Assembly: GCA_965249725.1 (NCBI GenBank)
Contig: CBDFMQ010000002.1
Location: forward strand, 2,816,001 to 2,880,000
Source: Longimicrobiales bacterium
GTDB lineage: Bacteria > Gemmatimonadota > Gemmatimonadetes > Longimicrobiales > Gaopeijiaceae
Direction of reading: 5' to 3'
DNA length: 64,000 nt
Below the pieces are notes generated by a model, which did no database searches, was not told the origin of the DNA, and was given only the letters and a program-made list of their open reading frames with translations. Positions within the stretch are counted from its first letter, which is position 1. The number at the start of each line of letters is the position of its first letter. Below, piece by piece: positions 1-64,000 of the stretch. Position numbers and translations under genes: made by a program.

Positions 1-631
1 AAGGACCTCCCGGGACCTCGACCGCGGCCAGTACCTTGTTTCGGTGCAGGCCACCCACCAGGGTGTAGAGCGGTACGTTCAACGCCTTCCCCAGGATGTC
101 ATACAGGGCGTAGTTGATCGCTGCCGCGGCGTGGCGTGTCTTCACTCGTCCGTTCTGACGTAACGACACGATCTCGTTGTTGCGATCGATGTCGAACGGA
201 CTCAGACCGATGAGATTGGGGGCCATATATCGGTCGATGGTGAGCTTCACTGTTTCGAGAGTCTCCACGCGATCCGTCGGCGCCTCACCCATGCCAACAA
301 GGCCACTGTCCGTATAGACCTTCACCAGCACGTAGTCCATCAGCAGGTGCCCCTCGTCGTTCCGTTTTCTCCTTCTCGGTAGGGGTTCCCCTTCGTAGTA
401 CTTGCTCGGTGCAGCCTTTGCGCCGGTCTTGTCGACTCCATCGGCAAACGGCCTCATAGGGAGACTCAACGGAATGGCTTCGATCCCCGTAATCGTCGCG
501 GAGAGAGCATCCAAGTTGTTGAGGATACCATCCAAGTCGGTGAGGCCACCGGCTCTCGCAGCATAAGCCGTGATCCCCAGAGCAGCAGGGCCGCCCAGAA
601 ACGCGCGCCGACTCCATGTCTCAGATTTCAT
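1..631 (-). CDS. Mandelate racemase/muconate lactonizing enzyme (enolase superfamily) protein with Tat signal, runs off window edge
   Basis: Manual translation from ATG at 631 (RBS GAGG): MKSETWSRRAFLGG...VLVKVYTDSGLVGMGEAP...AINYALYDILGKALNVPLYTLVGG, the typical MR/MLE N-terminal capping domain. Absent from the ORF track because it is truncated. Confidence 0.85.
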   Translation of the reverse strand, partial: MKSETWSRRAFLGGPAALGITAYAARAGGLTDLDGILNNLDALSATITGIEAIPLSLPMRPFADGVDKTGAKAAPSKYYEGEPLPRRRKRNDEGHLLMDYVLVKVYTDSGLVGMGEAPTDRVETLETVKLTIDRYMAPNLIGLSPFDIDRNNEIVSLRQNGRVKTRHAAAAINYALYDILGKALNVPLYTLVGGLHRNKVLAAVEVPGGP

Positions 632-888
632 GACACACCTCGCATCGAAGAAGTAATCTCCGCCGATCCCCCTCGAGGGCTCTCACGGATAAGGCGCTTC
701 GGAGGACTGTCGAAAGGGCGGGCGATGATTTGTTCCAGCTAGATCTGACGAAGTCCTCAGCGTGGGGCAGATACGTCGGCGGTCAACATCCGAGAGCGGC
801 CTGTGAGGCGCAAGCTGAGGGGGCGGCGAGGTCTTCGAAGAGTGTATCGCCGAGCTGGGACCGCGTCCCTTTCTCGAGGGCTGGTGAG

Positions 889-2079
889 TTACTGTCGGAG
901 AATGGCGCCCACCACCCGTTCGATCGCCTCCTGACGCCTGAGCGCTGGCTGGCCGGAGAGGATGTTCCACGCCGTGAACACGAGGACTAGATCGTGCTCC
1001 GGGATGGCCACCGGGATCTGCCCGCCGAAGCCCGAACCGGCCCAGGCCAGTCGTGTCATGTCCGAGCCATAGGGCACCAGCCACCACTGAAGACCGTAGC
1101 TGATGCCGGGCCTTCCGGTGGACGCCAAGGCCGGCGTCACCGATGCCGTGACCCATTCAGGGTCGACGATGGATTCACCCTCCCAGCTTCCCTGCTGGAG
1201 GAACATCTGCCAGATCTTCGCGAGGTCGCGCGGACGAAGATAAAGGCCGCCTTCCGTGTCGATGAGGCCTGCCGGCGACCGTTTCCAGAACCACGCATCG
1301 ATATCGAGCGGCCTGAATAGATGGCGGGCGGCGTACTCCTCGATATCCGAGCCGGTGGCCGAGCGAAAAATGTCAGCCAACAGCGCCGACACGCCGCTGC
1401 TGTAGTTGAAGCGTGTCCCGGGCTCCTCACTCATAGGCCGGTTGATGGTGAACTCGACCCAGTCGGGGCTATCCTCGAGCTGCACCGCCGTATTAGCGGG
1501 ATCGGAGTAGGGTAGGCTCTCGTTCCAGTCTATGCCCGCGGTCATGGTCAACATGTGGCGAATCGTCATGCGCCGCTTGCGATCGTCGAGGCTCGCGATG
1601 CGTGTGGTATCGAAGAACTGGATCGCGGGGGTGTCGATGTCGGGGAAGTCACCACGACGCACCGCGACGCCGATAACCACCGAGGCGACGGTCTTGGTCA
1701 CCGACTGGAGTGAATGGAGATCACCGCGCCGATAGAACGGGTGCCACCAAGGGTTGAAGTAGTTGTAGGGTCCCGTCGGGTGGCTTGCGTTGAGGGTCGA
1801 GGGACGTTTCGCCTCCTCCCCGTAGGCCCGGTCGTAGTCGTTCGTGTAGGAACGCTCGAAGGCCACTCTGCCGTGGCGAATCACCAGCATGCCGTCGACA
1901 TGGCCGTAATTGCCGGAGGTGATGTCGGCGTCGAGCTCCGCGAGGGCGAGCGAGTCGAGGTCGACGGCGGTCGGGCGAGCGGTGGGCCACTGCCACGCGC
2001 TGGCCTGACCCTGAGCCAAGGCGGGTTGGGCCCCAGCGGCAAGCAGGAATGCGGCGAAACCGACTGAACGACAACGCAT
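889..2079 (-). CDS. Secreted serine hydrolase, beta-lactamase/AmpC-like family
   Basis: SxxK (SVTK), LLTMTAG-like and FNYSS motifs; signal peptide. Confidence 0.85.
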   Translation of the reverse strand: MRCRSVGFAAFLLAAGAQPALAQGQASAWQWPTARPTAVDLDSLALAELDADITSGNYGHVDGMLVIRHGRVAFERSYTNDYDRAYGEEAKRPSTLNASHPTGPYNYFNPWWHPFYRRGDLHSLQSVTKTVASVVIGVAVRRGDFPDIDTPAIQFFDTTRIASLDDRKRRMTIRHMLTMTAGIDWNESLPYSDPANTAVQLEDSPDWVEFTINRPMSEEPGTRFNYSSGVSALLADIFRSATGSDIEEYAARHLFRPLDIDAWFWKRSPAGLIDTEGGLYLRPRDLAKIWQMFLQQGSWEGESIVDPEWVTASVTPALASTGRPGISYGLQWWLVPYGSDMTRLAWAGSGFGGQIPVAIPEHDLVLVFTAWNILSGQPALRRQEAIERVVGAILRQ

Positions 2080-2482
2080 GATCATTCTCCGGGTCCGAGC
2101 CTGATGAGCTTCCACGAGGAATAGGCATTCTAGAGACCCTTTCACTAAACCGCTGCGCGGTGGGTGATGGGGCCTTCCCGGCAGGTCTTGATCCTAACAT
2201 GTGAGGTAGGCTGCGTTCAGGCGGGTAACGGGAACAGACATGGCCGCAACATGCGGCTATGGTGCGGAAAGCCACAAGGAAAGCCTGGAGCGAGGGATGA
2301 TCGGTCACGCTCGAGTATTCGATTCCCAAGCACAACGACGATGAGGACCAAGCTCCCGGTCGCATCGTGCTGGCTGACCACGCCGGTAGAACACGTGTAC
2401 TGGACGACACACGTCCCGAAGAGTGGCTCGCGAGGGAACTCATTGGCGGGACCCGGCGGCAGCCGCCCCGTGTCAACGCTCC

Positions 2483-3859
2483 CTAGCGTCCCCTCTCCCA
2501 GACCCCCTCTTGGGCCATGAGCGCTTCGATCTCGTCCGGCTCGATGGGCGAGTGGCCGGTCAGCCACTCGTGCCCGTCCTCAGTAACCAGGATCACGTCC
2601 TCGAAGCGAATCGACCAATCCTCGTGGCTTACGCTCCACTCGATGACGAAGCACATGCCCGGTTCCCAAGGGATGTCATAGAAGCCGACGTCGTGGATCT
2701 CCATACCGACGAAGTGACTGATGCCGTAGGTGTTGGTTGCGTCACGGAGTCCGACGTCGTCCATTAGCCGGTCCTTGAGGGCCTGGCTGCCGGCGAACGT
2801 CCCCCCGGGTTTCACGGCAGCGATCAGTTGTTTTTGTACGCGGGTCACGACCTCGGCGATGCGCCGCTGTTCCGGTGTGTACTCTCCGCTGACCGGAATC
2901 GTGCGCCCGAAGTCCGACGTGAAGTGTGCGTACTCGGCACCGATGTCGTAGCTCACCATCTGGCCGTCACTCACGTGCCAGGGGCCGACTCTGGGGCGGA
3001 CTCCACGGGGCCAGTCAGGGCCCCCGCTTCTCTGGGCGACCCCCGGGCCGGACGGGACGACCCCCGTGCGGAAGGACCGGGCCGCGTGTTCATACTCGAA
3101 CGTGAAGTTGACGATGGCTGCGATCTGCTGCGTGGTCATCTCCTCGCGGACAGACTTGGCCGACTCCATGAACGCCTGGACCGTGATATCGGACGCCTTG
3201 CGGAGCATCGCGATCGAATACTCGTCGTGGATCATGCGAAGCCGGTTGAGGATGTCCGATGCGTCCTTCATCTGGACCTCGGGCGAGAAGTACTGAAGTC
3301 GATTGGCCAGGTCGAGTCGCTCGGGCGGCGATGCGTCCAGGTTCAGGAACCGTTGGTAGTTGAAGTAGATGTTCTTGTCTTCTCCGAGGGACCGTGAGAG
3401 ATCACTTGCGAGATCCTTGCTGCCTCGCTGGTGGGTCCTAAGGAGCGAAAAAGCCGTGATGGCGTCGGAAAGATGCTCGGTCAACAGCTCGTACGAGTAG
3501 ACGTGCTCGATGCCGGTCAGGTCCACCATCGCCTCTGGATCCTGAGAGGTGTAGAGGATCTCTCGGTAGGTCTCAGCGTCGGGTGCGAGGACGAGCGCCG
3601 ATCCATAGGCGTCGCCCGCTTCGAGCCCCGTCAGGTAGATAAAGTCATGCAGATCCGAGTGATCCACGAAGCCCTCGTAGATCCTATTCTGGTTCTCGAT
3701 GGCCGCGGCGACGAGGGCGATTCCACCGTCCATCGCGTCGCGGAAGTTGGCGCGACGCTGACTATGGAGCGCCTTGTCAGGCGGCTCGAAGGCACCTTGG
3801 CCCTGGAGAGGCGATGCGATCGCGAGCGCTGCCGTGAGAAGTGGTAGGGTCTGTTTCAT
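2483..3859 (-). CDS. Xaa-Pro aminopeptidase (M24 family), secreted
   Basis: DIGAEY..TSDFGRTIP, SHFVGMEIHD, VIE and IRFEDVILVT metal-binding motifs; signal peptide. Confidence 0.9.
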   Translation of the reverse strand: MKQTLPLLTAALAIASPLQGQGAFEPPDKALHSQRRANFRDAMDGGIALVAAAIENQNRIYEGFVDHSDLHDFIYLTGLEAGDAYGSALVLAPDAETYREILYTSQDPEAMVDLTGIEHVYSYELLTEHLSDAITAFSLLRTHQRGSKDLASDLSRSLGEDKNIYFNYQRFLNLDASPPERLDLANRLQYFSPEVQMKDASDILNRLRMIHDEYSIAMLRKASDITVQAFMESAKSVREEMTTQQIAAIVNFTFEYEHAARSFRTGVVPSGPGVAQRSGGPDWPRGVRPRVGPWHVSDGQMVSYDIGAEYAHFTSDFGRTIPVSGEYTPEQRRIAEVVTRVQKQLIAAVKPGGTFAGSQALKDRLMDDVGLRDATNTYGISHFVGMEIHDVGFYDIPWEPGMCFVIEWSVSHEDWSIRFEDVILVTEDGHEWLTGHSPIEPDEIEALMAQEGVWERGR

Positions 3860-3861
3860 GA

Positions 3862-4505
3862 TCAGTTCCTCCACACGAAGTCAGCGTCCATCATCACCCA
3901 TGTGTCCGGGTCGAGCACGACCGATCCGGGTTCCCCGTCCACGGCGATCGTGAATCGGTTGGTTCTGTCGTTCACCTGCAGGAGCTCGGTGCCCACCTCG
4001 CTCCCGTCGGGAGCGTAGATCCCCAACTGGACCAGCATTTTGGACGAGTAGCCATCCTGGACCTGGTTCAGTTCAACCTCGATGGTGCCTGCACCGGAGT
4101 CGTAGCGCCACCCCCCTCCTAGTCGAGCCAGCCACACTGGTTGAGCCACTGCTGGAAGAACTCCGAGAGATCTTGTCCTGAAGATTCTTCCATGGCCCGT
4201 CGGAAGTCGTCGGTAGTGGCGTTCTTGTCCTGGCATCTGGCGTAGTATGCCTGGATCCCGCTCCAAAAGGCCTCGTCCCCGATGACGCCGCGCAGCATGT
4301 GCAGGGTACATCCGCCTTTCTGGTACGTCTGCGAGCTGGTGACCCGACCCATGTCGTCCAGGTTGTCGTGGACGATGGTGTAGTCGGGATTCTCTGCCTG
4401 GAACGTGCGTACGCGGTCCCTGCTGTTCTCGAGTCCCGCCACGAAGTCGTCCCGGCCGTACTGGTGCTCACGGAAGAGGAGCGTGAAGTAGGTCGCGAAG
4501 CCTTC
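3862..4505 (-). pseudogene. C-terminal fragment of M1 family aminopeptidase, 5'-truncated and frameshifted near 4120
   Basis: EGFATYF and YQKGG..LHMLR..GDEAF..G...YY motifs, FFQQWL, VLDPD tail; split across ORFs 4119-4442 and 3862-4311; lacks GxMEN/HExxH. Confidence 0.85.
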
Positions 4506-4520
4506 GCCCCTTCTCGCGCT

Positions 4521-4621
4521 ACCTAACGGATCGGCGATTCTGATGCGCGGCTAAGATGCCGACCGCGAGCGAAGCGCGCGAGCCGGATGACTACCGCGAC
4601 TGCAGCCATCGCTTGTTAGGC
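4521..4621 (-). other. attC-like site, family 1 (101 bp)
   Basis: ACCTAAC...GTTAGGC ends; inner arms GCGATTCTGATGCG / CGACTGCAGCCATCGC; close copy at 7039. Confidence 0.85.
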
Positions 4622-4702
4622 AGAGCCGCTACCGATTCCGAGCGAGCTCCGCATCGATCCGCTCGACAAGGTCTCTGGCACGCGCATCGGCAGGGCCGAC
4701 CC

Positions 4703-6928
4703 CTATTGGTCCTTGATTCGGGCTAGCAGCGCCTCAAAAGACGGCTCACCCTGCAGACTACTCAACAGCGCCTGATCCTCTGCCAGGAGCGCATGGTTCG
4801 ACAGCCCTCCGTTCACGCAATGTTCTAGGGACGAGACCGCGTCCTCCACCTCCCCGAGGTAAGCCAGGCAGCCTCCGAGCAGCCAGGAGAACTGGAGATT
4901 CGACCTGGCCCATTCAGCGAGCGACTCGGTGACGTTTTCCAGGGCCTGCTGCTTCTCATCTCTCAGCGCGTGCCGAAGCACGATACCCAATCTGGCGAAG
5001 GGCTCGTCTCCACTCCTGATCTCGTCGAGAACCTCCAAGGCCTCATCCGATCGCTGCCCGTACACTAGTGCCCAGGCAAGTGTGACCCGGGGAGCAAGGT
5101 TGTTCGGATCGTGCTGAAGTGACCGACGGCCAGCAGCCACGGCCTCCTCGTACTGGCCGGTCCAGATATTGGCCAACGGAACCCAAGGCTCCACGTTGAG
5201 CGGGTCGACCTCGCGCAGTCTTTGGGTGCACCATCGCGCCTCCTCCGTTCGCCCCCCCCAGGCAAACAAGATCGACGTGATCAAGAGCGTCTCCGGATCG
5301 TTGGGTTCCAACGAGAGCGCGCGGTCGGCGTACGGAAGGGCCTCGCGAAGCCGGAACGTGTCGTTGTAGATCCAAGCGATGACGAGGTTCGCCTTCGCCG
5401 AGTCGGGGTCTAACTCCAGCGCTCGCCTCGCGGCGGCTTCGGCCCGATCCATGAGGTCGGGGGATGCGTCGCGACCTCCAGTGACGAAGGAATACAAGAC
5501 CAAGGCCTGTCCCAAGCCCGCGAGTAGCAGCGCACTGTCGCCCACGACCTCGAGGCCCTCCTCGAAGTGTCGAATCGCTCGCGCTAGCGATTCGTCCTCC
5601 ACGCGGGCCAGATCGTGCCGACCTCTGAGGTAGAACTCGAGCTCGCGAACGTCAGCGACGGGCCTCCGCTCCATCTCGCGTTCTTCTTCGGGCGTAAGCG
5701 TGAGGACCAGCGCATCGGCGATTTCGCGTGAGACACGCTCCTGCATCCCGAAGACGTCGTCCATCGTTCCCGCAAACTTGTCGCCCCATAACGGAACGTC
5801 GTCTTCGGCATCCACGAGTTGAGCCGTAATCCTGAGGCTGTCACCAGCTTTCCGGACGCTCCCTTCGAGGACATAACGCACTCCCAATTCCCTCCCGATG
5901 CTCTTCAAGTCCTTGTCGGTGCCCTTTAGTTGCATCGCGGAAGTACGGGATATGACGCGCAACGCCTGTAGCCGTGAAAGGTCGCTGATGATTTCTTCCG
6001 TCAGACCATCACTGAAATACTCGTTGTCCGGGTCGGGACTGCTGTTCACAAAGGGTAGTACGACGATGGATTTCTTTTCCGGTGGAGTCGCCTCGTCAGC
6101 GGCCAGTAGGCTGTCCAGAAACGCCCGTGCGCTCGAGAATCGGTCGACCGCGGTCTTGGCCCACGCAACCGTAACGGTCCGATCGACGGATGCCGGTACT
6201 GCGGGCCGGAGTCTTCGGACAGAGGGAACGGGGTCGGTCGCTTGCTTGATTAGCAGGCTCTGAACCGTGCGTCCGGAGTAGGGCGGCTCACCCGCCAACA
6301 TCTCATAAAGCAAACACCCGAGGCTGTAGATGTCCGTCCGGTGATCTACGTCCTGGCCTTCGAACGCTTGCTCGGGGCTCATGTACTCCGGAGTCCCGAG
6401 GGACAACCCGGTTTGAGTGAGCCGGGTTTCAGACGCGGACTCCAGAGCCAACGCGACACCGAAGTCCGAAACGACAGCATGGCCCCCGTCGATCAAGACG
6501 TTCTCTGGCTTCACATCACGGTGTACAATCCCGGCAGCGTGGGCCACTTCGAGGGCTTCAGCCACCTCGCTCACGATCCGCAGCGCATCGTCCAGCGGAA
6601 GCTGCCCGTCGCGGTTCATGATGTCGCGCAACGAACCGCCGTCGGCGAGGGGCATCACGTAGTAGAGAAGCCCGTCGGCTTCACCGGAATCGTAGAGCGG
6701 GAGAATATGTGGGTGGCGCAGGCTCGCGGTGGTCGAGATCTCGCGAAGAAAACGATCCGCTCCAACCGCAACGGCGAGTTCGGGATTCAGCACCTTGATC
6801 GCGACCTTCCGCGCGTGTTTCAGATCTTCCGCCACGAATACGGTGGCCATCCCACCAGCGCCCAGTTCACTCTCGACCACGTAACTCTTCGAGAGCGTTG
6901 AGCTGAGGGTGTGGAAGATGTCGGACAT
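4703..6928 (-). CDS. Ser/Thr protein kinase with TolB-N-like (SIVVLPF) domain and TPR repeats; gene cassette
   Basis: GAGGMATV, VAIK, HRDVKPEN, DFG and GTPEYMSPE motifs; bounded by attC-like sites. Confidence 0.93.
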   Translation of the reverse strand: MSDIFHTLSSTLSKSYVVESELGAGGMATVFVAEDLKHARKVAIKVLNPELAVAVGADRFLREISTTASLRHPHILPLYDSGEADGLLYYVMPLADGGSLRDIMNRDGQLPLDDALRIVSEVAEALEVAHAAGIVHRDVKPENVLIDGGHAVVSDFGVALALESASETRLTQTGLSLGTPEYMSPEQAFEGQDVDHRTDIYSLGCLLYEMLAGEPPYSGRTVQSLLIKQATDPVPSVRRLRPAVPASVDRTVTVAWAKTAVDRFSSARAFLDSLLAADEATPPEKKSIVVLPFVNSSPDPDNEYFSDGLTEEIISDLSRLQALRVISRTSAMQLKGTDKDLKSIGRELGVRYVLEGSVRKAGDSLRITAQLVDAEDDVPLWGDKFAGTMDDVFGMQERVSREIADALVLTLTPEEEREMERRPVADVRELEFYLRGRHDLARVEDESLARAIRHFEEGLEVVGDSALLLAGLGQALVLYSFVTGGRDASPDLMDRAEAAARRALELDPDSAKANLVIAWIYNDTFRLREALPYADRALSLEPNDPETLLITSILFAWGGRTEEARWCTQRLREVDPLNVEPWVPLANIWTGQYEEAVAAGRRSLQHDPNNLAPRVTLAWALVYGQRSDEALEVLDEIRSGDEPFARLGIVLRHALRDEKQQALENVTESLAEWARSNLQFSWLLGGCLAYLGEVEDAVSSLEHCVNGGLSNHALLAEDQALLSSLQGEPSFEALLARIKDQ

Positions 6929-7038
6929 CTATGAAGTCTGGAAGAAGCGATTGCGTGACGCCGCGAGAATCGACCGGCGACCCCAGAAGTGGCAAAATCG
7001 ACCCGATTCGCCCCCAACTCTCTATAAGGCAGGCCGCT

Positions 7039-7138
7039 GCCTAACGGATTGCGATTCTGCTGCGAGATCAAGATGCCGACCGCAAGCGAAGCGCGCGAGC
7101 CGGACGCCTACCGCGTCAGTAGCAATCGCTTGTTAGGG
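7039..7138 (-). other. attC-like site, family 1 (100 bp)
   Basis: GCCTAAC...GTTAGGG ends; arms GCGATT-CTGCTG-CG pair with CG(T)CAGTAG(C)AATCGC, leaving two extrahelical bases as in canonical attC. Confidence 0.88.
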
Positions 7139-8219
7139 CGCACCCCGCTTGGCCTGGCGCTTCGGTTGTCTGCTCCACAGTGGTTCCGAAATCGTCGTCA
7201 AGCCCGGCCTTCGGGAGGTGCCTACGGAGCCCGGTAATGATGAGCGCCACAACTCCAGCGGCCCCGAACGAAGCGAATGAACTGGGTAGACGTGCGGCAG
7301 CCGTAAGCCACGACGTAAACACTTCCTCGAGGACGGCGAACAAGAAGACCGCGAGTCCGCCTCCGACGCCATACAGGGATCCAGTTCGTAGAACAAGATC
7401 GCCCCCTGCAGCACCTTTGAAGAACACGGCATAGGCCACAGCAAGGACAGCGAAGAGCGTCCCCACGGTTGAGGGGAGTGACCACAAGTGGAATGTCGAG
7501 GAGCCCCCCGCCTCCACCGCACTCCTGAAGACGACCACGCCGAGCAAGAAAGCCAGCGAGCCGTGGATGAGCCACACGCCGCGGCTTCTGGTGACCTCAT
7601 TCGAGACCATCGCAGACCGCCAGAGCCTCGCCCCGCACAGCACGAGAACAGCATACAGCGGCGCGTAGCCCAGAAAGTGAACAGAGGTGCTGCGGAGGGT
7701 CTCATTCAGGACGGCAGACCCGAGATAAGCCACGGCCACCAAGGTCCAGACCCAGCCTGAGCCCAGGACCCGCCAAAGCCCGCCCGTCAGTTGCACATCT
7801 TTATCGCCGTACACTCGACTCAACTGAATGAACGCCCCGACGGCAAGGAGCAACGAGATCGTGCCCAGCGTTCCAAACAAATCTGTCACCACTCGCGGGA
7901 GGCTAGGGCTCCCGTCTCCCGGCGGGATGACCTGGAGCACCCACAAGCTAGTGAGGGCCTGAGACGCACCGACAGCCACCACGAACACGGCCAAGATCGG
8001 GACATGCGGGGCCAAGGAACGGTTCCGAGCGGAAGCCAGGCCAACCCAGATGGCCAAGCCAGCCGCGATGGCGGGCAGAATCCCGCGGAGGAGTACGAAC
8101 GTACCGGCCCGGCCGAGGACCACGTCCTCATCGACAAATGGGGGGCTCACAACGAGCGAGATCAGTGTCCAAGAGATGGCGAGAACTGCAGCCGCCGCAA
8201 ACACCGTCAGCATCCCCAT
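7116..8219 (-). CDS. Multi-pass membrane protein (cassette gene), probably 5'-truncated by the adjacent IS
   Basis: About 10 hydrophobic segments; 3' end runs into the attC; start lies 7 bp from the IS end. Confidence 0.65.
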   Translation of the reverse strand: MGMLTVFAAAAVLAISWTLISLVVSPPFVDEDVVLGRAGTFVLLRGILPAIAAGLAIWVGLASARNRSLAPHVPILAVFVVAVGASQALTSLWVLQVIPPGDGSPSLPRVVTDLFGTLGTISLLLAVGAFIQLSRVYGDKDVQLTGGLWRVLGSGWVWTLVAVAYLGSAVLNETLRSTSVHFLGYAPLYAVLVLCGARLWRSAMVSNEVTRSRGVWLIHGSLAFLLGVVVFRSAVEAGGSSTFHLWSLPSTVGTLFAVLAVAYAVFFKGAAGGDLVLRTGSLYGVGGGLAVFLFAVLEEVFTSWLTAAARLPSSFASFGAAGVVALIITGLRRHLPKAGLDDDFGTTVEQTTEAPGQAGCALTSDCY

Positions 8220-8266
8220 CAGGAAGCGGAGCCTGTCAACGCCAGTGAGACACTCTTGGGAATTAA

Positions 8267-9274
8267 TTAGAGAGCAATCTCCTGTGTCGTGAGGGAGGGG
8301 GTTGGAGGATTGATCCAGACGGCCTCCGGGAGCGGTTTGGGCTTCGGCTCACCGGAGACGAAGCGGTCGGGATGAGCGGCCCAGGCCTCGCGTAGCACGG
8401 CCTGCCTGCCGGCGATGACCTGATCTGCATTCCCGAAGTGGACCTGTTCGGGGGTCAGCATCGAGATACCACCATGGCGGTGCTCGGCGTTGTACCAGCG
8501 GAAGAACGAGCGACAGAAGGTTTTGGCCTGGCCCTGATCCTCGAACCGTCCAGGAAACGAGGGATGGTACTTCAAGGTCTTGAACTGGGCTTCGGAGAAC
8601 GGATTCTCATCCGACACCTGAGGTCGGCTCAGCGAGCGGGTCACCCCGAGATCGGCGAGGAGCTGAGCCGTGCATTGGCTCGTCATCGGAGCTCCTCGAT
8701 CCGAGTGCAAGGTCAGGACCTGGGGCTGGACGCCATGCTTCAGGCAACTCTGCTGGATCAGGCGCCCGGCCAAGGCCGAGCTCTCCCGATCCGCCACCAT
8801 CCATCCCACGATGTAGCGGCTGAAGATGTCCATGATAACGTAGAGGTAGAAGTAGCTCCACTTCCTCGGCCCCAGCAGCCGTGTGATATCCCAGGACCAG
8901 ACCTGGCCCGGGCCCGTCGCCATCAACTCGGGTTTCTGGTATTCGGGATGACTCCGCTGCGCTCGGCGCTCTCGAACTGGCACTTGGGAGGCCAGAACGC
9001 GATACATCGTACGTTCGCTGCACAGGTAGACGTCTTCGTCGAGCAGGGTCGCCACAACCTCGGCCGGGGACCGGTCCACGAATCGCTCCGAACACAGCGT
9101 GTCGAAGACCTTGTCTCGTTCCTTCTCGCTCAAGGCACGGGCTGGGGTCGGGCGGGGCTGCTGATGCCCGGTCGATGGCCTCCGACGACGATAGAACGTG
9201 GCTCGGGCGACCCTGAGCGCATCGCACGCGGGCTTTACCCCTACGTACGTGGCCAGCGCCTCGGCCGCCTTCAC
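8267..9274 (-). CDS. IS3-family transposase OrfB (rve/DDE)
   Basis: WSWDIT, DIFSRYIVGW, LHSDRG, NPFSEAQFKTLK and WYNAEHRH motifs. Confidence 0.92.
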   Translation of the reverse strand: MKAAEALATYVGVKPACDALRVARATFYRRRRPSTGHQQPRPTPARALSEKERDKVFDTLCSERFVDRSPAEVVATLLDEDVYLCSERTMYRVLASQVPVRERRAQRSHPEYQKPELMATGPGQVWSWDITRLLGPRKWSYFYLYVIMDIFSRYIVGWMVADRESSALAGRLIQQSCLKHGVQPQVLTLHSDRGAPMTSQCTAQLLADLGVTRSLSRPQVSDENPFSEAQFKTLKYHPSFPGRFEDQGQAKTFCRSFFRWYNAEHRHGGISMLTPEQVHFGNADQVIAGRQAVLREAWAAHPDRFVSGEPKPKPLPEAVWINPPTPSLTTQEIAL

Positions 9275-9496
9275 GAGTTCGTCCCGTCCTTGAGGCTCAA
9301 TCCCAGCAGCCCTGCAACTTTTCCCTGGACGTCGAGGATCAGGCGCGCCTTCTCGAGTTCCTTCTCCAGGCGAGTGTTCTCGCGCTCCAGCTTGCGCACT
9401 TTCCCCTCCAGCGGATTCCGTTCGCTCGGCTTTCGACCTCGTCTCTTCGACAGCGCTCTCAGCGACCCACTCCGCACCGCCTTGCGCCATGTCGAT
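9271..9496 (-). pseudogene. IS3 OrfA C-terminal remnant (coiled coil)
   Basis: STWRKA...KRRGRK...LERENTRLEKELEKARLILDVQGKV; N-terminal HTH missing. Confidence 0.8.
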
Positions 9497-9497
9497 C

Positions 9498-10211
9498 CCG
9501 GCACCTATGCTCCCCCCTTCCGACGGACTTGCGTGGCGCGAGGAGATCCGCGGCTTCGAAGGCAGCGTGGCCTTGGACGTCCTCCTCGAAGACCTGTGGA
9601 CTCGCGGGATTCCCGTCGTTCCAATCCACATGCTGCCGGTGCCTAGCTTCCAGGGACTTGCCGCAGTGGTAGAGGGCAGGCCCGTGGTCGTGTCGGGCTA
9701 CAGGCATGACGAACCGGGACGGGTCGCGTTTCGCATCTCGCATGAGGCTGGTCACATCGCAAAGGGGGACTGCACGTCTGATGCTCCCGTGGTCGACAAG
9801 GATGAAGAGATTCTGTCGGATGACGCGATGGAGAAGCTCGCTGACCAGTATGCAATCCGAGTGCTCGTGGGCGAAGACACGATTCCTGAGCTAGGCCGCA
9901 GTGCTTTCGACAACTTCCGGGACTTGGCTAATCGGGCCGCTGCGGTGGAGCGGGAGACAGGTGCCGACGCCGGAGCGATCATCTTCTCATGGGCACGTAC
10001 CACGGGCGACTATGCGACTGCCACCATGGCGACCAAGGCGCTGTACCTCTCAACCGGAGCCACCCGAAGTCTAAGGGCCACGGAAAGTCTCATTGCGAGG
10101 GTTGCGCCTCGATCAAGGCAGCCGCGGACGGCCAGCCGCGCCTCGGGTCACCCGAGGTGTGGCGACGCATTGGAACCGTCCATCACATCACCGAAGTCAC
10201 GCAGACGTTGA
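9498..10211 (+). pseudogene. ImmA/IrrE-family metallopeptidase, 5'-truncated
   Basis: RVAFRISHEAGH (HExxH) followed by E..AD..A; homology begins abruptly at the IS junction. Confidence 0.7.
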
Positions 10212-10784
10212 GGTCTCTACCCGAGTCCTAAGCCGATATCGGACCGCTGACCGGATCTCGGGCACGTCGAGAACCTCGCATACACGGTCCCACACCGCCG
10301 GTCTCGGCTTGCTTCGCACACCTGCCACTGCGTTGTGGTACGCAAGTAGTTCCAGGGCCTCGTCGCGCCAAAGCAGCTCGACCAACGCACGTGGATCTTG
10401 GTCAGGGTTCTCAGCGGCAGGGCGAAACGGATCGAGCGTGAGTGCCTCGACACTGCCGCGAACCAAGAGCACGCCCCACCACCCGGGGACGAGCTGGAGA
10501 GCAGCCTCGATATGCTTTGGACCAACAACAAGGGTGACGCGGTCCAACACACGACTATACGTCGCAGCCTGGGAGGCCAACCGAGTCAACCGGTCCCGAT
10601 TCGACTTGATCTCGTAGCCATGAAGAACACCGCTCACTGTCGCCAAGTCGATCCGAGCCTGGCCTTGGCAGAGCCCCAGTTCCTCGATCAATAGCGTGTC
10701 CGGGTGTGCCAACTCCTGTTGCTCCAGATACGTCCGAAGCGCCGGTCGCACCTCCGCATCTCGGATCACGTTGTGAGATGTCAA
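10197..10784 (-). CDS. sce7726-family protein (PD-(D/E)xK-like)
   Basis: RDAEVR...EELGL..ARIDLA...LHGYEIKS.RD.L.RL..Q...YSRV.D motif. Confidence 0.85.
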   Translation of the reverse strand: MTSHNVIRDAEVRPALRTYLEQQELAHPDTLLIEELGLCQGQARIDLATVSGVLHGYEIKSNRDRLTRLASQAATYSRVLDRVTLVVGPKHIEAALQLVPGWWGVLLVRGSVEALTLDPFRPAAENPDQDPRALVELLWRDEALELLAYHNAVAGVRSKPRPAVWDRVCEVLDVPEIRSAVRYRLRTRVETSTSA

Positions 10785-10802
10785 TTCAGCACGGGAGAAA
10801 AG

Positions 10803-10882
10803 ATGACCACCGGCCAGAAGGCAAGATAGCGCGTCGCAAGCTGAGTCTGCTACCGCTGGCCCAGGAGTTCGGCAACGTAAAC
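10803..10882 (+). pseudogene. IS481-family transposase N-terminal remnant
   Basis: MTTGQK/KIARRKLSLLPLAQEFGNVN, frameshifted, with no downstream DDE domain. Confidence 0.65.
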
Positions 10883-11125
10883 ACGGCGGATGTGGACGCC
10901 CCCCTGGTTGGCAAGTTTGACCTCAAATCGAGGTCGGTGGCGTTCAGGTCAGGTACTGTCGTATGTGCGACATCTTGATGCGACACTTCTGGCCGCGGGC
11001 CCGTATGGTGTTTGTGAGATCGGATCCAAATGGTGCCAGCGGAACTCGGCGGCCCTTCGCCTTGCACGGGTTTCCCGACCCGTCTTGTCGCCCGCGGGCC
11101 CTACCTTGTCCGACATCTGCACTAT

Positions 11126-11650
11126 TCAGTGGGAACCTCCGTGGCTGGTGCACGCCATCGCGCGGAAGCCATGCTGAATCATCCGTTCCGGGGGGTTGTC
11201 CAAGGCACGTAGTGCGGACGGCCGACCGCGCGACCGGACTCGGGCCCGAACGCCTCTCCGTCCTCGCATACGCCGGGACGCCGGTGCGTGGAACGGATTG
11301 CCGAAGAGCTGCGATCCCTGGACCGTCGCGCCCTCGACGCCTTGGACAAGGCCGCGCGCGTCCTCGAATCGCTCGAGACGAAGCTGCCCGTCGTACGCTG
11401 ATTCCGTCCTTGATGCCAAGGAGCCGGGCTTGCAAAATACGTAACCAAAATGGGTACTGATTCCCATGGGCATAGGCCGGCCGTAGAGGCGACGGATGTC
11501 TTCTGTGCATTGGCCGATGCGCCGCGCCGCATCATCCTCCACCAGCAGCCATAGATCGCCCCATCCGATATCTTGAGAGCCTCGATGTAGTCTGCCCGCC
11601 CGGCATCGGTCACCACCAGCGGAAACCACCCCGCGCGGAGCATCACCAGC
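11126..11650 (-). pseudogene. Fic-family protein C-terminal remnant, frameshifted
   Basis: LVMLRAGWFPLVVT...RADYIEAL..SD.GDL resembles the post-catalytic Fic region; HPF..GNGR motif absent. Confidence 0.5.
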
Positions 11651-11679
11651 GTCCGACACGGGACCAGACACGACCCGGA

Positions 11680-11712
11680 TTCCCGCTATTTGATGCGGTT
11701 TTCCCGCTATTT
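11680..11712. repeat. 12-bp direct repeat TTCCCGCTATTT x2 (possible integrase arm-type sites)
   Basis: Exact copies at 11680-11691 and 11701-11712, about 100 bp from a tRNA fragment. Confidence 0.55.
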
Positions 11713-11814
11713 CAGTACGGCGGAACCAGATATGGTCTAACGGCAAGAACGGCAGATCGTGCAGTCCTAGTTGAACTTAGGCGATTTCTTGCCGTGAATC
11801 ACATCATCCGTACT

Positions 11815-11835
11815 ACGCCTGATAAGCGTGAGGTC
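11815..11835 (+). other. tRNA-Ile(GAT) anticodon-arm fragment; probable att remnant
   Basis: ACGCCTGATAAGCGTGAGGTC matches the usual bacterial tRNA-Ile anticodon stem-loop plus variable region; no acceptor, D or T arms. Confidence 0.65.
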
Positions 11836-11907
11836 CCCGTCTCGTCTTCCCGCGCGGTTTACGCAGGAGCGATCTGATTGGCTCGCCCGATGACCCGAAG
11901 TCATGTC

Positions 11908-12063
11908 ATATAACGTTCAGGGCCTCCGAACCGGCCCACGTTTCAGTGCCTTACATCAAGGACAGATCCACAGCCGCTTCCGCTGACCGAAGCCCATTTG
12001 ATCGAGGGCCGGTTGGGCCGAGGGCCGCCTACAGCGGCCCGAGCCGGAGGCCCCGTGTTACAC
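11908..12063 (-). other. att site A, family 2 (156 bp)
   Basis: ATATAACGTTCAGGGCCTCCGAACCGGCCC...GGCCGGTTGGGCCGAGGGCCGCCTACAGCGGCCCGAGCCGGAGGCCCCGTGTTACAC. Confidence 0.9.
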
Positions 12064-12179
12064 GGCGTTTCCCCACGCGCCTCTTCAATCCGCTCCTAAT
12101 CTGGTGAGACAATCGGGAATGCGACTGTATTTGGCACTGGCGTGAACTAGCGGATTGCAATTCGGCCGCTGCACCTTCC

Positions 12180-13001
12180 TTATCCCGGCACCAACGCCAG
12201 GCACGCCCCCACCGGATCCTGAACCACCGCACATTCGTACTCCCCATCGTGCCCCCGTGTGGCCTTGATGATCTTACCCCCTCCCTCCCCTACGCGACGG
12301 AGACTTTCGGCGAGGTCGCCAACGGGGAGGAAAATCATCCAGATAGGCGGCAAACCTAGGTTCACGCCGCGCGCATGGCAGACTCCCGCCGCCGGGTTTC
12401 CGTCATCGCCGAACAAGTGGTAGTCGGCATAGGGCCCGCTTGCGTCCTCCATCTCGACGTCCTGCGCGGACCAGTGAACGACCTGTCGGTAGAAGTCACG
12501 AGTTGCCGAGGCGTCAGAGACCGTCAGGTCGAGCCAGGAGATGCGTCCCACACGCGCCGCAGCGTCGCGCGATGCGGCGCCGTCAGTTGGGAGGATCGCC
12601 TCCGCAGAAACGACGGGGATGATCCCGAACGCCGCCCCATTCGGATCGAGCAGCACCGCCCACTGACTCTTTCCAGCGTCGCCTTTGGCATGCATGAGCT
12701 CACTCCCGCCCAGATCCAGCGCTCGCCCCACACTGGCTGCGACATCGGCGACCTGAATGTGCGGCATCCATTGGAGCGGGAGGTGAGCATATTCCGCGCT
12801 GCGCGCGCCCAAGCCGATGATCGGCATGCCCAGGTTGTTCATCAGATCCTCGCGCCAAAGCGGATTCTCGCCCGTGCTGAGTACACGTGAGTAGAAGCGC
12901 ACTTCACGTTCGTGTTCGGGAACGGCGATGTCGGCGCTGAGGATTCCGCCGACGCGTGGGACAAGGGGGTCACTCATGGTTCGCGTCCTGGTTGACATCA
13001 T
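12180..13001 (-). CDS. VOC/glyoxalase-bleomycin resistance family protein (two domains); cassette 6
   Basis: Duplicated W..L...D......FY / V.D.......GG / DP.GA motifs. Confidence 0.9.
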   Translation of the reverse strand: MMSTRTRTMSDPLVPRVGGILSADIAVPEHEREVRFYSRVLSTGENPLWREDLMNNLGMPIIGLGARSAEYAHLPLQWMPHIQVADVAASVGRALDLGGSELMHAKGDAGKSQWAVLLDPNGAAFGIIPVVSAEAILPTDGAASRDAAARVGRISWLDLTVSDASATRDFYRQVVHWSAQDVEMEDASGPYADYHLFGDDGNPAAGVCHARGVNLGLPPIWMIFLPVGDLAESLRRVGEGGGKIIKATRGHDGEYECAVVQDPVGACLALVPG

Positions 13002-13316
13002 GTTGGGTCAAGGTTCATTGGCCAGATATGGACTTCAATGGGCATCGCGGCAACGATTCTCGAGGCAGGGGCCCGAGACCTTCTCGAAGAATGGTACCGG
13101 GTGAGGCCACAGTCCGTGCGGGTGATCCGGAGGCGGCCTAGCTAGGAATTGGCCTGTACCAATCCGGGTCTGATACTGTGCTCATCTCTGCGATAATCCC
13201 GCCCCATGGCGCAGACCGCACACCCGGACACGGTTCTGCGAACCTGCAAAGGGCCCCGTTGTTCCGCATTTCGGACGACCTACATGAGAAATGTCGATCT
13301 CATCTACGACAATGAC

Positions 13317-13470
13317 GTGTAACGTTCAGGGCCTCCGAACCGGCCCACATTCGTGGGTTACTTCTGCTCTCTTCCACGTACCACTTCCGTAACTCCACGT
13401 CCTCCCGGTCGTGGCCGGTTGGGTCGAGGGCCGCCTACAGCGGCCCGAGCCGGAGGCCCATTTGTTATCA
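13317..13470 (-). other. att site B, family 2 (154 bp)
   Basis: GTGTAACGTTCAGGGCCTCCG...CGGAGGCCCATTTGTTATCA. Confidence 0.9.
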
Positions 13471-13484
13471 GGCGTTGCCGTGTT

Positions 13485-13817
13485 TCACGACAGCACTAGG
13501 TAGGCGGCCACTTCGTCGTCCTCGAACTCGTAAATCCGAGCCGAGTTGGACCGCAGGATCCTCTCTGTTTCTTGGACGCTACAATTGCCGCGGCGTATCC
13601 AGATGACCTTCGGAGGGGGGCCGAAGACGAAGCTCATTTGCTGGAAATCGTTGTCCTTCGACACGATTACCAAGTTCGCCTCCCTCGCATGGTCCCAGAT
13701 CTCTGAATCCGACGCTCTTGTCATCCCCAAATCCCGAACGTGTACAGAATCAGGGAAGATGTCGGCGAGGGCGTGAGCTAAGCGTGGGGCCAGGTTCTCA
13801 TCGAAAAGGAGCTTCAC
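13485..13817 (-). CDS. DUF5615/PIN-like toxin; cassette 5
   Basis: MKLLFDENL...SD.EIW...VSKD.DF...PPKVIW. Confidence 0.9.
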   Translation of the reverse strand: MKLLFDENLAPRLAHALADIFPDSVHVRDLGMTRASDSEIWDHAREANLVIVSKDNDFQQMSFVFGPPPKVIWIRRGNCSVQETERILRSNSARIYEFEDDEVAAYLVLS

Positions 13818-13821
13818 CGCC

Positions 13822-14049
13822 TCACGCCGGAGGCAGCGCGATCAGGCGACGCTCCCGTTCTGCAGCGAACGCCAGGGCCGCCTTGATGTCCTCCCTCTCC
13901 AGATCCGGCAACTCCGCCAGGATCTCGTCCTCCGTCATTCCGGAGGCTAGGTAGTCGAGCACATCGGACACCGTGATCCGCATCCCGCGGATACACGGCT
14001 TCCCACTTCTCTTGCCTGACTCGATCGTGATTCGGTCTCGGTAGTCCAT
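13822..14049 (-). CDS. DUF433 antitoxin; cassette 5
   Basis: GKPCIRGMRITV.DVL..LASG...EEIL...DI.AAL.FAA. Confidence 0.92.
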   Translation of the reverse strand: MDYRDRITIESGKRSGKPCIRGMRITVSDVLDYLASGMTEDEILAELPDLEREDIKAALAFAAERERRLIALPPA

Positions 14050-14217
14050 GCCTCAAATACCCCCAACCTCTTCGGAAGGGTCAAGCTTGCATTGCCAACA
14101 CTGACTCGGCACACGATCGCCTGCAAGATCCTTCTGCTCGAATCGCTTCACCTGTGCGAGCCCAGAACTCGATCGGTCGCCCTCGCCCTGGCCGTTTTCT
14201 CTGCCGGAGCAATGTCC

Positions 14218-14372
14218 TGATAACGTTCTAGGGTGCCGACGTTGCCCGTCGCATGCGCCGCACGAACCCGCCGGCACCAGATGCACCAATACCGCTCACG
14301 CGCGAGCCACGTCAAAGGGCAATGTACAGCGTAGCGAACGAAGTGAGCGCAGCCGGCACCCGGTTGTTATCG
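14218..14372 (-). other. att site C, sequence-divergent variant (155 bp)
   Basis: TGATAACGTTCTAGGGTGCCG ACGTTGCCC...GGGCAATGT..side arm..CGGCACCCGGTTGTTATCG; same length and geometry as family 2. Confidence 0.85.
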
Positions 14373-14463
14373 GAAGTGACCGTGCTGGCCACCCTTGGTC
14401 GTGCTGAGCGTAGGCGCCGACCCTATCCCTTGCTAGCACATAGCAGTACTGCTATTCTCCATC

Positions 14464-14836
14464 ATGTCCTCGCCGGCCCGGAAACCGCTCCACTTCGTGG
14501 CCTCAAGCATCAAGGATCTCCGCGGTCTGCCGGAGGAGATCAAGGATGTGTTCGGGGCCGCCTTGCCTTGACGCTCAATACGGGGACCACCCCGCAGGAG
14601 CGAAACCATTCGGCGAGGGAGTGCCACGGGAGGTCATGAAACTGGTAGAGGACTACGACGGCAATACGTACCGCGCCGCCTACACGGTCGCGCTGAAGAG
14701 CGCGGTCTACGTACTCCATGTCTTCACCAAGAAGTCGAAGCGGGGAATCGGCACGCCACGTCCGGACAAGGATGCGATTCGGTCAAGACTCCAGGCGGCG
14801 AGGGAACACCACGCGAGGTACTACGAGAAGAGTTAA
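14464..14836 (+). pseudogene. RelE/Gp49-like toxin, +1 frameshift near 14565; cassette 4 (inverted)
   Basis: MSSPARKPLHFVASSIKDLRGLPEEIKDVFGAAL / LDAQYG..P..AKPF...YRAAYTV...VYVLHVF.KKS. Confidence 0.8.
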
Positions 14837-14861
14837 AGGCAGTTCTAGAGGAGAAGATGCA

Positions 14862-15200
14862 ATGAGCGACGATCTGAAGATTCACGACAGCACGGGCAAC
14901 GTCTTCGCCGACATCGGCGCCCGCGACGCCGAGGAGCTGCTCGCAAAGGCGGAACTCGCGCGTCTCATCCGACACGAGCTCACACGGCGCGGACTCACGC
15001 AGGCCGTGGCTGCAGACCTCCTCGGCATGAAGCAGCCTGATGTCTCGGACCTGGTACGCGGGAAGCTGTCCCGCTTCAGCCTATCGCGGCTTGAGAGACT
15101 GCTGAACGCTCTCGACCTTGAGATTCGAATCCAGGTCGGGCCGAAGCCTGCCGACAAGGCTCAGGCCGGCATCACTGTTGAGCTCGTCGAGTCATTCTGA
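14862..15200 (+). CDS. XRE/HigA-like HTH antitoxin; cassette 4
   Basis: STGNVFADIG...KAEL...LTQ..AA..LG..QPDVSDL.RGKL..FS..RL. Confidence 0.9.
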   Translation: MSDDLKIHDSTGNVFADIGARDAEELLAKAELARLIRHELTRRGLTQAVAADLLGMKQPDVSDLVRGKLSRFSLSRLERLLNALDLEIRIQVGPKPADKAQAGITVELVESF

Positions 15201-15239
15201 CCTGCGGCCTCGGCCCTCCACATAGTGCACGGTCATTTC

Positions 15240-15393
15240 CGATAACGTTCAGGGCCTCCGAACCGGCCCTCACTTCGGTTCTTGGTTCTGCTCCAACTCA
15301 GCTATCAATCCCGTCGACCAATCGCCCCGGTCGCGGGCCGGTTGGGTCGAGGGCCGCCTATAGCGGCCCGAGCCGGAGACCCCTCTGTTAGAC
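15240..15393 (-). other. att site D, family 2 (154 bp)
   Basis: CGATAACGTTCAGGGCCTCCG...CGGAGACCCCTCTGTTAGAC. Confidence 0.9.
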
Positions 15394-15412
15394 GATGCCG
15401 TTCCACACTCGT

Positions 15413-15718
15413 CTACTTCGTCGTCGTTCCTGCTTCAGCGTGTAGCTTGATCCCAAGAGCCTTGACCACCTTCAGGATTGTGTCAAAGCCCGGGCTACGC
15501 TCGCCGGACAACGCCTTGTACAGGCTCTCTCGAGACAGTCCAGCGTCTCTGGCCACCTGAGTCATTCCCTTGGCCCGGGCGATGTCTCCAAGGGCCTTGG
15601 CCACAAATGCGGCGTCACCATCCGCCTCCTCGAGGCACGCCTCTAGGTACGCAGCCATTTCTTCTGGCGTCCTGAGATGTTCAGCAACGTCGTATCGGGT
15701 CGTCTGAGTCGTTCCCAT
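15413..15718 (-). CDS. Addiction module antidote (HI1420-like HTH); cassette 3
   Basis: YDVAEHL...AYL...ALGDIARAKGM.QVA..AGLSRESLYKALS..PGFDTILKV. Confidence 0.92.
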   Translation of the reverse strand: MGTTQTTRYDVAEHLRTPEEMAAYLEACLEEADGDAAFVAKALGDIARAKGMTQVARDAGLSRESLYKALSGERSPGFDTILKVVKALGIKLHAEAGTTTK

Positions 15719-15724
15719 GCTCTT

Positions 15725-16021
15725 TTACTCCGATAGATCGCGAGCGAGGCGTAGCGCAGCCTTGATGTCCTTGGTCTGCGAACTCTTATCCCCTCCCGCA
15801 AGCAAGATGATCAGCTCCCGCCCATACCGTTTGAAATAGACTCGGTATCCGGGTCCGTAATCGATTCGTAGTTCCGAGACACCCTCACCAACGGGCCTGA
15901 CATCCCCTGGATTGCCGACAGCAAGCCGCTCAATCCGGACCTGAACGCGGGCTCTCGCCCGCATATCTCGGAGGTCGTCTAGCCACCGCGCGAAGAACTC
16001 AGTCTTACGGATCTCGATCAT
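15725..16021 (-). CDS. Addiction module killer (HI1419/RelE-like toxin); cassette 3
   Basis: F..WL..LRD..ARAR...RI.RL..GNPGD..PVGEGVSELRIDYGPGYRVYF...LLAGGDKSSQ. Confidence 0.92.
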   Translation of the reverse strand: MIEIRKTEFFARWLDDLRDMRARARVQVRIERLAVGNPGDVRPVGEGVSELRIDYGPGYRVYFKRYGRELIILLAGGDKSSQTKDIKAALRLARDLSE

Positions 16022-16028
16022 GTCCAAG

Positions 16029-16046
16029 TGTAGCCACGTGGCTACA
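16029..16046. promoter_or_regulatory. Perfect 18-bp palindrome TGTAGCCACGTGGCTACA, probable TA operator
   Basis: Lies directly upstream of the toxin start. Confidence 0.65.
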
Positions 16047-16090
16047 GTCGGTCAATCCAATAGCTGCGGTCGCGGTCGGTGTCGATTGCC

Positions 16091-16303
16091 TCACCAGTAC
16101 CACCCGGCCTCACGCGGATGAACATACGACCTCGCCTCACACTGCCCACGTTTGATCGCAGCTTGCGAACGCCGACGCTCCCGCCGGTTCAAGCGATTCC
16201 TGTACCACCGCGGAGGCACACACAGCCACTCGCATCCCCGCGAGCTAGCCTTCCATCCCTTGATCCGGCCGCCCGGCAGGATCTTCCACCTTCTCTGAGC
16301 CAT
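16091..16303 (-). CDS. Small Arg/Trp-rich hypothetical protein; cassette 3
   Basis: RBS AGGGAGG before ATG 16303; 70 aa ending in WYW. Confidence 0.55.
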   Translation of the reverse strand: MAQRRWKILPGGRIKGWKASSRGCEWLCVPPRWYRNRLNRRERRRSQAAIKRGQCEARSYVHPREAGWYW

Positions 16304-16495
16304 TTCGCCCTCCCTGTAGAGTGCTACAGGAAGGGCGCCCTTTCCTTCAGAATCATACGTGCCATCTGTCAAACCTCCTTTACCAGCGTTCTTGCCCCGT
16401 CGACAACATCAAGCGCACGCCTGCCGCCTACGTGCCGCAATGCGCTCCTCCAGCCAGGTCGCGTAGCTCTCCGCAGATCTTGTTTCAAGGCCAGG

Positions 16496-16520
16496 TAGTT
16501 ATTACCGTTGTTATAACTAT
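16496..16520. promoter_or_regulatory. AT-rich imperfect palindrome TAGTTATTACCGTTGTTATAACTAT, probable AbrB-type operator/promoter
   Basis: Located 20 bp upstream of the antitoxin ATG. Confidence 0.5.
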
Positions 16521-16539
16521 CACAAACGAGGACTCGCTC

Positions 16540-16767
16540 ATGCCCAAGCAAACCACGATCCGCGCTATCGGCAACTCGGCCGGTACGACCATCCCAAAGC
16601 CTATGCTCGAGCGTTATCACTTGGGCGAAGGCGACGCCGTCCATTTGGTTGAGACCGAGGAAGGCATCCTGATCACTCCCTTCGATCCAGACTTCGATGA
16701 GGCCATGGAGATCTACGCAGAGGGTGCCAAGCGCTATCGCAATGCCATGCGTGAACTCGCCAAGTGA
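16540..16767 (+). CDS. AbrB/MazE-family antitoxin; cassette 3
   Basis: TTIRAIGNSAG.TIPK..L....L.EGD...GI.ITPFDP...YRNAMRELAK. Confidence 0.9.
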   Translation: MPKQTTIRAIGNSAGTTIPKPMLERYHLGEGDAVHLVETEEGILITPFDPDFDEAMEIYAEGAKRYRNAMRELAK

Positions 16768-17153
16768 CCGAGCCACGTTGGCTTTCTCAAGTACAAGTCC
16801 TCTCCATCCATTCTGATCAGATCCAAGCCCACGGCGGATCCCTTGGGCTCCGGGACAGGGGACTCCTGGAGTCCGCCCTCGAACGCCCTCGCAATCGCTT
16901 CCATTACGATCCCGAGGCCGACCTCCCTTCTCTCGCGGCCGCGTACGGGTTTGGACTTTCAAGCAATCATCCCTTCGTGGACGGCAACAAGCGCATCGCC
17001 TTTCAAGCCATGTATCTCTTCCTCGGTTTGAACGGCTTCCGCATTGATGCCTCTGAAGAAGAGGTCGCCACTACTATCCTTTCTCTGGCGCGCGGTGACC
17101 TCGACGAACCCACCCTGGCTGACTGGCTCCGTCACAACATCTCTCCTCGCTGA
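16764..17153 (+). CDS. doc: Death-on-curing (Doc/Fic) toxin; cassette 3
   Basis: GLRD.GLLESAL.RP and NHPFVDGNKR motifs; GTGA overlap with the antitoxin. Confidence 0.92.
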   Translation: MTEPRWLSQVQVLSIHSDQIQAHGGSLGLRDRGLLESALERPRNRFHYDPEADLPSLAAAYGFGLSSNHPFVDGNKRIAFQAMYLFLGLNGFRIDASEEEVATTILSLARGDLDEPTLADWLRHNISPR

Positions 17154-17179
17154 CTCAGCCCCTTCATTCGAGGCATTGC

Positions 17180-17333
17180 GGCTAACGTTCAGGGCCTCCG
17201 AACCGGCCCCACCTTCCGTTCTCTACTCTACGGCAGATCCGCTGCCGCCTTCGTTGACCGAAGACCTCCCGGTCGCGGCCGGTTGGGTCGAGGGCCGCTT
17301 ACAGCGGCCCGAGTCGGAGGCCCCGTGTTATGT
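17180..17333 (-). other. att site E, family 2 (154 bp)
   Basis: GGCTAACGTTCAGGGCCTCCG...CGGAGGCCCCGTGTTATGT. Confidence 0.9.
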
Positions 17334-17422
17334 GACGTCGTGACCACGCAAGACCGTTCCCTTCTCTGCCAACGGCGACACGAACGCGCGCGGTCCGCGC
17401 GAGCACCACACCCGCACCCCTC

Positions 17423-17881
17423 CTATCGTGAAACCTCAAGCCACTGGTCCATGAACTCCGCAAAGTCTCCTGGCATGTCTGGACGGGACGCCACCCATGC
17501 CTCCCGAGCATATGGGAGCCGCAGAGTCTCCGCGAGCAAGAGGTCCAAGGCGGTCGGAGGAAGGACGTCATTGTCTACCTGACGCCACACGAGTTCCGCT
17601 TGACGGAAGAGGGCCTCCAGCCTAAAGGCGACAAGCATTCGCTCCTCAGTGCTGAAGTCGTCACGGAGCGCTCCGCTACGTATCCGACTGTACAAGGCAA
17701 GCCACTCTCGGTCTCCCGCCATCGTCGTGACCAAGTCGGTCGTGAAGATCGCGACGTCGCGGTATGCCTCGGCCCGGGCTACTGCCGTGTTCTGTCGTAT
17801 CTCTAGCCCCACGAAGACTAGAGAAAAAGTCACACCGAGTATGCCGATCAATTCCTTCAGAGCCGTGCGTTTCGCCATCAT
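17423..17881 (-). CDS. Hypothetical protein with N-terminal TM helix; cassette 2
   Basis: IGILGV..SLVFVG.EIRQNT N-terminus; only gene between sites E and F. Confidence 0.8.
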   Translation of the reverse strand: MMAKRTALKELIGILGVTFSLVFVGLEIRQNTAVARAEAYRDVAIFTTDLVTTMAGDREWLALYSRIRSGALRDDFSTEERMLVAFRLEALFRQAELVWRQVDNDVLPPTALDLLLAETLRLPYAREAWVASRPDMPGDFAEFMDQWLEVSR

Positions 17882-18029
17882 GGATCACTCCCGACAAGAT
17901 CGGCCAGAGTCGATGAGCCACGTTCCTTGCGTCGACCCCGTAAGTTGAACCGCGCCATCCATGCACGCCGACTCCATCTTCTTATCCCTTGCCCTTCCAT
18001 TCCACAACTATGCTTGCCTGAGCGATTGC

Positions 18030-18182
18030 ACATAACGTTCAGGGCCTCCGAACCGGCCCCACATTCGTTTCTTGCTTCTGCTCCAATCTTCTATCACACA
18101 GTTCGACCGAAGTCCAACCGGTTGCGGCCGGTTGGGTCGAGGGCCGCCTTCAGCGGCCCGAGCCGGAGGCCCAGTGTTATAT
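18030..18182 (-). other. att site F, family 2 (153 bp)
   Basis: ACATAACGTTCAGGGCCTCCG...CGGAGGCCCAGTGTTATAT. Confidence 0.9.
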
Positions 18183-18241
18183 GATGTGACGCTGGTCAAC
18201 TAAGTACTGCTGTTGATACTTCGGCGGGACGGGTCCTAGAG

Positions 18242-20911
18242 TCAGTTGGGCACCCGCTCCTTCAACTCCTCGAAGAAGTTGTCGACGAGAATCAATTGGC
18301 TGTCGAGATCAAGCGATCTCATCAGCATCAGGCGTTGGTCGTCCGGGCTGATGTCATAACCCGCGCTGCCGTTTCCGATCTGGTAGTCGGTCGAAGAGAA
18401 TAGGACTCGCTGCTGTCCTACAGAAAATGATGGATCGACGTTGATTTCGGCGACCATCTGTGTCCCTCCGACCGACTCACCCTGGTAGAACAACTCTCTG
18501 CCGCTGTGTGCCCACACGGACTCATCGCCGTAGGTAGTGGAGACCTGCCACAGGCCCGCGTCGACGTCGGGGAATGGACGCACGTACACCTGAGCCCGAT
18601 CCTCGGGGTTCGCTCTCCAGGTATACGAGAGCCAGCGCCCGTCCGGGGAAAGCGAGATCTCGGTCGCCCGCACTCCATCCGTGACCAACGGAGTCGCTAG
18701 ACTGTCCAATTCTGGCCGTATCGCGAAGATGTCCGCGTTGGCAACCAGGCCGTCAGATTCGACGAATACGAGCCACGTGCCATCGGGCGTGTACGCGAAT
18801 TCCTGAATGGGCCGCTCCCTGTCCAGGACGAGTTCAGCCGAGCCACTCCCGTCTGCTCTCTTTCTCCACAGATCGCGTTGCCCGGCCCGATTCGACACGA
18901 ACGTGACGAACTCCGCATCCCTCGACCACCGAGGCCTGAGATTCTCAGTCCCCTCGAATGTGAGTCGGGACAGCGGGCCTGAGTCCAATTGCTTGACATA
19001 CAAGTCCGCAGTCCCGTCAGCGTCGATGATCGACGCGACGAGCCTCGTGCCGCCCGGGGAAATGGCAAGACTGACCATGAAGGCGTCGGTGGGAAACGCC
19101 CAACCGGGATCAACTTCTTGGACAGTCCCGTCTCGGTCGACCCAGACAGGGGTGTGGAGGCCTCCGCCCACACCCGCCCGGTACACAAGCCTGTCCGACT
19201 CTGACACGTCGAAGTACGGTAGTCCTTGGCTTTGCAGCACTCCCTCTACGACTGGTTCCACAGCACCCATGAGTTCCAGGTTCGTCACGTCGAAGAGTGC
19301 CGCCAAGAGAGTCCCCTCGGTCGGGTTCACGAAGAGCAGATGTCCGGTGGAGACGTAGCGCGGGGCCTGGCCCGGCGTGAGGTCTTTGGTTTCGCCGGTC
19401 TCCAGGTCCAAGGCTTGGATTCGCTGGCCAGAAGCAGACCCCCGCACCTGATACAGGAGGCTACTGCTACCCGGCAGCACCTGCGCGAAGCTGTGGGAAA
19501 CGTCTCCGGCTGCGGTATCCACTCGGGTAACGACCTCGGACGGCCCACCGGTCGCTGGTACGCGGCTCAGTCCTCGCGCCGAGTCTCTGTAGTAGACCCA
19601 ATCACCCTCCCGACTCCACGTTGGGCAGCAGCTGGCAGATTCGGTGAGGATGCGCACTGCCCCCCCATCAAGGGGGACGACCCTAACCGAACCGCCGGAA
19701 GTATGGAAAGCCACCTCCCTATCATCCGGAGAAATAGTCGGGGCGTATGCATTCCCTGCATTCCGGATCGGAGTGGCGCTCAACGCGTCCCACCGCCTCA
19801 TCATCAGTGCGAGTTGCCCCTCCTCATCCACGCCCTTGTACACCATGAATGATCCATCGGCCGAAAGGTCTAGGCTTCCAAACGTGGACGCAAAGGACTG
19901 GCCTACTCCCATCAGCACTGAGACGCGTGTGACCGACTCTGGAGGCTCGGGACGGAGAAGTGACCAGCCCTGACTGAGCGCGAGCACCGCCGCCAGAGAG
20001 GCGAAAGCCATTGTCGACCGCTTCCACGGACCTGCATCTGAAGCGCCGACTCCGACGACCGCCTCGCCATATCGGAAGTGTTCATCTCCCAGCGCCGTCG
20101 CGAACTCCTGAGACGACTTGAACCGATCCGCAGGGAGCTTCTCCAACGCCTTCCGCAGCGCAGCGTCAACATTCGCCGGGATCGAAGCCCGCTTCTCGGT
20201 GGCCGAGATTGGTCGGGAGGAAATGATCTGGCCCAAGACGGCCTGAGCGGTTTTCCCCACGTATGGCGGGTCGCCCGTCAGCATCTCATATAGGACGGAG
20301 CCCAAGGCGTAGGTGTCCGTCGAAGCACCCACGAACTGATCGCCCGTTGCCTGCTCGGGGCTCATATAGAACGGGGTCCCCAGACTCAGGCCGGTCTCCG
20401 TCAGACGCCCTCCACCAGCCGCTCCAACAGCCAGCGCGATCCCAAAGTCGGCGATTAGTGGTCGCCCTTCGTGGAGCAAGATGTTGGCTGGCTTGATGTC
20501 TCGGTGGATGATCTTGTGGCGGTGAGCGTAGTCGAGCGCCTCTGCTAGGTCCGTGGTAATCTTCACCGCTTCGTCCACGGGGAGTTGATGCTCACGGTCC
20601 AGCCTGTCCCGTAACGACTCTCCCTCGATGTAGGGCATCACGTAGTAGAGGAAGCTGTCGGCTTCGCCCGAGTCGTGGAGCGGCAGGATGTTCGGGTGGG
20701 TCAGGTTGGCCGTAGTTTCGATCTCGGCCAGGAATCGCTCAGCGCCTACCACCGCTGCCAACTCGGGCTTCAGGACCTTCAAGGCCACGTTGCGGTTGTG
20801 CTTCAGGTCCTTGGCGAGATAGACCGTAGCCATCCCACCCTCGCCGAGCTCACGCTCGATGACGTACCGATTCTCAAGGGCTCCGTTCAGGCGAGAGACT
20901 GAATCGGACAC
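18242..20911 (-). CDS. Membrane Ser/Thr kinase with TolB-like (PD40) beta-propeller; cassette 1
   Basis: GEGGMATV, HRDIKPAN, DFG and GTPFYMSPE motifs; TM helix; repeated SPDG/WS..G motifs. Confidence 0.95.
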   Translation of the reverse strand: MSDSVSRLNGALENRYVIERELGEGGMATVYLAKDLKHNRNVALKVLKPELAAVVGAERFLAEIETTANLTHPNILPLHDSGEADSFLYYVMPYIEGESLRDRLDREHQLPVDEAVKITTDLAEALDYAHRHKIIHRDIKPANILLHEGRPLIADFGIALAVGAAGGGRLTETGLSLGTPFYMSPEQATGDQFVGASTDTYALGSVLYEMLTGDPPYVGKTAQAVLGQIISSRPISATEKRASIPANVDAALRKALEKLPADRFKSSQEFATALGDEHFRYGEAVVGVGASDAGPWKRSTMAFASLAAVLALSQGWSLLRPEPPESVTRVSVLMGVGQSFASTFGSLDLSADGSFMVYKGVDEEGQLALMMRRWDALSATPIRNAGNAYAPTISPDDREVAFHTSGGSVRVVPLDGGAVRILTESASCCPTWSREGDWVYYRDSARGLSRVPATGGPSEVVTRVDTAAGDVSHSFAQVLPGSSSLLYQVRGSASGQRIQALDLETGETKDLTPGQAPRYVSTGHLLFVNPTEGTLLAALFDVTNLELMGAVEPVVEGVLQSQGLPYFDVSESDRLVYRAGVGGGLHTPVWVDRDGTVQEVDPGWAFPTDAFMVSLAISPGGTRLVASIIDADGTADLYVKQLDSGPLSRLTFEGTENLRPRWSRDAEFVTFVSNRAGQRDLWRKRADGSGSAELVLDRERPIQEFAYTPDGTWLVFVESDGLVANADIFAIRPELDSLATPLVTDGVRATEISLSPDGRWLSYTWRANPEDRAQVYVRPFPDVDAGLWQVSTTYGDESVWAHSGRELFYQGESVGGTQMVAEINVDPSFSVGQQRVLFSSTDYQIGNGSAGYDISPDDQRLMLMRSLDLDSQLILVDNFFEELKERVPN

Positions 20912-20965
20912 AGGCGTACTCCGGCACTATCAGGCGGCGGGCAGCATCGCGTGGGGGGCGTGGAT

Positions 20966-20994
20966 AACGTGAGGGGCAGGAGCGGGCGGGTCAA
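20966..20994 (-). promoter_or_regulatory. Possible sigma70 promoter inside cassette 1 (TTGACC-17 bp-CACGTT)
   Basis: Consensus-like hexamers with 17-bp spacing, 55 bp upstream of the kinase start. Confidence 0.35.
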
Positions 20995-21060
20995 CAAGAG
21001 GCTTGGCCCCGGGCCCTGACTGCCGTACGCCCTGGGCGATGCTGGTTCACAAGTGAACCG

Positions 21061-21197
21061 CCCGAAGTCATATCATATAACGTTTGTATCTCCGACGTAC
21101 TACAAGTCCCCGTTTGGGATTCGGACCCGAGACGCGCGGGTAATGATCCGGTAGCCGGAGATTACCGAACTAGTTCGCGTAAGGGCCTTATAGTTCG
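21061..21197 (-). other. attI-like array head site
   Basis: Core ATATAAC (21075-21081) complements the end of site F. It is followed by a GTATCTCCG/CGGAGATTAC inverted pair and palindrome CGAACTAGTTCG (21166-21177) but has no terminal GTTA box; it sits between cassette 1 and the recombinase. Confidence 0.65.
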
Positions 21198-21426
21198 TGG
21201 TCAGATCTTGACGAACAACTACACCGGGCCGGCCTGCGCGATGAGATCGCTGGGGGGCAGTGGGCCGATCCGGGCTCTCCGGCGGACATCCCTACTCCGC
21301 AGGATCGTGCCAATATGCTGATCGTGGCTCCAGGACGCCAACCAGCCCCTCGTGGCGTCGTCTAACGCTTCGGTCCAGGACCGATTCCGCCATGGCTCCG
21401 CCCGTCGTGTCTTGCGACCGTGGACC

Positions 21427-21951
21427 ATGGACTCCGACTCACCCCGAAACACGCCGTCCAGCCCGCAGCCGACCCAGCTACCGTCTGGGAGTGACATCGA
21501 GGTGACTGTCCGGGCGGGCGCAATCGTGCTACGCGGGCCCTACCGGGAGGATGTTGTCTCGCTGATCCGCTCCCTCCCCGGACGGCGCTGGGACCGCCGC
21601 GAACGCGTTTGGCGCCTACCGGATACATCACTGGTCAGAGCCGCTCTATGGGATAAACTGGGTATCCGTCTCGACCCGGAGCCCCGCGCCGACCGAAAGA
21701 CCCACTTGCGGTCCGACGAGCGGGAGGGCTTATCACTCCGCTTCGATGAAGAGATGCGGCTCCGCGGCTACGCTCCGCGCACTCGACGCGCGTATGGAGG
21801 CCACATCCGCCGCCTTCTCTCCGATGTCGGTGACGCGGAGGACCTGCCGGAAGCACTGCGCGAGCACGTACTCCGCCGGGTCGCCACCGACAAGGTATCT
21901 CGCTCCTACCACAACCAACTGATCAGCGCGCTTCGCTCTCACGAGGTCTGA
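21427..21951 (+). pseudogene. Tyrosine recombinase/integrase N-terminal part (HARP-like domain + SAM-like integrase domain); catalytic domain deleted
   Basis: PYREDVVSLIRSLPGRRWD...VWRLP, then EEMRLRGYAPRTRRAY..HIRR and SRSYHNQLISALR; stops before the R-H-R-Y domain. Confidence 0.8.
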
Positions 21952-22026
21952 AGCGGCGCATCCAATCACCACTCGCCCCGATATTGCTATTCCTAGTCGA
22001 GGTTACTTGCAATTTCTAGTGTTATT

Positions 22027-22315
22027 TTGTTTGCAACCGCAGGCGCAGAAGTGCTCCAGTACCGGGACAACGTTGGCCTCGAAATCGACGCCATCGTACA
22101 AACACGAGACGGTCGATGGGCCGCCTTTGAGATCAAACTGGGCCAAGCAAGAGTGGATGAGGCCGCCAAAGACGCTCCTCAGGTTCCGAGACAAGAGGGT
22201 CGACACGAGCAAGACAGGTGAGCCCGCCATGCTCGCCGTCATCGTCAGCAACGGCCTCAGCTATATGCGTGAGGATGGAGTCGCCGTAGTCTCGCTCGGC
22301 GCCCTCGGGCCTTAG
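22027..22315 (+). pseudogene. C-terminal fragment of AAA/DUF4143 protein, frameshifted near 22170
   Basis: YRD..GLEIDAIV...DGRWAAFEIKLG..VDEAAK / TLL....VD...P..LAVI...REDGV.VVSLGALGP. Confidence 0.75.
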
Positions 22316-22499
22316 CCCCATCATGGATCCCCTAGCCGGCACGAACTGGAGCGCCCCGTCCACGGTGAGCGGCTTCGCCCAGGCTGACCCCGAACTGTCG
22401 GTAGGCCACCGGCCGAAGCACCGCAGTCGTTGACGTCCCCCTTATACCCTCCGATGTTCGACTCATGACGGACCGACACACGTTTCTGAGCCGGCAGAC

Positions 22500-23117
22500 A
22501 TGACGGTCCATCGGCTTGCGCACGCTGCTGGCGCGGTGGGCATGAGCTTGGTCTTCCTTCTGCTAGTCGGCTTGGCCATACCCCCCGCTGAGAAGTTTCC
22601 CGACTCCCTCGTTTCCGCATTCCACACGTTCTTCGTGGGTACCCTTATCCACCAAGAGGGACTTCCGGCCGAGAGCGATCCGGGGTGGATGGCAAAGGCC
22701 GAGCCCGGAGACGTGCTCTTTTTCTCCCGGGGGCATGTGGCCTGGGGTGAATGGTCGCACGTGGCGATGGTCGTACGAGCGCCCGACGACGCTGTCTGGG
22801 TGAAGCCAGGCACGCTGGCCGTCTTCGACGCCTCCATCTACGACGGGATGTACCTCTCTCCGCTCGAAGCCTACGGCGACTATCCCAGGGTCGTGGTACG
22901 GCGGGCCTCCGATGATCCCGAGGTCCGGCGACGCATGGCCGAGGCCGCCCTCACTCACCGGACGAGGATCTTCGTCGGCGTCGCCCGAAACGGGGCCCCC
23001 TACACCAACTGCACGACGTCGGTCATCTCAGCGTTGCAGTCTGTGGGGATCCAACCCCACCTCCCAGGGTGGAGGACCCCAGACGAGCTTCTCCGAAGCG
23101 AGATATGGCTCGACTGA
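22500..23117 (+). CDS. Membrane-anchored permuted papain-like (YiiX/YebB-like NlpC/P60) protein
   Basis: PGDVLF...WSHVA (His) precedes YTNCT (Cys) and ..TPDEL; N-terminal TM. Confidence 0.65.
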   Translation: MTVHRLAHAAGAVGMSLVFLLLVGLAIPPAEKFPDSLVSAFHTFFVGTLIHQEGLPAESDPGWMAKAEPGDVLFFSRGHVAWGEWSHVAMVVRAPDDAVWVKPGTLAVFDASIYDGMYLSPLEAYGDYPRVVVRRASDDPEVRRRMAEAALTHRTRIFVGVARNGAPYTNCTTSVISALQSVGIQPHLPGWRTPDELLRSEIWLD

Positions 23118-23617
23118 TCTGGCGGGGGTGGGCTGCTCTCTGCCTCCTGTCCGGTGCCGTCGTAGTACCCCTGTTCCTCGAGGTGTTTTCCGGTGGCTCG
23201 TGGCTGCACTTCACCGCGCTGGTCCTGCGATACGCGTGGCTCTGGCTGCTCGGGCTCCCCATCCTCCGCGAGGGGTGGCTCCCGGCTCGATGGGCCGCCG
23301 TCACCCTCCTCGGGTTTTGCGCACTGGTCTCAGGCATGGTCATGACGGACCTGCTGGGGTACGGGTCCGTGCACCCCGGCTGGTTCCTCGGCCTCGAATG
23401 GTGGCAGCGTCCGATTTATCCTTGGATCGACTTGCTTCCGCGCTGGCATTTCCGGTCCCGGCCTGGATACCTCTGGATCGTCTGCGTGTGGAACGTCGTG
23501 GAGGCAGCGGCGGTGAGCCTGGTCGTCTGGAAGATCCGCGGGCGCGGACGGGAGATCGGGGAGCCGCCCGCTCCCCAGGCGGCTCCCACGTCCATACCGA
23601 CCCCCCGCCTCAGCTGA
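23105..23617 (+). CDS. Hypothetical membrane protein
   Basis: About 4 TM segments; overlaps the upstream gene by 13 bp. Confidence 0.6.
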   Translation: MARLIWRGWAALCLLSGAVVVPLFLEVFSGGSWLHFTALVLRYAWLWLLGLPILREGWLPARWAAVTLLGFCALVSGMVMTDLLGYGSVHPGWFLGLEWWQRPIYPWIDLLPRWHFRSRPGYLWIVCVWNVVEAAAVSLVVWKIRGRGREIGEPPAPQAAPTSIPTPRLS

Positions 23618-25946
23618 TCAAACGGCTCGGCTTCGCCTTCACCACGAACAGCCCCTCGCTCATGCTCGTGATGATGATCATGCCGCTCTTGAAGTACGGG
23701 TAATTGCTCCATGAACCACCGCCACCGTACGGCGTGGTATCGATGAAGCCGACTTCGGACGGGTTCACCGGATCGGAGATGTCGAGGATACGGAGCCCGC
23801 TGCCGTAGTTCGACTGGTACATCGTGTCGCCTTTGATGTACAAGTTGTGATCCGTGGTCGTGGTCTCGGCGATGTGCTCGTTCACGAGAATCGGGTCATC
23901 CAGATCCGTGACATCCCATACCAAAGTCCGCGTGCCCGCAACCAGGCCCTGCGGCTCGTCGCCCTCGTCGTTGAGGTAGAAGTAACGCTGGTCCTCGGTC
24001 AGCCAACCCTGGTGCGTGTAAGCCACGTTGGGGTAGCTCGCCGTGGAGATTCCGATCGGATTCGCCTTGTCGGTGACGTCGGCTATGCTCAGGGCCGTCT
24101 CGTTGGCGCCCATGCAGATCTCTTTGCCCTGATACTCTTCGTCCGGCCCGTTGTAGACGACGCACTGCGCGTCGTGGGAGTAGCCGGTCCCGCTACGACC
24201 CGTGGATGGGTCGGCAAAGCACCCTGCGAACGTCGGACGGCTCGGATTCTCCAGGTTGATCATGTGAAGTCCGCCGCCACACGTCTCTCCACCGCTGCTG
24301 CTTCCGACCGAATAGGCGAAGCCGGACTCCTCGTTGATCACGATGTTGTGCGCGCTGGCGATGCCGTCGTAGATGAAATCCGCCTCGAACATGGCTGGAA
24401 CGGCCCCCGGGTTTCGCAGCCGGGTCAGATCGAACACCTGCACGCCGTGCTGGTTGGCGGCATCCGCGACGATGTACGCGTGATCCTTATAGGTCTTCAT
24501 GTCACGCCAGATGCTGCTTTGCGATCCGGGGGTCATGGGCAAATCGCCGACGAAGACCGGCCGAGACGGGTCGCTCAAATCCACGAACGACGTCCCGTCG
24601 GTACGCCCGATGATGGCGTACTCTTTGTCGGTTTGCGGATCGGTCCAACCCCATATGTCGTTTACCCTGGTGCCGCGCGCGCCACCGAGGTCCTTGATCG
24701 GCACGAACGACACGATGTCTACGTCGCTGCACTCGAATCCTGCCACTGATTCGTCCTCGCACTCCACTTCCTCGCCGGCTATCGCATCGAGGCCCTTCCA
24801 TTCATTGATGACGGTATTGCGTTCCGACCACGTGTTGCCGGTGCGCTCGAAGATGACGGCGGCGCCTTCCCTGGAATCCACGCCCGTTGCTCCGATCGCG
24901 GCCACCTCACCCGCGATCACGACCGCTCCACCAAAGCCGGCACCGTCGGGCAGCGTGTTGCTGGTCAGTTTCGTTGCTCCGGCCCAGCTACGTGAGCCGT
25001 CCCGCTCGAAGAGGTAGAAGGCGCCGGCACCACCAGTACCAGGAGCACCGACCCAGGTCGTCTCACCGTCGAACGTGATCGACGAGCCGAACTGGGCATT
25101 CGGCTGGGCATCAAACGGGCCCAGAGTGCCCTGCCTCTCCCAAGCGGCGGCTTGTGCGTCATACTCGAAAACGAACACGGCACCGACCCGCTGCCCCGTC
25201 GACGGCGCACCCACCAAAGCCATACCAGAGTCGAGGCCCAGGGACGTCCCGAGTCCGCTCGAGCCATCCATCTGGAGCTTGCCGGTCTCCACCAATCCAC
25301 TCGTGCCGTATTGGAACGCATACGCCGCTCCAGGAGCTCCACGTCCGCCCGGAGCCCCCACCAGTGCTATGCTCCCGTCGAAAGCCAGCGTGGCACCGAA
25401 GTTGTCGCCCGGCGCGGCGTCGCTGCCCGAGGACCTTCCGACTTGGCCCCACGAACCGCTCGCTGAGCGGCTGAACGCGTAGACAGCACCGGCACCGTCA
25501 TTCGCGCCGGTCGCCGAGATCAAGGCGACGTCCCCTTCGATGGCCACGACGGTCCCGAACCCGTCCCCTTCGATGCCATCGTTGGCGGAGAATCGTCCGA
25601 CCTCAGACCACGCGCCGGATCCGTCCCTGCCAAAAACGAAGACCGCGCCCGGCCCATCGAATCTCGCCGGGCTCCCGATCAACAGGGTCCCGCCGTCGCT
25701 GGCCAACCCCCGACCGAAACCGTCCGGCGCACCCCCGGCGTCAGAGGCGGTCAGCTGAGCCACCTCCTGCCATGCGCTGCCGGAGCGGCTGTACACGTAG
25801 ACAATCCCAGGAAACAGGCCGTTCCCGGTCTCACCGATGAGGATGTTCTCACCGCTTACGGTGAGCGCCCCACCGAAACCCTGGGCGGTCAACATCAAAG
25901 GAGCGATCAGCAGCGGGGCAAGTGCGGCTAGAAGACAACGTTTCAT
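23610..25946 (-). CDS. Choice-of-anchor B (LVIVD-type) protein with N-terminal FG-GAP repeats
   Basis: Repeated FG..LA...GAP...GAVYVF; NDIWGWTDP, WRDMKTY, HDAQC, HQGW, HNLY and WSNYPYF motifs. Confidence 0.88.
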   Translation of the reverse strand: MKRCLLAALAPLLIAPLMLTAQGFGGALTVSGENILIGETGNGLFPGIVYVYSRSGSAWQEVAQLTASDAGGAPDGFGRGLASDGGTLLIGSPARFDGPGAVFVFGRDGSGAWSEVGRFSANDGIEGDGFGTVVAIEGDVALISATGANDGAGAVYAFSRSASGSWGQVGRSSGSDAAPGDNFGATLAFDGSIALVGAPGGRGAPGAAYAFQYGTSGLVETGKLQMDGSSGLGTSLGLDSGMALVGAPSTGQRVGAVFVFEYDAQAAAWERQGTLGPFDAQPNAQFGSSITFDGETTWVGAPGTGGAGAFYLFERDGSRSWAGATKLTSNTLPDGAGFGGAVVIAGEVAAIGATGVDSREGAAVIFERTGNTWSERNTVINEWKGLDAIAGEEVECEDESVAGFECSDVDIVSFVPIKDLGGARGTRVNDIWGWTDPQTDKEYAIIGRTDGTSFVDLSDPSRPVFVGDLPMTPGSQSSIWRDMKTYKDHAYIVADAANQHGVQVFDLTRLRNPGAVPAMFEADFIYDGIASAHNIVINEESGFAYSVGSSSGGETCGGGLHMINLENPSRPTFAGCFADPSTGRSGTGYSHDAQCVVYNGPDEEYQGKEICMGANETALSIADVTDKANPIGISTASYPNVAYTHQGWLTEDQRYFYLNDEGDEPQGLVAGTRTLVWDVTDLDDPILVNEHIAETTTTDHNLYIKGDTMYQSNYGSGLRILDISDPVNPSEVGFIDTTPYGGGGSWSNYPYFKSGMIIITSMSEGLFVVKAKPSRLIS

Positions 25947-26044
25947 GATTCACCAGAAGTCTAGAAGGAGTGTGGGACCTGGATCGTACGGACGGGACAG
26001 TCTTATTAGGCCCTACTGCCTCGAGAGACAAGGACCCCAGCGGG

Positions 26045-28693
26045 TCAGTTCGGCACCCGCTCCTTGAGCTCCTCGAAGAAATTCTGCACCACGACGATAT
26101 CCGACAGACCACCTGCGGTTCCCGACATGAGCATCAGGAACTCTTCGTCATTCGGATGTACGTCGTACACCTGGTGAAACCCGCTTACGACGAATCCATC
26201 CAAGGAGAAAAGCACATCCCGGCTCTCCACGGAGAAGGACGAACCTCCCGGAATCTGAGCAGCGACCAACTCACGGTTCCGATTCAGGTAGAAGAGCTCC
26301 TCCCCGCTGTGCGCCCAGACCGGCTCCGCCCCGCCTTCCCTGGAGACGGTATAGCGCGCGGAAGCGACACCCTCTGGAAAGGGCACCACGTAGAGCTCGT
26401 ACCGACCCGATTCGTTGGACGAATAAGCGAGCCATCGGCCGTCGGGAGACAGAGCCGGGCTCCGCTCGGTGAAGTCGGACGTGACGACCACCGAAACAGT
26501 CTCGCCGTCGGCTCCGAGTCTTCTGGCGTAGATGTCGCCAGCGCCGTACCCGGTTCGGTAGACCAGCCATTCGCCGTCTCCGGAGACCAGGGACTCCCAT
26601 ATCTGTTCCTCGGCCTCGGCCAAGAGCTCCGGCGAGCCGCTTCCGTCTGCCCTTCTCGTCCAGACGGCGTCTGGTCCCTCACCACGGTTGGAGAGGAAGA
26701 CGACCTCGTCGCCCGACGGTGTCCAGCTCGGCCTGAGGTTCGCACTCCCGTCGACCGTGAGCTTCGTCACGGGGCCATCATCGAGTTGCTTGACCCAAAC
26801 GTCGAGTCCGGACTCGACGGACGAGTAGGCGAGTCGGTCCCCGCTCGGGGAGAGCGTCAAGCCGAGTTGATTGTTCGGTGCCCCACGGATCGTCCACCGC
26901 GGATCGATTTCCCGAGGGTTACCCTCGCGGTCCACCCAAGCGGGTCGATATCCAGCCTCAGCGGCGCCCGCCGGCAAGTAGGCAAGGGTGCCGGTCTCGG
27001 AAAGGGCAAATTGCGAAGCGGACCCTGTCTTCACCTGAATGCCCTCGAGGATGGCGACCGAGGGTCCCGTCATCTCGAGGCTCTCGAGGTCGAACGGAGC
27101 AGCCATCAAGGTGCCTTGGGCCGTCGTGTATACGATGTGGCCGGACAACGCATACCGTGCCATGGCGCCTGCTATGAGCTGGCGAACCGCTCCGCCCTCC
27201 GGCCCGACAACCGCGATACCACTCTCCTCCAGGTTGCCTCGGTTGATGGTGAGGAGTAGGCCGCTGCCGTCCGGAAGCACCGCGGGGTACTTGAGATCGA
27301 CGTCCGGCATCCGGGCGAACTCCATAGGCTCGCCCCCGGCGGCCGGAATACGCCAGATGATCCCAGAGGTGATAACCCTGTAATAGATCATTCCATCCGA
27401 ACCGAACGCAGCATTGCTCCCACCTGGGACGATCCGTACGGGTGGCCCCCCCGCAAAGGGCATGACGGACGGTCCGCCGCCGCCCGAGAACACCATAGTG
27501 CTGCCGTCCGGACTGATGGCTGGACTCTGCCGCCCCACCGTGCCGGGGATCGGGCGAGCTGTCAGATCGTCCATCGATCTCTCCCAGAGCTGGTAGCGAT
27601 TCTCCGGAGCCGATCCACGGTACACGATTCTGGAACCATCGGGAGAAATGGCCAGGTCGATGCCGGAGTTCGAGCGTCCGAGCACGCCGTTCTCGCCCAG
27701 CGGCAATTCAAATCGGGCGATCGGCGGGGGGGCGTCACTCGGGCCCAGGCCGGCCCAGAGCAGAGCCACCACCGTCGTCGCCGCGAAGAAGGCTGCCGTC
27801 CCCCTCCAGTATCCCCGCTGGCCGGCCCCCGAGAGCGTTACCTCGTCTCCGTGTCTGAACCCTGGGTCGGCCAGTGCCTTGGCGAAGCGGTCAGCCCCCG
27901 TGAACCGGTCCGCAGGCAGCTTTTCGAGCGCTTTCCGCAGGGCAGCATCGACGTTGGCCGGGATCGACCTTCGCACCGAAGTCGCCGACACTGGCAGGCC
28001 TTGGATGATCTTGCCGAGCACCGCCTGGGCAGTACTGCCGATGTAGGGCGGGTCGCCCACCAGCATCTCGTACAGCACGCACGCGAGGGCATAGGTGTCG
28101 CTTGCAGGGCCCACGATCTGATCGCCCGTTGCTTGCTCCGGCGACATGTAGAAGGGCGTCCCGACGGACAGGCCTGTCTCGGTCAGGCGGTTGCCGCCCG
28201 CAGCGCCTACAGCCAAGGCGATCCCGAAGTCGGCCACGAGAGGCTCACCTCGACTGAGCAGGATGTTGCCGGGCTTGATGTCCCGATGGACGATCCCCTG
28301 CTCGTGCGCGGTATGCAGCGCATTGGCCACGGCAGTCGCGATGCCCAGGGCCTCGTCGACCGGCAGCTGCTTATCCCGGTCGATCCGCTCCCGAAGGGTC
28401 TCCCCCTCGATGTACGGCATCGCGTAAAAGAGGAAGGTGTCCGCCTCGCCCGAATCGAACAGCGGAAGGATGTGCGGATGCTGGAGGTTGGCGGTGGTCT
28501 CGATCTCGGCGAGGAATCGCTCGGCACCGACCACCGCAGCCAACTCGGGCTTCAAGACCTTCAGCGCGACGTTGCGGTTGTGCTTCAGGTCTTTGGCCAG
28601 GTAGACGGTGGCCATGCCACCCTCACCCAACTCGCCCTCGATGGCGTAGCGGCCCTCGAGGGCGGTATTGAGTCGTTCGATGGGATCGGACAT
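26045..28693 (-). CDS. Membrane Ser/Thr kinase with TolB-like propeller
   Basis: Kinase motifs and SPDG repeats; paralogue of 18242-20911. Confidence 0.95.
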   Translation of the reverse strand: MSDPIERLNTALEGRYAIEGELGEGGMATVYLAKDLKHNRNVALKVLKPELAAVVGAERFLAEIETTANLQHPHILPLFDSGEADTFLFYAMPYIEGETLRERIDRDKQLPVDEALGIATAVANALHTAHEQGIVHRDIKPGNILLSRGEPLVADFGIALAVGAAGGNRLTETGLSVGTPFYMSPEQATGDQIVGPASDTYALACVLYEMLVGDPPYIGSTAQAVLGKIIQGLPVSATSVRRSIPANVDAALRKALEKLPADRFTGADRFAKALADPGFRHGDEVTLSGAGQRGYWRGTAAFFAATTVVALLWAGLGPSDAPPPIARFELPLGENGVLGRSNSGIDLAISPDGSRIVYRGSAPENRYQLWERSMDDLTARPIPGTVGRQSPAISPDGSTMVFSGGGGPSVMPFAGGPPVRIVPGGSNAAFGSDGMIYYRVITSGIIWRIPAAGGEPMEFARMPDVDLKYPAVLPDGSGLLLTINRGNLEESGIAVVGPEGGAVRQLIAGAMARYALSGHIVYTTAQGTLMAAPFDLESLEMTGPSVAILEGIQVKTGSASQFALSETGTLAYLPAGAAEAGYRPAWVDREGNPREIDPRWTIRGAPNNQLGLTLSPSGDRLAYSSVESGLDVWVKQLDDGPVTKLTVDGSANLRPSWTPSGDEVVFLSNRGEGPDAVWTRRADGSGSPELLAEAEEQIWESLVSGDGEWLVYRTGYGAGDIYARRLGADGETVSVVVTSDFTERSPALSPDGRWLAYSSNESGRYELYVVPFPEGVASARYTVSREGGAEPVWAHSGEELFYLNRNRELVAAQIPGGSSFSVESRDVLFSLDGFVVSGFHQVYDVHPNDEEFLMLMSGTAGGLSDIVVVQNFFEELKERVPN

Positions 28694-28776
28694 GGCCAAC
28701 TCCCGAATCAGGCGGTGCCTAACATCCTATCCGCAGGTCGTGAGGCGCAAGCACGACCGGGGGGTAGGTCGCCCCG

Positions 28777-29265
28777 CTACGAGCCCGTGCTCGGCGGGTA
28801 CGACTCGTGCACCTGCACGACCTTCCACTCGCCATCGATCCGATGCACCACGATGCTCCAGACCTCATGACCGCTGATGGGCTCGCCATCCTCGCCGATA
28901 TTGGTCGAGTGAATGTAGGACGTGGCCACCGCGGCGTCCCGGCCCAATACGTGGACTCGGCTGTCTCCCAGCTCGAAGTGCACGTTCTTTCCGACACCGG
29001 GGAAGTACTCCTTCATGGATTCACGATGTGACTCCAGCGGACTGGTTTCCCCGCGGCTCGCCCAGGCGAAGTCGGGACCATCCAGGTGATATCCGATGAA
29101 GCCGTCCACATCGTGACGGTCGACGGTCTCGACCATCTCGTTGGCGAACTGCCTCACGGAGTCGGCAAGCGCCGCACGCTCGGCATCCGTGAGCTCCGCA
29201 TCACTGCTCCCGGCGCACCCGGCCAACACTACGGACAAGCTCAAGACTGAGGCTAGCCTTCTCAT
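28777..29265 (-). CDS. NTF2/SnoaL-like lipoprotein
   Basis: Lipobox LAGC; C-terminal GEWKVVQVHES. Confidence 0.8.
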   Translation of the reverse strand: MRRLASVLSLSVVLAGCAGSSDAELTDAERAALADSVRQFANEMVETVDRHDVDGFIGYHLDGPDFAWASRGETSPLESHRESMKEYFPGVGKNVHFELGDSRVHVLGRDAAVATSYIHSTNIGEDGEPISGHEVWSIVVHRIDGEWKVVQVHESYPPSTGS

Positions 29266-29644
29266 GACTGACACTCCGGTTGAATGGCTCGGGGTCGGGC
29301 ATGCTTCCATGGCACCGCGGCGAGATTCAGCATGGTAGGGCCGCGGCCGTTAACCGGCCAGCCGCAACCCAAAGGCCGCTGATACGGAAGGGAGAGGTCT
29401 CCTCCCTCGCAGTTCTGGAGAGAGCGGCGCATCTGCTCGGGAAAAAACTTGACGTGGTGGTGCGATCTTCGACTCCGTCTTGATCCCCTCCTGATCCGGT
29501 CGGGAGGCGTGCGCGCACAGGGTGCGGTTCCAGGCGCCGGTTGTCCGCCCGCTCGCCCCCGCCTACTCTCAACCGAGCGACCCGCGCGGCCCTACACGCG
29601 CCCGATTCCGCGGATCGCACGATGCAAGTAGAAGGAGGCCGCAA

Positions 29645-31810
29645 ATGCCGCGTTCCGAACGACTGAACTGGCCACCACTGCGCGGGCTGATCGGGCTCGC
29701 CGCACTCGTCGCGCTCACCGCTTGTGATCCCGCTGGCGGGCCGCCAACCATCGACGACAACGACATTGCGGGCCTCGTGACCGGATCGGGCGGACCGGAG
29801 GCCGGCGTCTGGGTCATCGCGGAGACCACCGACCTGCCGACACGCTTCGCCAAGATCGTGGTGACCGACGACCGGGGTCGTTACCTGATTCCCGACCTAC
29901 CCGAAGCGAGCTACGACGTATGGGTGCGTGGCTACGGACTTGTGGATTCAGAGAAGCTGCGCGCCTCACCCGGCATGACTCGGAATCTGACCGCGGTGCC
30001 TGCGCCCGACGAGCGAACGGCGGCGGAGTACTATCCGGCGGGCTATTGGCTGTCCCTGCTCCACATGCCCGAAGATGACCAGTTCCCCGGTACCGGACCC
30101 GCGGGGAACGGCATCTCGCCGAACCTTCAGAACCAGGCCCAACTCATAAGGCTCGTGAAGTCGGGGAACTGCACCGCCTGCCATCAGCTCGGAACGCTTG
30201 GCACCCGAAAGATCCCGGAGGCTCTGGGCCACTTCGCGTCCTCGGTCGAAGCGTGGGACCGTCGGATCAAGTCGGGCCAGGCCGGCGCAGGGATGAGCGC
30301 AGGCCTAGACGGGATGGGCCGGCAGGCGATGCTGGAGATGTTCGCGGACTGGACCGACCGGATCGCCGGGGGTGAGACACCGCCGGCACCTCCCCGACCG
30401 ACTGGTGTGGAGCGCAACGTGGTCGTCACGGTGTGGGACTGGGCTGATCCGAAGGCGTACCTGCACGACGAGGTCTCCACGGATAGGCGGAATCCTACGG
30501 TCAACGCTAACGGCCCCATCTACGGGGCGCTGGAGGCCAGCGCTGACTACACGCCGGTCTTGGATCCGACGAGCCACACGGCGAGCCAGATCCCTTTGAC
30601 GGTCCGCGATCCGAGCACGCAGCCGGCCTCGGGGCCGAGCATGCTTGCGCCGTCGCCCTATTGGGGCGACGAGCCCATCTGGACGAGCAAGAGCAACGTC
30701 CACAACCCCATGTTGGACGAGCGGGGGCGGGTCTGGCTCACATCCACCGTCAGGCCGAGGGACAATCCGGCCTTCTGCAAGGAGGGCTCGGATCATCCGT
30801 CGGCGAAGCTCTTCCCGACGACCCGGGCCCGGCGCCACCTGGCGATGTACGATCCGGAGACGAAGGAGCTCACGCACATCAGCACCTGTTTCGGCACCCA
30901 CCACCTCATGTTCGCCGAGGACGACGACAACACGCTCTGGACTAGTGGCGGCGGGCAGGTCGTGGGCTGGCTGAACACGAGGATGTTCGACGAGACCGGC
31001 GACGAGGCAGCCTCACAGGGCTGGACCGCGCTCATCCTCGATACCAACGGCAATGGCGAACGGGACCACTATGTGGAGCCCGACCAGCCTGTCGATCCCG
31101 CGCTGGACAAGAGGATTCAGGCCGGTTTCTACTCCGTGGCGCCCGCTCCCGACGGCTCGGTGTGGGCGACTTCTCTGGGCTACCCGGGCGCGGTCGTTCG
31201 GTTGGACCCTGGATCGAACCCGCCAGAGACCGCACTGGCCGAGCTGTACGAACTGCCACTGGACGACTCGGGTGAGCCGATCGAGGGGTTTTCGCCGCGA
31301 GGTGGAGACGTCGACCGGAATGGGGTGATGTGGGCGGCGCTCGCTAGCGGACACATGGCCAGCTTCGACCGGAGCAAGTGCACGGGACCGCTCAACGGAC
31401 CCGCGGCCACGGGCCAGCACTGTCCGCAGGGGTGGACCTTCTATACGGAGCCGCTACCGCAGATCCGGGGGGTGACCAGCCCCGGGAGCGCCGAGGCGAG
31501 CTACTACACGTGGGTTGATCAGTTCAACACGTTGGGACTCGGCGAGAACGTACCGATCGACACCGGCAACGCATCCGAGGGGCTGTTGGCCCTCGTGGAC
31601 GGAGAGTGGGTTGTTCTGCGCGTGCCCTATCCGCTCGGCTTCTACACCAAGTGGATGGACGGCCGCATCGACGATCCGGACGGGGGCTGGAAGGGTAGGG
31701 GCGTCTGGTCCACCGTGAGTACGCGGGCGCCGTTCCACATGGAAGGCGGTAAGGGCACGCCCAGCAAGGTGCTGAAGTTCCAGCTTCGGCCGGATCCGCT
31801 GGCGCGGTGA
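29645..31810 (+). CDS. Lipoprotein with carboxypeptidase-regulatory-like domain, monoheme CxxCH and propeller region
   Basis: AGGAGG RBS; LTAC lipobox; PEAGVWVIAET..KIVVTDD.GRY; CTACHQ. Confidence 0.8.
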   Translation: MPRSERLNWPPLRGLIGLAALVALTACDPAGGPPTIDDNDIAGLVTGSGGPEAGVWVIAETTDLPTRFAKIVVTDDRGRYLIPDLPEASYDVWVRGYGLVDSEKLRASPGMTRNLTAVPAPDERTAAEYYPAGYWLSLLHMPEDDQFPGTGPAGNGISPNLQNQAQLIRLVKSGNCTACHQLGTLGTRKIPEALGHFASSVEAWDRRIKSGQAGAGMSAGLDGMGRQAMLEMFADWTDRIAGGETPPAPPRPTGVERNVVVTVWDWADPKAYLHDEVSTDRRNPTVNANGPIYGALEASADYTPVLDPTSHTASQIPLTVRDPSTQPASGPSMLAPSPYWGDEPIWTSKSNVHNPMLDERGRVWLTSTVRPRDNPAFCKEGSDHPSAKLFPTTRARRHLAMYDPETKELTHISTCFGTHHLMFAEDDDNTLWTSGGGQVVGWLNTRMFDETGDEAASQGWTALILDTNGNGERDHYVEPDQPVDPALDKRIQAGFYSVAPAPDGSVWATSLGYPGAVVRLDPGSNPPETALAELYELPLDDSGEPIEGFSPRGGDVDRNGVMWAALASGHMASFDRSKCTGPLNGPAATGQHCPQGWTFYTEPLPQIRGVTSPGSAEASYYTWVDQFNTLGLGENVPIDTGNASEGLLALVDGEWVVLRVPYPLGFYTKWMDGRIDDPDGGWKGRGVWSTVSTRAPFHMEGGKGTPSKVLKFQLRPDPLAR

Positions 31811-31842
31811 ACACATGACACGCGGCCGCCCGGTGCGCTCGA

Positions 31843-32268
31843 TCAGGTGGGCGGCGGACTCGCCCAGATACCGACCCCTTCCGCCTCCGCAGCCGAACGC
31901 AACCCTTCATCCAGCGTGGCCAACGGGATCTCATAGCGGCGCGCCAACTCCAGGTAGCACGCGTCGTATGCGGTGAGGCCGTGTGTACTCGCTAGGCCGG
32001 CGACTCCCGCAAAGGCCTGTGCCCGCTCAAACGGATCCACCACGATCGGGAGTGCTTTCAAGAGGTCCTGGGCTTCGCTTGCGTCCTCCGCCCGCATCCT
32101 GTGTTTGCGCGTGGCCACAGCCAACACGTTGATGACCTCGATCGGCCACAGGGCCGGCACAACACACTCACTCTCCACCAGGACGTCCAATACGCGGTCG
32201 CTGTAGTCGTCGGCCTCGTCCTCTAGGCACCACGCCAATGCGACGGACGCGTCGAGCACGAAGTTCAT
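31843..32268 (-). CDS. vapC: VapC/PIN toxin
   Basis: FVLDASV, W..EV.N, LTAYDA.YL.LA and LATLD motifs. Confidence 0.9.
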   Translation of the reverse strand: MNFVLDASVALAWCLEDEADDYSDRVLDVLVESECVVPALWPIEVINVLAVATRKHRMRAEDASEAQDLLKALPIVVDPFERAQAFAGVAGLASTHGLTAYDACYLELARRYEIPLATLDEGLRSAAEAEGVGIWASPPPT

Positions 32269-32507
32269 CGCCTGCCAGCCTCGATGATGCCTCGCACCGT
32301 GAGATCCGGGCCAAGGCTCGTCCGCTTGCGAAGACGGCGAAGCCCCTCGGCGGCATCGGCCGCCGATATCCTGCGCAGCTCCGCCACGGGCACGAGACAA
32401 GCGATCGGTCGACCGTGCCGCGTAATCGTCAGACTCTCCCCCGCCTCAACGCGCTTGAGTAGCGCCGGAAGGTGTGTCTTAGCCTCATATGAGCCAATGC
32501 TGACCAT
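32265..32507 (-). CDS. Phd/YefM antitoxin
   Basis: YEAKTHL..LL.RVE.GE...ITRHG.PIA; ATGA overlap with the toxin. Confidence 0.92.
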   Translation of the reverse strand: MVSIGSYEAKTHLPALLKRVEAGESLTITRHGRPIACLVPVAELRRISAADAAEGLRRLRKRTSLGPDLTVRGIIEAGRR

Positions 32508-32549
32508 CCTGAATCCTTTCGACTAGTCTATACAGCTAGTCTACTTCCA

Positions 32550-33077
32550 TTAGGCGTATGAGTCCATGAGTTCTTCTTGGCCAACCCCCGAGCCCGCCGG
32601 CAGCGCCTTCTTCTCGTCGCTCAACGCAATCGCCGTCCCGTACGCCAGGATCTCCACCCCGGCCGTCCCCTTCCCATCCCCCCGGGACCTGGAAAGCGGC
32701 GAGGTCTCGATGCGCACGTTGATGATCGTGTAATAGCCACGCCTGTGGGCGATCGCCTTCATGCGGAGCATGGCTTCCCGTCTCGCACGCTCGAGCAAAG
32801 GCTCGAAGACGCGGATTCTCCCTCCGACGATCCCCTTGAGGCTCGCGGCCACGCGCTTGTAGTAGTCCTGCGAGATCACGACGCTGCCCATGACGAGCTC
32901 GCACCCCTCGACGTTCCACTCCGAGGGGATGTCTTCGATGGTCACGGCCAATACGTCCCGCGACCCGCTCTCCAGGAGCAGCAGGCTCTTGAGGTGTCGA
33001 CGCTCCAGAAGCGATCCGGCGATCCACGCACCGACGAGCATGGCCGGTGTGACGAGTAGGCTGATGACGACTTCCAT
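32550..33077 (-). CDS. YbjQ-like (heavy-metal-binding) protein with TM helix
   Basis: GSVVIS...LK.IVGG......ARREA..RM....NVR.ET...EILAYGTA. Confidence 0.85.
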   Translation of the reverse strand: MEVVISLLVTPAMLVGAWIAGSLLERRHLKSLLLLESGSRDVLAVTIEDIPSEWNVEGCELVMGSVVISQDYYKRVAASLKGIVGGRIRVFEPLLERARREAMLRMKAIAHRRGYYTIINVRIETSPLSRSRGDGKGTAGVEILAYGTAIALSDEKKALPAGSGVGQEELMDSYA

Positions 33078-33081
33078 CGCC

Positions 33082-33396
33082 CTACTCCACCACGACTGCG
33101 GTGCCGTACGCAAAAAGCTCCGCCGCACCCTGCGCCACGCTGCTGGTCGCGAAGCGCACGTTCACGATCGCGTTGGCGCCAATGTCGTCGGCCTGCTGGC
33201 TCATCCGCCGAATCGCTTCCCCGCGGGCCTCAACCAGCAGCTCCGTGTAACCGACGAGCTCACCGCCGACGACGTTCTTCAGCCCGGCCATGATGTCGCG
33301 GCCGATATGTTTCGCGCGCACGGTGCTGCCGCTCACCACACCGTGGAACTCGACGATCTTTTTGCCGGGAATCTCCTGCGTATTGCTGATGACCAT
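33082..33396 (-). CDS. YbjQ family protein (UPF0145)
   Basis: GVVSG..VRAKH.GRD..AGLKN.VGGEL.GYT...GANAIVNVRF...YGTAV. Confidence 0.92.
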   Translation of the reverse strand: MVISNTQEIPGKKIVEFHGVVSGSTVRAKHIGRDIMAGLKNVVGGELVGYTELLVEARGEAIRRMSQQADDIGANAIVNVRFATSSVAQGAAELFAYGTAVVVE

Positions 33397-33655
33397 ACTG
33401 CGTTCCTTCCTTCTGGTTGGGTTTCGGCTCGACACGGGTGCGGATGTGCGTCGATCAGAACTGATGAATGATACGGTCAAGGCGGCACTAATCATCTAGC
33501 GACGCTCGCCCCGCGCTTAACCTGCTTGCGGTCCCGCCGGATCCGACATAGACTCCCCCCCTGATGCCGCCCGCCCCCCCGCGGCGCATTCGTTGTCTGT
33601 GTCACACGTCGCGCGAATCCGCTCCATGTTCGCGTGACACCGGGGGCGAACAGAA

Positions 33656-34891
33656 ATGACCGGTTTTACCGTGTTCGGAGCGGTCGTCGGCGGACTCCTT
33701 TCCGCCTTGCTGGTCCTTCCAGGACTGGTGGGGCTCGTCGTCTCGGGCAGTATCCCCCTCCCCATCTTGGGCGTCGTTCCCAGCATCATCGTGGTGGCGT
33801 TCGCGGTCATGTACGTCTGGGGAGTGATCAGTGGGTACGTGTGCCAGCTGGTCATGTGGGGCATCTCCGCAGGTCTCCCGGGGGCGGGGAACCGGACCGC
33901 TCGCCACGTATCCGCCTGGATACTCTCACTCGCCTACCTGGTCCTCACGGTCCTGTTCGTATTCGTCGGAGCGATACCGACTGTGGCGACATTCTCCGTG
34001 ATCGCGACCGTGACGGGCACGGGTGTGGCATTCGGACTCATCAGTCTGTCGTTCCTATTCACCCTACCTCACCTGTTGATCGTGACCCTGCTCTACGTTG
34101 TCGCAGACTGCGCATCGCTTCCACCGGTGCCGGCTAGTGCCGGGCTCACAACCCGCGGCGAGGCCTTCCACAGGGGCATGCTGATCGGGCTGAACGCGAT
34201 CGTCAACGTCGTGCTGGGCACGGGCGTCGCGGGAATCCTGCTACAGGCGTTTGCCGGTATTCTGGGGATGGGAATTGCGTTGGTAATCGGCTTGCTGCTC
34301 GGCATACTCACGGTCCTGGGCGCGTTCATGCCAGCCGGCGGCGGGATCCTCCGGTTCTTTGTCGGTTGGGGGTCGTGGCTACTCCCGATGTCCTGGGGGG
34401 CAATCTTCCTCGGTTGGGTCCTGTTCGTGCTCAATCATCTCGGGAACGTCGTGTTCCTGACGCGTGGAGCATTTGGGATCGACATGGCTCAGATCGATCT
34501 CGCCAACGGGACGATGACTACGGAGGGCGGGATCGTGGCCAACTTCCGGTTTCAGACCATGAACCCGTTCGGTAACAACAACTCCGCCTACGACCTCGGG
34601 TCGTTTTCCTTCCTGCACGCCAGTGTGGGGGCGGGTCCAGACTGGTTTGGCACCCTCGGGGCCTCGAACCTGTTTGGATCGACCACTCCCGACCATGAGG
34701 CGGGTCACAACCTCAACCTCGCATCGTTCGGAAGTTGGTTCCTACTCATCGACGCGATCGATGAGAACGTTGCAGCCGTCACTCTAGCCGGCAGTGGGGG
34801 GGCGAGTCGTGGACAGGACGCCTACGCAGAGCGTCTGGCGGAGAGCAACCGCATGCAGGCGGGCGGTTGGATTCCGATGTGGGGGCCTTAG
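33656..34891 (+). CDS. Polytopic membrane protein with C-terminal HExxH
   Basis: About 8 TM segments; DHEAGH followed by AYAERLAE. Confidence 0.75.
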   Translation: MTGFTVFGAVVGGLLSALLVLPGLVGLVVSGSIPLPILGVVPSIIVVAFAVMYVWGVISGYVCQLVMWGISAGLPGAGNRTARHVSAWILSLAYLVLTVLFVFVGAIPTVATFSVIATVTGTGVAFGLISLSFLFTLPHLLIVTLLYVVADCASLPPVPASAGLTTRGEAFHRGMLIGLNAIVNVVLGTGVAGILLQAFAGILGMGIALVIGLLLGILTVLGAFMPAGGGILRFFVGWGSWLLPMSWGAIFLGWVLFVLNHLGNVVFLTRGAFGIDMAQIDLANGTMTTEGGIVANFRFQTMNPFGNNNSAYDLGSFSFLHASVGAGPDWFGTLGASNLFGSTTPDHEAGHNLNLASFGSWFLLIDAIDENVAAVTLAGSGGASRGQDAYAERLAESNRMQAGGWIPMWGP

Positions 34892-34908
34892 CCGAGATGG
34901 GGGCGCAA

Positions 34909-35562
34909 ATGACCAACGAGAAAGTCGTCGCGGACTGCCACAGCTCCAACCTGCTGGGGTGGGTTGTCTTCCTGCTGGTCCTCGGCTTCGGGATCGTGAT
35001 GTCCGCGGGGGCGCTCGTGTTTGTTCTCGTAGGGCCTGGGCTCGGCCTGACGTCACTGCTGATGGTGGCCGCACTCCTCTTGCTCCTGCTCGCGGCAATC
35101 CCGCTCGTTTGGGCCATCCTGCAGGTCCGAGCGGGATCCGGGGACGCCGTCGCTGTGGGTCGGGTCCCGGGTGGGACAGACTGCGCGCCGACAAAGGAGC
35201 CGGAGCCCGAACCGTGTCCGTCTGACGCGCACCCTGCAGGAGCGTGCGCAGATGAAGAGACGGACCCGGATGAGCGCTCTGTACCCGAGTGTCCTCACGG
35301 GAAGGCCGCACACCCAGCGCGAGATCTGCGAGGCCAACTCGAGCACGCTTCGAACCTGATCGTCCAACGCCAGTCGGACCTGGATCGGCGCTTGGGCGCT
35401 GCCCAAGCCGCTGCCGCCGAATTGGAAGGCGACGTCAGATCGAAGGCGGAACAACTCGTAGAGGAATACAGATCCCGACGAGAGTTGGTTGATGTGCAAC
35501 AACGGCTGGTATCGGCGGCGCTTGGCGTGGCGTTGGTCAATGACGTGCAGGAGGACGAATGA
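34909..35562 (+). CDS. Hypothetical protein (2 TM, Cys/Pro linker, coiled coil)
   Basis: ORF co-oriented with and closely spaced to its neighbours; start codon uncertain. Confidence 0.65.
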   Translation: MTNEKVVADCHSSNLLGWVVFLLVLGFGIVMSAGALVFVLVGPGLGLTSLLMVAALLLLLLAAIPLVWAILQVRAGSGDAVAVGRVPGGTDCAPTKEPEPEPCPSDAHPAGACADEETDPDERSVPECPHGKAAHPARDLRGQLEHASNLIVQRQSDLDRRLGAAQAAAAELEGDVRSKAEQLVEEYRSRRELVDVQQRLVSAALGVALVNDVQEDE

Positions 35563-36294
35563 TGCTCACCGGCTTCGGATTCATCCTGTTGGGCTTCTTG
35601 ATCTTGGGATCACTACTGGTCGCGCTGAGCCTCCCCGTACTGGCTGGGGCTCTGCTGCTCCAGGCCGCCGGCGCGCTGAATCCGGCCCTCTTTGTTCTGG
35701 GCACGGGGCTCATGGTCGGTGCCGCAGCCGTTTTCGTGGTAGGCCTCCTGTTGATCGCCGTGGGTATGTTCTCGTTCCTCTTCGCGGCAGTCCGCATCTT
35801 CCTTAGCGGCCTGCTCGCGCTCCTGAGGCTGATTCGCTCTTTCCTGCCCTCCATCGGTGATTTTGCGACTTTCCTCGACGTCAGTGCTGCCGCCGTTGAC
35901 GTCATAGCTGTGATCCTCAAGCAAGCCGTCTCACCGGTTCTGCAGACCACGGGACAGGCCATCGGCAATCTCCCGGCGATCCCGACGCCCGTCGCACGGA
36001 CCGCACCCATTCTCGACGATGGCGATAACCAGACCCCCCGAAGGTCTGATCTCCGACCCCACAAGGGTTCTCTCTTCCGTGCTACCTAATCCTGCGGTGG
36101 TCGTCGGAGTCGATCTGAATCCCACCTCGGTGGACAGCGTGCTGAACACGGCCCTCGGTGGCTTTGTCACCAATCCAGTCCAGGGATTCAGCGATATGGT
36201 CGGTGACATGGGTGTCGACGCCGATACGACAGGCGACACCCTCCACTCGGTGGCGGACGAAATGCGCAGGTTCGCCTTGATGCTTGCTTCTTGA
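35559..36294 (+). pseudogene. Hypothetical membrane protein split by a frameshift in a C6 run near 36035
   Basis: ORFs 35559-36089 and 36019-36294 join as ..DDGDNQTP/PEGLISDP..; ATGA overlap with the upstream gene. Confidence 0.55.
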
Positions 36295-36320
36295 TCCCTG
36301 GCTAGCGTTTCGTACAGCAC

Positions 36321-37439
36321 CTACCCTCTGAACTGAACCAGGTTGTACAGCAGATCCCCCTGAAACACGACTCGCCGCACCAGCAGTTCATGCACCACCC
36401 CGTCGATCGGCGAGTGCAGCTCCTCCAGAACCGTCCCATCCAACCCCGTAACCCGCCCGATCAACTGCCCCCTCGTCAGCAGATCCCCCTGATCCGCGAT
36501 CCCCTGAAACACCCCGCACTCGGCGGCCCTGACCTGATCGAACTCAGGAGTCAGCTCCCTCTGACTCGCATGAATCACGGGACTTCCCTGGATCATCCCG
36601 AAGTGTTTCAGGTTGTTTGTCACCGCCAGGATGTGTGAGTTGATGAAGTCCTCTTCGGGCTGCGTCTTATAGCCCAGCCCGCACTGCGTGATGATGCTCG
36701 GAACGCCCGCCTGGGCCGCTTCGTAGACCAAGCTCCTGGGGCTCACCTCCCTCGACTGGAAGTACTCGAACCCGCACGCCTGAGACATCTCCTCGCTGAC
36801 CCGGTTCACATCGGCCGACGCATTCATGGGATGGATCGAGTGGATCAGGTGGGACTCGGCGAGGTCGCCGCCGCGAAGATCGATGTGATAGTCGGACTTC
36901 ACGACGAGCTCCTGGAACAGGTAGTGCGCGAGCACCTCGGTGGCCGAGCCGTCGGGATTGCCGGGAAAGACACCGTTCAGGCTCTTTCCGTCCATCGGGC
37001 TGATGCCCGCGTTCAAGCCGAACATGGGAGTCCGAAACCGGAACGCATCCATCGTGATGACCGGGACGATGATCACGCGACCCGAGATGTCCGCGGGATC
37101 GAAATCGCGGTACATGCGAGACGCCGCCTCGACGCCGGAATACTCGGTGGCGAACAGGCCGCCCGTCACGATCAGCGTCGGGCCCTCGCCGCTGCCGTTC
37201 ACCACACCCACGGGCATCTCGATGCGCACCGCATCGTTGTTCATGACGGTGTGGTAGGTGAACTGCTTGGTGCCGGCAGGGACGTCGAACGGGGCGTACT
37301 CGGGCGTTTGGTCCGAGGCGTCGATGGTCTGGGCGGTCGCCGCGACACCCCCCATGGCCAGCGCACCTACAGCGCTTGTCGTGCCCTTGGCGAACTCGCG
37401 CCGGGTCACCGGGCGACCTGTGGCTGCTGGCTTCTTCAT
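36321..37439 (-). CDS. Succinylglutamate desuccinylase/aspartoacylase-family protein with Tat signal
   Basis: TRREFAK; GPTLIVTGG...EY.G, LNGVFPG.PDGS.TE and IDLRGGD; biotinyl-like C-terminus. Confidence 0.85.
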   Translation of the reverse strand: MKKPAATGRPVTRREFAKGTTSAVGALAMGGVAATAQTIDASDQTPEYAPFDVPAGTKQFTYHTVMNNDAVRIEMPVGVVNGSGEGPTLIVTGGLFATEYSGVEAASRMYRDFDPADISGRVIIVPVITMDAFRFRTPMFGLNAGISPMDGKSLNGVFPGNPDGSATEVLAHYLFQELVVKSDYHIDLRGGDLAESHLIHSIHPMNASADVNRVSEEMSQACGFEYFQSREVSPRSLVYEAAQAGVPSIITQCGLGYKTQPEEDFINSHILAVTNNLKHFGMIQGSPVIHASQRELTPEFDQVRAAECGVFQGIADQGDLLTRGQLIGRVTGLDGTVLEELHSPIDGVVHELLVRRVVFQGDLLYNLVQFRG

Positions 37440-37551
37440 GTGATCCTCTCCCTAAGGCATTCCGATTCTGAGTGCGGTGACGCTCAATCTGTCGAGTCCC
37501 CGGCCCCAACCGCTACGTTGGGCGCTCACTTCTTGAGCCCGGGAGGCTGAA

Positions 37552-38469
37552 ATGGGATACCTCATCGGCGGCATCATCGCCCTCGCCATCATCGCCTGGG
37601 TCGTTCTCCGACGTCCATCCGAGGAGCCGGTGGTGGTCACCCCCGACCCGCCAGACGATTCCAAGGGGACGACCCCAGCCCCCCCCGGACCCGACGATGA
37701 CCTATCCGTCCCGATCGAAGAACGGTACGCGTCGAGCGGCTTTCCGGTCGCGGTGGATCAGCCCGACGGGCCCGTCCCCGGTGAACGGGAGCTGCCGGAT
37801 TTCCAGTGGCCGCAGATTCTCAGCGTCGACATGCCCGGAGCTCCCGAGTGCGGGCTTACGTATCCGCTGATCTACACCGACCTCTTCGAGTATCCTGCTG
37901 GCTGCGGAGATGTCGCGGGTGGGCTTCCCCAACGGCAGCGTGGGCTCCTTCGAAGAGCACGGGAGCAGGCCGCCGTTTACTGCTATCGCCAGATCGATCC
38001 GGACTGCCGCGGCGTGAATGAGATCAGCCACAGCTTCAGCCACCAGTGCTTTCAGGTCGACGGGAACACGCTCGTGGGCGTGACGATCACCTACTTCTTC
38101 GAGTGCTCCGGGCAGGCTGCGGGAGGGGACAGCGCGGGACCGCCTGATGTGACGGAGGTGCCGATTCCCCAGGCAGAGCCGAACTGCTCGAGCCAGTACC
38201 ACTACGTCGCGCACTCGGTGTCAGAGATCCTGAACGACTGCGCTTCACCCGACCGGCCTGCGATCGAACAAGGGAAGGAGCGCGATCTCCTGGAGGCAGC
38301 CCAGGATCACGCGCGCAGCTTCTGCGCCGGCGCCCGCCAGGAAAGCTGCCGGATTCCGGTTCACATCGGTCACGACATCGACCATCACTGCTTCCGGTCG
38401 GAGCCGGAGGACGCCTGGTTCCACACGAGCACGATCATCTACTTCTTTGGATGCCCGCCCACCGCCTGA
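37552..38469 (+). CDS. Membrane-anchored protein with tandemly duplicated six-Cys domain
   Basis: RBS GGAGG; N-terminal TM; two internally homologous repeats. Confidence 0.75.
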   Translation: MGYLIGGIIALAIIAWVVLRRPSEEPVVVTPDPPDDSKGTTPAPPGPDDDLSVPIEERYASSGFPVAVDQPDGPVPGERELPDFQWPQILSVDMPGAPECGLTYPLIYTDLFEYPAGCGDVAGGLPQRQRGLLRRAREQAAVYCYRQIDPDCRGVNEISHSFSHQCFQVDGNTLVGVTITYFFECSGQAAGGDSAGPPDVTEVPIPQAEPNCSSQYHYVAHSVSEILNDCASPDRPAIEQGKERDLLEAAQDHARSFCAGARQESCRIPVHIGHDIDHHCFRSEPEDAWFHTSTIIYFFGCPPTA

Positions 38470-38482
38470 GCCCCTCGGACCC

Positions 38483-39838
38483 TCACTCCTCCGGAAGGAC
38501 CGCCAAGATGCGCTCGTGCAGGGGTACCAGCTGTGCCACTTGCTCCGCCGAGAGCCTCCTTTCAAGGATTGCGGCGGCCTGCCGGAGCTCGGTGTGGGCA
38601 CGGTCGAGGTGGCTCGTGGGACCACCCTCCCGGGCTTGACGGAACGCACTCGGATCGGGTGAGTCGCCGGCTTCCAGGCGGTCGATCAGGTGCCGGTAAC
38701 CGAACGAGGCCGCCTCGAAGAGCCAGTGGTCGGGCGCGAAGCGAGCGACACTCATGAGGTCGGCGTAGGGATCGCTGCTCTCCGGCCGCCGGGCCAACTG
38801 TGCGCGGAGCGCGACGAACGTCGCGTGCCTGGCGAGCCCCAAGCGCGACAACGCGTTCCCCAAGTACACGCTCGCGTGCCGATCCGGTGAAAACGCCCAT
38901 CCCAGGTACATCCACACGGCCCAGTTCTCTACTGCGTTCTCGATCGGCGTCGCGCCGCGCTCGAGGGACTTCCGAGCCGCGTTCCCGACGTCCCACCACG
39001 AGTCGTGCAGCATCGGGTCGATCGGATCCGAGCGACCCGAGCGGAGCATGTGCTGGGCAACCAACGACGAGGTCCAACGCCGCACTTCAAAGCACTCCTC
39101 GGGGCGGAACCGCTCCACGTCCTCCGTCAGGCAGGGTGCGTCGGGGTTCGCCTCGCGTCGGTCGATGCTCCGGAGCGCCCCGACGGCGTGGATGAGCCAC
39201 GTGTCGGTCCCGGTCGCGTAGTATGCCTCGAGTGCGCCGCGAGCCAAGCCGCCGTCGTAGTCCAGGATGCCGACGGGGAGAGGAGCGTCCGGCATCCAGT
39301 CGATGTTGGCCTCCTCGAACGACCAGCGGGGGAACGCGAGAGCGACCGGAACGTCGGTCGGGTCGATCGCGGCCAGTTGGTCGGGGGTGAGGGACGACGG
39401 CCACGCATCCTCACCGAAGAGTCCCATCGCGAACGACACGTCGTCTTCGATCTGGAGGCCGCCGGGCTGGAAGCTCTGATCGAAACGCCCGACCGGGTCG
39501 ACCGACAAGGTCCGGATGTACGCGGCGATGTCGAGCGACGTCGTCATGTCCACGTGGCCGAGGGCCCGCCGGATGATCGTCGAGTCGGGAAAGGAGAAGA
39601 AGGCGAGGTCGAACCCATCGCGCGAGGCGTGACACCCGGCGCACGAGTCGACGAAGGCGGCTCGTCCGGCGACGGCGTTGGCCGTCGCCTGGGGCTGTTC
39701 CGCCTGCAGCTGCTCGGGGTGCTCTTGCTCAGGGGACTCTTGTACGGCTTGCTCTGCGTCGGTGGGGCTGTCGCACGCGGCAGCCAGCGCCAGGAGCGCC
39801 AGCAAGCAAGCGGACCGAAGGGGTGACAGGCGCCTCAT
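38483..39838 (-). CDS. Lipoprotein with monoheme cytochrome c motif
   Basis: AAAC lipobox; GRAAF...CAGCH. Confidence 0.75.
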   Translation of the reverse strand: MRRLSPLRSACLLALLALAAACDSPTDAEQAVQESPEQEHPEQLQAEQPQATANAVAGRAAFVDSCAGCHASRDGFDLAFFSFPDSTIIRRALGHVDMTTSLDIAAYIRTLSVDPVGRFDQSFQPGGLQIEDDVSFAMGLFGEDAWPSSLTPDQLAAIDPTDVPVALAFPRWSFEEANIDWMPDAPLPVGILDYDGGLARGALEAYYATGTDTWLIHAVGALRSIDRREANPDAPCLTEDVERFRPEECFEVRRWTSSLVAQHMLRSGRSDPIDPMLHDSWWDVGNAARKSLERGATPIENAVENWAVWMYLGWAFSPDRHASVYLGNALSRLGLARHATFVALRAQLARRPESSDPYADLMSVARFAPDHWLFEAASFGYRHLIDRLEAGDSPDPSAFRQAREGGPTSHLDRAHTELRQAAAILERRLSAEQVAQLVPLHERILAVLPEE

Positions 39839-40044
39839 TGGTGTCCTCCGTGTCACGGGGGGCGGGTCGGGGGGATTGTTCTGTCGACGCCGTCGGCTCA
39901 TCCGGCGTTAAAAAGGGACCCGGGCGGTCGCAACGGTCTTTCCTTCTCTCATCCGATGTGGTCGATTGTGCCAGCTTGGGCACTCCGCCGGCCTTTTGGG
40001 CGGCTACCCGACTTCCTCCCGGCACTTCCACATGAGGCTCATCG

Positions 40045-40470
40045 ATGAGTGACGCACCGCAGAGTGACGCACCGCAGAGTGACGCACCGCACCAGCCTGT
40101 CCAAGCCTCGGGGCTTCCCAAGCCGGCGGGCCCTTACTCGCCGGGCATCATCTTCGATCGGCTCGTCCTCGTCTCGGGACAGGGCGCGACCGACCCCGAC
40201 ACCGGCACGCTCCAGGGGCACGACATGGAGACGCAGACGCGCCAGGTCTTTCGAAACATCCAGGCGATTCTCGAGGCCGGCGGATCGGATCTCTCGAAGG
40301 TGCTGCGCTGCGGCGTCTTTCTCGTGGATCTGCGGGACTTCGAGAAGATGAATGCGGTCTACGCGGAGATCTTTGGAGATCACCGCCCGGCGCGTACCAC
40401 GGTGCAGGTCGCTGCGCTTCCAGACCCCGGGCTCCGCGTGGAGATCGACGCGATCGCCTACCGGGAGTAG
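40045..40470 (+). CDS. RidA/YjgF family protein
   Basis: PAGPYS, VSGQG, QTRQV..NI..IL, MNAVY..F...PARTTV.VA.LP...VEIDAIA. Confidence 0.93.
   Translation: MSDAPQSDAPQSDAPHQPVQASGLPKPAGPYSPGIIFDRLVLVSGQGATDPDTGTLQGHDMETQTRQVFRNIQAILEAGGSDLSKVLRCGVFLVDLRDFEKMNAVYAEIFGDHRPARTTVQVAALPDPGLRVEIDAIAYRE
40047..40091 (+). repeat. 15-bp tandem repeat x3 (GAGTGACGCACCGCA), encoding SDAPQ/H
   Basis: Three exact copies at the gene 5' end. Confidence 0.9.
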
Positions 40471-40482
40471 CCGGCAGGTCTC

Positions 40483-41010
40483 TCAGTCCAGCATCTCTTC
40501 CAGAGCGAGCCTGGTCTTCGGAGGGAGCCGCTCCTCGTCGAAGTAGCGCGTGACGATGGCGAGCGCCTCGTCGGCCCTCGTGATATTCAGCCATCGTAAG
40601 AGGTAGCGCACGTCGTCCAAGTCGTGAAACTCGGCGCCGAGCCTCATGGCGGCACACTTCATCGCAAGCAGGTACTCCGGGTGCGCCACGAAGACGCGAA
40701 GGTGCGACAACTCGAGAAAGGGGTCGAAGTCACCCCTCGGGCTGAGGAATCCCTTCACGGCATCGTTGAGCCACTTGTCGCCCACCCCCGCCGCCGCGCC
40801 GACACGAACCGCGGCTTCGCGGACGGCGGTCGTCGGCTTGAACAAGGCGTCGACATCGACCGTCGAATCGCGAGCGTTCAGTGCCAGGCACATGACCGCG
40901 CCCCCCACCAGGTAGAGCTCGCCGATCGTGTCCACTCCCGCCAGTTCGTCATTCAAGAGACGCAAGAGCTCCTGGATGCGCTCGGAAGTCAGTCCCCCCG
41001 ATCCGGTCAC
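40483..41010 (-). CDS. Nucleotidyltransferase (DUF6036/AbiEii-like) putative toxin
   Basis: LYLVGGA.M......RDST.DVDA, WLND and LLAMK..A.R....D..DV; GTGA overlap with the upstream gene. Confidence 0.8.
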   Translation of the reverse strand: MTGSGGLTSERIQELLRLLNDELAGVDTIGELYLVGGAVMCLALNARDSTVDVDALFKPTTAVREAAVRVGAAAGVGDKWLNDAVKGFLSPRGDFDPFLELSHLRVFVAHPEYLLAMKCAAMRLGAEFHDLDDVRYLLRWLNITRADEALAIVTRYFDEERLPPKTRLALEEMLD

Positions 41011-41498
41011 ACGCGGTCTCCCAGGGCCGAATCCACGAAGAGCTGCCGACGCCTGAACGGGACGGGAGATACACGGAGAAGGTGCGGTCGGAGACTCAGA
41101 AGCGGCGCCGCAAAGTACGGTTCCGCCAGGGGCTCGACCGCCTTGGTCCACGCGGGGGGAGTTAGCCCGCGAATCCGTGCCGCCTGCTCCGCGAGCGCAC
41201 AAACGTAGTTCCTCGCGAAGGGGCTCAGCTCGACGAGGTCCACGGATTCCACGGAAGCGGTGAACTCGGACGGCCCGAGGTCGGACAGGAAGTCGTTCAG
41301 CTCGGCGAGCTCAAACCGACAGTCGGCCTTCCGCTCGAGCGTGTGGAGGATGTCCTGAAGGCGACCGCTCCGGGCCGGAAAGACCCTTCCGAGCACATAT
41401 TGGGACACGTCCCGGTCGGCCTGCGCGGCCAACGCCTTGAGGCGATCCTTCTGTTCGGGGGAGATCCGGATCTGCAGTTGGCTGGTCTTCGTGGACAT
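41007..41498 (-). CDS. Putative antitoxin with N-terminal RHH (DUF1778-like)
   Basis: KTSQLQIRIS..QK..L...A....VS.YVL; P.W....PL.EP.F...SP..FRRR.LF. Confidence 0.7.
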   Translation of the reverse strand: MSTKTSQLQIRISPEQKDRLKALAAQADRDVSQYVLGRVFPARSGRLQDILHTLERKADCRFELAELNDFLSDLGPSEFTASVESVDLVELSPFARNYVCALAEQAARIRGLTPPAWTKAVEPLAEPYFAAPLLSLRPHLLRVSPVPFRRRQLFVDSALGDRV

Positions 41499-41668
41499 GA
41501 GGCAAACTTACGCGGCCGACCGCCAATGTCAATACCTATGTCAATACAGACGCGCCGCTCAGCAGGCGGCAAGCGTACCGGTGTGCCCCGCATGGCGCCT
41601 CTTGATCCCATCCAGGATTGCTTGTAGAATGCTTATATACACTAAGTCTCTGTCATATGAGCTTTTTG

Positions 41669-41962
41669 ATGCATGTAAGCATTCCTTTTCAATCCGATCC
41701 CGAGATCATGGCCGAGATCGGCGAGCGCTTGAGAGCCCTGCGCAAGGCCCGCCAGCTCACCAGGGCCGAGGCCGCGGAGCAGGCCGGCCTGAATCTGAGC
41801 ACGGTCGCGAGGGCGGAGAAAGGGAGCAACCCGACCCTTCTCACACTCTTGCGGCTGCTGCGCGTCTACGGCGACCTCCACTCCGTCGAGAACCTCGTCT
41901 CCGAGGCCGACGTGAGCCCCCTTGCCGTAGTGGCCTCGAAGCGAGACGACGCTCGTGGCTGA
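41669..41962 (+). CDS. HipB-like HTH antitoxin
   Basis: IGERLRALRKARQLTRAEAAEQAGLNLSTVARAEKG; overlaps hipA. Confidence 0.85.
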   Translation: MHVSIPFQSDPEIMAEIGERLRALRKARQLTRAEAAEQAGLNLSTVARAEKGSNPTLLTLLRLLRVYGDLHSVENLVSEADVSPLAVVASKRDDARG

Positions 41963-43241
41963 GGAACCCGCCGTAGCCGAAGTCTGGCTTTGGGACGCCT
42001 ACGTCGGAGCCGTCATCGAGCTGCACGACAACAGCATCCTGTTCGAGTACTCCGATTCGTTTCGGTCGGGTGACTTGGAGATTTCCCCCCTCCGACTGCC
42101 TCTTCAGCCAGGCGCATACTCATTCCCGGACCTGCTCCGCAAAAACGCCTTCCATGGGCTGCCCGGAGTCCTGGCCGACGCCCTGCCCGACGCCTTCGGG
42201 GCCGCGGTCCTGCGCTCGTACTTCACCGCGATCGGCGAGACGCATATGGCGATGTCGCCGGTCCAGCACCTGCTGTATGCGGGGACCCGGGCGATCGGCG
42301 CTCTGGAGTTCAAGCCGGCCGCAGACTTCGGGGACCGCCCCCCTGAGCAGGAGGCCCTCGAGGTCGCGAGTCTCGTAGCCGACGCGCGAAGCATCATCAA
42401 GGGAAAGGTCGACGTCACGATTCCTGAGATCTTCCGCATCGGGACCTCGGCCGGCGGCATGCGGCCGAAGGCAGTCGTCCTCTACAACCGCTCCAGTAGC
42501 GAGGTTCGCTCGGCCTTCGCTACGGCGAGGGCCGGCGACGAACCCTGCATCCTGAAGTTCGACGGCGTCGGGAAGATCGCCGGAGGTGACACGATCGGAG
42601 ATCCCGAGCACTACAACCGCGTCGAAGCCGCATACGCGCTCATGGCCCGCCACGCGGGGTTGGACGTGGTCGACGTCGAGGTCGTCGAGAGCCCAGAGGG
42701 ACACGCGCACCTCGCCATCCCCCGGTTCGACATCACGCCCACCGGAGTGCTCCATCAGCATACGCTGGGCGGCATGCTCCACGTCGACTACAACGATCTG
42801 GGAGCGAGCAGCTACGAGGAGTACCTACGCACCATCCTGGGCATAGGGATGTCCGCCGCCGCTGTGGCCGAAGGCTTTCGGCGCATGGCGTTCAATGTGC
42901 TGGCGGTCAACCAGGACGACCACGTGAAGAATCTCTCCTTCCACATGGACCCCACCGGTGCGTGGAGACTGACGCCGGCATACGACCTGACCTTCGCGAA
43001 GGGTGGACGCTGGACCGCGACCCATCAGATGCACGTCGCAGGAAAACGTGAAGGCATCACCCGCTCCGACCTGGTCGAGGTCGCAGCCCAATTCGCGATC
43101 AAGGGCGCGGAAGCCATCCTCGGCCAAATCGAGGACGCCGTCGCGTCCTGGCCCTCGTTCGCACGAGTAACGCAGGTGCCTCGAGAGGCCGTGGACTCCA
43201 TAGGCTCCGAACTGGAGGCTCGGCGCCAAGCGGTGGGGTAG
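41955..43241 (+). CDS. hipA: HipA-family kinase toxin
   Basis: DALPD.FG, SAGGMRPK, ILKF, RFD, NQDDHVKN.SF and LTPAYDL motifs. Confidence 0.93.
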   Translation: MAEEPAVAEVWLWDAYVGAVIELHDNSILFEYSDSFRSGDLEISPLRLPLQPGAYSFPDLLRKNAFHGLPGVLADALPDAFGAAVLRSYFTAIGETHMAMSPVQHLLYAGTRAIGALEFKPAADFGDRPPEQEALEVASLVADARSIIKGKVDVTIPEIFRIGTSAGGMRPKAVVLYNRSSSEVRSAFATARAGDEPCILKFDGVGKIAGGDTIGDPEHYNRVEAAYALMARHAGLDVVDVEVVESPEGHAHLAIPRFDITPTGVLHQHTLGGMLHVDYNDLGASSYEEYLRTILGIGMSAAAVAEGFRRMAFNVLAVNQDDHVKNLSFHMDPTGAWRLTPAYDLTFAKGGRWTATHQMHVAGKREGITRSDLVEVAAQFAIKGAEAILGQIEDAVASWPSFARVTQVPREAVDSIGSELEARRQAVG

Positions 43242-43329
43242 GCATCTTCCAGTCCGTCGTCGGCTTGAGACCCTTCACCCCCCGACCTAGAATCAACCGG
43301 CTTCGCGTTCACTCGAGCTGGAGGTCCCG

Positions 43330-45031
43330 ATGGTCCGGAACGCACGTAGGAATGGGTGGTGCTCCGCAGCGACGGCCTTTCTCCTCACGGCCGTGCTCAT
43401 GGCCACTGGATGTCGGGCACCCGACGGGCGATCTCCCCTGCGATTCGCGGTCTCCTTTCCGGCGGACCGCAGCGCACGACCACTCGATGGCCGTATCCTC
43501 CTCATGGTCTCCAATCTCGAGGAGCCCGAACCGCGCTTTCAGGTGGGCGTTTTCATGGCCGAGTCACCCCCCATCTTCGGGATCGACGTGAACGGGCTCG
43601 AACCCGAGGAAGAGGCCATCATCGACGCTGATGTGTTCGGTTATCCGCTGGAGAGCCTCTCTGAGCTTCCCCCCGGCGAGTACTGGGTCCAGGCACTCCT
43701 CCACCGCTACGAGACGTTCACGAGGTCCGACGGACACACTCTCAAGCTCCCGATGGACCGCGGAGAGGGACAGGTCTGGCAGAGCGCCCCGGGCAACTTG
43801 TTCAGCACCCCACAGCGGGTCCGAGTGGATCCTGGCCGCAACGACGTGATCCGGATCAGCCTAGAGCAGGAGATCCCGCCGCTACCCCCGTACGAGGACA
43901 CCGAGTACGTCCGTTACGTACAGGTCGAGAGCAAGCTGCTGTCGGAGTTCTTGGGGGCGACCGATGCATCTCGGAGCCATCGTCCTCCTCCCGGAAGGCT
44001 GGGCCGACCACCCCGACGCCCACTATCCCTTGATGATCAACCACGGACACTTCGAGCGGGAGTTCCGCGGCTTCAGCGAGACGCCGCCCGCCCCGGGCCT
44101 GGACGGTTCTGAGCTCGCGCGCGCCGAGCGCGACCACGCATTCTACAGGGAGTGGACGGGCCCCGGGTACCCGCGGATGCTGTACGCCAAGATCCAGCAT
44201 GCGAATCCGTATTACGACGACTCCTACGCCGTGAACTCGGCGAACCTGGGTCCCTACGGAGACGCGATCAACTACGAGCTGATTCCCGAGATCGAGCGCC
44301 TCTTCCGGGGCATCGGACAAGGGTGGGCCCGTGGCCTGCACGGCGGCTCCACGGGCGGATGGGAGGTGCTCGGCTCACAGATTTTCTATCCCGACGAGTA
44401 CAATGGCGCCTGGGCGGCCTGCCCTGACGTGGTCAACTTCCACTTCTACCGCATCGTTCCCCTCTACGACGCCGACAACGCGTACTACGAGCAGACCGAG
44501 TGGCGGCGGATCTACCGGCCGGGATACCGGAACACATTAGGGGAGCTCAGAAACACCTTCGAGGAGCGGAACCTGATCGAACTCGTGATCGGGACGAACA
44601 GCCGCTCCGGCGGCCAGCATGACATCTGGCCGGCCGTCTTCGGTCCGGTGGGTGATGACGGGTATCCGGCCTACCCCTACGACAAGTGGACAGGGGAGAT
44701 CGACCGCGATGTCGTGGAGTACTGGCGTGAGCACTACGACCTGACGCACATCCTGGAGCGGGACTGGGCCACGCTGGGACGCAAGCTCCAGGGCAAGCTG
44801 CACATCTACATGGGAGACATGGACAACGGCTACCTGAACAACGCCGTCTACATCCTCGAGGAGTTCCTCGAGAGTACCACGAACCCGTATTACGGCGGCT
44901 CGGTGGAGTACGGTGACCGGCAGCCGCACTGCTACAGCGGCCATGACCGGCGCTACTGGTTCGACCAACTCCAGGCGAGAATCTTGGAGACGGCGCCGGT
45001 GGGCGTGGACCTGGCTAGCTGGCGGTATTGA
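43330..45031 (+). pseudogene. Secreted esterase-like alpha/beta hydrolase, frameshifted near 43952
   Basis: ORFs join as SKLLSEF(W)GRPMHLGAIVLLPEG; GGSTGGW nucleophile motif. Confidence 0.8.
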
Positions 45032-45180
45032 ACCATCGCATGGCCGGTTCCTCTCGGGGGCTGAGGTCGTCGCAAGGTATCGCCACGCCCCGCCGCTCGC
45101 CCCATCTTGCGGTAATACCCCCATCCCGCCACACGGGCGGTAGCAACCACCGTTCCTGGCCACGCTCGAGGAAGCAATCG

Positions 45181-46320
45181 ATGAGGAACGAGCAGCACAG
45201 GCTTGTTTACATCGAGCAGGTTCGAATCGTCTACAGCCAGTCATCCACGGCGATCGTTGGTGGCTCGATCGTCAGCGTCCTGTTCGTCTGGATGTTCTGG
45301 AACGTCAGCGACCACGCCGTCCTCCTCGGATGGTGGGCCTGTTCGCAGGTCGTGTTGCTGGTCCGGATCGTGCCTTATGTGGCCTTCAATCGGCGTCGGG
45401 ATAACTCAGGCATTCAGCGTTGGGGCGATGTGTATGCCTTCCTCGCGTTCCTTCAAGGCTCTATCTGGGGTGCGGCATGGTTGATCCTGCTGCCCGTGTC
45501 GGATCCCATGTACAACGTCGTCGCGGTGACTTGGATCATCGGTCTCACGGCCGCCTCGGTGAGCGCCTACATCGCACATCTGAGGTCATTGCTGGCGTTC
45601 TTCGTGCCTGTGGACGCCCCGGGCCTCGCCCAACTCGTCGCTATCGGAGGCCGGCTCCACCTCGGTCTGGCACTCGTCGTCGTCATCTACATTATCGTCG
45701 CGCTGCGTGCGCTCATCCCGATCAACCGTTCCATGATTCGGGCGATAGGACTCAACTTCAAGCTGGAGGAGGAGATCAGGGAGCGGCAGAGGGTCGAGAT
45801 CCAGCTCAGGGAGCTTTCACTCCGAGACGGCCTCACGGGATTGTCCAATCGCCGCCACTTCGACAGTACGTTGGACATCGAGCTGCAGCGGGCACAGCGA
45901 CACTCACAACCACTGTCATTGGTCCTCATGGACATCGACGACTTCAAGCTGTTCAACGATACCTACGGTCACGTCGAGGGCGACGAGTGTCTGAGGCGAC
46001 TGAGTGCTCTGATCGAAGGCGCCGTGAAGCGTACAGGAGACCTCGCCGCTCGATACGGGGGTGACGAACTCGCCCTCATACTTCCCGATGCCGATGCCGA
46101 AGACGCACGCCGGATCACCGAGGGGATGCGCCAGGGGGTCTACGACCTGGCCATTCCACACGAATCCTCGAGTGTCGAGGGGTGCGACAGAATCACGATC
46201 AGCGCGGGCATCGCCACGATGATGCCCGACAGGGATTCCGTGGCGGCGGACCTCGTCGTGCTGGCCGACGAGGCGCTATACAGCGCCAAGCGAAGCGGAA
46301 GGAACCGCACGGTGGGCTAG
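45181..46320 (+). CDS. Membrane-bound GGDEF diguanylate cyclase (GGDEL)
   Basis: About 6 TM; DGLTGL.NRR, DID.FK..ND.YGH..GD and ARYGGDEL motifs. Confidence 0.92.
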   Translation: MRNEQHRLVYIEQVRIVYSQSSTAIVGGSIVSVLFVWMFWNVSDHAVLLGWWACSQVVLLVRIVPYVAFNRRRDNSGIQRWGDVYAFLAFLQGSIWGAAWLILLPVSDPMYNVVAVTWIIGLTAASVSAYIAHLRSLLAFFVPVDAPGLAQLVAIGGRLHLGLALVVVIYIIVALRALIPINRSMIRAIGLNFKLEEEIRERQRVEIQLRELSLRDGLTGLSNRRHFDSTLDIELQRAQRHSQPLSLVLMDIDDFKLFNDTYGHVEGDECLRRLSALIEGAVKRTGDLAARYGGDELALILPDADAEDARRITEGMRQGVYDLAIPHESSSVEGCDRITISAGIATMMPDRDSVAADLVVLADEALYSAKRSGRNRTVG

Positions 46321-46357
46321 GGGATCGAATATCCGTGGAGATCGAAGTGGAGGACCG

Positions 46358-47635
46358 ATGAGTAGCGTCGGCAGCATGGGAATCCTGGTGGGCGGCGGAC
46401 CCGCGCCGGGCATCAATAGCGTCATCGGGGCGGCCACGATCCGAGCCCGGTTGAACGACCTGGATGTGCTGGGCATCCAAGACGGCTTCAAATGGCTCAT
46501 GCAGGGTGACGTGGACCACATAGAGCACCTCACGATCGAGAACGTGAGCCGTATTCACTTTCGCGGGGGATCCTACGTGGGCATCTCGCGTGCGAACCCC
46601 ACCAAGTCTGAGGAGCTGTTGGAGAAGACGGTCCTGTCGCTGCTCCGGCTGGACGTCACGCATCTGATCACGATCGGAGGGGACGACACGGCCTACTCCG
46701 CGCTCCGGCTCGAGCAGCACTCGGCGGGACGACTCAGGGTGGTGCACGTGCCGAAGACGATCGACAACGACCTGGATCTTCCCTCTTCGATCTTCACATT
46801 CGGATTCCAGACCGCACGCCACCTCGGATGCGACATCGTGAAGAACCTCATGGTGGACGCACGCACGACCTCGCGCTGGTACTTCGTGATCTCGATGGGG
46901 CGCAAAGCGGGGCACCTGGCCCTGGGTATCGGCAAGTCGGCCGGCGCCACGCTCACGCTCATTCCGGAGGAGTTCTCCCACAAGCCGATTCCGCTCAAGA
47001 CGCTGGTGGACACGCTGGTCGCAGCGATCATCAAGAGGCTCAGCTCGGGTCGACGCGACGGTGTTGCGGTGATCGCGGAGGGGGTGGTGCTCAGCATCGA
47101 CCCCGAGGACCTCAACGCACTCGGGGACGTGGAGAAGGACCAACACGGCAACGTGCGCATCGCCGAGGTGGCCATCGGTGACATCCTGAAGCGAGAGGTG
47201 CAGCAGCGACTCGCGAACTTCGACCTGAGCACCACGATCGTGGCCAAGAACATCGGCTACGAGCTCCGCAGCGCCGATCCGATTCCGCTCGACATGGAGT
47301 ACACGCGCGACCTGGGGTACTGCGCAGCCAAATACCTGCTCGGAGGTGGCAACGCGGCGATGATTTCGATGCAGGGAGACGACTTCGTGCCGATTCCCTT
47401 CGAGGAGATGCTCGATCCGGAGACGGGACGCGCCCGTCTACGACTGGTCGACACGGATTCGCCCCGCTATAGCATCGCGAGACGCTACATGCTCCGCCTG
47501 CGCCGCGACGACTTCGAGGACGACCACGAGCTGGCGCGCTTCGCCGCCACCGCCGGTCTTTCTATCGAGGAGTTTCGGGCCGAATTCGAGGACCTCGTGC
47601 GGGGCGAGCGTGCTCCTCTGGACTTCAGCCCCTAG
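46358..47635 (+). CDS. pfp: PPi-dependent phosphofructokinase
   Basis: GGGPAPG.N, GGDD (PPi-type Asp), PKTIDND, MGR and GYELR motifs. Confidence 0.9.
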   Translation: MSSVGSMGILVGGGPAPGINSVIGAATIRARLNDLDVLGIQDGFKWLMQGDVDHIEHLTIENVSRIHFRGGSYVGISRANPTKSEELLEKTVLSLLRLDVTHLITIGGDDTAYSALRLEQHSAGRLRVVHVPKTIDNDLDLPSSIFTFGFQTARHLGCDIVKNLMVDARTTSRWYFVISMGRKAGHLALGIGKSAGATLTLIPEEFSHKPIPLKTLVDTLVAAIIKRLSSGRRDGVAVIAEGVVLSIDPEDLNALGDVEKDQHGNVRIAEVAIGDILKREVQQRLANFDLSTTIVAKNIGYELRSADPIPLDMEYTRDLGYCAAKYLLGGGNAAMISMQGDDFVPIPFEEMLDPETGRARLRLVDTDSPRYSIARRYMLRLRRDDFEDDHELARFAATAGLSIEEFRAEFEDLVRGERAPLDFSP

Positions 47636-47671
47636 GGCCGCGTTCGCTCCCGGCTCTACGGCCCGCCTGCC

Positions 47672-47787
47672 TCAGGGTACCCGGCGCTTCAGCTCCTCAT
47701 AGAAGTTCTGCACCACGATCAGTTCGGGCTCGTCTGCTCCGCTACCCGCGGTCGTTGCTCGCACCATGAGGAAGCGCTCACCATCCG
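47672..47787 (-). pseudogene. Duplicated 3' end of the 51022 kinase
   Basis: 47676-47787 matches 51026-51137 with 2 mismatches. Confidence 0.9.
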
Positions 47788-48037
47788 AGCTGCAGCGGGC
47801 AAAACGACACTCACAACCACTGTCATTGGTCCTTTTGGACATCGACGATTTCAAGCCGTTCAACGATACCTACGGTCACGTCGAAGGCGATGAGTGTCTG
47901 AGGCAACTCAGTCGTCTGATCGAAGGCTCCGTGAAGCGTACCGGAGACCTCGCCGCTCGATACGGGGTGACGAACTCGCCCTCATACTTCCCGATGCCGA
48001 AGACGCGCGCCGGACCACCGAGAGGATGCGCCAGGGA
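47786..48037 (+). pseudogene. Diverged duplicate fragment of the GGDEF domain
   Basis: Aligns to about 45879-46137 with substitutions plus 1-bp and 6-bp deletions. Confidence 0.9.
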
Positions 48038-48119
48038 GAGTTGCGACAGGTGGCATGCGGTCCAATGTTCTAGGCCCTGCATCGACTCGCTGAGTTCTCG
48101 TGTAAGCTGGAGGCTTCAC

Positions 48120-50948
48120 ATGCGATCCTACCGTCGCCAGTCATGGGCCGTCGTGCTCTTGGCCATGCTGCCTGTCCTGTCCGTGTGCGGTAGCGATCAA
48201 TCGGCTCCAGTTCCCGGCTCGCTCACACTTGTGAGTGGCGACGCCCAAACGGCCCAAGTCGGGTCCATGTTGCCTCAGCCGCTCAGCGTAGAGGTGCGCG
48301 ATGATGCCGGCGCACCGATGGCGGGCATTGCCGTGAGCTGGACCGTCGCCAGCGGGGGTGGCTCGGTGTCGGCGGCGACCTCGACCACAGGCCCCAACGG
48401 GCAGACGACGGCCACATGGACACTCGGAGGCAGTGCGGGCACGCAGTCGGTCCGGGCTGCTGCTGCTGGGTTCACTGTGACATTCATGGCGACTGGAACG
48501 GCCGGCCCTGCTGCCCAAGTAGCCGTAACGCCGGAGCAGTCGACTCTCGGTGCACTCCAGGCGACGCTCCAACTCACGGCTGAGGTGCAGGACGCTTCAG
48601 GCAACCCCGTGGGTGGAGACGTCACGTGGGCCTCGAGCGACGAAGCGGTCCTTACGATCGACGCCACCGGGTTGGCGACGGCGTTGACGAATGGTACGGC
48701 GACCGTGACGGCCACGTCGGGAACGCTCGAAGGCACGGCGACCCTTACGGTCGCGCAAGCGGCGACGACGGTTCTGGTAACCCCCGAGGATCCGACCATC
48801 GCAATCGGCGGCACCCAGCAGCTCGCCGCGTCCGTGAGTGATGCCAACGGCAACCCGATCGTGGGTGCGGCGGTCATCTGGAGTTCTTCCGACCAGGCCG
48901 TCGCAACGGTGGATGCGGCGGGGCTGGTGACCGCAGTCGCGGAGGGTACATCAACCGTGACGGCCACGAGTGGGACGGCGAGCGGAAGTGTAACGGTAAC
49001 GGTGATTCTGGTTCCCGATCCGTTCGTGCCTGCCGCCGACGAAGATGTGGGCGGCACGATGACCGTGGCCGAGCTCACGATCCCGGCGGGCGTGACCATT
49101 ACGGCCACGAGTGCCCTGGTGATCAACGCAACAGGCCCGGTGCAGATCGATGGAGCCGTCATGGGTGACTGCGTGGCCGTGACGGTCAACGGGTCGGCGT
49201 CGGTGGTGGTCACCGGAGTCGTGGATAACGACTGCACGGGCGATGTAGGGGAGGACATACCGGGTCTCAACATCGTGGGCAGCGGCGAAATGACCTTCGA
49301 CGGAGCCGTGCTCACGAGTGCGGGAGACATCAACCTGGGGAATGATGGGGCCGCCCTAGCTGCCGCCGGAGCAGTCCTTGCACCGTCGTTGGACGCGAGT
49401 TCAACCGCACTACCCGACGAACCCTGCACGTACCGGGTCTTCGGAGCGGGGATCAGCAGGAACGACGGTCGGGATGGGGGCCCCAGCGCTTCCATGGGCG
49501 GGGACGGAAGCCGAGGCGGGAACATCACCGTTCGGTGTACGGGGGAGCTCAAACTCCTGGGCACCACGTTCACCGCAGGCGACGGGGGCAAGGGCGGGGA
49601 CGCCACGAACCCTATTGGTAGTGCCACCGGGGGTGGGGGAGGGCCGGGCGGCAACATCATCATCGCGAGCCAGAGCGGCACGATCACCGTGGAGAACAAC
49701 AACACGCTTACGACCGGACAAGGTGGCAAGGGCGGCGATGCCTTCTCCGAAGGAGATCCGGCCGAAGCGAACGGGGGGGCAGGCGGGGACGGAGGATTGC
49801 TGACGATGTCCCCGACGGTTGGGACCGGATCAGGTGCTCTCGAGAATTTCCGGGGAGACAGTGGAGACGGAGGTACGGCAAGAGCCAACGGCGAAGACGG
49901 AGACGACGCGACGTCCTCAACAGCGGCTACAAAGGGTGGGAGGGTCTAGGCAGTTGGCGGGGCCGCTGGAATCGTTCACCAGCCGGCGATCGATCCCACA
50001 GCGGGCGCACAAGGATTCACGCTGACGTTCAGCGAGCCCAGGGGCGGGAACGGTGGGGACGCATTAGGTCTCGGAGGGGACGGCGGCAAAGGCAGCATGG
50101 ACTTCCCCATCGGAGCCATGGGTCCGGACATGCTGGTGCGTGGGGGGGCCGGTGGAACGGTATTGTCTCTGTCCTTCGGCGCCCGGCCGCCGGGAACTCC
50201 AGGGAACGGTGGCCTCGCACGGTTCGTGGGCGGAAATGGGGGCATGGGCTGGAACGCCTGCGAAGACAACTTCCTGCTCGAGCGTGGCGGCAACGGGGGA
50301 CCGGGAGGAGTGCTCGACGGTGGCAACGGCGAAGCAGGCTTAGGCGGGGCGAACGGTGAGCTTTCAGGTACGCCCGGGGACCTGCTCGTTGAGGATGCGG
50401 GCAACGGGGGAGACGGAGGAGATGGAGCACCGGCCAATTCCGTGGGGGGCGCAGCCGGGACGAACGGACTGATACCCGTGGACGGAACCACGGCCACGAT
50501 AACGGACGGTCTGGCCAAGGGAGAGGACGGGGAACCCTGCGAGTTCGGCTTCAACGTCGCGATCACCGTGACGTCCGATCCGAATGGACACGAGGAGTTC
50601 ATCCAACTCACGACGGTCACTATGATCACGGCCAAACTGCTCCCCGACGGACAGATCGAGTTCACCAGCGGTTCGGTCCTGTGGATCGAGACTACTGGCG
50701 CCGTGGGGGCAGATGGATCCTTCACTACGACAGGGTCCGGACGCGCCGCCGGCTTTAACAACACACCGGTGACCTTCGATGGAACGATCGTCCTGGATGC
50801 GGAAGGCCGGGTGACCGGGATCACCGGAATGCTGGTCTACGATTCCAGCAACTCGGTTCTCCCCCCGCAGCCAGACCCGCCGGACGGAGATGGAATGCGG
50901 CATCCGGCCGAATACAGCCTGACGGGAACACTCAAGCCGCCGGCATAG
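48120..50948 (+). pseudogene. Large surface lipoprotein (bacterial Ig-like domains + Gly-rich repeats) with an in-frame TAG at 49947
   Basis: Signal ending in Cys; VSW.V..GG and W.SSD..VA.VD..GLVTA Big repeats; GG.GG repeats; ORF 50097-50948 is in the same frame with no other stop between. Confidence 0.8.
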
Positions 50949-50996
50949 GGGGGAGCTACAGGCTTAGGAGGAGGTACTGGCTTAGGGGGAGGTACC
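50942..50996. repeat. Three degenerate 18-19 bp tandem repeats (GGC[AT]TAGGRGGAG[GC]TAC) between convergent genes
   Basis: Visible in the sequence. Confidence 0.6.
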
Positions 50997-51021
50997 GGCG
51001 CTCTCGGGGGCAGCTGCCCTA

Positions 51022-53670
<2,649 letters not shown>

Positions 53671-53847
53671 GCGCAGAAGATGCGGTCAAAGGGCGTCAGA
53701 CCACAAGCGGTGCGCCCGCCCGATTTCCCTTGCGTCCCGACCCGGTCCCTCTGAAGAATTGAACACGGCATCCGTACTCAAAGGGCAGCACCCTGCCCTG
53801 CGATACCCGGGCGGGCCGCGAACTCTCGTCCACCAGGAGGCACCTCG

Positions 53848-54705
53848 ATGTCCAAGATGAGCCGCAGTTGGGCCCTCATGAAGGCAAGCGCCAACGTGCT
53901 TCGCCTCGACAAGGAGCTGATGCTCTTTCCAATAATGTCGGGCGTAGCGGCGATCATCGTATCGGCCACGTTCATCGCACCGGTATTCGCGATGGCCGAT
54001 GGCTTCGATACGCTGTCTCGCATGACGGAGGACGGCGGCTACCTCGGTTACGTGACGGGATTCATCTACTACGTGGCGCTCTACACGGTCATCTTCTTCT
54101 TCAACACGGCGCTGGTGGGCGCGGCGATGATCCGCCTGGACGGGGGTGATCCGACGGTGGGCGACGGCCTGACCATCGCGTTCCGCAAGCTCCCGACGGT
54201 CGTGGGCTACGCAGTCATCGCCGCAACGGTCGGCATGCTCCTGCGAGCCATCGAGGAGAGAGTCGGCTTTCTGGGCCGCATCATCATCGGCATACTGGGC
54301 GTGTCCTGGACGCTAGCGACCTACCTGACAGTTCCGGTGCTCGTCACAAAGGATGTGAGCGCGGTCGACGCCGTGAAGGAGAGTGCGGGCCTCTTCAAGA
54401 AGACGTGGGGCGAGCAGATGGTCGCCAACGCCGGCATGGGCGTAGCCTTCTTGCTGATCGGCCTGGCCATGGTCGCCGTCTTCGTACCGCTCGCCATCCT
54501 CCTGGGATCGGTCAACGAGCTACTGATCGTCCCGTTGGTTCTGTCCATGGCCGGAGGCCTGGTCTTCTTGGGTCTCCTGAGCAGCACCCTGCAGGGCATC
54601 TACTCCGCGGCGCTGTATCGCTACGCCACGACGGGTGACCCGGGTCAGGGCTTCGACGCGGCGGCAATGCAGGATGCGTTCCGGCCAAAGAAGAAGCGCT
54701 GGTAG
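53848..54705 (+). CDS. DUF6159-like membrane protein
   Basis: SW.L.K.S..VL..DKEL, FFN.AL, KES..LFKKTWGE and ALYRYA motifs; AGGAGG RBS. Confidence 0.8.
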   Translation: MSKMSRSWALMKASANVLRLDKELMLFPIMSGVAAIIVSATFIAPVFAMADGFDTLSRMTEDGGYLGYVTGFIYYVALYTVIFFFNTALVGAAMIRLDGGDPTVGDGLTIAFRKLPTVVGYAVIAATVGMLLRAIEERVGFLGRIIIGILGVSWTLATYLTVPVLVTKDVSAVDAVKESAGLFKKTWGEQMVANAGMGVAFLLIGLAMVAVFVPLAILLGSVNELLIVPLVLSMAGGLVFLGLLSSTLQGIYSAALYRYATTGDPGQGFDAAAMQDAFRPKKKRW

Positions 54706-54906
54706 CCGACCGCCGTTAACCGACCGTTGCGTGCTCCGCGGCAGCCTCCACCTCTGGCTCCTCCGGCTCGACCTCCACTCGCCCGTCCGCTTGCGCAGCG
54801 TGCGCGGCCGCCAACCGGGCGATAGGCACCCTGAACGGCGAGCAGGAAGCCCTGCTCCGCGTCGTCGCGTGAGAATACCTTGGACCGCGTGTAGGGAGTT
54901 CTCGGG

Positions 54907-55569
54907 CTACCTCAGGCGCAGTCCTTCCACCAAAACGCCCGGGATGCGGTGGTTGACCCGCACGCCCCAGATGCCGTCGGTCTGGGAACGCATTCCGGAC
55001 AACTCGGGCATGTTGAGACGCGCCTGAATGATAGTCCCGAGGGTGTAGACGACGCTTCCGTTCACCATGAAGTCGGTCCCTGCCTCGGTCACCCTGATCT
55101 GGAGCTGGTTGACCGACCTGCCGCTGGCATCGGGCTGCACCACGGCATCGTGCGGCGCGCGAGGGGCGATGTCGTGGGTCACCCCGTCCCCGGCTCGGTG
55201 CTTGACGATGAAGCTGCCGTCCTGCGCCACGAGGAAGTACAGATAGTTCTGTCCGGGGCCCTCCAGGTCACGACCGCCGTACACCAGGCCGTAGTAGTTC
55301 ACATGATCGCTGGGTTTCAGCAGGGTGAACCGTCCGTCGAGCGTGTACTCACCCGAGGCGGTGTTCTGAGCGTTCCACGCCACGGCCGCGGGTCCGGTGC
55401 TGATCTGAAACCCACTCGCGACGGTCGTGAACTCCACTTCGGGGACGTCGTCCGGGTCGGCCGCGTTGGTGCTCCGGTCCACACGAAGCTGCCAACCCTC
55501 GGGCGCCTGCGCAGTCAGCGGCCCCGCAATCAGAAGCGAGAGGGCCACCAACGAGATTCGACGGATCAT
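54907..55569 (-). CDS. Secreted hypothetical protein
   Basis: Signal peptide; RBS AGGAG. Confidence 0.75.
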   Translation of the reverse strand: MIRRISLVALSLLIAGPLTAQAPEGWQLRVDRSTNAADPDDVPEVEFTTVASGFQISTGPAAVAWNAQNTASGEYTLDGRFTLLKPSDHVNYYGLVYGGRDLEGPGQNYLYFLVAQDGSFIVKHRAGDGVTHDIAPRAPHDAVVQPDASGRSVNQLQIRVTEAGTDFMVNGSVVYTLGTIIQARLNMPELSGMRSQTDGIWGVRVNHRIPGVLVEGLRLR

Positions 55570-55639
55570 GAAAGGACTCCTAGCGGCTGTGAGACCGGCG
55601 ACCGGGGCGGATCGCCCCGGCCGCCTCGGTTCCGGCTCC

Positions 55640-57166
55640 CTAGCCCCGGCCGGGGTTCATGTACAAGAAGATCTTGTCGGCGGTCTCGTCCACTCCGGTG
55701 ATGTCCAGATCGCCGTCCCGGTCCCGATCGTGGATGATGGCACACGACCCCGCCTCGCCCGACACGAGCGTGCGCGGCCGGACCAGCGTTCCGTCTCCGG
55801 CGTTCTCGTAGATCGTGAACGAGTCGCCGGCCTTGTCGCTGCTCACCACGTCGAGGTCACCGTCGCCGTCGATGTCTCCCACGTCGATCGCCAGGGGATC
55901 CTCGCCGATGGGGTACTGCATCGGCTCGGCCAGATTGCCCTTACCGTCACCAAGAAAGATGGCCGCGGTGTTCGTCTGGCGATTCGCAGAAATCACGTCG
56001 ACATGGCCGTCACCGTTCATGTCTCCTGAGACGATCATCCATGTACGGCCGCGCATCGACACTTTGCTCGCGAACTCCAGGCTACCCTTGCCGTCCCCGA
56101 GATAGACGAGCATTTCGTCGCTGTTGAACGCCCCGACGAACAGATCGAGGATCCCGTCTTCGTTCGCGTCACCGGTGGCGCACGTCTTCTCTCCCCGACC
56201 GGGAGACGGGATGGTCGTGATGTCCGAGAAGACCCCGTTGCCGTCGTTCAGCATCATCGAAATCGTGCCCCGGTTCGGCTCCACCCCGCCAGTCATATTG
56301 GCGGTGGCGATGTCGGGTGACCCGTCCAGATTCAGGTCCATGATGCACAGCCCACGAATGTTCGTCCCGGCGTGGTAGCTCGCACCCACGCGGAAGGTGC
56401 CGTCGCCCACGCCCATGAACACGGAGACCAGGTCGTTGCCTGCGTTGCCCACCGCGAAGTCCGTGATCCCGTCGCCGTTGAAGTCGGCCCCCTCGTTCGG
56501 GCTCGGGTACGCACCCGACGGGATTTCCAGCACGGTGAAGTCGGAGTAGTTACCCGCGCCATCGTTGAGCATGACGCGGACGTCGCCCGAGACCTCGTTG
56601 GGGATGGCTATGTCAGGGTAGCCGTCGTCGTTGAAGTCCCCTGCGTATCCGCCGTAGGGCTGCGTGTGGTCCTCGCCCTCCTGCAGAGTCGTGACAAACC
56701 CCAGTTCGACCATATCGAGCGATCCCGGCCCAGACTTGATCCAGAAGGACCACGTGTATCCGGTCGGCAGGGTCTCGCCTCCGGCCGTCCGAACTCCGTC
56801 GCGCAGGGTAGCCGTGACGGCTTCGCCCGCGTGGAACGCCTGCTCCGGCTCGAACCGGATCCGCGTTCCATCCTCCTCCAACGTCACGCGACCGTTCGCC
56901 ACACCCGACCACCGTCCCCAAACAGCGAGGGCCTTCGGGTCGAACGTGGCAGCGTCGAGTGGCTCCGAGACCGTGAGTACGATGGGATCTTCGGCACCCG
57001 TGGATGCACTGTGGGCCGCGGGTGAGACGGAGCTCACCAACGCGGCAGTGGTCAAGGGGGCGGCGGGTTCTCCTTCGGCAAGGACAATGCCGGGTGAAGC
57101 GGGCCCTTTGATGAAGACAGCGGTCACCAACGCAACGGACAGAACAAAGCCAAACAGCGTCTTCAT
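55640..57166 (-). CDS. Secreted Ig-like + FG-GAP/VCBS repeat protein
   Basis: Repeated GDFN.DG..D and GDIDGDGDLD motifs. Confidence 0.88.
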   Translation of the reverse strand: MKTLFGFVLSVALVTAVFIKGPASPGIVLAEGEPAAPLTTAALVSSVSPAAHSASTGAEDPIVLTVSEPLDAATFDPKALAVWGRWSGVANGRVTLEEDGTRIRFEPEQAFHAGEAVTATLRDGVRTAGGETLPTGYTWSFWIKSGPGSLDMVELGFVTTLQEGEDHTQPYGGYAGDFNDDGYPDIAIPNEVSGDVRVMLNDGAGNYSDFTVLEIPSGAYPSPNEGADFNGDGITDFAVGNAGNDLVSVFMGVGDGTFRVGASYHAGTNIRGLCIMDLNLDGSPDIATANMTGGVEPNRGTISMMLNDGNGVFSDITTIPSPGRGEKTCATGDANEDGILDLFVGAFNSDEMLVYLGDGKGSLEFASKVSMRGRTWMIVSGDMNGDGHVDVISANRQTNTAAIFLGDGKGNLAEPMQYPIGEDPLAIDVGDIDGDGDLDVVSSDKAGDSFTIYENAGDGTLVRPRTLVSGEAGSCAIIHDRDRDGDLDITGVDETADKIFLYMNPGRG

Positions 57167-57708
57167 GGCCCTTACCCTCCAAATGACGGGACACAGCCAC
57201 GGCACCCTCCAAAGGGGTACCATGCCGGGCATTTGGGCCGCCCGGGCAGACAATCTAGGACGTAGGCGGTGGGATCGCGAATAACACCCGCGCGGCGGGC
57301 CAGGACCGAGAAGATCATTCCGTACATCAACAGACCTCCTGGAGCCTCCTGTACTTGAACCGCTACCGCGTCAGACGGCTGCGGGTCTCGTTATCTCACG
57401 TCTCGCGACGGCGAACCTCACCGGTACGACGATCGCTTTCCACGCGACGGCCCGCCGAACGCTGCTCGATCTCGGTGGGCGTTTCGCGGACGCGCCGATT
57501 CTCCACGCGGCGTCCGTCTTGCTCGCGTCGCTGGGAGTCACTGCGATGGTCGGGTCCTTGATGCTGATCGATAGCCAGGTCCATGTGGTTCGTCTCTTTG
57601 GGGGGGGCACCTGTGGTACGTCTCGAAACAAGCTAACACTGCTCTCGCCGCTCCACCCGATCCGGTAGCCCCGCGGTCCGGAGAAGCCGCTGTACTCTTC
57701 GAGGCCGG

Positions 57709-58782
57709 TTAGGCCACCGCCTCTTCCGCCGCGTCGACCGCAGCCTCGAGTCGTTCGGCGAACGGCGCTCCGACGATCCCCTGCTCCGTCACGATTCCCG
57801 TGATGAGCTCCGCCGGCGTGATGTCGAACGCCGGGCTCCAAATGGGCACGTCGGAAGGAGACGTCAGCGTGCCGAACCCCAGTCGGATTTCATCCTCGCC
57901 CCGATGCTCGATCGGGATCTCTTCACCGGACCCCGAGTCGAAATCGACGGTCGAAGTCGGTGCCAGTACGTAGAACGGGACCCCGTGATGTTTGGCCAGG
58001 ACCGCCAGCCCGTAGCTCCCGATCTTGCTCGCCACATCACCGTTGGCCGCGATCCGATCCGCGCCCACGAGCACCAGGTCGGGCTTCGTCCGCTGGAAGA
58101 ACGCTCCCGCCATGTTGTCGGTGATCACGCGCACATCGAGGCCCGCCCGCTTGAGCTCCCACGCGGTGAGGCGACTTCCCTGCAAAAGCGGTCGGGTTTC
58201 CGCCGCGAGGACCTCCATCGACTTGCCCTGCTCATGGGCCACATAAACGGGCGCGAGCGCCGTTCCGATTCCCCCGGTCGCTAGGGTCCCCGCGTTGCCG
58301 TGCGTCAGCACGCGTGATCCGTCCTCGATGAGTTTGGCCCCGTGCTCGCCGATCACATCGCACGTGGCGGCGTCCTCATCCCAGATAGCCTGCGCCTCGC
58401 TCGTGAGGGCCTCCACCAAGGTCGCCGTGTCGTCGTCCTCGTTGTCGCGAGTGATGTCACGCATGCGGGAGAGCGCCCAAGAGAGGTTCACGGGGGTCGA
58501 GCGGGCCGTGGCGAAGTAGTCACACCATCGCCCGACGTCGTAGCGCAGGATCCTCGGCTCGGCCATGAGATCCTGCCGTGCGAGCGCAGCCACGCCCATC
58601 GCCGCGGTGATCCCGATGAGGGGTGCCCCTCTGACCTGGAGGGTGTAGATCGCGTCGAAGATCTGCTGGACCGTCTGGAGTTCGACCTCCACGCACTCTT
58701 CGGGCAACCGCGTCTGATCCAGGATGATCGGAGCGGTCTTGTCGTCGTTCCAGCGAATGGGATGTACGGTAGAAGGCGTCAT
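57709..58782 (-). CDS. mtnA: S-methyl-5-thioribose-1-phosphate isomerase homologue (atypical active site)
   Basis: LDQTRLP, VRGAP.IG, ETRPLLQG.RLTAWEL, GADRIAANGD and PAFDITP motifs. Confidence 0.9.
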   Translation of the reverse strand: MTPSTVHPIRWNDDKTAPIILDQTRLPEECVEVELQTVQQIFDAIYTLQVRGAPLIGITAAMGVAALARQDLMAEPRILRYDVGRWCDYFATARSTPVNLSWALSRMRDITRDNEDDDTATLVEALTSEAQAIWDEDAATCDVIGEHGAKLIEDGSRVLTHGNAGTLATGGIGTALAPVYVAHEQGKSMEVLAAETRPLLQGSRLTAWELKRAGLDVRVITDNMAGAFFQRTKPDLVLVGADRIAANGDVASKIGSYGLAVLAKHHGVPFYVLAPTSTVDFDSGSGEEIPIEHRGEDEIRLGFGTLTSPSDVPIWSPAFDITPAELITGIVTEQGIVGAPFAERLEAAVDAAEEAVA

Positions 58783-58886
58783 TCAATGCCTGGATGAAAG
58801 CGGTTTGCGAGGCCAAGTGGGTACGTCGTGGGTGGCCCGGTGCCCGACAAATAGAGCCAGGCACCGGCCTCGGTTCAACCTCCGGC

Positions 58887-58952
58887 GCTTCACCGTCGAG
58901 CTTCAACTGACGCTTCAACGTCGAGCTTCAACTGACGTTTCAACGTCGAGCT
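58887..58952. repeat. 25-bp tandem repeat x~2.6 (CGTCGAGCTTCAACTGACG[CT]TTCAA)
   Basis: Units at 58894-58918 and 58919-58943 plus partial copies; intergenic upstream of mtnA. Confidence 0.8.
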
Positions 58953-59120
58953 CAGAGCCCCTCGGGGGCCATCTCCTCCAGCTGCTTGATGAGCGTTCGG
59001 TGAGACCGGATCAGGTATCCGCCGACCGCCACACCAGCCACGAGGTTGGCCGCGAGCACGCTCCACCAAGGAAGAACGGTCTCTTTCAATCAGCTCGGTG
59101 CCGCAGCACCACCTCAACAC

Positions 59121-59918
59121 TTAACCCTTACGCTTGCCGGCTGCAGCCCTCTTGGCGGGCGCTGCCCTCTTCGAGGGGGCCTTCTTGGCCGGAGCTTTCT
59201 TGGCCGGAGCCTTCTTGGCGGGCGCCGCCCTCTTCGAGGGAGCCTTCTTGGCTGCTGCTGCCGTCCTGGCCGGGGCTTTTTTCGCTGGGGACTTCCTAGC
59301 AGGAGCCTTCTTGGCCGGGGACTTCCTAGCAGGAGCTTTCTTGGCCGGGGCGGACTTCTTGGAGGAGGCCTTCTTCGCAGCCGCGGCCTTCCTCGCCGCA
59401 GCCGCGCCCTTCTTCACCGCACTCGCGGTCCTCGCGACGGTCTTCTTGGCGGCACCAGCCCTTCCCTTCGCCCGCGTCGTCGCCTTCTTCGCGCTGGCGC
59501 CGACCTTCTTGACCGTCTTCTTCGCCGCCTTCAGTCGCGCGGCACGCTCTTTGGCCTTGCGAGCCTTCTCGCGTTCCTTGGCCTTCTTGGCTTTCTCCCG
59601 CTCCCTGGCCTTGGCGGCCTTCTCCCGCTCCTTGGCCTTGCGAGCCCTCTCCCGATCCCTCTGAGCCTTCAGTTTCGCGGCGGCCCTGGCTTTGGCCGCT
59701 CTCGCCCGCGCGCGTTCCCGATCGAGCTTCGCCTTGGCCCTCTTGGCGGCGGCACGGGCCTTCTCGCGCTCCTTCTGCACGCGCGCCTTAGCCGCAGCCT
59801 TTTCCTTTGCGGCTTTCAGCTTGGCGGCCTTCGTACGAGCGCGCTCCCGTTCGAGCTTCGTGACCGGCTTCTTCGTGACCGGCTTCTTCGTCGACTTCTT
59901 CGCGGACTTCCGGGGCAT
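59121..59918 (-). CDS. Histone H1-like Lys/Ala-rich basic protein
   Basis: GGAGG RBS; KAKERE coiled coil and AKKAP repeats. Confidence 0.8.
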
Positions 59919-59998
59919 CAAGGACCTCCATGGACGGGGCGTGGCAGAACCCCTAAAGATACCGTCGAGGGGGGCGCGAAAGGGAGGGATTCCTTATC

Positions 59999-62173
59999 AT
60001 GCCGATCGCGATCGAGCCGAACCCGGGGCCGGCGGAGCACACCCTCATAGCGAGCATGACCATGATATCTTCGTGGAGTCTTTCGGTAAGCGCAGTCACC
60101 GTGTTTGCCCTCATTGCAGCCCCCGCTTCGGGCCAGCAGACCCTGGACACACAAGGTGGCCCGACCCTCGAAGACCTGTTCACGGTCAAGGGAGTCGGCG
60201 GCGTTCAGGTCTCGCCCGACGGGCAGGCGGCACTGTACCAGGTGAACACCTCCGATCTCGAGGAGAACGAGACGGATCAGGATATCTGGTTGCTTCGGCG
60301 TGACGGATCGGGCTGGGCGGAGCCTCTGCAACTCACCAGCGCCGAAGAGGACGACACGAACCCACAGTGGCGTCCCGGCAGCCAGGCCTTCGCGTTTCTT
60401 TCTTCGAGGAAGGGTGACGGCGGGGGCGGTCCCGGTAGGGCAGGTCCCCGCGGAGCCGACGGCAATGGAAACAGCGCCGGCCCACAGATCCAACTCATGG
60501 ACACCCGGGGCGGTGAGGCCCGCGAGCTGTTCGCTCACGAGACCACCATCTCCACGTTCCAGTGGTCCCCGGACGGACAATACCTCCTCTTCCGCGCGAC
60601 CGACCCCGAGACCGACGAGGACGAGGAGCGGAAGAAGTCTGGACGCGACATCAACGTTGAAGACCAACCGGGGCGCCCGAACCACCTTTGGCTGCTGGAC
60701 GTGGAAGCGGGGGAGGCTCGGAGAGTGACGGAGGGAGACGGCTTCACGGTGGGGCCGTTCGACTGGAGCCCGGACGGCACGCGCGCGGCGTTTTCAGCCA
60801 CGCCCACCGGTCGCCCGATGGACTCGTGGAAGAGCGACGTGTACGTGATCTCCGTGCACGACTCAGCGGCCGTGCCGCGCAAGATGACCGACAACCCCGG
60901 CCCCGACGCCAACCCGCAGTGGTCCCCGGACGGACAGTACCTCTACTACTCCGGACAACAGACCGAGCGGTACCAAGTGGCGGCAAACCACCTGTTCCGT
61001 ATTTCGGCGGACGGAGGCGACATCAAGGACGTGTCGCCCGAGGCCGACATCCAGGCCAGGGGCTTCACGCTCTCATCCGATGGGCGGCGCGCGTTCTTCA
61101 ACGCTACGACGGGCACGACTCGCGGGTTCTTCTATATGTCTCTCTCCGACCGTCGCCCCGTACGCCTGACGCCCGATCGTGGAGTCTACGGCTCCGCCGA
61201 CCTGTCGGACGACGGCAGAGTCATCGTGTACACATACGAGAACCCGAGCCGGCCGGTCGAGATCTACGCGTCTCAACTCTCACGCATGCCCACCTCGGAG
61301 TCGGTCGTGGCCGAGACCGCGCTCACCACCCACAACGCCCACACCTCCGACTGGACGCTCGGCCACACCGAGGTCCTGCAGTGGAAGTGCATCGACGGTT
61401 GGGACATGGAAGGCGTCGTGGTCTATCCCCACGACTGGACCGCCGACAGTGGTCCGCGCGCTACGGTCGTGAAGATCCACGGCGGACCCTCCGGTGTGTT
61501 CGTGGAGAACTTCCAGGCCGCATCGTCCTCTGCCGACGCACAGCGCTACGCCGCGGACGGGTACGTGGTGCTGCTGCCCAATCCGAGAGGCTCCTCCGGG
61601 TACGGCGAGGAAGGGCTCAAGGCCGTGGTCGGCGATTGGGGAGGACTCGACTTTCAGGACATCATGACGGGTGTCGACGAGCTGGTGGATCGGGGCGTCT
61701 CGCACCCCGACTCTCTCGGCGTCATGGGGTGGAGCTACGGCGGATTCATGACCGCCTGGACCGTGACACAGACGTCACGCTTCAAGGCGGCCGTCGCCGG
61801 AGCCGCGATCACGGAGAACATCTCCATGTGGGGCACGCAGGACATTCAGCATGTCTTCGAGGCCTACTTCGGCGCGGGCCCCTACGAGCCGGGCATGATG
61901 GAGGTCTACCAGAAGTCCAACCCGCTGGCGTTCATCGAGAACGCCACCACACCGACCATGATCCTGCACGGCGAGAACGATCCTCGGGTTCCGCCCAATC
62001 AGGCGATGACGTTCTACCGAGGGCTCATCGCAAACGGGGTCGATACCAAGCTGGTGTGGCTGCCACGCACGGGTCACGGGCCGCGTGAGCCGGGGCTGAG
62101 GTACGAGACGGCGCGAAACCAGAAGGAGTGGATGGACCGGTGGATTCGGACGCCGCGGCCGATTACGGAGTGA
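59999..62173 (+). CDS. S9 family (prolyl oligopeptidase/acylaminoacyl) peptidase
   Basis: WSPDG propeller; HGGP, PNPRGS, GWSYGG, HGE.D.RV and GHG motifs; start codon uncertain. Confidence 0.93.
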   Translation: MPIAIEPNPGPAEHTLIASMTMISSWSLSVSAVTVFALIAAPASGQQTLDTQGGPTLEDLFTVKGVGGVQVSPDGQAALYQVNTSDLEENETDQDIWLLRRDGSGWAEPLQLTSAEEDDTNPQWRPGSQAFAFLSSRKGDGGGGPGRAGPRGADGNGNSAGPQIQLMDTRGGEARELFAHETTISTFQWSPDGQYLLFRATDPETDEDEERKKSGRDINVEDQPGRPNHLWLLDVEAGEARRVTEGDGFTVGPFDWSPDGTRAAFSATPTGRPMDSWKSDVYVISVHDSAAVPRKMTDNPGPDANPQWSPDGQYLYYSGQQTERYQVAANHLFRISADGGDIKDVSPEADIQARGFTLSSDGRRAFFNATTGTTRGFFYMSLSDRRPVRLTPDRGVYGSADLSDDGRVIVYTYENPSRPVEIYASQLSRMPTSESVVAETALTTHNAHTSDWTLGHTEVLQWKCIDGWDMEGVVVYPHDWTADSGPRATVVKIHGGPSGVFVENFQAASSSADAQRYAADGYVVLLPNPRGSSGYGEEGLKAVVGDWGGLDFQDIMTGVDELVDRGVSHPDSLGVMGWSYGGFMTAWTVTQTSRFKAAVAGAAITENISMWGTQDIQHVFEAYFGAGPYEPGMMEVYQKSNPLAFIENATTPTMILHGENDPRVPPNQAMTFYRGLIANGVDTKLVWLPRTGHGPREPGLRYETARNQKEWMDRWIRTPRPITE

Positions 62174-62186
62174 GGGGAGCGGCGGG

Positions 62187-62504
62187 TTAGTTCGGCACCC
62201 GCTCCTTCAGCTCCTCGAAGAAGTTCCTCACGAGGATGAGTTGGGGCACATCCGCTTCGTTCTGGTCGGCCAACGGCACCCGTGCCATCAAGAACCTCTG
62301 GTCGTCCGACGTGACATCGTACCATCCAGCCGCGATACCAACCGAGGCGCGCTCGGGAAGCTCGAAGAGGAGCTCCCTCCCCGTCACCCGGAAGCTGGGA
62401 CTCGTCTCGATCTGGGCCGCCACCATGCCCTGCGGCGTACCATAGAACAGCTCGCGACCGCTGTGAGCCCACATCGGCGAGATGGCAGCGCCGTCGGAGA
62501 CCAA
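62187..62504 (-). pseudogene. C-terminal fragment of another kinase-TolB paralogue
   Basis: WAHSGRELFY...YDV..D.QRFLM...NFFEELKERVPN, with no upstream domains. Confidence 0.85.
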
Positions 62505-62638
62505 CCAAGCGTGGTCCGATGTGCGATTGCCCGGCCGACCGCAGCGAGTCCCATCCTACCATGGTTGTGATAGGGGTGGTTCGCCTATGATGGCCATGAC
62601 CCCGAGATCACCTCCGACAAACGGCACTCAAGGTTGAT

Positions 62639-62670
62639 TGTGGATAGATCATCCACATATACTATCCACA
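62639..62670. promoter_or_regulatory. Operator-like TGTGGAT/ATCCACA repeats upstream of the RHH antitoxin
   Basis: TGTGGATAGATCATCCACA inverted pair plus a third ATCCACA. Confidence 0.55.
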
Positions 62671-62903
62671 TGAAACCCATACAGGTCATGATGGACCAGG
62701 ATCTGCTCGCCGATCTCGACGCCACGGAAGAGGTGAAGCGCGACGGTCGGTCGGCGGTCTTGCGACGCGCGGCCGCCGAGTACCTCCTGCGGCATCGGAA
62801 CCGAGAGATCCGTGAGCGTTACCGAGAGGCCTACGGGAGTGAGTGTGATCTCGGGCCCGAATACGCTGGATGGGAGGAGCAAGGCGCATGGCCAGAGGAG
62901 TGA
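62670..62903 (+). CDS. RHH/CopG antitoxin
   Basis: MKPIQV.MD..LL..LD......RSAV.RRA...YL. Confidence 0.85.
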   Translation: MKPIQVMMDQDLLADLDATEEVKRDGRSAVLRRAAAEYLLRHRNREIRERYREAYGSECDLGPEYAGWEEQGAWPEE

Positions 62904-63217
62904 GGCGCGGGGAGATCTGGCTGTACGAGTTCAAGCCACCGGACAAACGCCGGCCGGTCCTGATCCTCACCCGCCCCGAAGTCATCGATCTTCTGCGCAC
63001 CGTGATGGTCGCCCCGATCACATCGACCATCCGCGGAGCTCCGGGGGAGGTCCCCGTGGGGATCGACGAGGGCCTCAAGGGTCCCTCCGCCGTCAACCTC
63101 GATCACGTGCAGACCGTAGAGCAGCGGCTACTCGGACGGTTCGTAGGATCGTTGTCACCCGAGTCGATGGCACTCGTCTGCGATGCGCTGATGGTGGCGA
63201 CCGGATGTGGGCCCTAG
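62888..63217 (+). CDS. mazF: MazF/PemK toxin
   Basis: RGEIW...DKRRPVLIL...VAPITST...S.VNLD..QTV. Confidence 0.9.
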   Translation: MARGVRRGEIWLYEFKPPDKRRPVLILTRPEVIDLLRTVMVAPITSTIRGAPGEVPVGIDEGLKGPSAVNLDHVQTVEQRLLGRFVGSLSPESMALVCDALMVATGCGP

Positions 63218-63222
63218 TCCGG

Positions 63223-63747
63223 TCAGCTCGCCCGGAGCACGTCCCGAATGATCTTCTGGTGATGGTTGTTGTGGACGACCGAGAAACGAATCCATTGCAC
63301 GGCATTTAGGTCGCCGAATGCGAAGTGGTTCCGTCTGGCGCTCGAGGCCTGCAGTTGCCCGAGGGAGTCGCCTAGCCCCGTCACCCGCTCCCGAATCCCC
63401 GTAAACCTCGCTGCCAACTCCTCGGCGCTCGTGTCCTTGGGTCGTGTCGGATCGGGGGCTTTGCCGCGACCTCTGGGGAACGCCCCCGTGAGCAGAACGA
63501 CTCGTCCGATCAGACTCGGGCCACCCCCGGTCTCCAGTTCCGGATCGCCGTCGCGCGCTCGCTCGATCCACTTCACGATCAAGTCGTTCGCGACGGAGAG
63601 GTGCTCCAGATGATCCTTGACGCTCCACCCCGAGACGTCGGGCGCGGACGCATGGCACAGCTCCGAGTCGGACGCTTGCCCAATGATCACGTCCAAGCTC
63701 TCCAGGAGTTCACCGTGGTCTCGCCTGAGCTTCTTGCTGATAGCCAT
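63223..63747 (-). CDS. DinB family protein
   Basis: WS...HLEHL and HFAFG.L...QW......H..HH motifs. Confidence 0.85.
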   Translation of the reverse strand: MAISKKLRRDHGELLESLDVIIGQASDSELCHASAPDVSGWSVKDHLEHLSVANDLIVKWIERARDGDPELETGGGPSLIGRVVLLTGAFPRGRGKAPDPTRPKDTSAEELAARFTGIRERVTGLGDSLGQLQASSARRNHFAFGDLNAVQWIRFSVVHNNHHQKIIRDVLRAS

Positions 63748-63767
63748 GCGCTCAAGCTATCGGTGAA

Positions 63768-64000
63768 TCAGGACGCCCGCAGCGCCTCCACCGGATCGGC
63801 CTGCGCCGCGCGCCGCGCCGGCACGTACGCCGCTGTCCACGCCACCAGCAGCAAGACGAACATGGCGCCGCCGAAGGCGATGGGGTCCAACGTTCCAACC
63901 CCGTAGAGCACGCCGCCCAGTTTTGACGCGGCGGCGGCAGCGATGCCGACACCCACCACGAGTCCGGCGATCACCACCCAGGCCACCTCACGAACGACCA
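63768..64000 (-). CDS. ABC transporter permease (FtsX-like) C-terminus, partial
   Basis: LYGV...DP...AAYVPARRAA..DPV.ALR. Confidence 0.88.
   Translation of the reverse strand, partial: VVREVAWVVIAGLVVGVGIAAAAASKLGGVLYGVGTLDPIAFGGAMFVLLLVAWTAAYVPARRAAQADPVEALRAS

Follow-up and report, generated by a model that had tools for sequence, protein, structure and literature searches.

The locus described here raises the question of whether six long sites with TAAC...GTTA ends, which lie between gene units next to an atypical recombinase gene, form a cassette array, and, if so, whether this array belongs to the integrons as they are currently defined. We refer to the whole stretch of DNA that was analysed, 64,000 nucleotides from a Longimicrobiales bacterium, as the window.

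Six Branched Sites without Extrahelical Bases

The six TAAC...GTTA sites of the first-pass annotation are all present, with a length of 147-150 nt each, or 153-156 nt when three flanking bases per side are included. The top (cassette) strand of the array is the minus strand of the window. Sites without extrahelical bases (EHBs) and, for contrast, the two canonical attC sites are as follows.

11911-12060, minus strand: site A, EHB-less branched cassette site; arm 12015-12044
13320-13467, minus strand: site B, EHB-less branched; arm 13421-13450
14221-14369, minus strand: site C, of a different sequence family, geometry as in the other sites; arm 14326-14353; 86.8 bits
15243-15390, minus strand: site D, one base changed in the outer stem; arm 15344-15373
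17183-17330, minus strand: site E, EHB-less branched; arm 17285-17314
18033-18179, minus strand: site F, EHB-less branched; arm 18134-18163
4524-4618, minus strand: canonical EHB-type attC outside the branched array; 49 bits
7042-7135, minus strand: canonical EHB-type attC outside the branched array; 56 bits

Five sites had been proposed to share an outer and an inner stem; the inner stem indeed recurs in all five, but the outer stem is perfect in only four, the exception being D. Likewise, the outer stem ends 14 nt from one end as described, while the distance to the other end is 12 nt in A, C, E and F but 13 nt in B and D. The one-sided GGGCCGC-loop-GCGGCCC arm is found in the five same-family sites, and site C, although unrelated in sequence, keeps the geometry with a one-sided arm of 28 nt. 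Arms in sites A-F measure 28-30 nt and lie on the side where attC carries its EHBs; no EHB register could be found in any of the six. Folding was better than chance in part of the set, with z-scores of -3.6 to -4.7 for A, B, E and F and -2.5 for D, but not for site C (z +0.3), whose minimum-energy fold differs from the three-way junction.

A new covariance model, trained on sites of other genomes only, recovers all six sites at 68-87 bits. A stand-in model built from 32 canonical sites gives no match to A-F at E<=1, whereas it scores 49-56 bits on the two canonical attC sites of the window and at most 21 bits on arm sites elsewhere; Rfam gave no match at the gathering score across the window. 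Both sides of the stem have changed in 19 of 27 pairs, a value that none of 500 shuffles reaches, and the L stem is continuous and covarying. Within the arms, a sheared G-A motif occurs on the bottom strand in 57 of 70 distinct arms and on the top strand in none (shuffles, mean 0.8), with a closing pair that is C-G in 49, T-A in six and G-C in two. A GA hairpin, located deeper, is also present in 12 of 67 canonical sites, and may therefore be a general folding aid.

The Locus Is an Array of Exchangeable Cassettes

The six sites delimit six cassettes.

12180-13001, minus strand: cassette 6 gene, glyoxalase/VOC-fold protein (PF18029, PF00903)
13485-14049, minus strand: cassette 5 genes, DUF433 and DUF5615/PIN pair, toxin-antitoxin-like
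14546-15200, plus strand: cassette 4 gene pair, Gp49/RelE-like toxin with HTH_37 antitoxin, oriented antisense to the array
15413-17153, both strands: cassette 3, two toxin-antitoxin pairs (minus strand, Gp49-like and HI1420 antidote; plus strand, AbrB/MazE and Fic/Doc)
17423-17881, minus strand: cassette 2 gene, 152-aa protein without a Pfam family
18242-20911, minus strand: cassette 1 gene, 889-aa Ser/Thr kinase with PD40 repeats
21078-21170, minus strand: attI-like insertion point with an L'-like half site; seventh boundary at 21078-21081

The end pairs of the cassettes agree at 29 of 36 bases, the best of 720 pairings, with complete agreement outside the core for cassette 1 (6/6) and the weakest for cassette 3 (3/6). 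Cassette 3 is possibly two cassettes merged through loss of a site; a sequencing joint from 18179 to 16472 is present in two public runs. In relatives, cassette ends match at 5.2 of 6 bases (100 cassettes) versus 3.0 for the flanks of the site itself. The locus combines RYYYAAC/GTTRRRY-type cores with complementary cassette ends, as integrons do. Sites within an array all share the same orientation, and 79 of 107 cassettes have their longest ORF on the top strand. Cassettes have turned over recently in the relatives, where identical ones were found at separate positions and in separate arrays, and a homologue of cassette 5 sits between two sites of the array in genome G397. Public runs yielded no exact excision joint among the 15 of 56 joints listed; the sides of joints 11937-18153, 18185-21076 and 4622-7038 are short, and other site copies could be their source. 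Altogether, the locus is a real array of exchangeable gene cassettes.

The first cassette begins beside the recombinase gene in the window as well as in relatives, and the attI-like point where arrays start adjoins the I2-less gene, whichever way the two are oriented. A CG lies 12-14 nt 5' of GTTA in 14 of 18 attI-like candidates. We infer that the point at the array head plays the role of attI, with the crossover falling inside 21078-21081.

An I2-less Relative of IntI Adjoins the Array

21427-21951, plus strand: 5' fragment of an I2-less IntI-like recombinase gene; HARP-like and SAM_4 domains, no catalytic domain

The first-pass annotation had this adjacent recombinase serving the array, but the window copy stops before its catalytic domain and is unable to do so now. 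The truncation also appears in contigs from four of four public runs. A paralogue at C3:2292762-2293400 is broken too, while the canonical IntI of the genome is intact. With neither copy of the enzyme intact, the array in this genome is now probably frozen or served in trans.

Intact homologues are tyrosine recombinases that resemble IntI but lack the I2 insertion; most of them have a HARP-like domain at the N terminus. TIGR02249 splits into two stretches on these proteins (191-205 bits; cut-off 265), and the spacing from K to HxxR is 62-75 aa compared with 107-112 in IntI, the test for the I2 insertion giving a motif distance of 66 versus 107 aa. The catalytic columns R, K, H, R, H and Y are conserved, and VchIntIA is the top Foldseek match in a full-length fold search. 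A full-length alignment scan of collections responded to generic recombinase motifs, and the matches listed were mostly unrelated enzymes. The N-terminal domain gives a weak score with Pfam HARP (PF07443; 19.7 bits, cut-off 25); its nearest sequence relatives are SNF2 proteins bearing HARP, and its structural matches are likewise weak (SMARCAL1 HARP as the top Foldseek row, E 0.034; MotA, Z 5.1, and UvsW, Z 4.5, as the top VIA rows). Many I2-less relatives have no visible array, and some adjoin IS91-like genes.

Quick trees place IntI nested among the I2-less enzymes. Because the AU test does not reject monophyly of the I2-less set (p 0.115), we do not claim that these enzymes are ancestral.

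Site Class and Enzyme Class Go Together

Co-occurrence of the sites with the recombinase family, which the first-pass annotation proposed to look for, was found in at least 15 related genomes, where I2-less enzymes stand at the head of arrays built from such sites; the genomes compared are kin, and such counts are therefore non-independent. With a first classifier, 71 of 78 sites near IntI carried an EHB at position 9, and the 115 sites near I2-less enzymes were called as 93 straight, 13 ties, seven EHB and two neither. Neither this classifier nor a branch parser based on minimum-energy folds was free of noise, their 5' versus 3' arm calls being unreliable, and anchored parsing took their place. 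A stricter finder gave 110 arm sites and one EHB call in 24 I2-less regions, compared with no arm sites and 76 EHB sites in 57 canonical IntI regions. On inspection, the arm calls at L045 and L049 were chance matches, and G519, with its one "EHB" call, has an arm-type site at that position. The match of site to enzyme holds within genomes carrying both enzymes (G000, G345 and G397). In a search for arrays that used only the site model, five of 18 heads had an intact HARP-bearing I2-less enzyme and none had IntI; at the remaining 13, the fetched region held no recombinase or the contig edge was reached. Arrays following the I2-less enzyme contain up to 20 or more sites. Two IntI-rich families without an I2-less homologue yielded no arm sites (0/32 and 0/11). 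A plasmid search returned only one match, and two Bacteroidota genomes, as well as one of two Patescibacteria genomes, gave no match to the arm-site model.

These data bear on the possibility that the sites are an odd attC variant used in trans by the canonical IntI of the genome, the I2-less recombinase being a passenger or a separate mobile element. IntI is the sole intact candidate in this genome, canonical attC sites in the same orientation lie 5 kb past the array, and IntI1 efficiently recombines some EHB-deleted attC sites, deletion not always being a block (PMC5027507); moreover, I2-less recombinases near attC have been judged not to be IntI by Cury et al. (PMC4889954). However, the lack of arm sites in IntI regions and in IntI-only families, the attI-like array start beside the I2-less gene in either orientation, and the I2-less identity of all five recombinases at blindly picked heads make this explanation unlikely. 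A distinct, structure-conserved site class tied to a recombinase family is well supported by enzyme linkage, covariation and the site model.

A Proposed Mechanism

We consider it quite likely that the array belongs to a second integron class, which recombines folded bottom strands without I2 or EHBs; this would apparently be a second kind of gene-capture system, undescribed so far. An I2-less, IntI-related tyrosine recombinase would insert cassettes into an attI-like site beside its own gene, and that this enzyme carries out the recombination is very likely. The bottom strand of the terminal site, a likely substrate in its folded form, would present an R box (TAAC/GTTA), an uneven spacer (3-5 nt versus 5-8 nt) and then a straight L stem of 8-10 bp without extrahelical bases. 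In this lineage a three-way junction would follow, with the inner stem flush on the L stem and an arm of 23-40 nt on the R''-L'' side, closed by purine-purine steps (GA/GA or GNA/GNA) on the bottom strand only. A single strand exchange at the GTT core would produce a junction resolved by replication.

In the IntI system, EHBs and I2 serve to mark the strand and to bend the monomer bound at L or block it. Here the arm could do both: its purine-purine steps are confined to the bottom strand, and so could mark it. The chances that the arm has this role are about even. The data are consistent with the earlier proposal that the arm replaces EHBs, but arm-less, EHB-less sites also exist (L112, L119, L040 and L132), and those at L112 and L119 adjoin related enzymes of other lineages. 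Arm sites adjoin HARP-less enzymes at L138, L143 and L144, and a HARP enzyme occurs with flush sites at L119. Since HARP and arm are uncoupled in this way, we down-weighted the idea that HARP reads the arm, and recognition of the junction by the HARP-like domain is rather doubtful; a scheme in which the arm replaces the EHB and HARP reads the arm is probably too simple.

Alternatively, the I2-less enzyme may be cognate but act on double-stranded DNA through two classical exchanges at the short core, the stems and arm having an RNA-level function as terminators or stabilisers, or being relics. The enzyme lacks a domain considered necessary for single-strand recombination (PMC7790495), and IntI itself retains an ancestral double-strand activity (PMC4792948). 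Against this, the crossover has just four invariant bases, and the L'-R' spacers vary in length and sequence inside a single array, a poor fit to two strand exchanges. The stems also covary freely, and with the GA motifs on the bottom strand and the longest ORFs mostly on the top, most transcripts would bear the non-folding copy. We regard this route as very unlikely. The reading of the repeats as REP-like or other scattered palindromes unrelated to cassette turnover, suggested by their GC-rich stems with mini-hairpins and by the genome's three other copies, which are partial or isolated, is largely refuted and extremely improbable, given only nine clustered matches in 4.2 Mb (six of them in the array), matching cassette ends, uniform orientation and duplicate cassettes at separate positions.

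Implications for Integron Origin

A literature search found no earlier description of an I2-less, EHB-less cassette class. Integron finders demand an I2 domain and a site model trained on EHBs, so the whole class of arrays would be overlooked or classed as orphans, along with cargo such as the kinases, toxin-antitoxin pairs and VOC proteins seen here. The I2 helix and EHBs are regarded as the defining, co-evolved pair behind integrons, and their joint origin as a chicken-and-egg problem with unknown intermediates (PMC4792948, PMC7790495). A natural cassette system without either bears on the origin of integrons and opens this question to tests in which intact enzymes are paired with defined sites. 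Tentatively, one may envisage a class of integrons, with these arrays as living members, that takes up cassettes in the form of folded single strands without I2 or EHBs, through three-way junctions closed by sheared G-A pairs, that occurs in Gemmatimonadota and as far afield as Patescibacteria, Spirochaetota and Bacteroidota, and that is the sister or stem of IntI; cassette recombination on single strands would then be older than the I2 helix. A recombinase that reads three-way junctions would, if real, be a new tool, and sheared G-A motifs in DNA would gain one of their few natural roles.

Comparison with Known Systems

The N-terminal domain resembles, with weak scores, the fold of SMARCAL1 HARP, the T4 UvsW N-terminal domain and the MotA C-terminal domain, and a HARP-type domain has been described as junction-specific in DNA binding (PMC4666394). 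Unlike in these proteins, the HARP-like domain is fused to a recombinase, and it is missing from some array-linked enzymes. We also compared the enzymes with archaeal XerA (NF040815), IS91-associated recombinases and the "Integron-like" simple tyrosine recombinases (Smyshlyaev et al. 2021, PMC8138268). In contrast to IS91-associated recombinases, none of the array-linked enzymes examined has an IS91 gene next to it, and the insertion-less members of the "Integron-like" subgroup have no cassette sites ascribed to them in the available part of that study (PMC8138268). Cassette clusters without IntI recall CALINs and the recombinases of Cury et al. 2016, who describe four I2-less recombinases beside attC, place them between IntI and Xer, count fewer than three attC beside each and conclude that they are not IntI (PMC4889954). 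Compared with those four by their description there, the present enzymes have long arrays and another site geometry.

The closest likeness is to integrons (VchIntIA/VCR, IntI1/attC-aadA7), which share the TAAC/GTTA core, chimeric sites with outer ends from different cassettes, an attI-like point adjoining a tyrosine recombinase with SAM_4 and catalytic domains, arrays rich in toxin-antitoxin pairs with divergent as well as co-oriented layouts, and long sites with large branched terminal structures (PMC2727003, PMC5371416). In contrast to integrons, the window sites are missed by the canonical-site model, the enzyme is about 41 aa shorter, without the I2/intI_Cterm insertion and usually with an N-terminal HARP-like domain, and the sites are EHB-free with an uneven spacer, and they branch right where the L stem ends (12-13 nt after TAAC) instead of within the terminal structure.

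Sites A-F and their cassettes

The six TAAC...GTTA sites described in the first-pass annotation, with the claimed stems and a one-sided side hairpin of ~28-30 nt (the arm), are present, the exception being one changed base in site D. The cassette strand is the minus strand of the window, which also holds two canonical sites with extrahelical bases (EHBs).

Sites in the window (start positions)
4524: canonical EHB-type site, belonging to the IntI set of the source genome
7042: canonical EHB-type site, belonging to the IntI set of the source genome
11911: site A, TAAC...GTTA, 147-150 nt class
13320: site B, TAAC...GTTA, 147-150 nt class
14221: site C, TAAC...GTTA, 147-150 nt class
15243: site D, TAAC...GTTA, 147-150 nt class
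17183: site E, TAAC...GTTA, 147-150 nt class
18033: site F, TAAC...GTTA, 147-150 nt class

Folding z-scores show stability beyond chance for A, B, E and F (-3.6 to -4.7) and D (-2.5) and not for C (+0.3). A search of the window against Rfam gave zero matches. With the array read along the minus strand, the hexamer past each GTTA agrees with the one ahead of the next TAAC at 29 of 36 positions in total, and the observed order of cassette ends is the best among 720 pairings. This end-matching test requires a seventh boundary at 21078-21081, which makes the 889-aa kinase gene cassette 1 and 21078-21081 attI-like. Sites A-F delimit gene cassettes, whose cargo comprises a kinase, a hypothetical protein, a glyoxalase and four toxin-antitoxin-like pairs across three cassettes. 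Joints of a site end to 16472 in two public runs, with the intervening letters undefined, suggest that the Doc pair is able to be a separate cassette. As in integrons, the site body moves with the upstream cassette, which makes the plus strand the bottom strand and puts the arm on the R''-L'' side, the same side as the EHBs of attC (PMC2727003, in excerpt).

The segment 21078-21170 differs from most attI candidates in that a complement of its L'-like half lies upstream, and part of it is found twice within an array of another genome (G397); the segment may have been a cassette site that decayed and was taken over as attI. The branched array is parted from the canonical sites by an insertion sequence with an rve transposase, covered at very high depth by public runs, and by gene fragments (8267-9631 and 9650-11900); the start of this stretch duplicates attI-side sequence. 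Elsewhere, 59113-59820 contains low-complexity coding repeats of 15 and 27 nt, rich in Lys/Ala/Pro and histone-like by eye.

Site anatomy

In 101 of the 108 sites parsed, the last pair of the outer stem falls 12-13 nt past TAAC; the arm is mostly 23-40 nt long (mode 27-30), and opposite it the inner stem sits flush. In the model alignment 85% of cells pair, compared with 29-43% in slid controls, and 19 of 27 pairs vary on both sides, a figure reached in 0 of 500 shuffles and inflated by relatedness. On the bottom strand the arm reads as closing pair, GA or GNA, stem, loop, stem, GA or GNA, closing partner and exactly one base. Subtype arrays and flush sites (lacking both EHB and arm) excluded, this pattern occurs in 57 of 70 distinct arms, never on the top strand, and in shuffles at a mean of 0.8 and at most 4. 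The arm is closed by C-G in 49, T-A in 6 and G-C in 2. Tandem sheared G-A pairs in CGAG blocks, like GGA zippers, are well known as stable motifs of DNA (excerpts of PMC10085684 and PMC11014236), and we infer that they would form in these arms. Among attI candidates, CG stands 12-14 nt ahead of GTTA in 14 of 18, from printed positions.

The recombinase at the array head

The array had been proposed to be served by its adjacent recombinase; the copy in the window cannot do so now: the plus-strand fragment 21427-21951 codes for a HARP-like and a SAM_4 domain and then ends, before any catalytic part, which is also absent downstream. The break is identical in contigs of four of four public runs, one of which may be the source sample. 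There are 49 longer homologues, the best 75-76% identical and 385-423 aa in length, and named relatives of the recombinase come from Gemmatimonadota. In the four homologues tested, TIGR02249 matched in two pieces at 191-205 bits, against a cut-off of 265. The spacing from catalytic K to HxxR is 62-75 aa in these enzymes lacking I2, the IntI-specific insertion, versus 107-112 in IntI; the best Foldseek match of the recombinase model was VchIntIA. The N-terminal domain is HARP-like by its sequence relatives, with weak fold matches to SMARCAL1 HARP (E 0.034), MotA (Z 5.1) and UvsW (Z 4.5). The same domain is joined to exonuclease VII large subunits in two proteins (P0116, P0130).

Site class tracks enzyme class

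A close homologue was found in 19 of 401 genomes of the phylum (21 matches; four candidates scored per genome). Outside the source genome, nine of 20 matches head arrays, two are followed by a gene that we take, by eye and from its motif, to be IS91-like, and nine lie on short contigs or had no array seen. Genomes G058, G060 and G002 come from a separate search, and G511, G519, G531 and G539 from the array-head test below. Arrays are mostly downstream and co-oriented; the layout is divergent in the window, G025, three metagenome loci and probably G325.

A first classifier counted only sites having a 9-of-10 cassette partner. In 21 IntI regions a position-9 EHB was present in 71 of 78 sites (G in 64); the 115 sites of 19 I2-less regions gave 93 straight, 13 tied, seven EHB and two neither, and on inspection the seven EHB calls were five arm and two flush sites. 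A stricter finder returned 110 arm, 45 other, five flush and one EHB site in 24 I2-less regions selected for array presence, and 0 arm, 76 EHB, 15 other and three flush sites in 57 IntI regions. As the first-pass annotation had advised, we built a new covariance model and searched genomes with it. Built from 41 sites of other genomes, it gave each of sites A-F a score of 68-87 bits and IntI arrays 18 bits or less; a model of 32 canonical sites, a stand-in for that of IntegronFinder, detected none of A-F. In a blind test on 111 genomes from the order, the arm model had matches in 19. Of 18 array heads retrieved, five had an intact I2-less, HARP-bearing enzyme and none an IntI, the recombinase being absent in range or the contig edge reached in the other 13; four of the five enzymes lay in genomes that the protein search had missed. 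Two IntI-rich families, counted in different genome draws, gave IntI in 27/49 genomes, homologue in 0/166 and arm sites in 0/32 (f4), and 14/27, 0/94 and 0/11, respectively (f5). Site class tracks enzyme class; because the genomes are kin, we attach no p-value to this linkage. Three loci (L021, L263, L264) show long L'-R' spacers of 8-9 nt in canonical attC of the family studied here.

Cassette turnover

In relatives, cassette ends agree at 5.2 of 6 positions (n = 100 cassettes) versus 3.0 for a site's own flanks. Cassettes 100% identical occupy three positions of one array, two arrays within one genome share a 99.7% identical cassette, and window cassettes 5, 4 and 3 have homologues in array regions of other genomes.

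Scattered through one array (L219, G317:C1, 4341-14154) are ~14 members of a 182-bp cassette family with 84-100% identity, which looks like a family of small peptides or RNAs that diversified while its cassettes were shuffled. A plasmid of Chryseobacterium oryzae, a named, cultured host (L305, NZ_CP094530.1, 14932-16720), carries an I2-less-type integrase and an attI-like point, together with a single cassette for a VOC gene; an IS91 element interrupts the site of this cassette.

Proposed mechanism

The substrate would be a folded single strand undergoing one strand exchange, for which variable spacers and free covariation argue. In excerpts of the attC literature, sites with EHBs deleted lose strand selectivity (PMC5027507) and EHBs with I2 prevent a second exchange (PMC4792948). 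Folding of the arm on the bottom strand only, at the L-box end, could give strand selectivity and block a second exchange. The earlier proposal that the arm replaces EHBs is at most consistent with the data; against it, flush EHB-less sites exist beside related enzymes (L112, L119, L040, L132). Arm sites also occur beside HARP-less enzymes (L138, L143, L144), a named Patescibacteria genome holds arm sites and a HARP-less enzyme, and 12 of 67 canonical sites place a similar hairpin deeper; the firm class trait is thus 'no I2, no EHB', and the arm is a widespread elaboration within the class. Some EHB-less sites are recombinable by IntI1 (excerpt of PMC5027507), so cross-talk is possible.

Other elements in the source genome

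The source genome (G000), in which the window spans C3:2816001-2880000, has a second, internally broken I2-less copy (G000:C3:2292762-2293400), followed by eight EHB-less sites of 136-143 nt and a more complex subtype (G000:C3:2281722-2293400), and an intact IntI (335 bits) with its own EHB sites of 90-94 nt. Sites of this multi-branched subtype are also found behind the HARP-less enzymes of G405 and G002. A canonical EHB-type cassette (window 4524-7135) carries a 741-aa kinase-TPR gene; counting cassette 1, each site class holds one large Ser/Thr kinase gene as a cassette, and kinase paralogues are numerous in the genome. Three further places, C3:1934693-1938018, C3:651750-651890 and C2:265350-266310, contain arm sites that are decayed or stand alone and an attI-like point that lacks a recombinase; one of the sites is truncated immediately past the arm.

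Relation to known systems

In quick trees rooted on XerC and XerD of the source genome, IntI forms one clade (support 100) among I2-less enzymes. The backbone of these trees is weak, and a topology with all I2-less enzymes in one clade stays acceptable (p 0.115, 35 rows). Group labels were assigned by us: no array was seen at P0003 or L191, and two of eight 'IS91' rows were inspected. In published excerpts, recombinases near attC without intI_Cterm were judged not IntI (Cury et al., PMC4889954), an integron-like subgroup has the insertion incompletely conserved (Smyshlyaev et al., PMC8138268), archaeal integrons were defined by the IntI domain (10.1101/2022.02.06.479319), and the I2/EHB origin is called a chicken-egg paradox lacking intermediates (Escudero et al., PMC4792948, PMC7790495); PMC5371416, PMC8618304 and PMC4666394 were also consulted, and an excerpt of PMC3108266 contained nothing bearing on the system. 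Searches on integron terms, covering papers outside subscription journals, listed no description of it. Repeats of a similar kind may also flank genes in Leptospira and Bacteroidota. This is a real, coherent and apparently undescribed system, probably a second class of integron-like system, and we see the window array as a relic of this putative class with a dead enzyme. The class would share the way of working of integrons and departs from them in two defining features.

Follow-up and report, generated by a model that had tools for sequence, protein, structure and literature searches.

A conserved wobble and a second helix in the paired cassette ends of an integron-like array from the Longimicrobiales

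Introduction

Integron cassettes pair with themselves at their ends, and in most of them the self-pairing of R′ and R″ spans 9-11 nt without a break (Bouvier et al. 2009, PMC2727003). In classical attC sites a bulged G specifies the strand (PMC2727003). Docking of the bulged attC bases by the I2 helix explains integron recombination (PMC7790495). Recombinases that lie near attC sites without an IntI domain are classed as not IntI (PMC4889954), and Gemmatimonadota are among the listed integron hosts (PMC8618304). PMC4889954 and PMC5371416 call the origin of new cassettes unknown.

Here we describe an array in a 64,000-nt stretch of DNA from Longimicrobiales bacterium (assembly GCA_965249725.1, contig CBDFMQ010000002.1, positions 2,816,001 to 2,880,000), hereafter the window. 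The array resembles an integron cassette array but misses two canonical features, the I2 insertion and the bulged L-arm base. We found no account of its wobble-containing stem, or of its type of recombinase at arrays, in a literature search outside which lay most subscription journals and supplements.

Results

Layout of the array

Six cassettes and six hairpin sites of 147-150 nt occupy window positions 11911-21100 on the minus strand. An earlier note on this DNA, made from the letters alone, needed correcting on the strand: the top strand of the array is the window's minus strand. The features are as follows.

21352..21951, plus strand: truncated tyrosine recombinase gene, 199 aa, with a weakly HARP-like N-terminal domain and a SAM-like domain, without the catalytic domain; divergent from the array
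21070..21100, minus strand: attI-like site of putative function, with a left arm of 11 nt (21098-21088), a spacer of 7 nt and a right arm of 11 nt (21080-21070)
18176..21081, minus strand: cassette 1, 2906 bp; Ser/Thr kinase-PD40 gene (20911-18242); ends match 14/15, A/G at position 11
18033..18179, minus strand: attC-like site 1, 147 nt; uninterrupted 9-bp L stem and a side hairpin
17327..18036, minus strand: cassette 2, 710 bp; 152-aa ORF, no Pfam match; ends match over 8 bp, A/G at 11, 3 bp more
17183..17330, minus strand: attC-like site 2
15387..17186, minus strand: cassette 3, 1800 bp; fusion of a 5′ phd/doc part (MazE-like and Fic) and a 3′ Gp49/HI1420 part; ends non-cognate
15243..15390, minus strand: attC-like site 3
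14366..15246, minus strand: cassette 4, 881 bp; Gp49/HTH_37 toxin-antitoxin pair on the opposite strand; A/G at 11
14366-14385 and 15227-15246: paired ends of cassette 4, matching at 19/20
14221..14369, minus strand: attC-like site 4; different sequence subtype, same geometry
13464..14224, minus strand: cassette 5, 761 bp; DUF433/DUF5615 pair; ends match over 9 bp, then the wobble and 4 bp after a one-base shift
13320..13467, minus strand: attC-like site 5
12057..13323, minus strand: cassette 6, 1267 bp; glyoxalase-like gene; ends match over 8 bp, A/G at 11, 2 bp more
11911..12060, minus strand: attC-like site 6
11849..11914, minus strand: 5′ remnant, ~65 nt, of an ORF-less cassette whose whole form (234 bp) is in L085

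As in attC, R″ (AAC) and R′ (GTT) boxes bound each of the window's six hairpin sites. Cassettes 1-6 encode the kinase-PD40 protein, the ORF without a Pfam match, three toxin-antitoxin pairs (two of them in cassette 3), the DUF433/DUF5615 pair and the glyoxalase-like protein; no transposase was found in any of the six. An extra L-arm base was observed in 0 of 97 attC-like sites, a count that follows partly from the construction of the search pattern, versus 86 of 107 IntI-type sites. Where this base occurs in IntI-type sites of the same bacterial family (L249-L268), it is a top-strand G in 84 of 86, whereas the classical description has the opposite letter.

The putative crossover in the attI-like site is after the G at 21081. 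The same 11-7-11 layout, presumably a Xer-like arm geometry, also stands at array heads in L114, L229 and G093, as judged from sequence. No sigma-70 match for a cassette promoter (Pc) was found in 20900-21500, where about none would be expected by chance either, and Rfam gave no match. We dropped an apparent seventh core near 11817, which by eye matches a tRNA-Ile-like fragment at 11815-11832, just past the array end (longer copy at C3:1940907); ARAGORN called no tRNA in the window. An insertion-sequence transposase gene (rve domain) lies at 8267-9631, ~2 kb past the array end. Three paralogues of a much expanded kinase family are encoded in the window (4703-6928, 18242-20911 and 26045-28699), of which only the middle one is a cassette.

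A recombinase family without the IntI insertion

The window's recombinase stops before the I2 region of the catalytic domain. Its relatives were present in 69 of 314 genomes of the bacterial family and are named Longimicrobiales or Gemmatimonadota. Eleven intact relatives have 70-100 extra N-terminal residues and are without the insertion (I2) found in three IntI proteins. Against TIGR02249 the intact relatives scored 205-216 bits, below the cut-off of 265. NF040815 (XerA-like) was the best NCBIfam match for three of four intact relatives, above its cut-off in one. The predicted fold matches XerA and VchIntIA, with 4a8e, 5hxy and 2a3v among the top fold matches.

We observed that the N-terminal domain of the intact relatives is weakly HARP-like. 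A profile search (E = 0.0042) placed SMARCAL1 HARP (PDB 4o66) and the N-terminal domains of UvsW and archaeal XPB among the best hits. The Pfam HARP domain (PF07443) matched 6 of 18 members, all under the cut-off (18-19 bits vs 25). The best Foldseek match had an E value of 0.045, and VIA gave Z scores of 4.2-4.3 for UvsW and XPB, tied with unrelated folds; the fold searches with this domain returned nothing at E 0.001 or Z 5. HARP has been linked to mismatch recognition.

Arrays with the window's family of attC-like sites (family attC) adjoin an insertion-less recombinase in L114, L120, L139, L229, L237, L239 and L247. When loci were chosen by recombinase, family attC matches appeared in only 4 of 20, many of these contigs being short and other attC types undetectable. 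Within 20 kb of IntI genes no family attC was found, either upstream (0 of 40 regions) or downstream (0 of 20). Two layouts exist for the insertion-less recombinase, with the array downstream and co-oriented (L139, L237, L239 and L247) or upstream and divergent (the window, L114 and L229).

The same genome encodes a full-length IntI with its own, different arrays. In this IntI (G000:C3:1028977-1029906) the R-H-S-F motif has K at the position of its usual H. Its array is downstream and co-oriented, an arrangement shared by many family members. We had sought IntI arrays upstream of 40 same-family IntI genes and found none there; the arrays are downstream instead. The window array is probably frozen unless some enzyme acts in trans.

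End matching in the six cassettes

The earlier note had claimed that every cassette carries its own extended terminal inverted repeats. The matches that it quoted are present for cassettes 4 (19/20), 1 (14/15), 5 (9), and 2 and 6 (8 each). Only cassettes 1 and 4 exceed the published 9-11 nt; the 8-9 nt of the others is within that range, so the claim does not extend to every cassette. The match quoted for cassette 3 is present too but, ungapped, spans only 5 nt; this cassette is a fusion whose ends have different cognate partners in relatives.

Positions were numbered from the G of the core. Cassette-specific matching, also claimed, was recovered at positions 5-7, where 17 of 18 matched, a score reached by 1 of all 720 pairings of the six cassettes. 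Outside the 7-bp core the excess came mainly from cassettes 1 and 4 (39 of 78 at positions 8-20 vs a mean of 29.5; 17 of 720 pairings), and some of the match comes from a motif common to the cassettes, G at 8 and A/G at 11, and is not cassette-specific. Positions 21-40 gave no signal. With cassette 3 left out, the cognate pairing had the lowest duplex energy among all 120 pairings.

We observed the same A/G mismatch at position 11, which the earlier note had missed, in five of the six cassettes. In cassette 5 it appears after a one-base shift, and the start of this cassette has one extra base relative to L068. In L068, L117 and L279 cassette 5 has full-length homologues bounded on both sides by the same core, and the neighbours differ in L068 and L279. 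These sequence comparisons are consistent with the proposal that the cassettes move as units with crossover at the core. The longer hairpin that had been proposed for the circular form found computational support: the pairing probability of the bottom-strand R boxes was 0.83-0.99 at the circular junction vs 0.05-0.68 in the array.

A wobble and a second covarying helix across 154 cassettes

The attC family is present in 59 of 314 genomes of the bacterial family and in 71 metagenome stretches, with 61 loci among those listed. Forty genome regions around the best attC matches were collected, and sites were found by a profile and an arm-pairing scan in which the end match was not used. This gave 161 cassettes (154 after de-duplication, from 68 loci), gathered by attC similarity and not by recombinase. 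All 154 pairs were counted, including 61 that are incomplete at positions 5-7 through missed sites, fusions or decay.

Identity between a cassette's own ends was 72-95% at positions 5-8, 71% at 9, 47% at 10 and 13% at 11 (n = 154). It rose again to 80, 77, 77 and 67% at positions 12-15 (32-36% when shuffled), was ~40% at 16-17 and reached background after 20. Mean identity at 12-16 was 0.686 vs 0.321 shuffled (300 shuffles, maximum 0.368), with positions 21-30 at background. With one cassette per homology cluster (n = 74), identity was 0.746 vs 0.344. In this reduced set, mutual information at 12-15 was 0.64-1.08 bits in register vs at most 0.23 when slid by one, and three or four pair types occur per position. 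Among homologous, well-matched cassette pairs, 13 of 17 had two-sided changes.

At position 11, 118 of 154 cassettes combine an R′ A with an R″ G, so that the bottom strand has a T.G wobble where the top strand has a C.A mismatch. This A is not a start codon, because the ATG at 11-13 (28 of 154) opens an ORF in only 4 of 154. In a second array of the same genome, whose attC sequence is different, all nine cassettes paired by eye (nine of nine) have A/G at 11; four other starts there were left unpaired. Within five arrays adjacent to the recombinase, only 9 of 16 cassettes had A/G in register; near-copies in L247, shifted by one base, account for four of the misses. The bottom-strand duplex was more stable than the top in 123 of 154 cassettes, versus 49 of 89 and 49 of 97 in the same-family and Gammaproteobacterial IntI cassettes described below. 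The gap between strands averages 1.2 kcal/mol. The cognate duplex was stronger than the array duplex in 122 of 133 cases.

Comparison with IntI cassettes

Two sets of IntI cassettes served as controls. The Gammaproteobacterial set has 97 cassettes from 30 of 54 loci scanned. Of 60 plasmid matches listed, two were retrieved; three L148 cassettes entered the control, which holds no class 1 clinical cassettes. The same-family set has 89 cassettes from 12 loci, this genome included, of which two supply many. Ends in the latter are 64% GC vs 62%, and we rejected GC content as the cause of the extension.

Gammaproteobacterial ends paired over a median of 9 nt with nothing at 12-16. Same-family ends paired over a median of 12, with positions 14-16 at background (0.22 vs 0.27 shuffled), and in the IntI arrays of this genome the ends match over 11-13 nt without a wobble. 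The median stem was 15 in the attC-family set vs 12 in the GC-matched IntI cassettes, an advantage of only ~3 bp. With either wobble counted as neutral, stems of at least 15 occurred in 89 of 154 attC-family cassettes vs 7 of 89 same-family and 3 of 97 Gammaproteobacterial ones. A/G at 11 was present in 118 of 154 vs 2 of 89 and 6 of 97, respectively.

The comparison with shuffled pairings and canonical cassettes thus cut both ways for the earlier note: canonical ends also extend, to medians of 9 or 12, but stop short of 15 and have no wobble. Extended pairing as such is therefore ordinary; what sets this integron-like system apart from these uneven controls is the wobble and the second helix.

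A fused cassette and borrowed ends

The ends of cassette 3 are non-cognate because it is a fusion of two cassettes. Its first 721 nt match whole phd/doc cassettes of 775-778 bp in relatives, and its last part matches separate Gp49/HI1420 toxin-antitoxin cassettes, each piece with its own partner end.

The first 21 nt of cassette 1 match the remnant after the last attC-like site at 20 of 21 positions; at its other end, the final 25 nt agree at 24 of 25 positions with the flank of a site at C3:1938015-1938039. A single 234-bp ORF-less cassette, complete in L085, has the remnant as its 5′ part and the C3 flank as its 3′ part. The interiors of cassette 1 and this cassette are unrelated; the shared end stretches exceed the paired zone and stop sharply. 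The kinase cargo belongs to a family with many copies in this chromosome, and its source locus was not found in this genome or in two sister genomes. L127 has another kinase cassette with different matched ends, and the gene of cassette 6 recurs, 88% identical, in an L109 cassette with other matched ends. Cassette 1 is possibly a trace of cassette birth in which cargo was replaced inside an existing junction, as one clear case accompanied by a few hints.

Reuse of both ends with unrelated cargo was uncommon (4 of 11,627 non-homologous pairs; 0 of 3,875 in IntI cassettes). Two of the four pairs link a 731-bp cassette to ORF-less ones of ~190 bp, and these set-wide pairs may be deletions from a larger cassette. 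ORF-less ~190-bp cassettes share both ends with cassettes of 731-847 bp that encode a 155-aa membrane-like protein (L047, L061, L066, L068 and L112).

The last 84-93 nt of the ORF-less cassette recur with the attC site in G000:C3:1938015-1938107, L051, L088, L106 and L108, each time with unrelated DNA upstream and with a sharp common boundary beside a short palindrome. This boundary is possibly an insertion or breakage hotspot. A distance of ~890 kb separates the two halves of the ORF-less cassette (window 11849-11914 and G000:C3:1934694-1938107), which share a strand; the second small cluster may therefore be this array's detached tail.

Discussion

Our data suggest that a selected basal stem probably clamps the wobble, and that the wobble likely marks the strand in place of bulged bases. 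The system is integron-like and would be run by a recombinase without the IntI insertion. In the excised circle a cassette's own ends would flank its attC-like site and zip up, so that the ends of each intact cassette (~15 complementary bases with A/G at 11) would form the basal stem of the folded bottom-strand site. As this stem would be complete only in the circle, it would favour insertion over excision.

Positions 2-12 may be the recombinase's 11-bp binding arm, comparable to an arm of the attI-like site; one such arm would account for the 12-bp stem of GC-rich IntI cassettes. In the bottom-strand arm the T at 11 would be paired to G, not A, and the other strand would have C.A without that T. 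A paired T at 11 would arise only in the bottom-strand hairpin because its partner base is G. The wobble may thereby mark the strand to be cut, the role of the bulged bases in classical attC. Since the arm would end in a wobble, a further helix would be needed as a hold, and positions 12-16 would clamp the wobble inside the duplex; hence a stem ~3 bp longer than in same-family IntI cassettes. The energy bias of 1.2 kcal/mol is small, so strand choice would require a read-out by protein. That the HARP-like domain performs this read-out is a guess.

An alternative is that the end match is a by-product: one end was copied when the cassette formed, or mismatches were corrected in the folded circle, and the extra pairs have no function. 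This would explain the cassette-specific matching and the gradual fall-off at positions 16-20, and cassette 1 does bear both ends of another cassette. We consider it unlikely, since copying does not account for a shared mismatch at 11 in 118 of 154 cassettes, or for the frequent one at 10, and IntI cassettes of the same genomes stop at ~12. The earlier note's idea that the ends record how they were generated is likewise unsupported as simple copying, given the fixed mismatch at 11 and the two-sided changes between homologous cassettes; a version of it survives through the borrowed ends of cassette 1.

The stem could also be the ordinary 9-11 nt integron extension, lengthened by high GC and lineage history, with a canonical IntI acting in trans and the neighbouring recombinase a bystander. 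Such an extension is already described (PMC2727003), GC-rich IntI cassettes reach 12-13, and the genome encodes a full-length IntI while the window's own enzyme is broken. The GC-matched IntI cassettes, however, have neither the wobble nor positions 14-16. Family sites were never beside IntI in the regions checked (0 of 40 upstream, 0 of 20 downstream), and they head arrays of the insertion-less enzyme in L114, L139, L229, L237, L239 and L247. A single extra L-arm base marks 86 of 107 IntI-type sites, whereas the window's six L stems are uninterrupted. Together these make the ordinary extension quite unlikely. That the ends are inverted double-stranded binding sites of the transposon-end kind, for which a hairpin is unnecessary, is very unlikely: the enzyme is XerA-like without the helix tied to single-strand recombination, and G8 and A11 are conserved, but positions 5-7, 9 and 12-15 vary if both ends change together, which fits base pairing and not sequence read-out, and the mismatch fixed here is the very one that forms a wobble on one of the strands.

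A wobble clamped in a selected basal stem also admits a bolder and rather doubtful extension. There may be a second class of integron that recombines folded DNA without I2, with a G-T strand key outside attC that is read by the fused HARP-like domain. As both cassette ends build the stem, its cassettes would be born by transplant of whole circular junctions onto new DNA, of which cassette 1, with a chromosomal-type kinase gene between the two ends of an ORF-less cassette of this array, would be a snapshot.

The absence of the I2 helix and of bulged bases, with a fixed wobble in a longer basal stem instead, makes a different strand-selection code testable. Paired ends can serve as a barcode for intact, fused or re-shelled cassettes, which bears on the origin of new cassettes. 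Tools that require an IntI domain would not score these arrays as complete integrons.

Compared with transposon terminal inverted repeats, the repeats here differ between cassettes and covary, and the cassettes carry no transposase. The best matches of the N-terminal domain, all weak, are SMARCAL1 HARP (PDB 4o66) and the N-terminal domains of UvsW and XPB. Unlike XerA-like recombinases (NF040815), the relatives of the window's enzyme sit at cassette arrays and have this added domain. The locus is like sedentary chromosomal integrons (VchIntIA, PDB 2a3v) in its recombinase gene, attI-like site, hairpin-closed cassettes and toxin-antitoxin cargo on the opposite strand. It differs in a recombinase family without the IntI insertion and with an extra N-terminal domain, and in attC-like sites with an uninterrupted 9-bp L stem, a side hairpin and no single bulged bases. 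With the R′/R″ self-pairing of integrons it shares the GTT/AAC core and a cassette-specific end complementarity past the 7-nt boxes that is completed in the circle. Here, however, the median stem is 15 and not 9-12, with a T.G wobble at 11, a frequent mismatch at 10 and a second covarying helix at 12-15.
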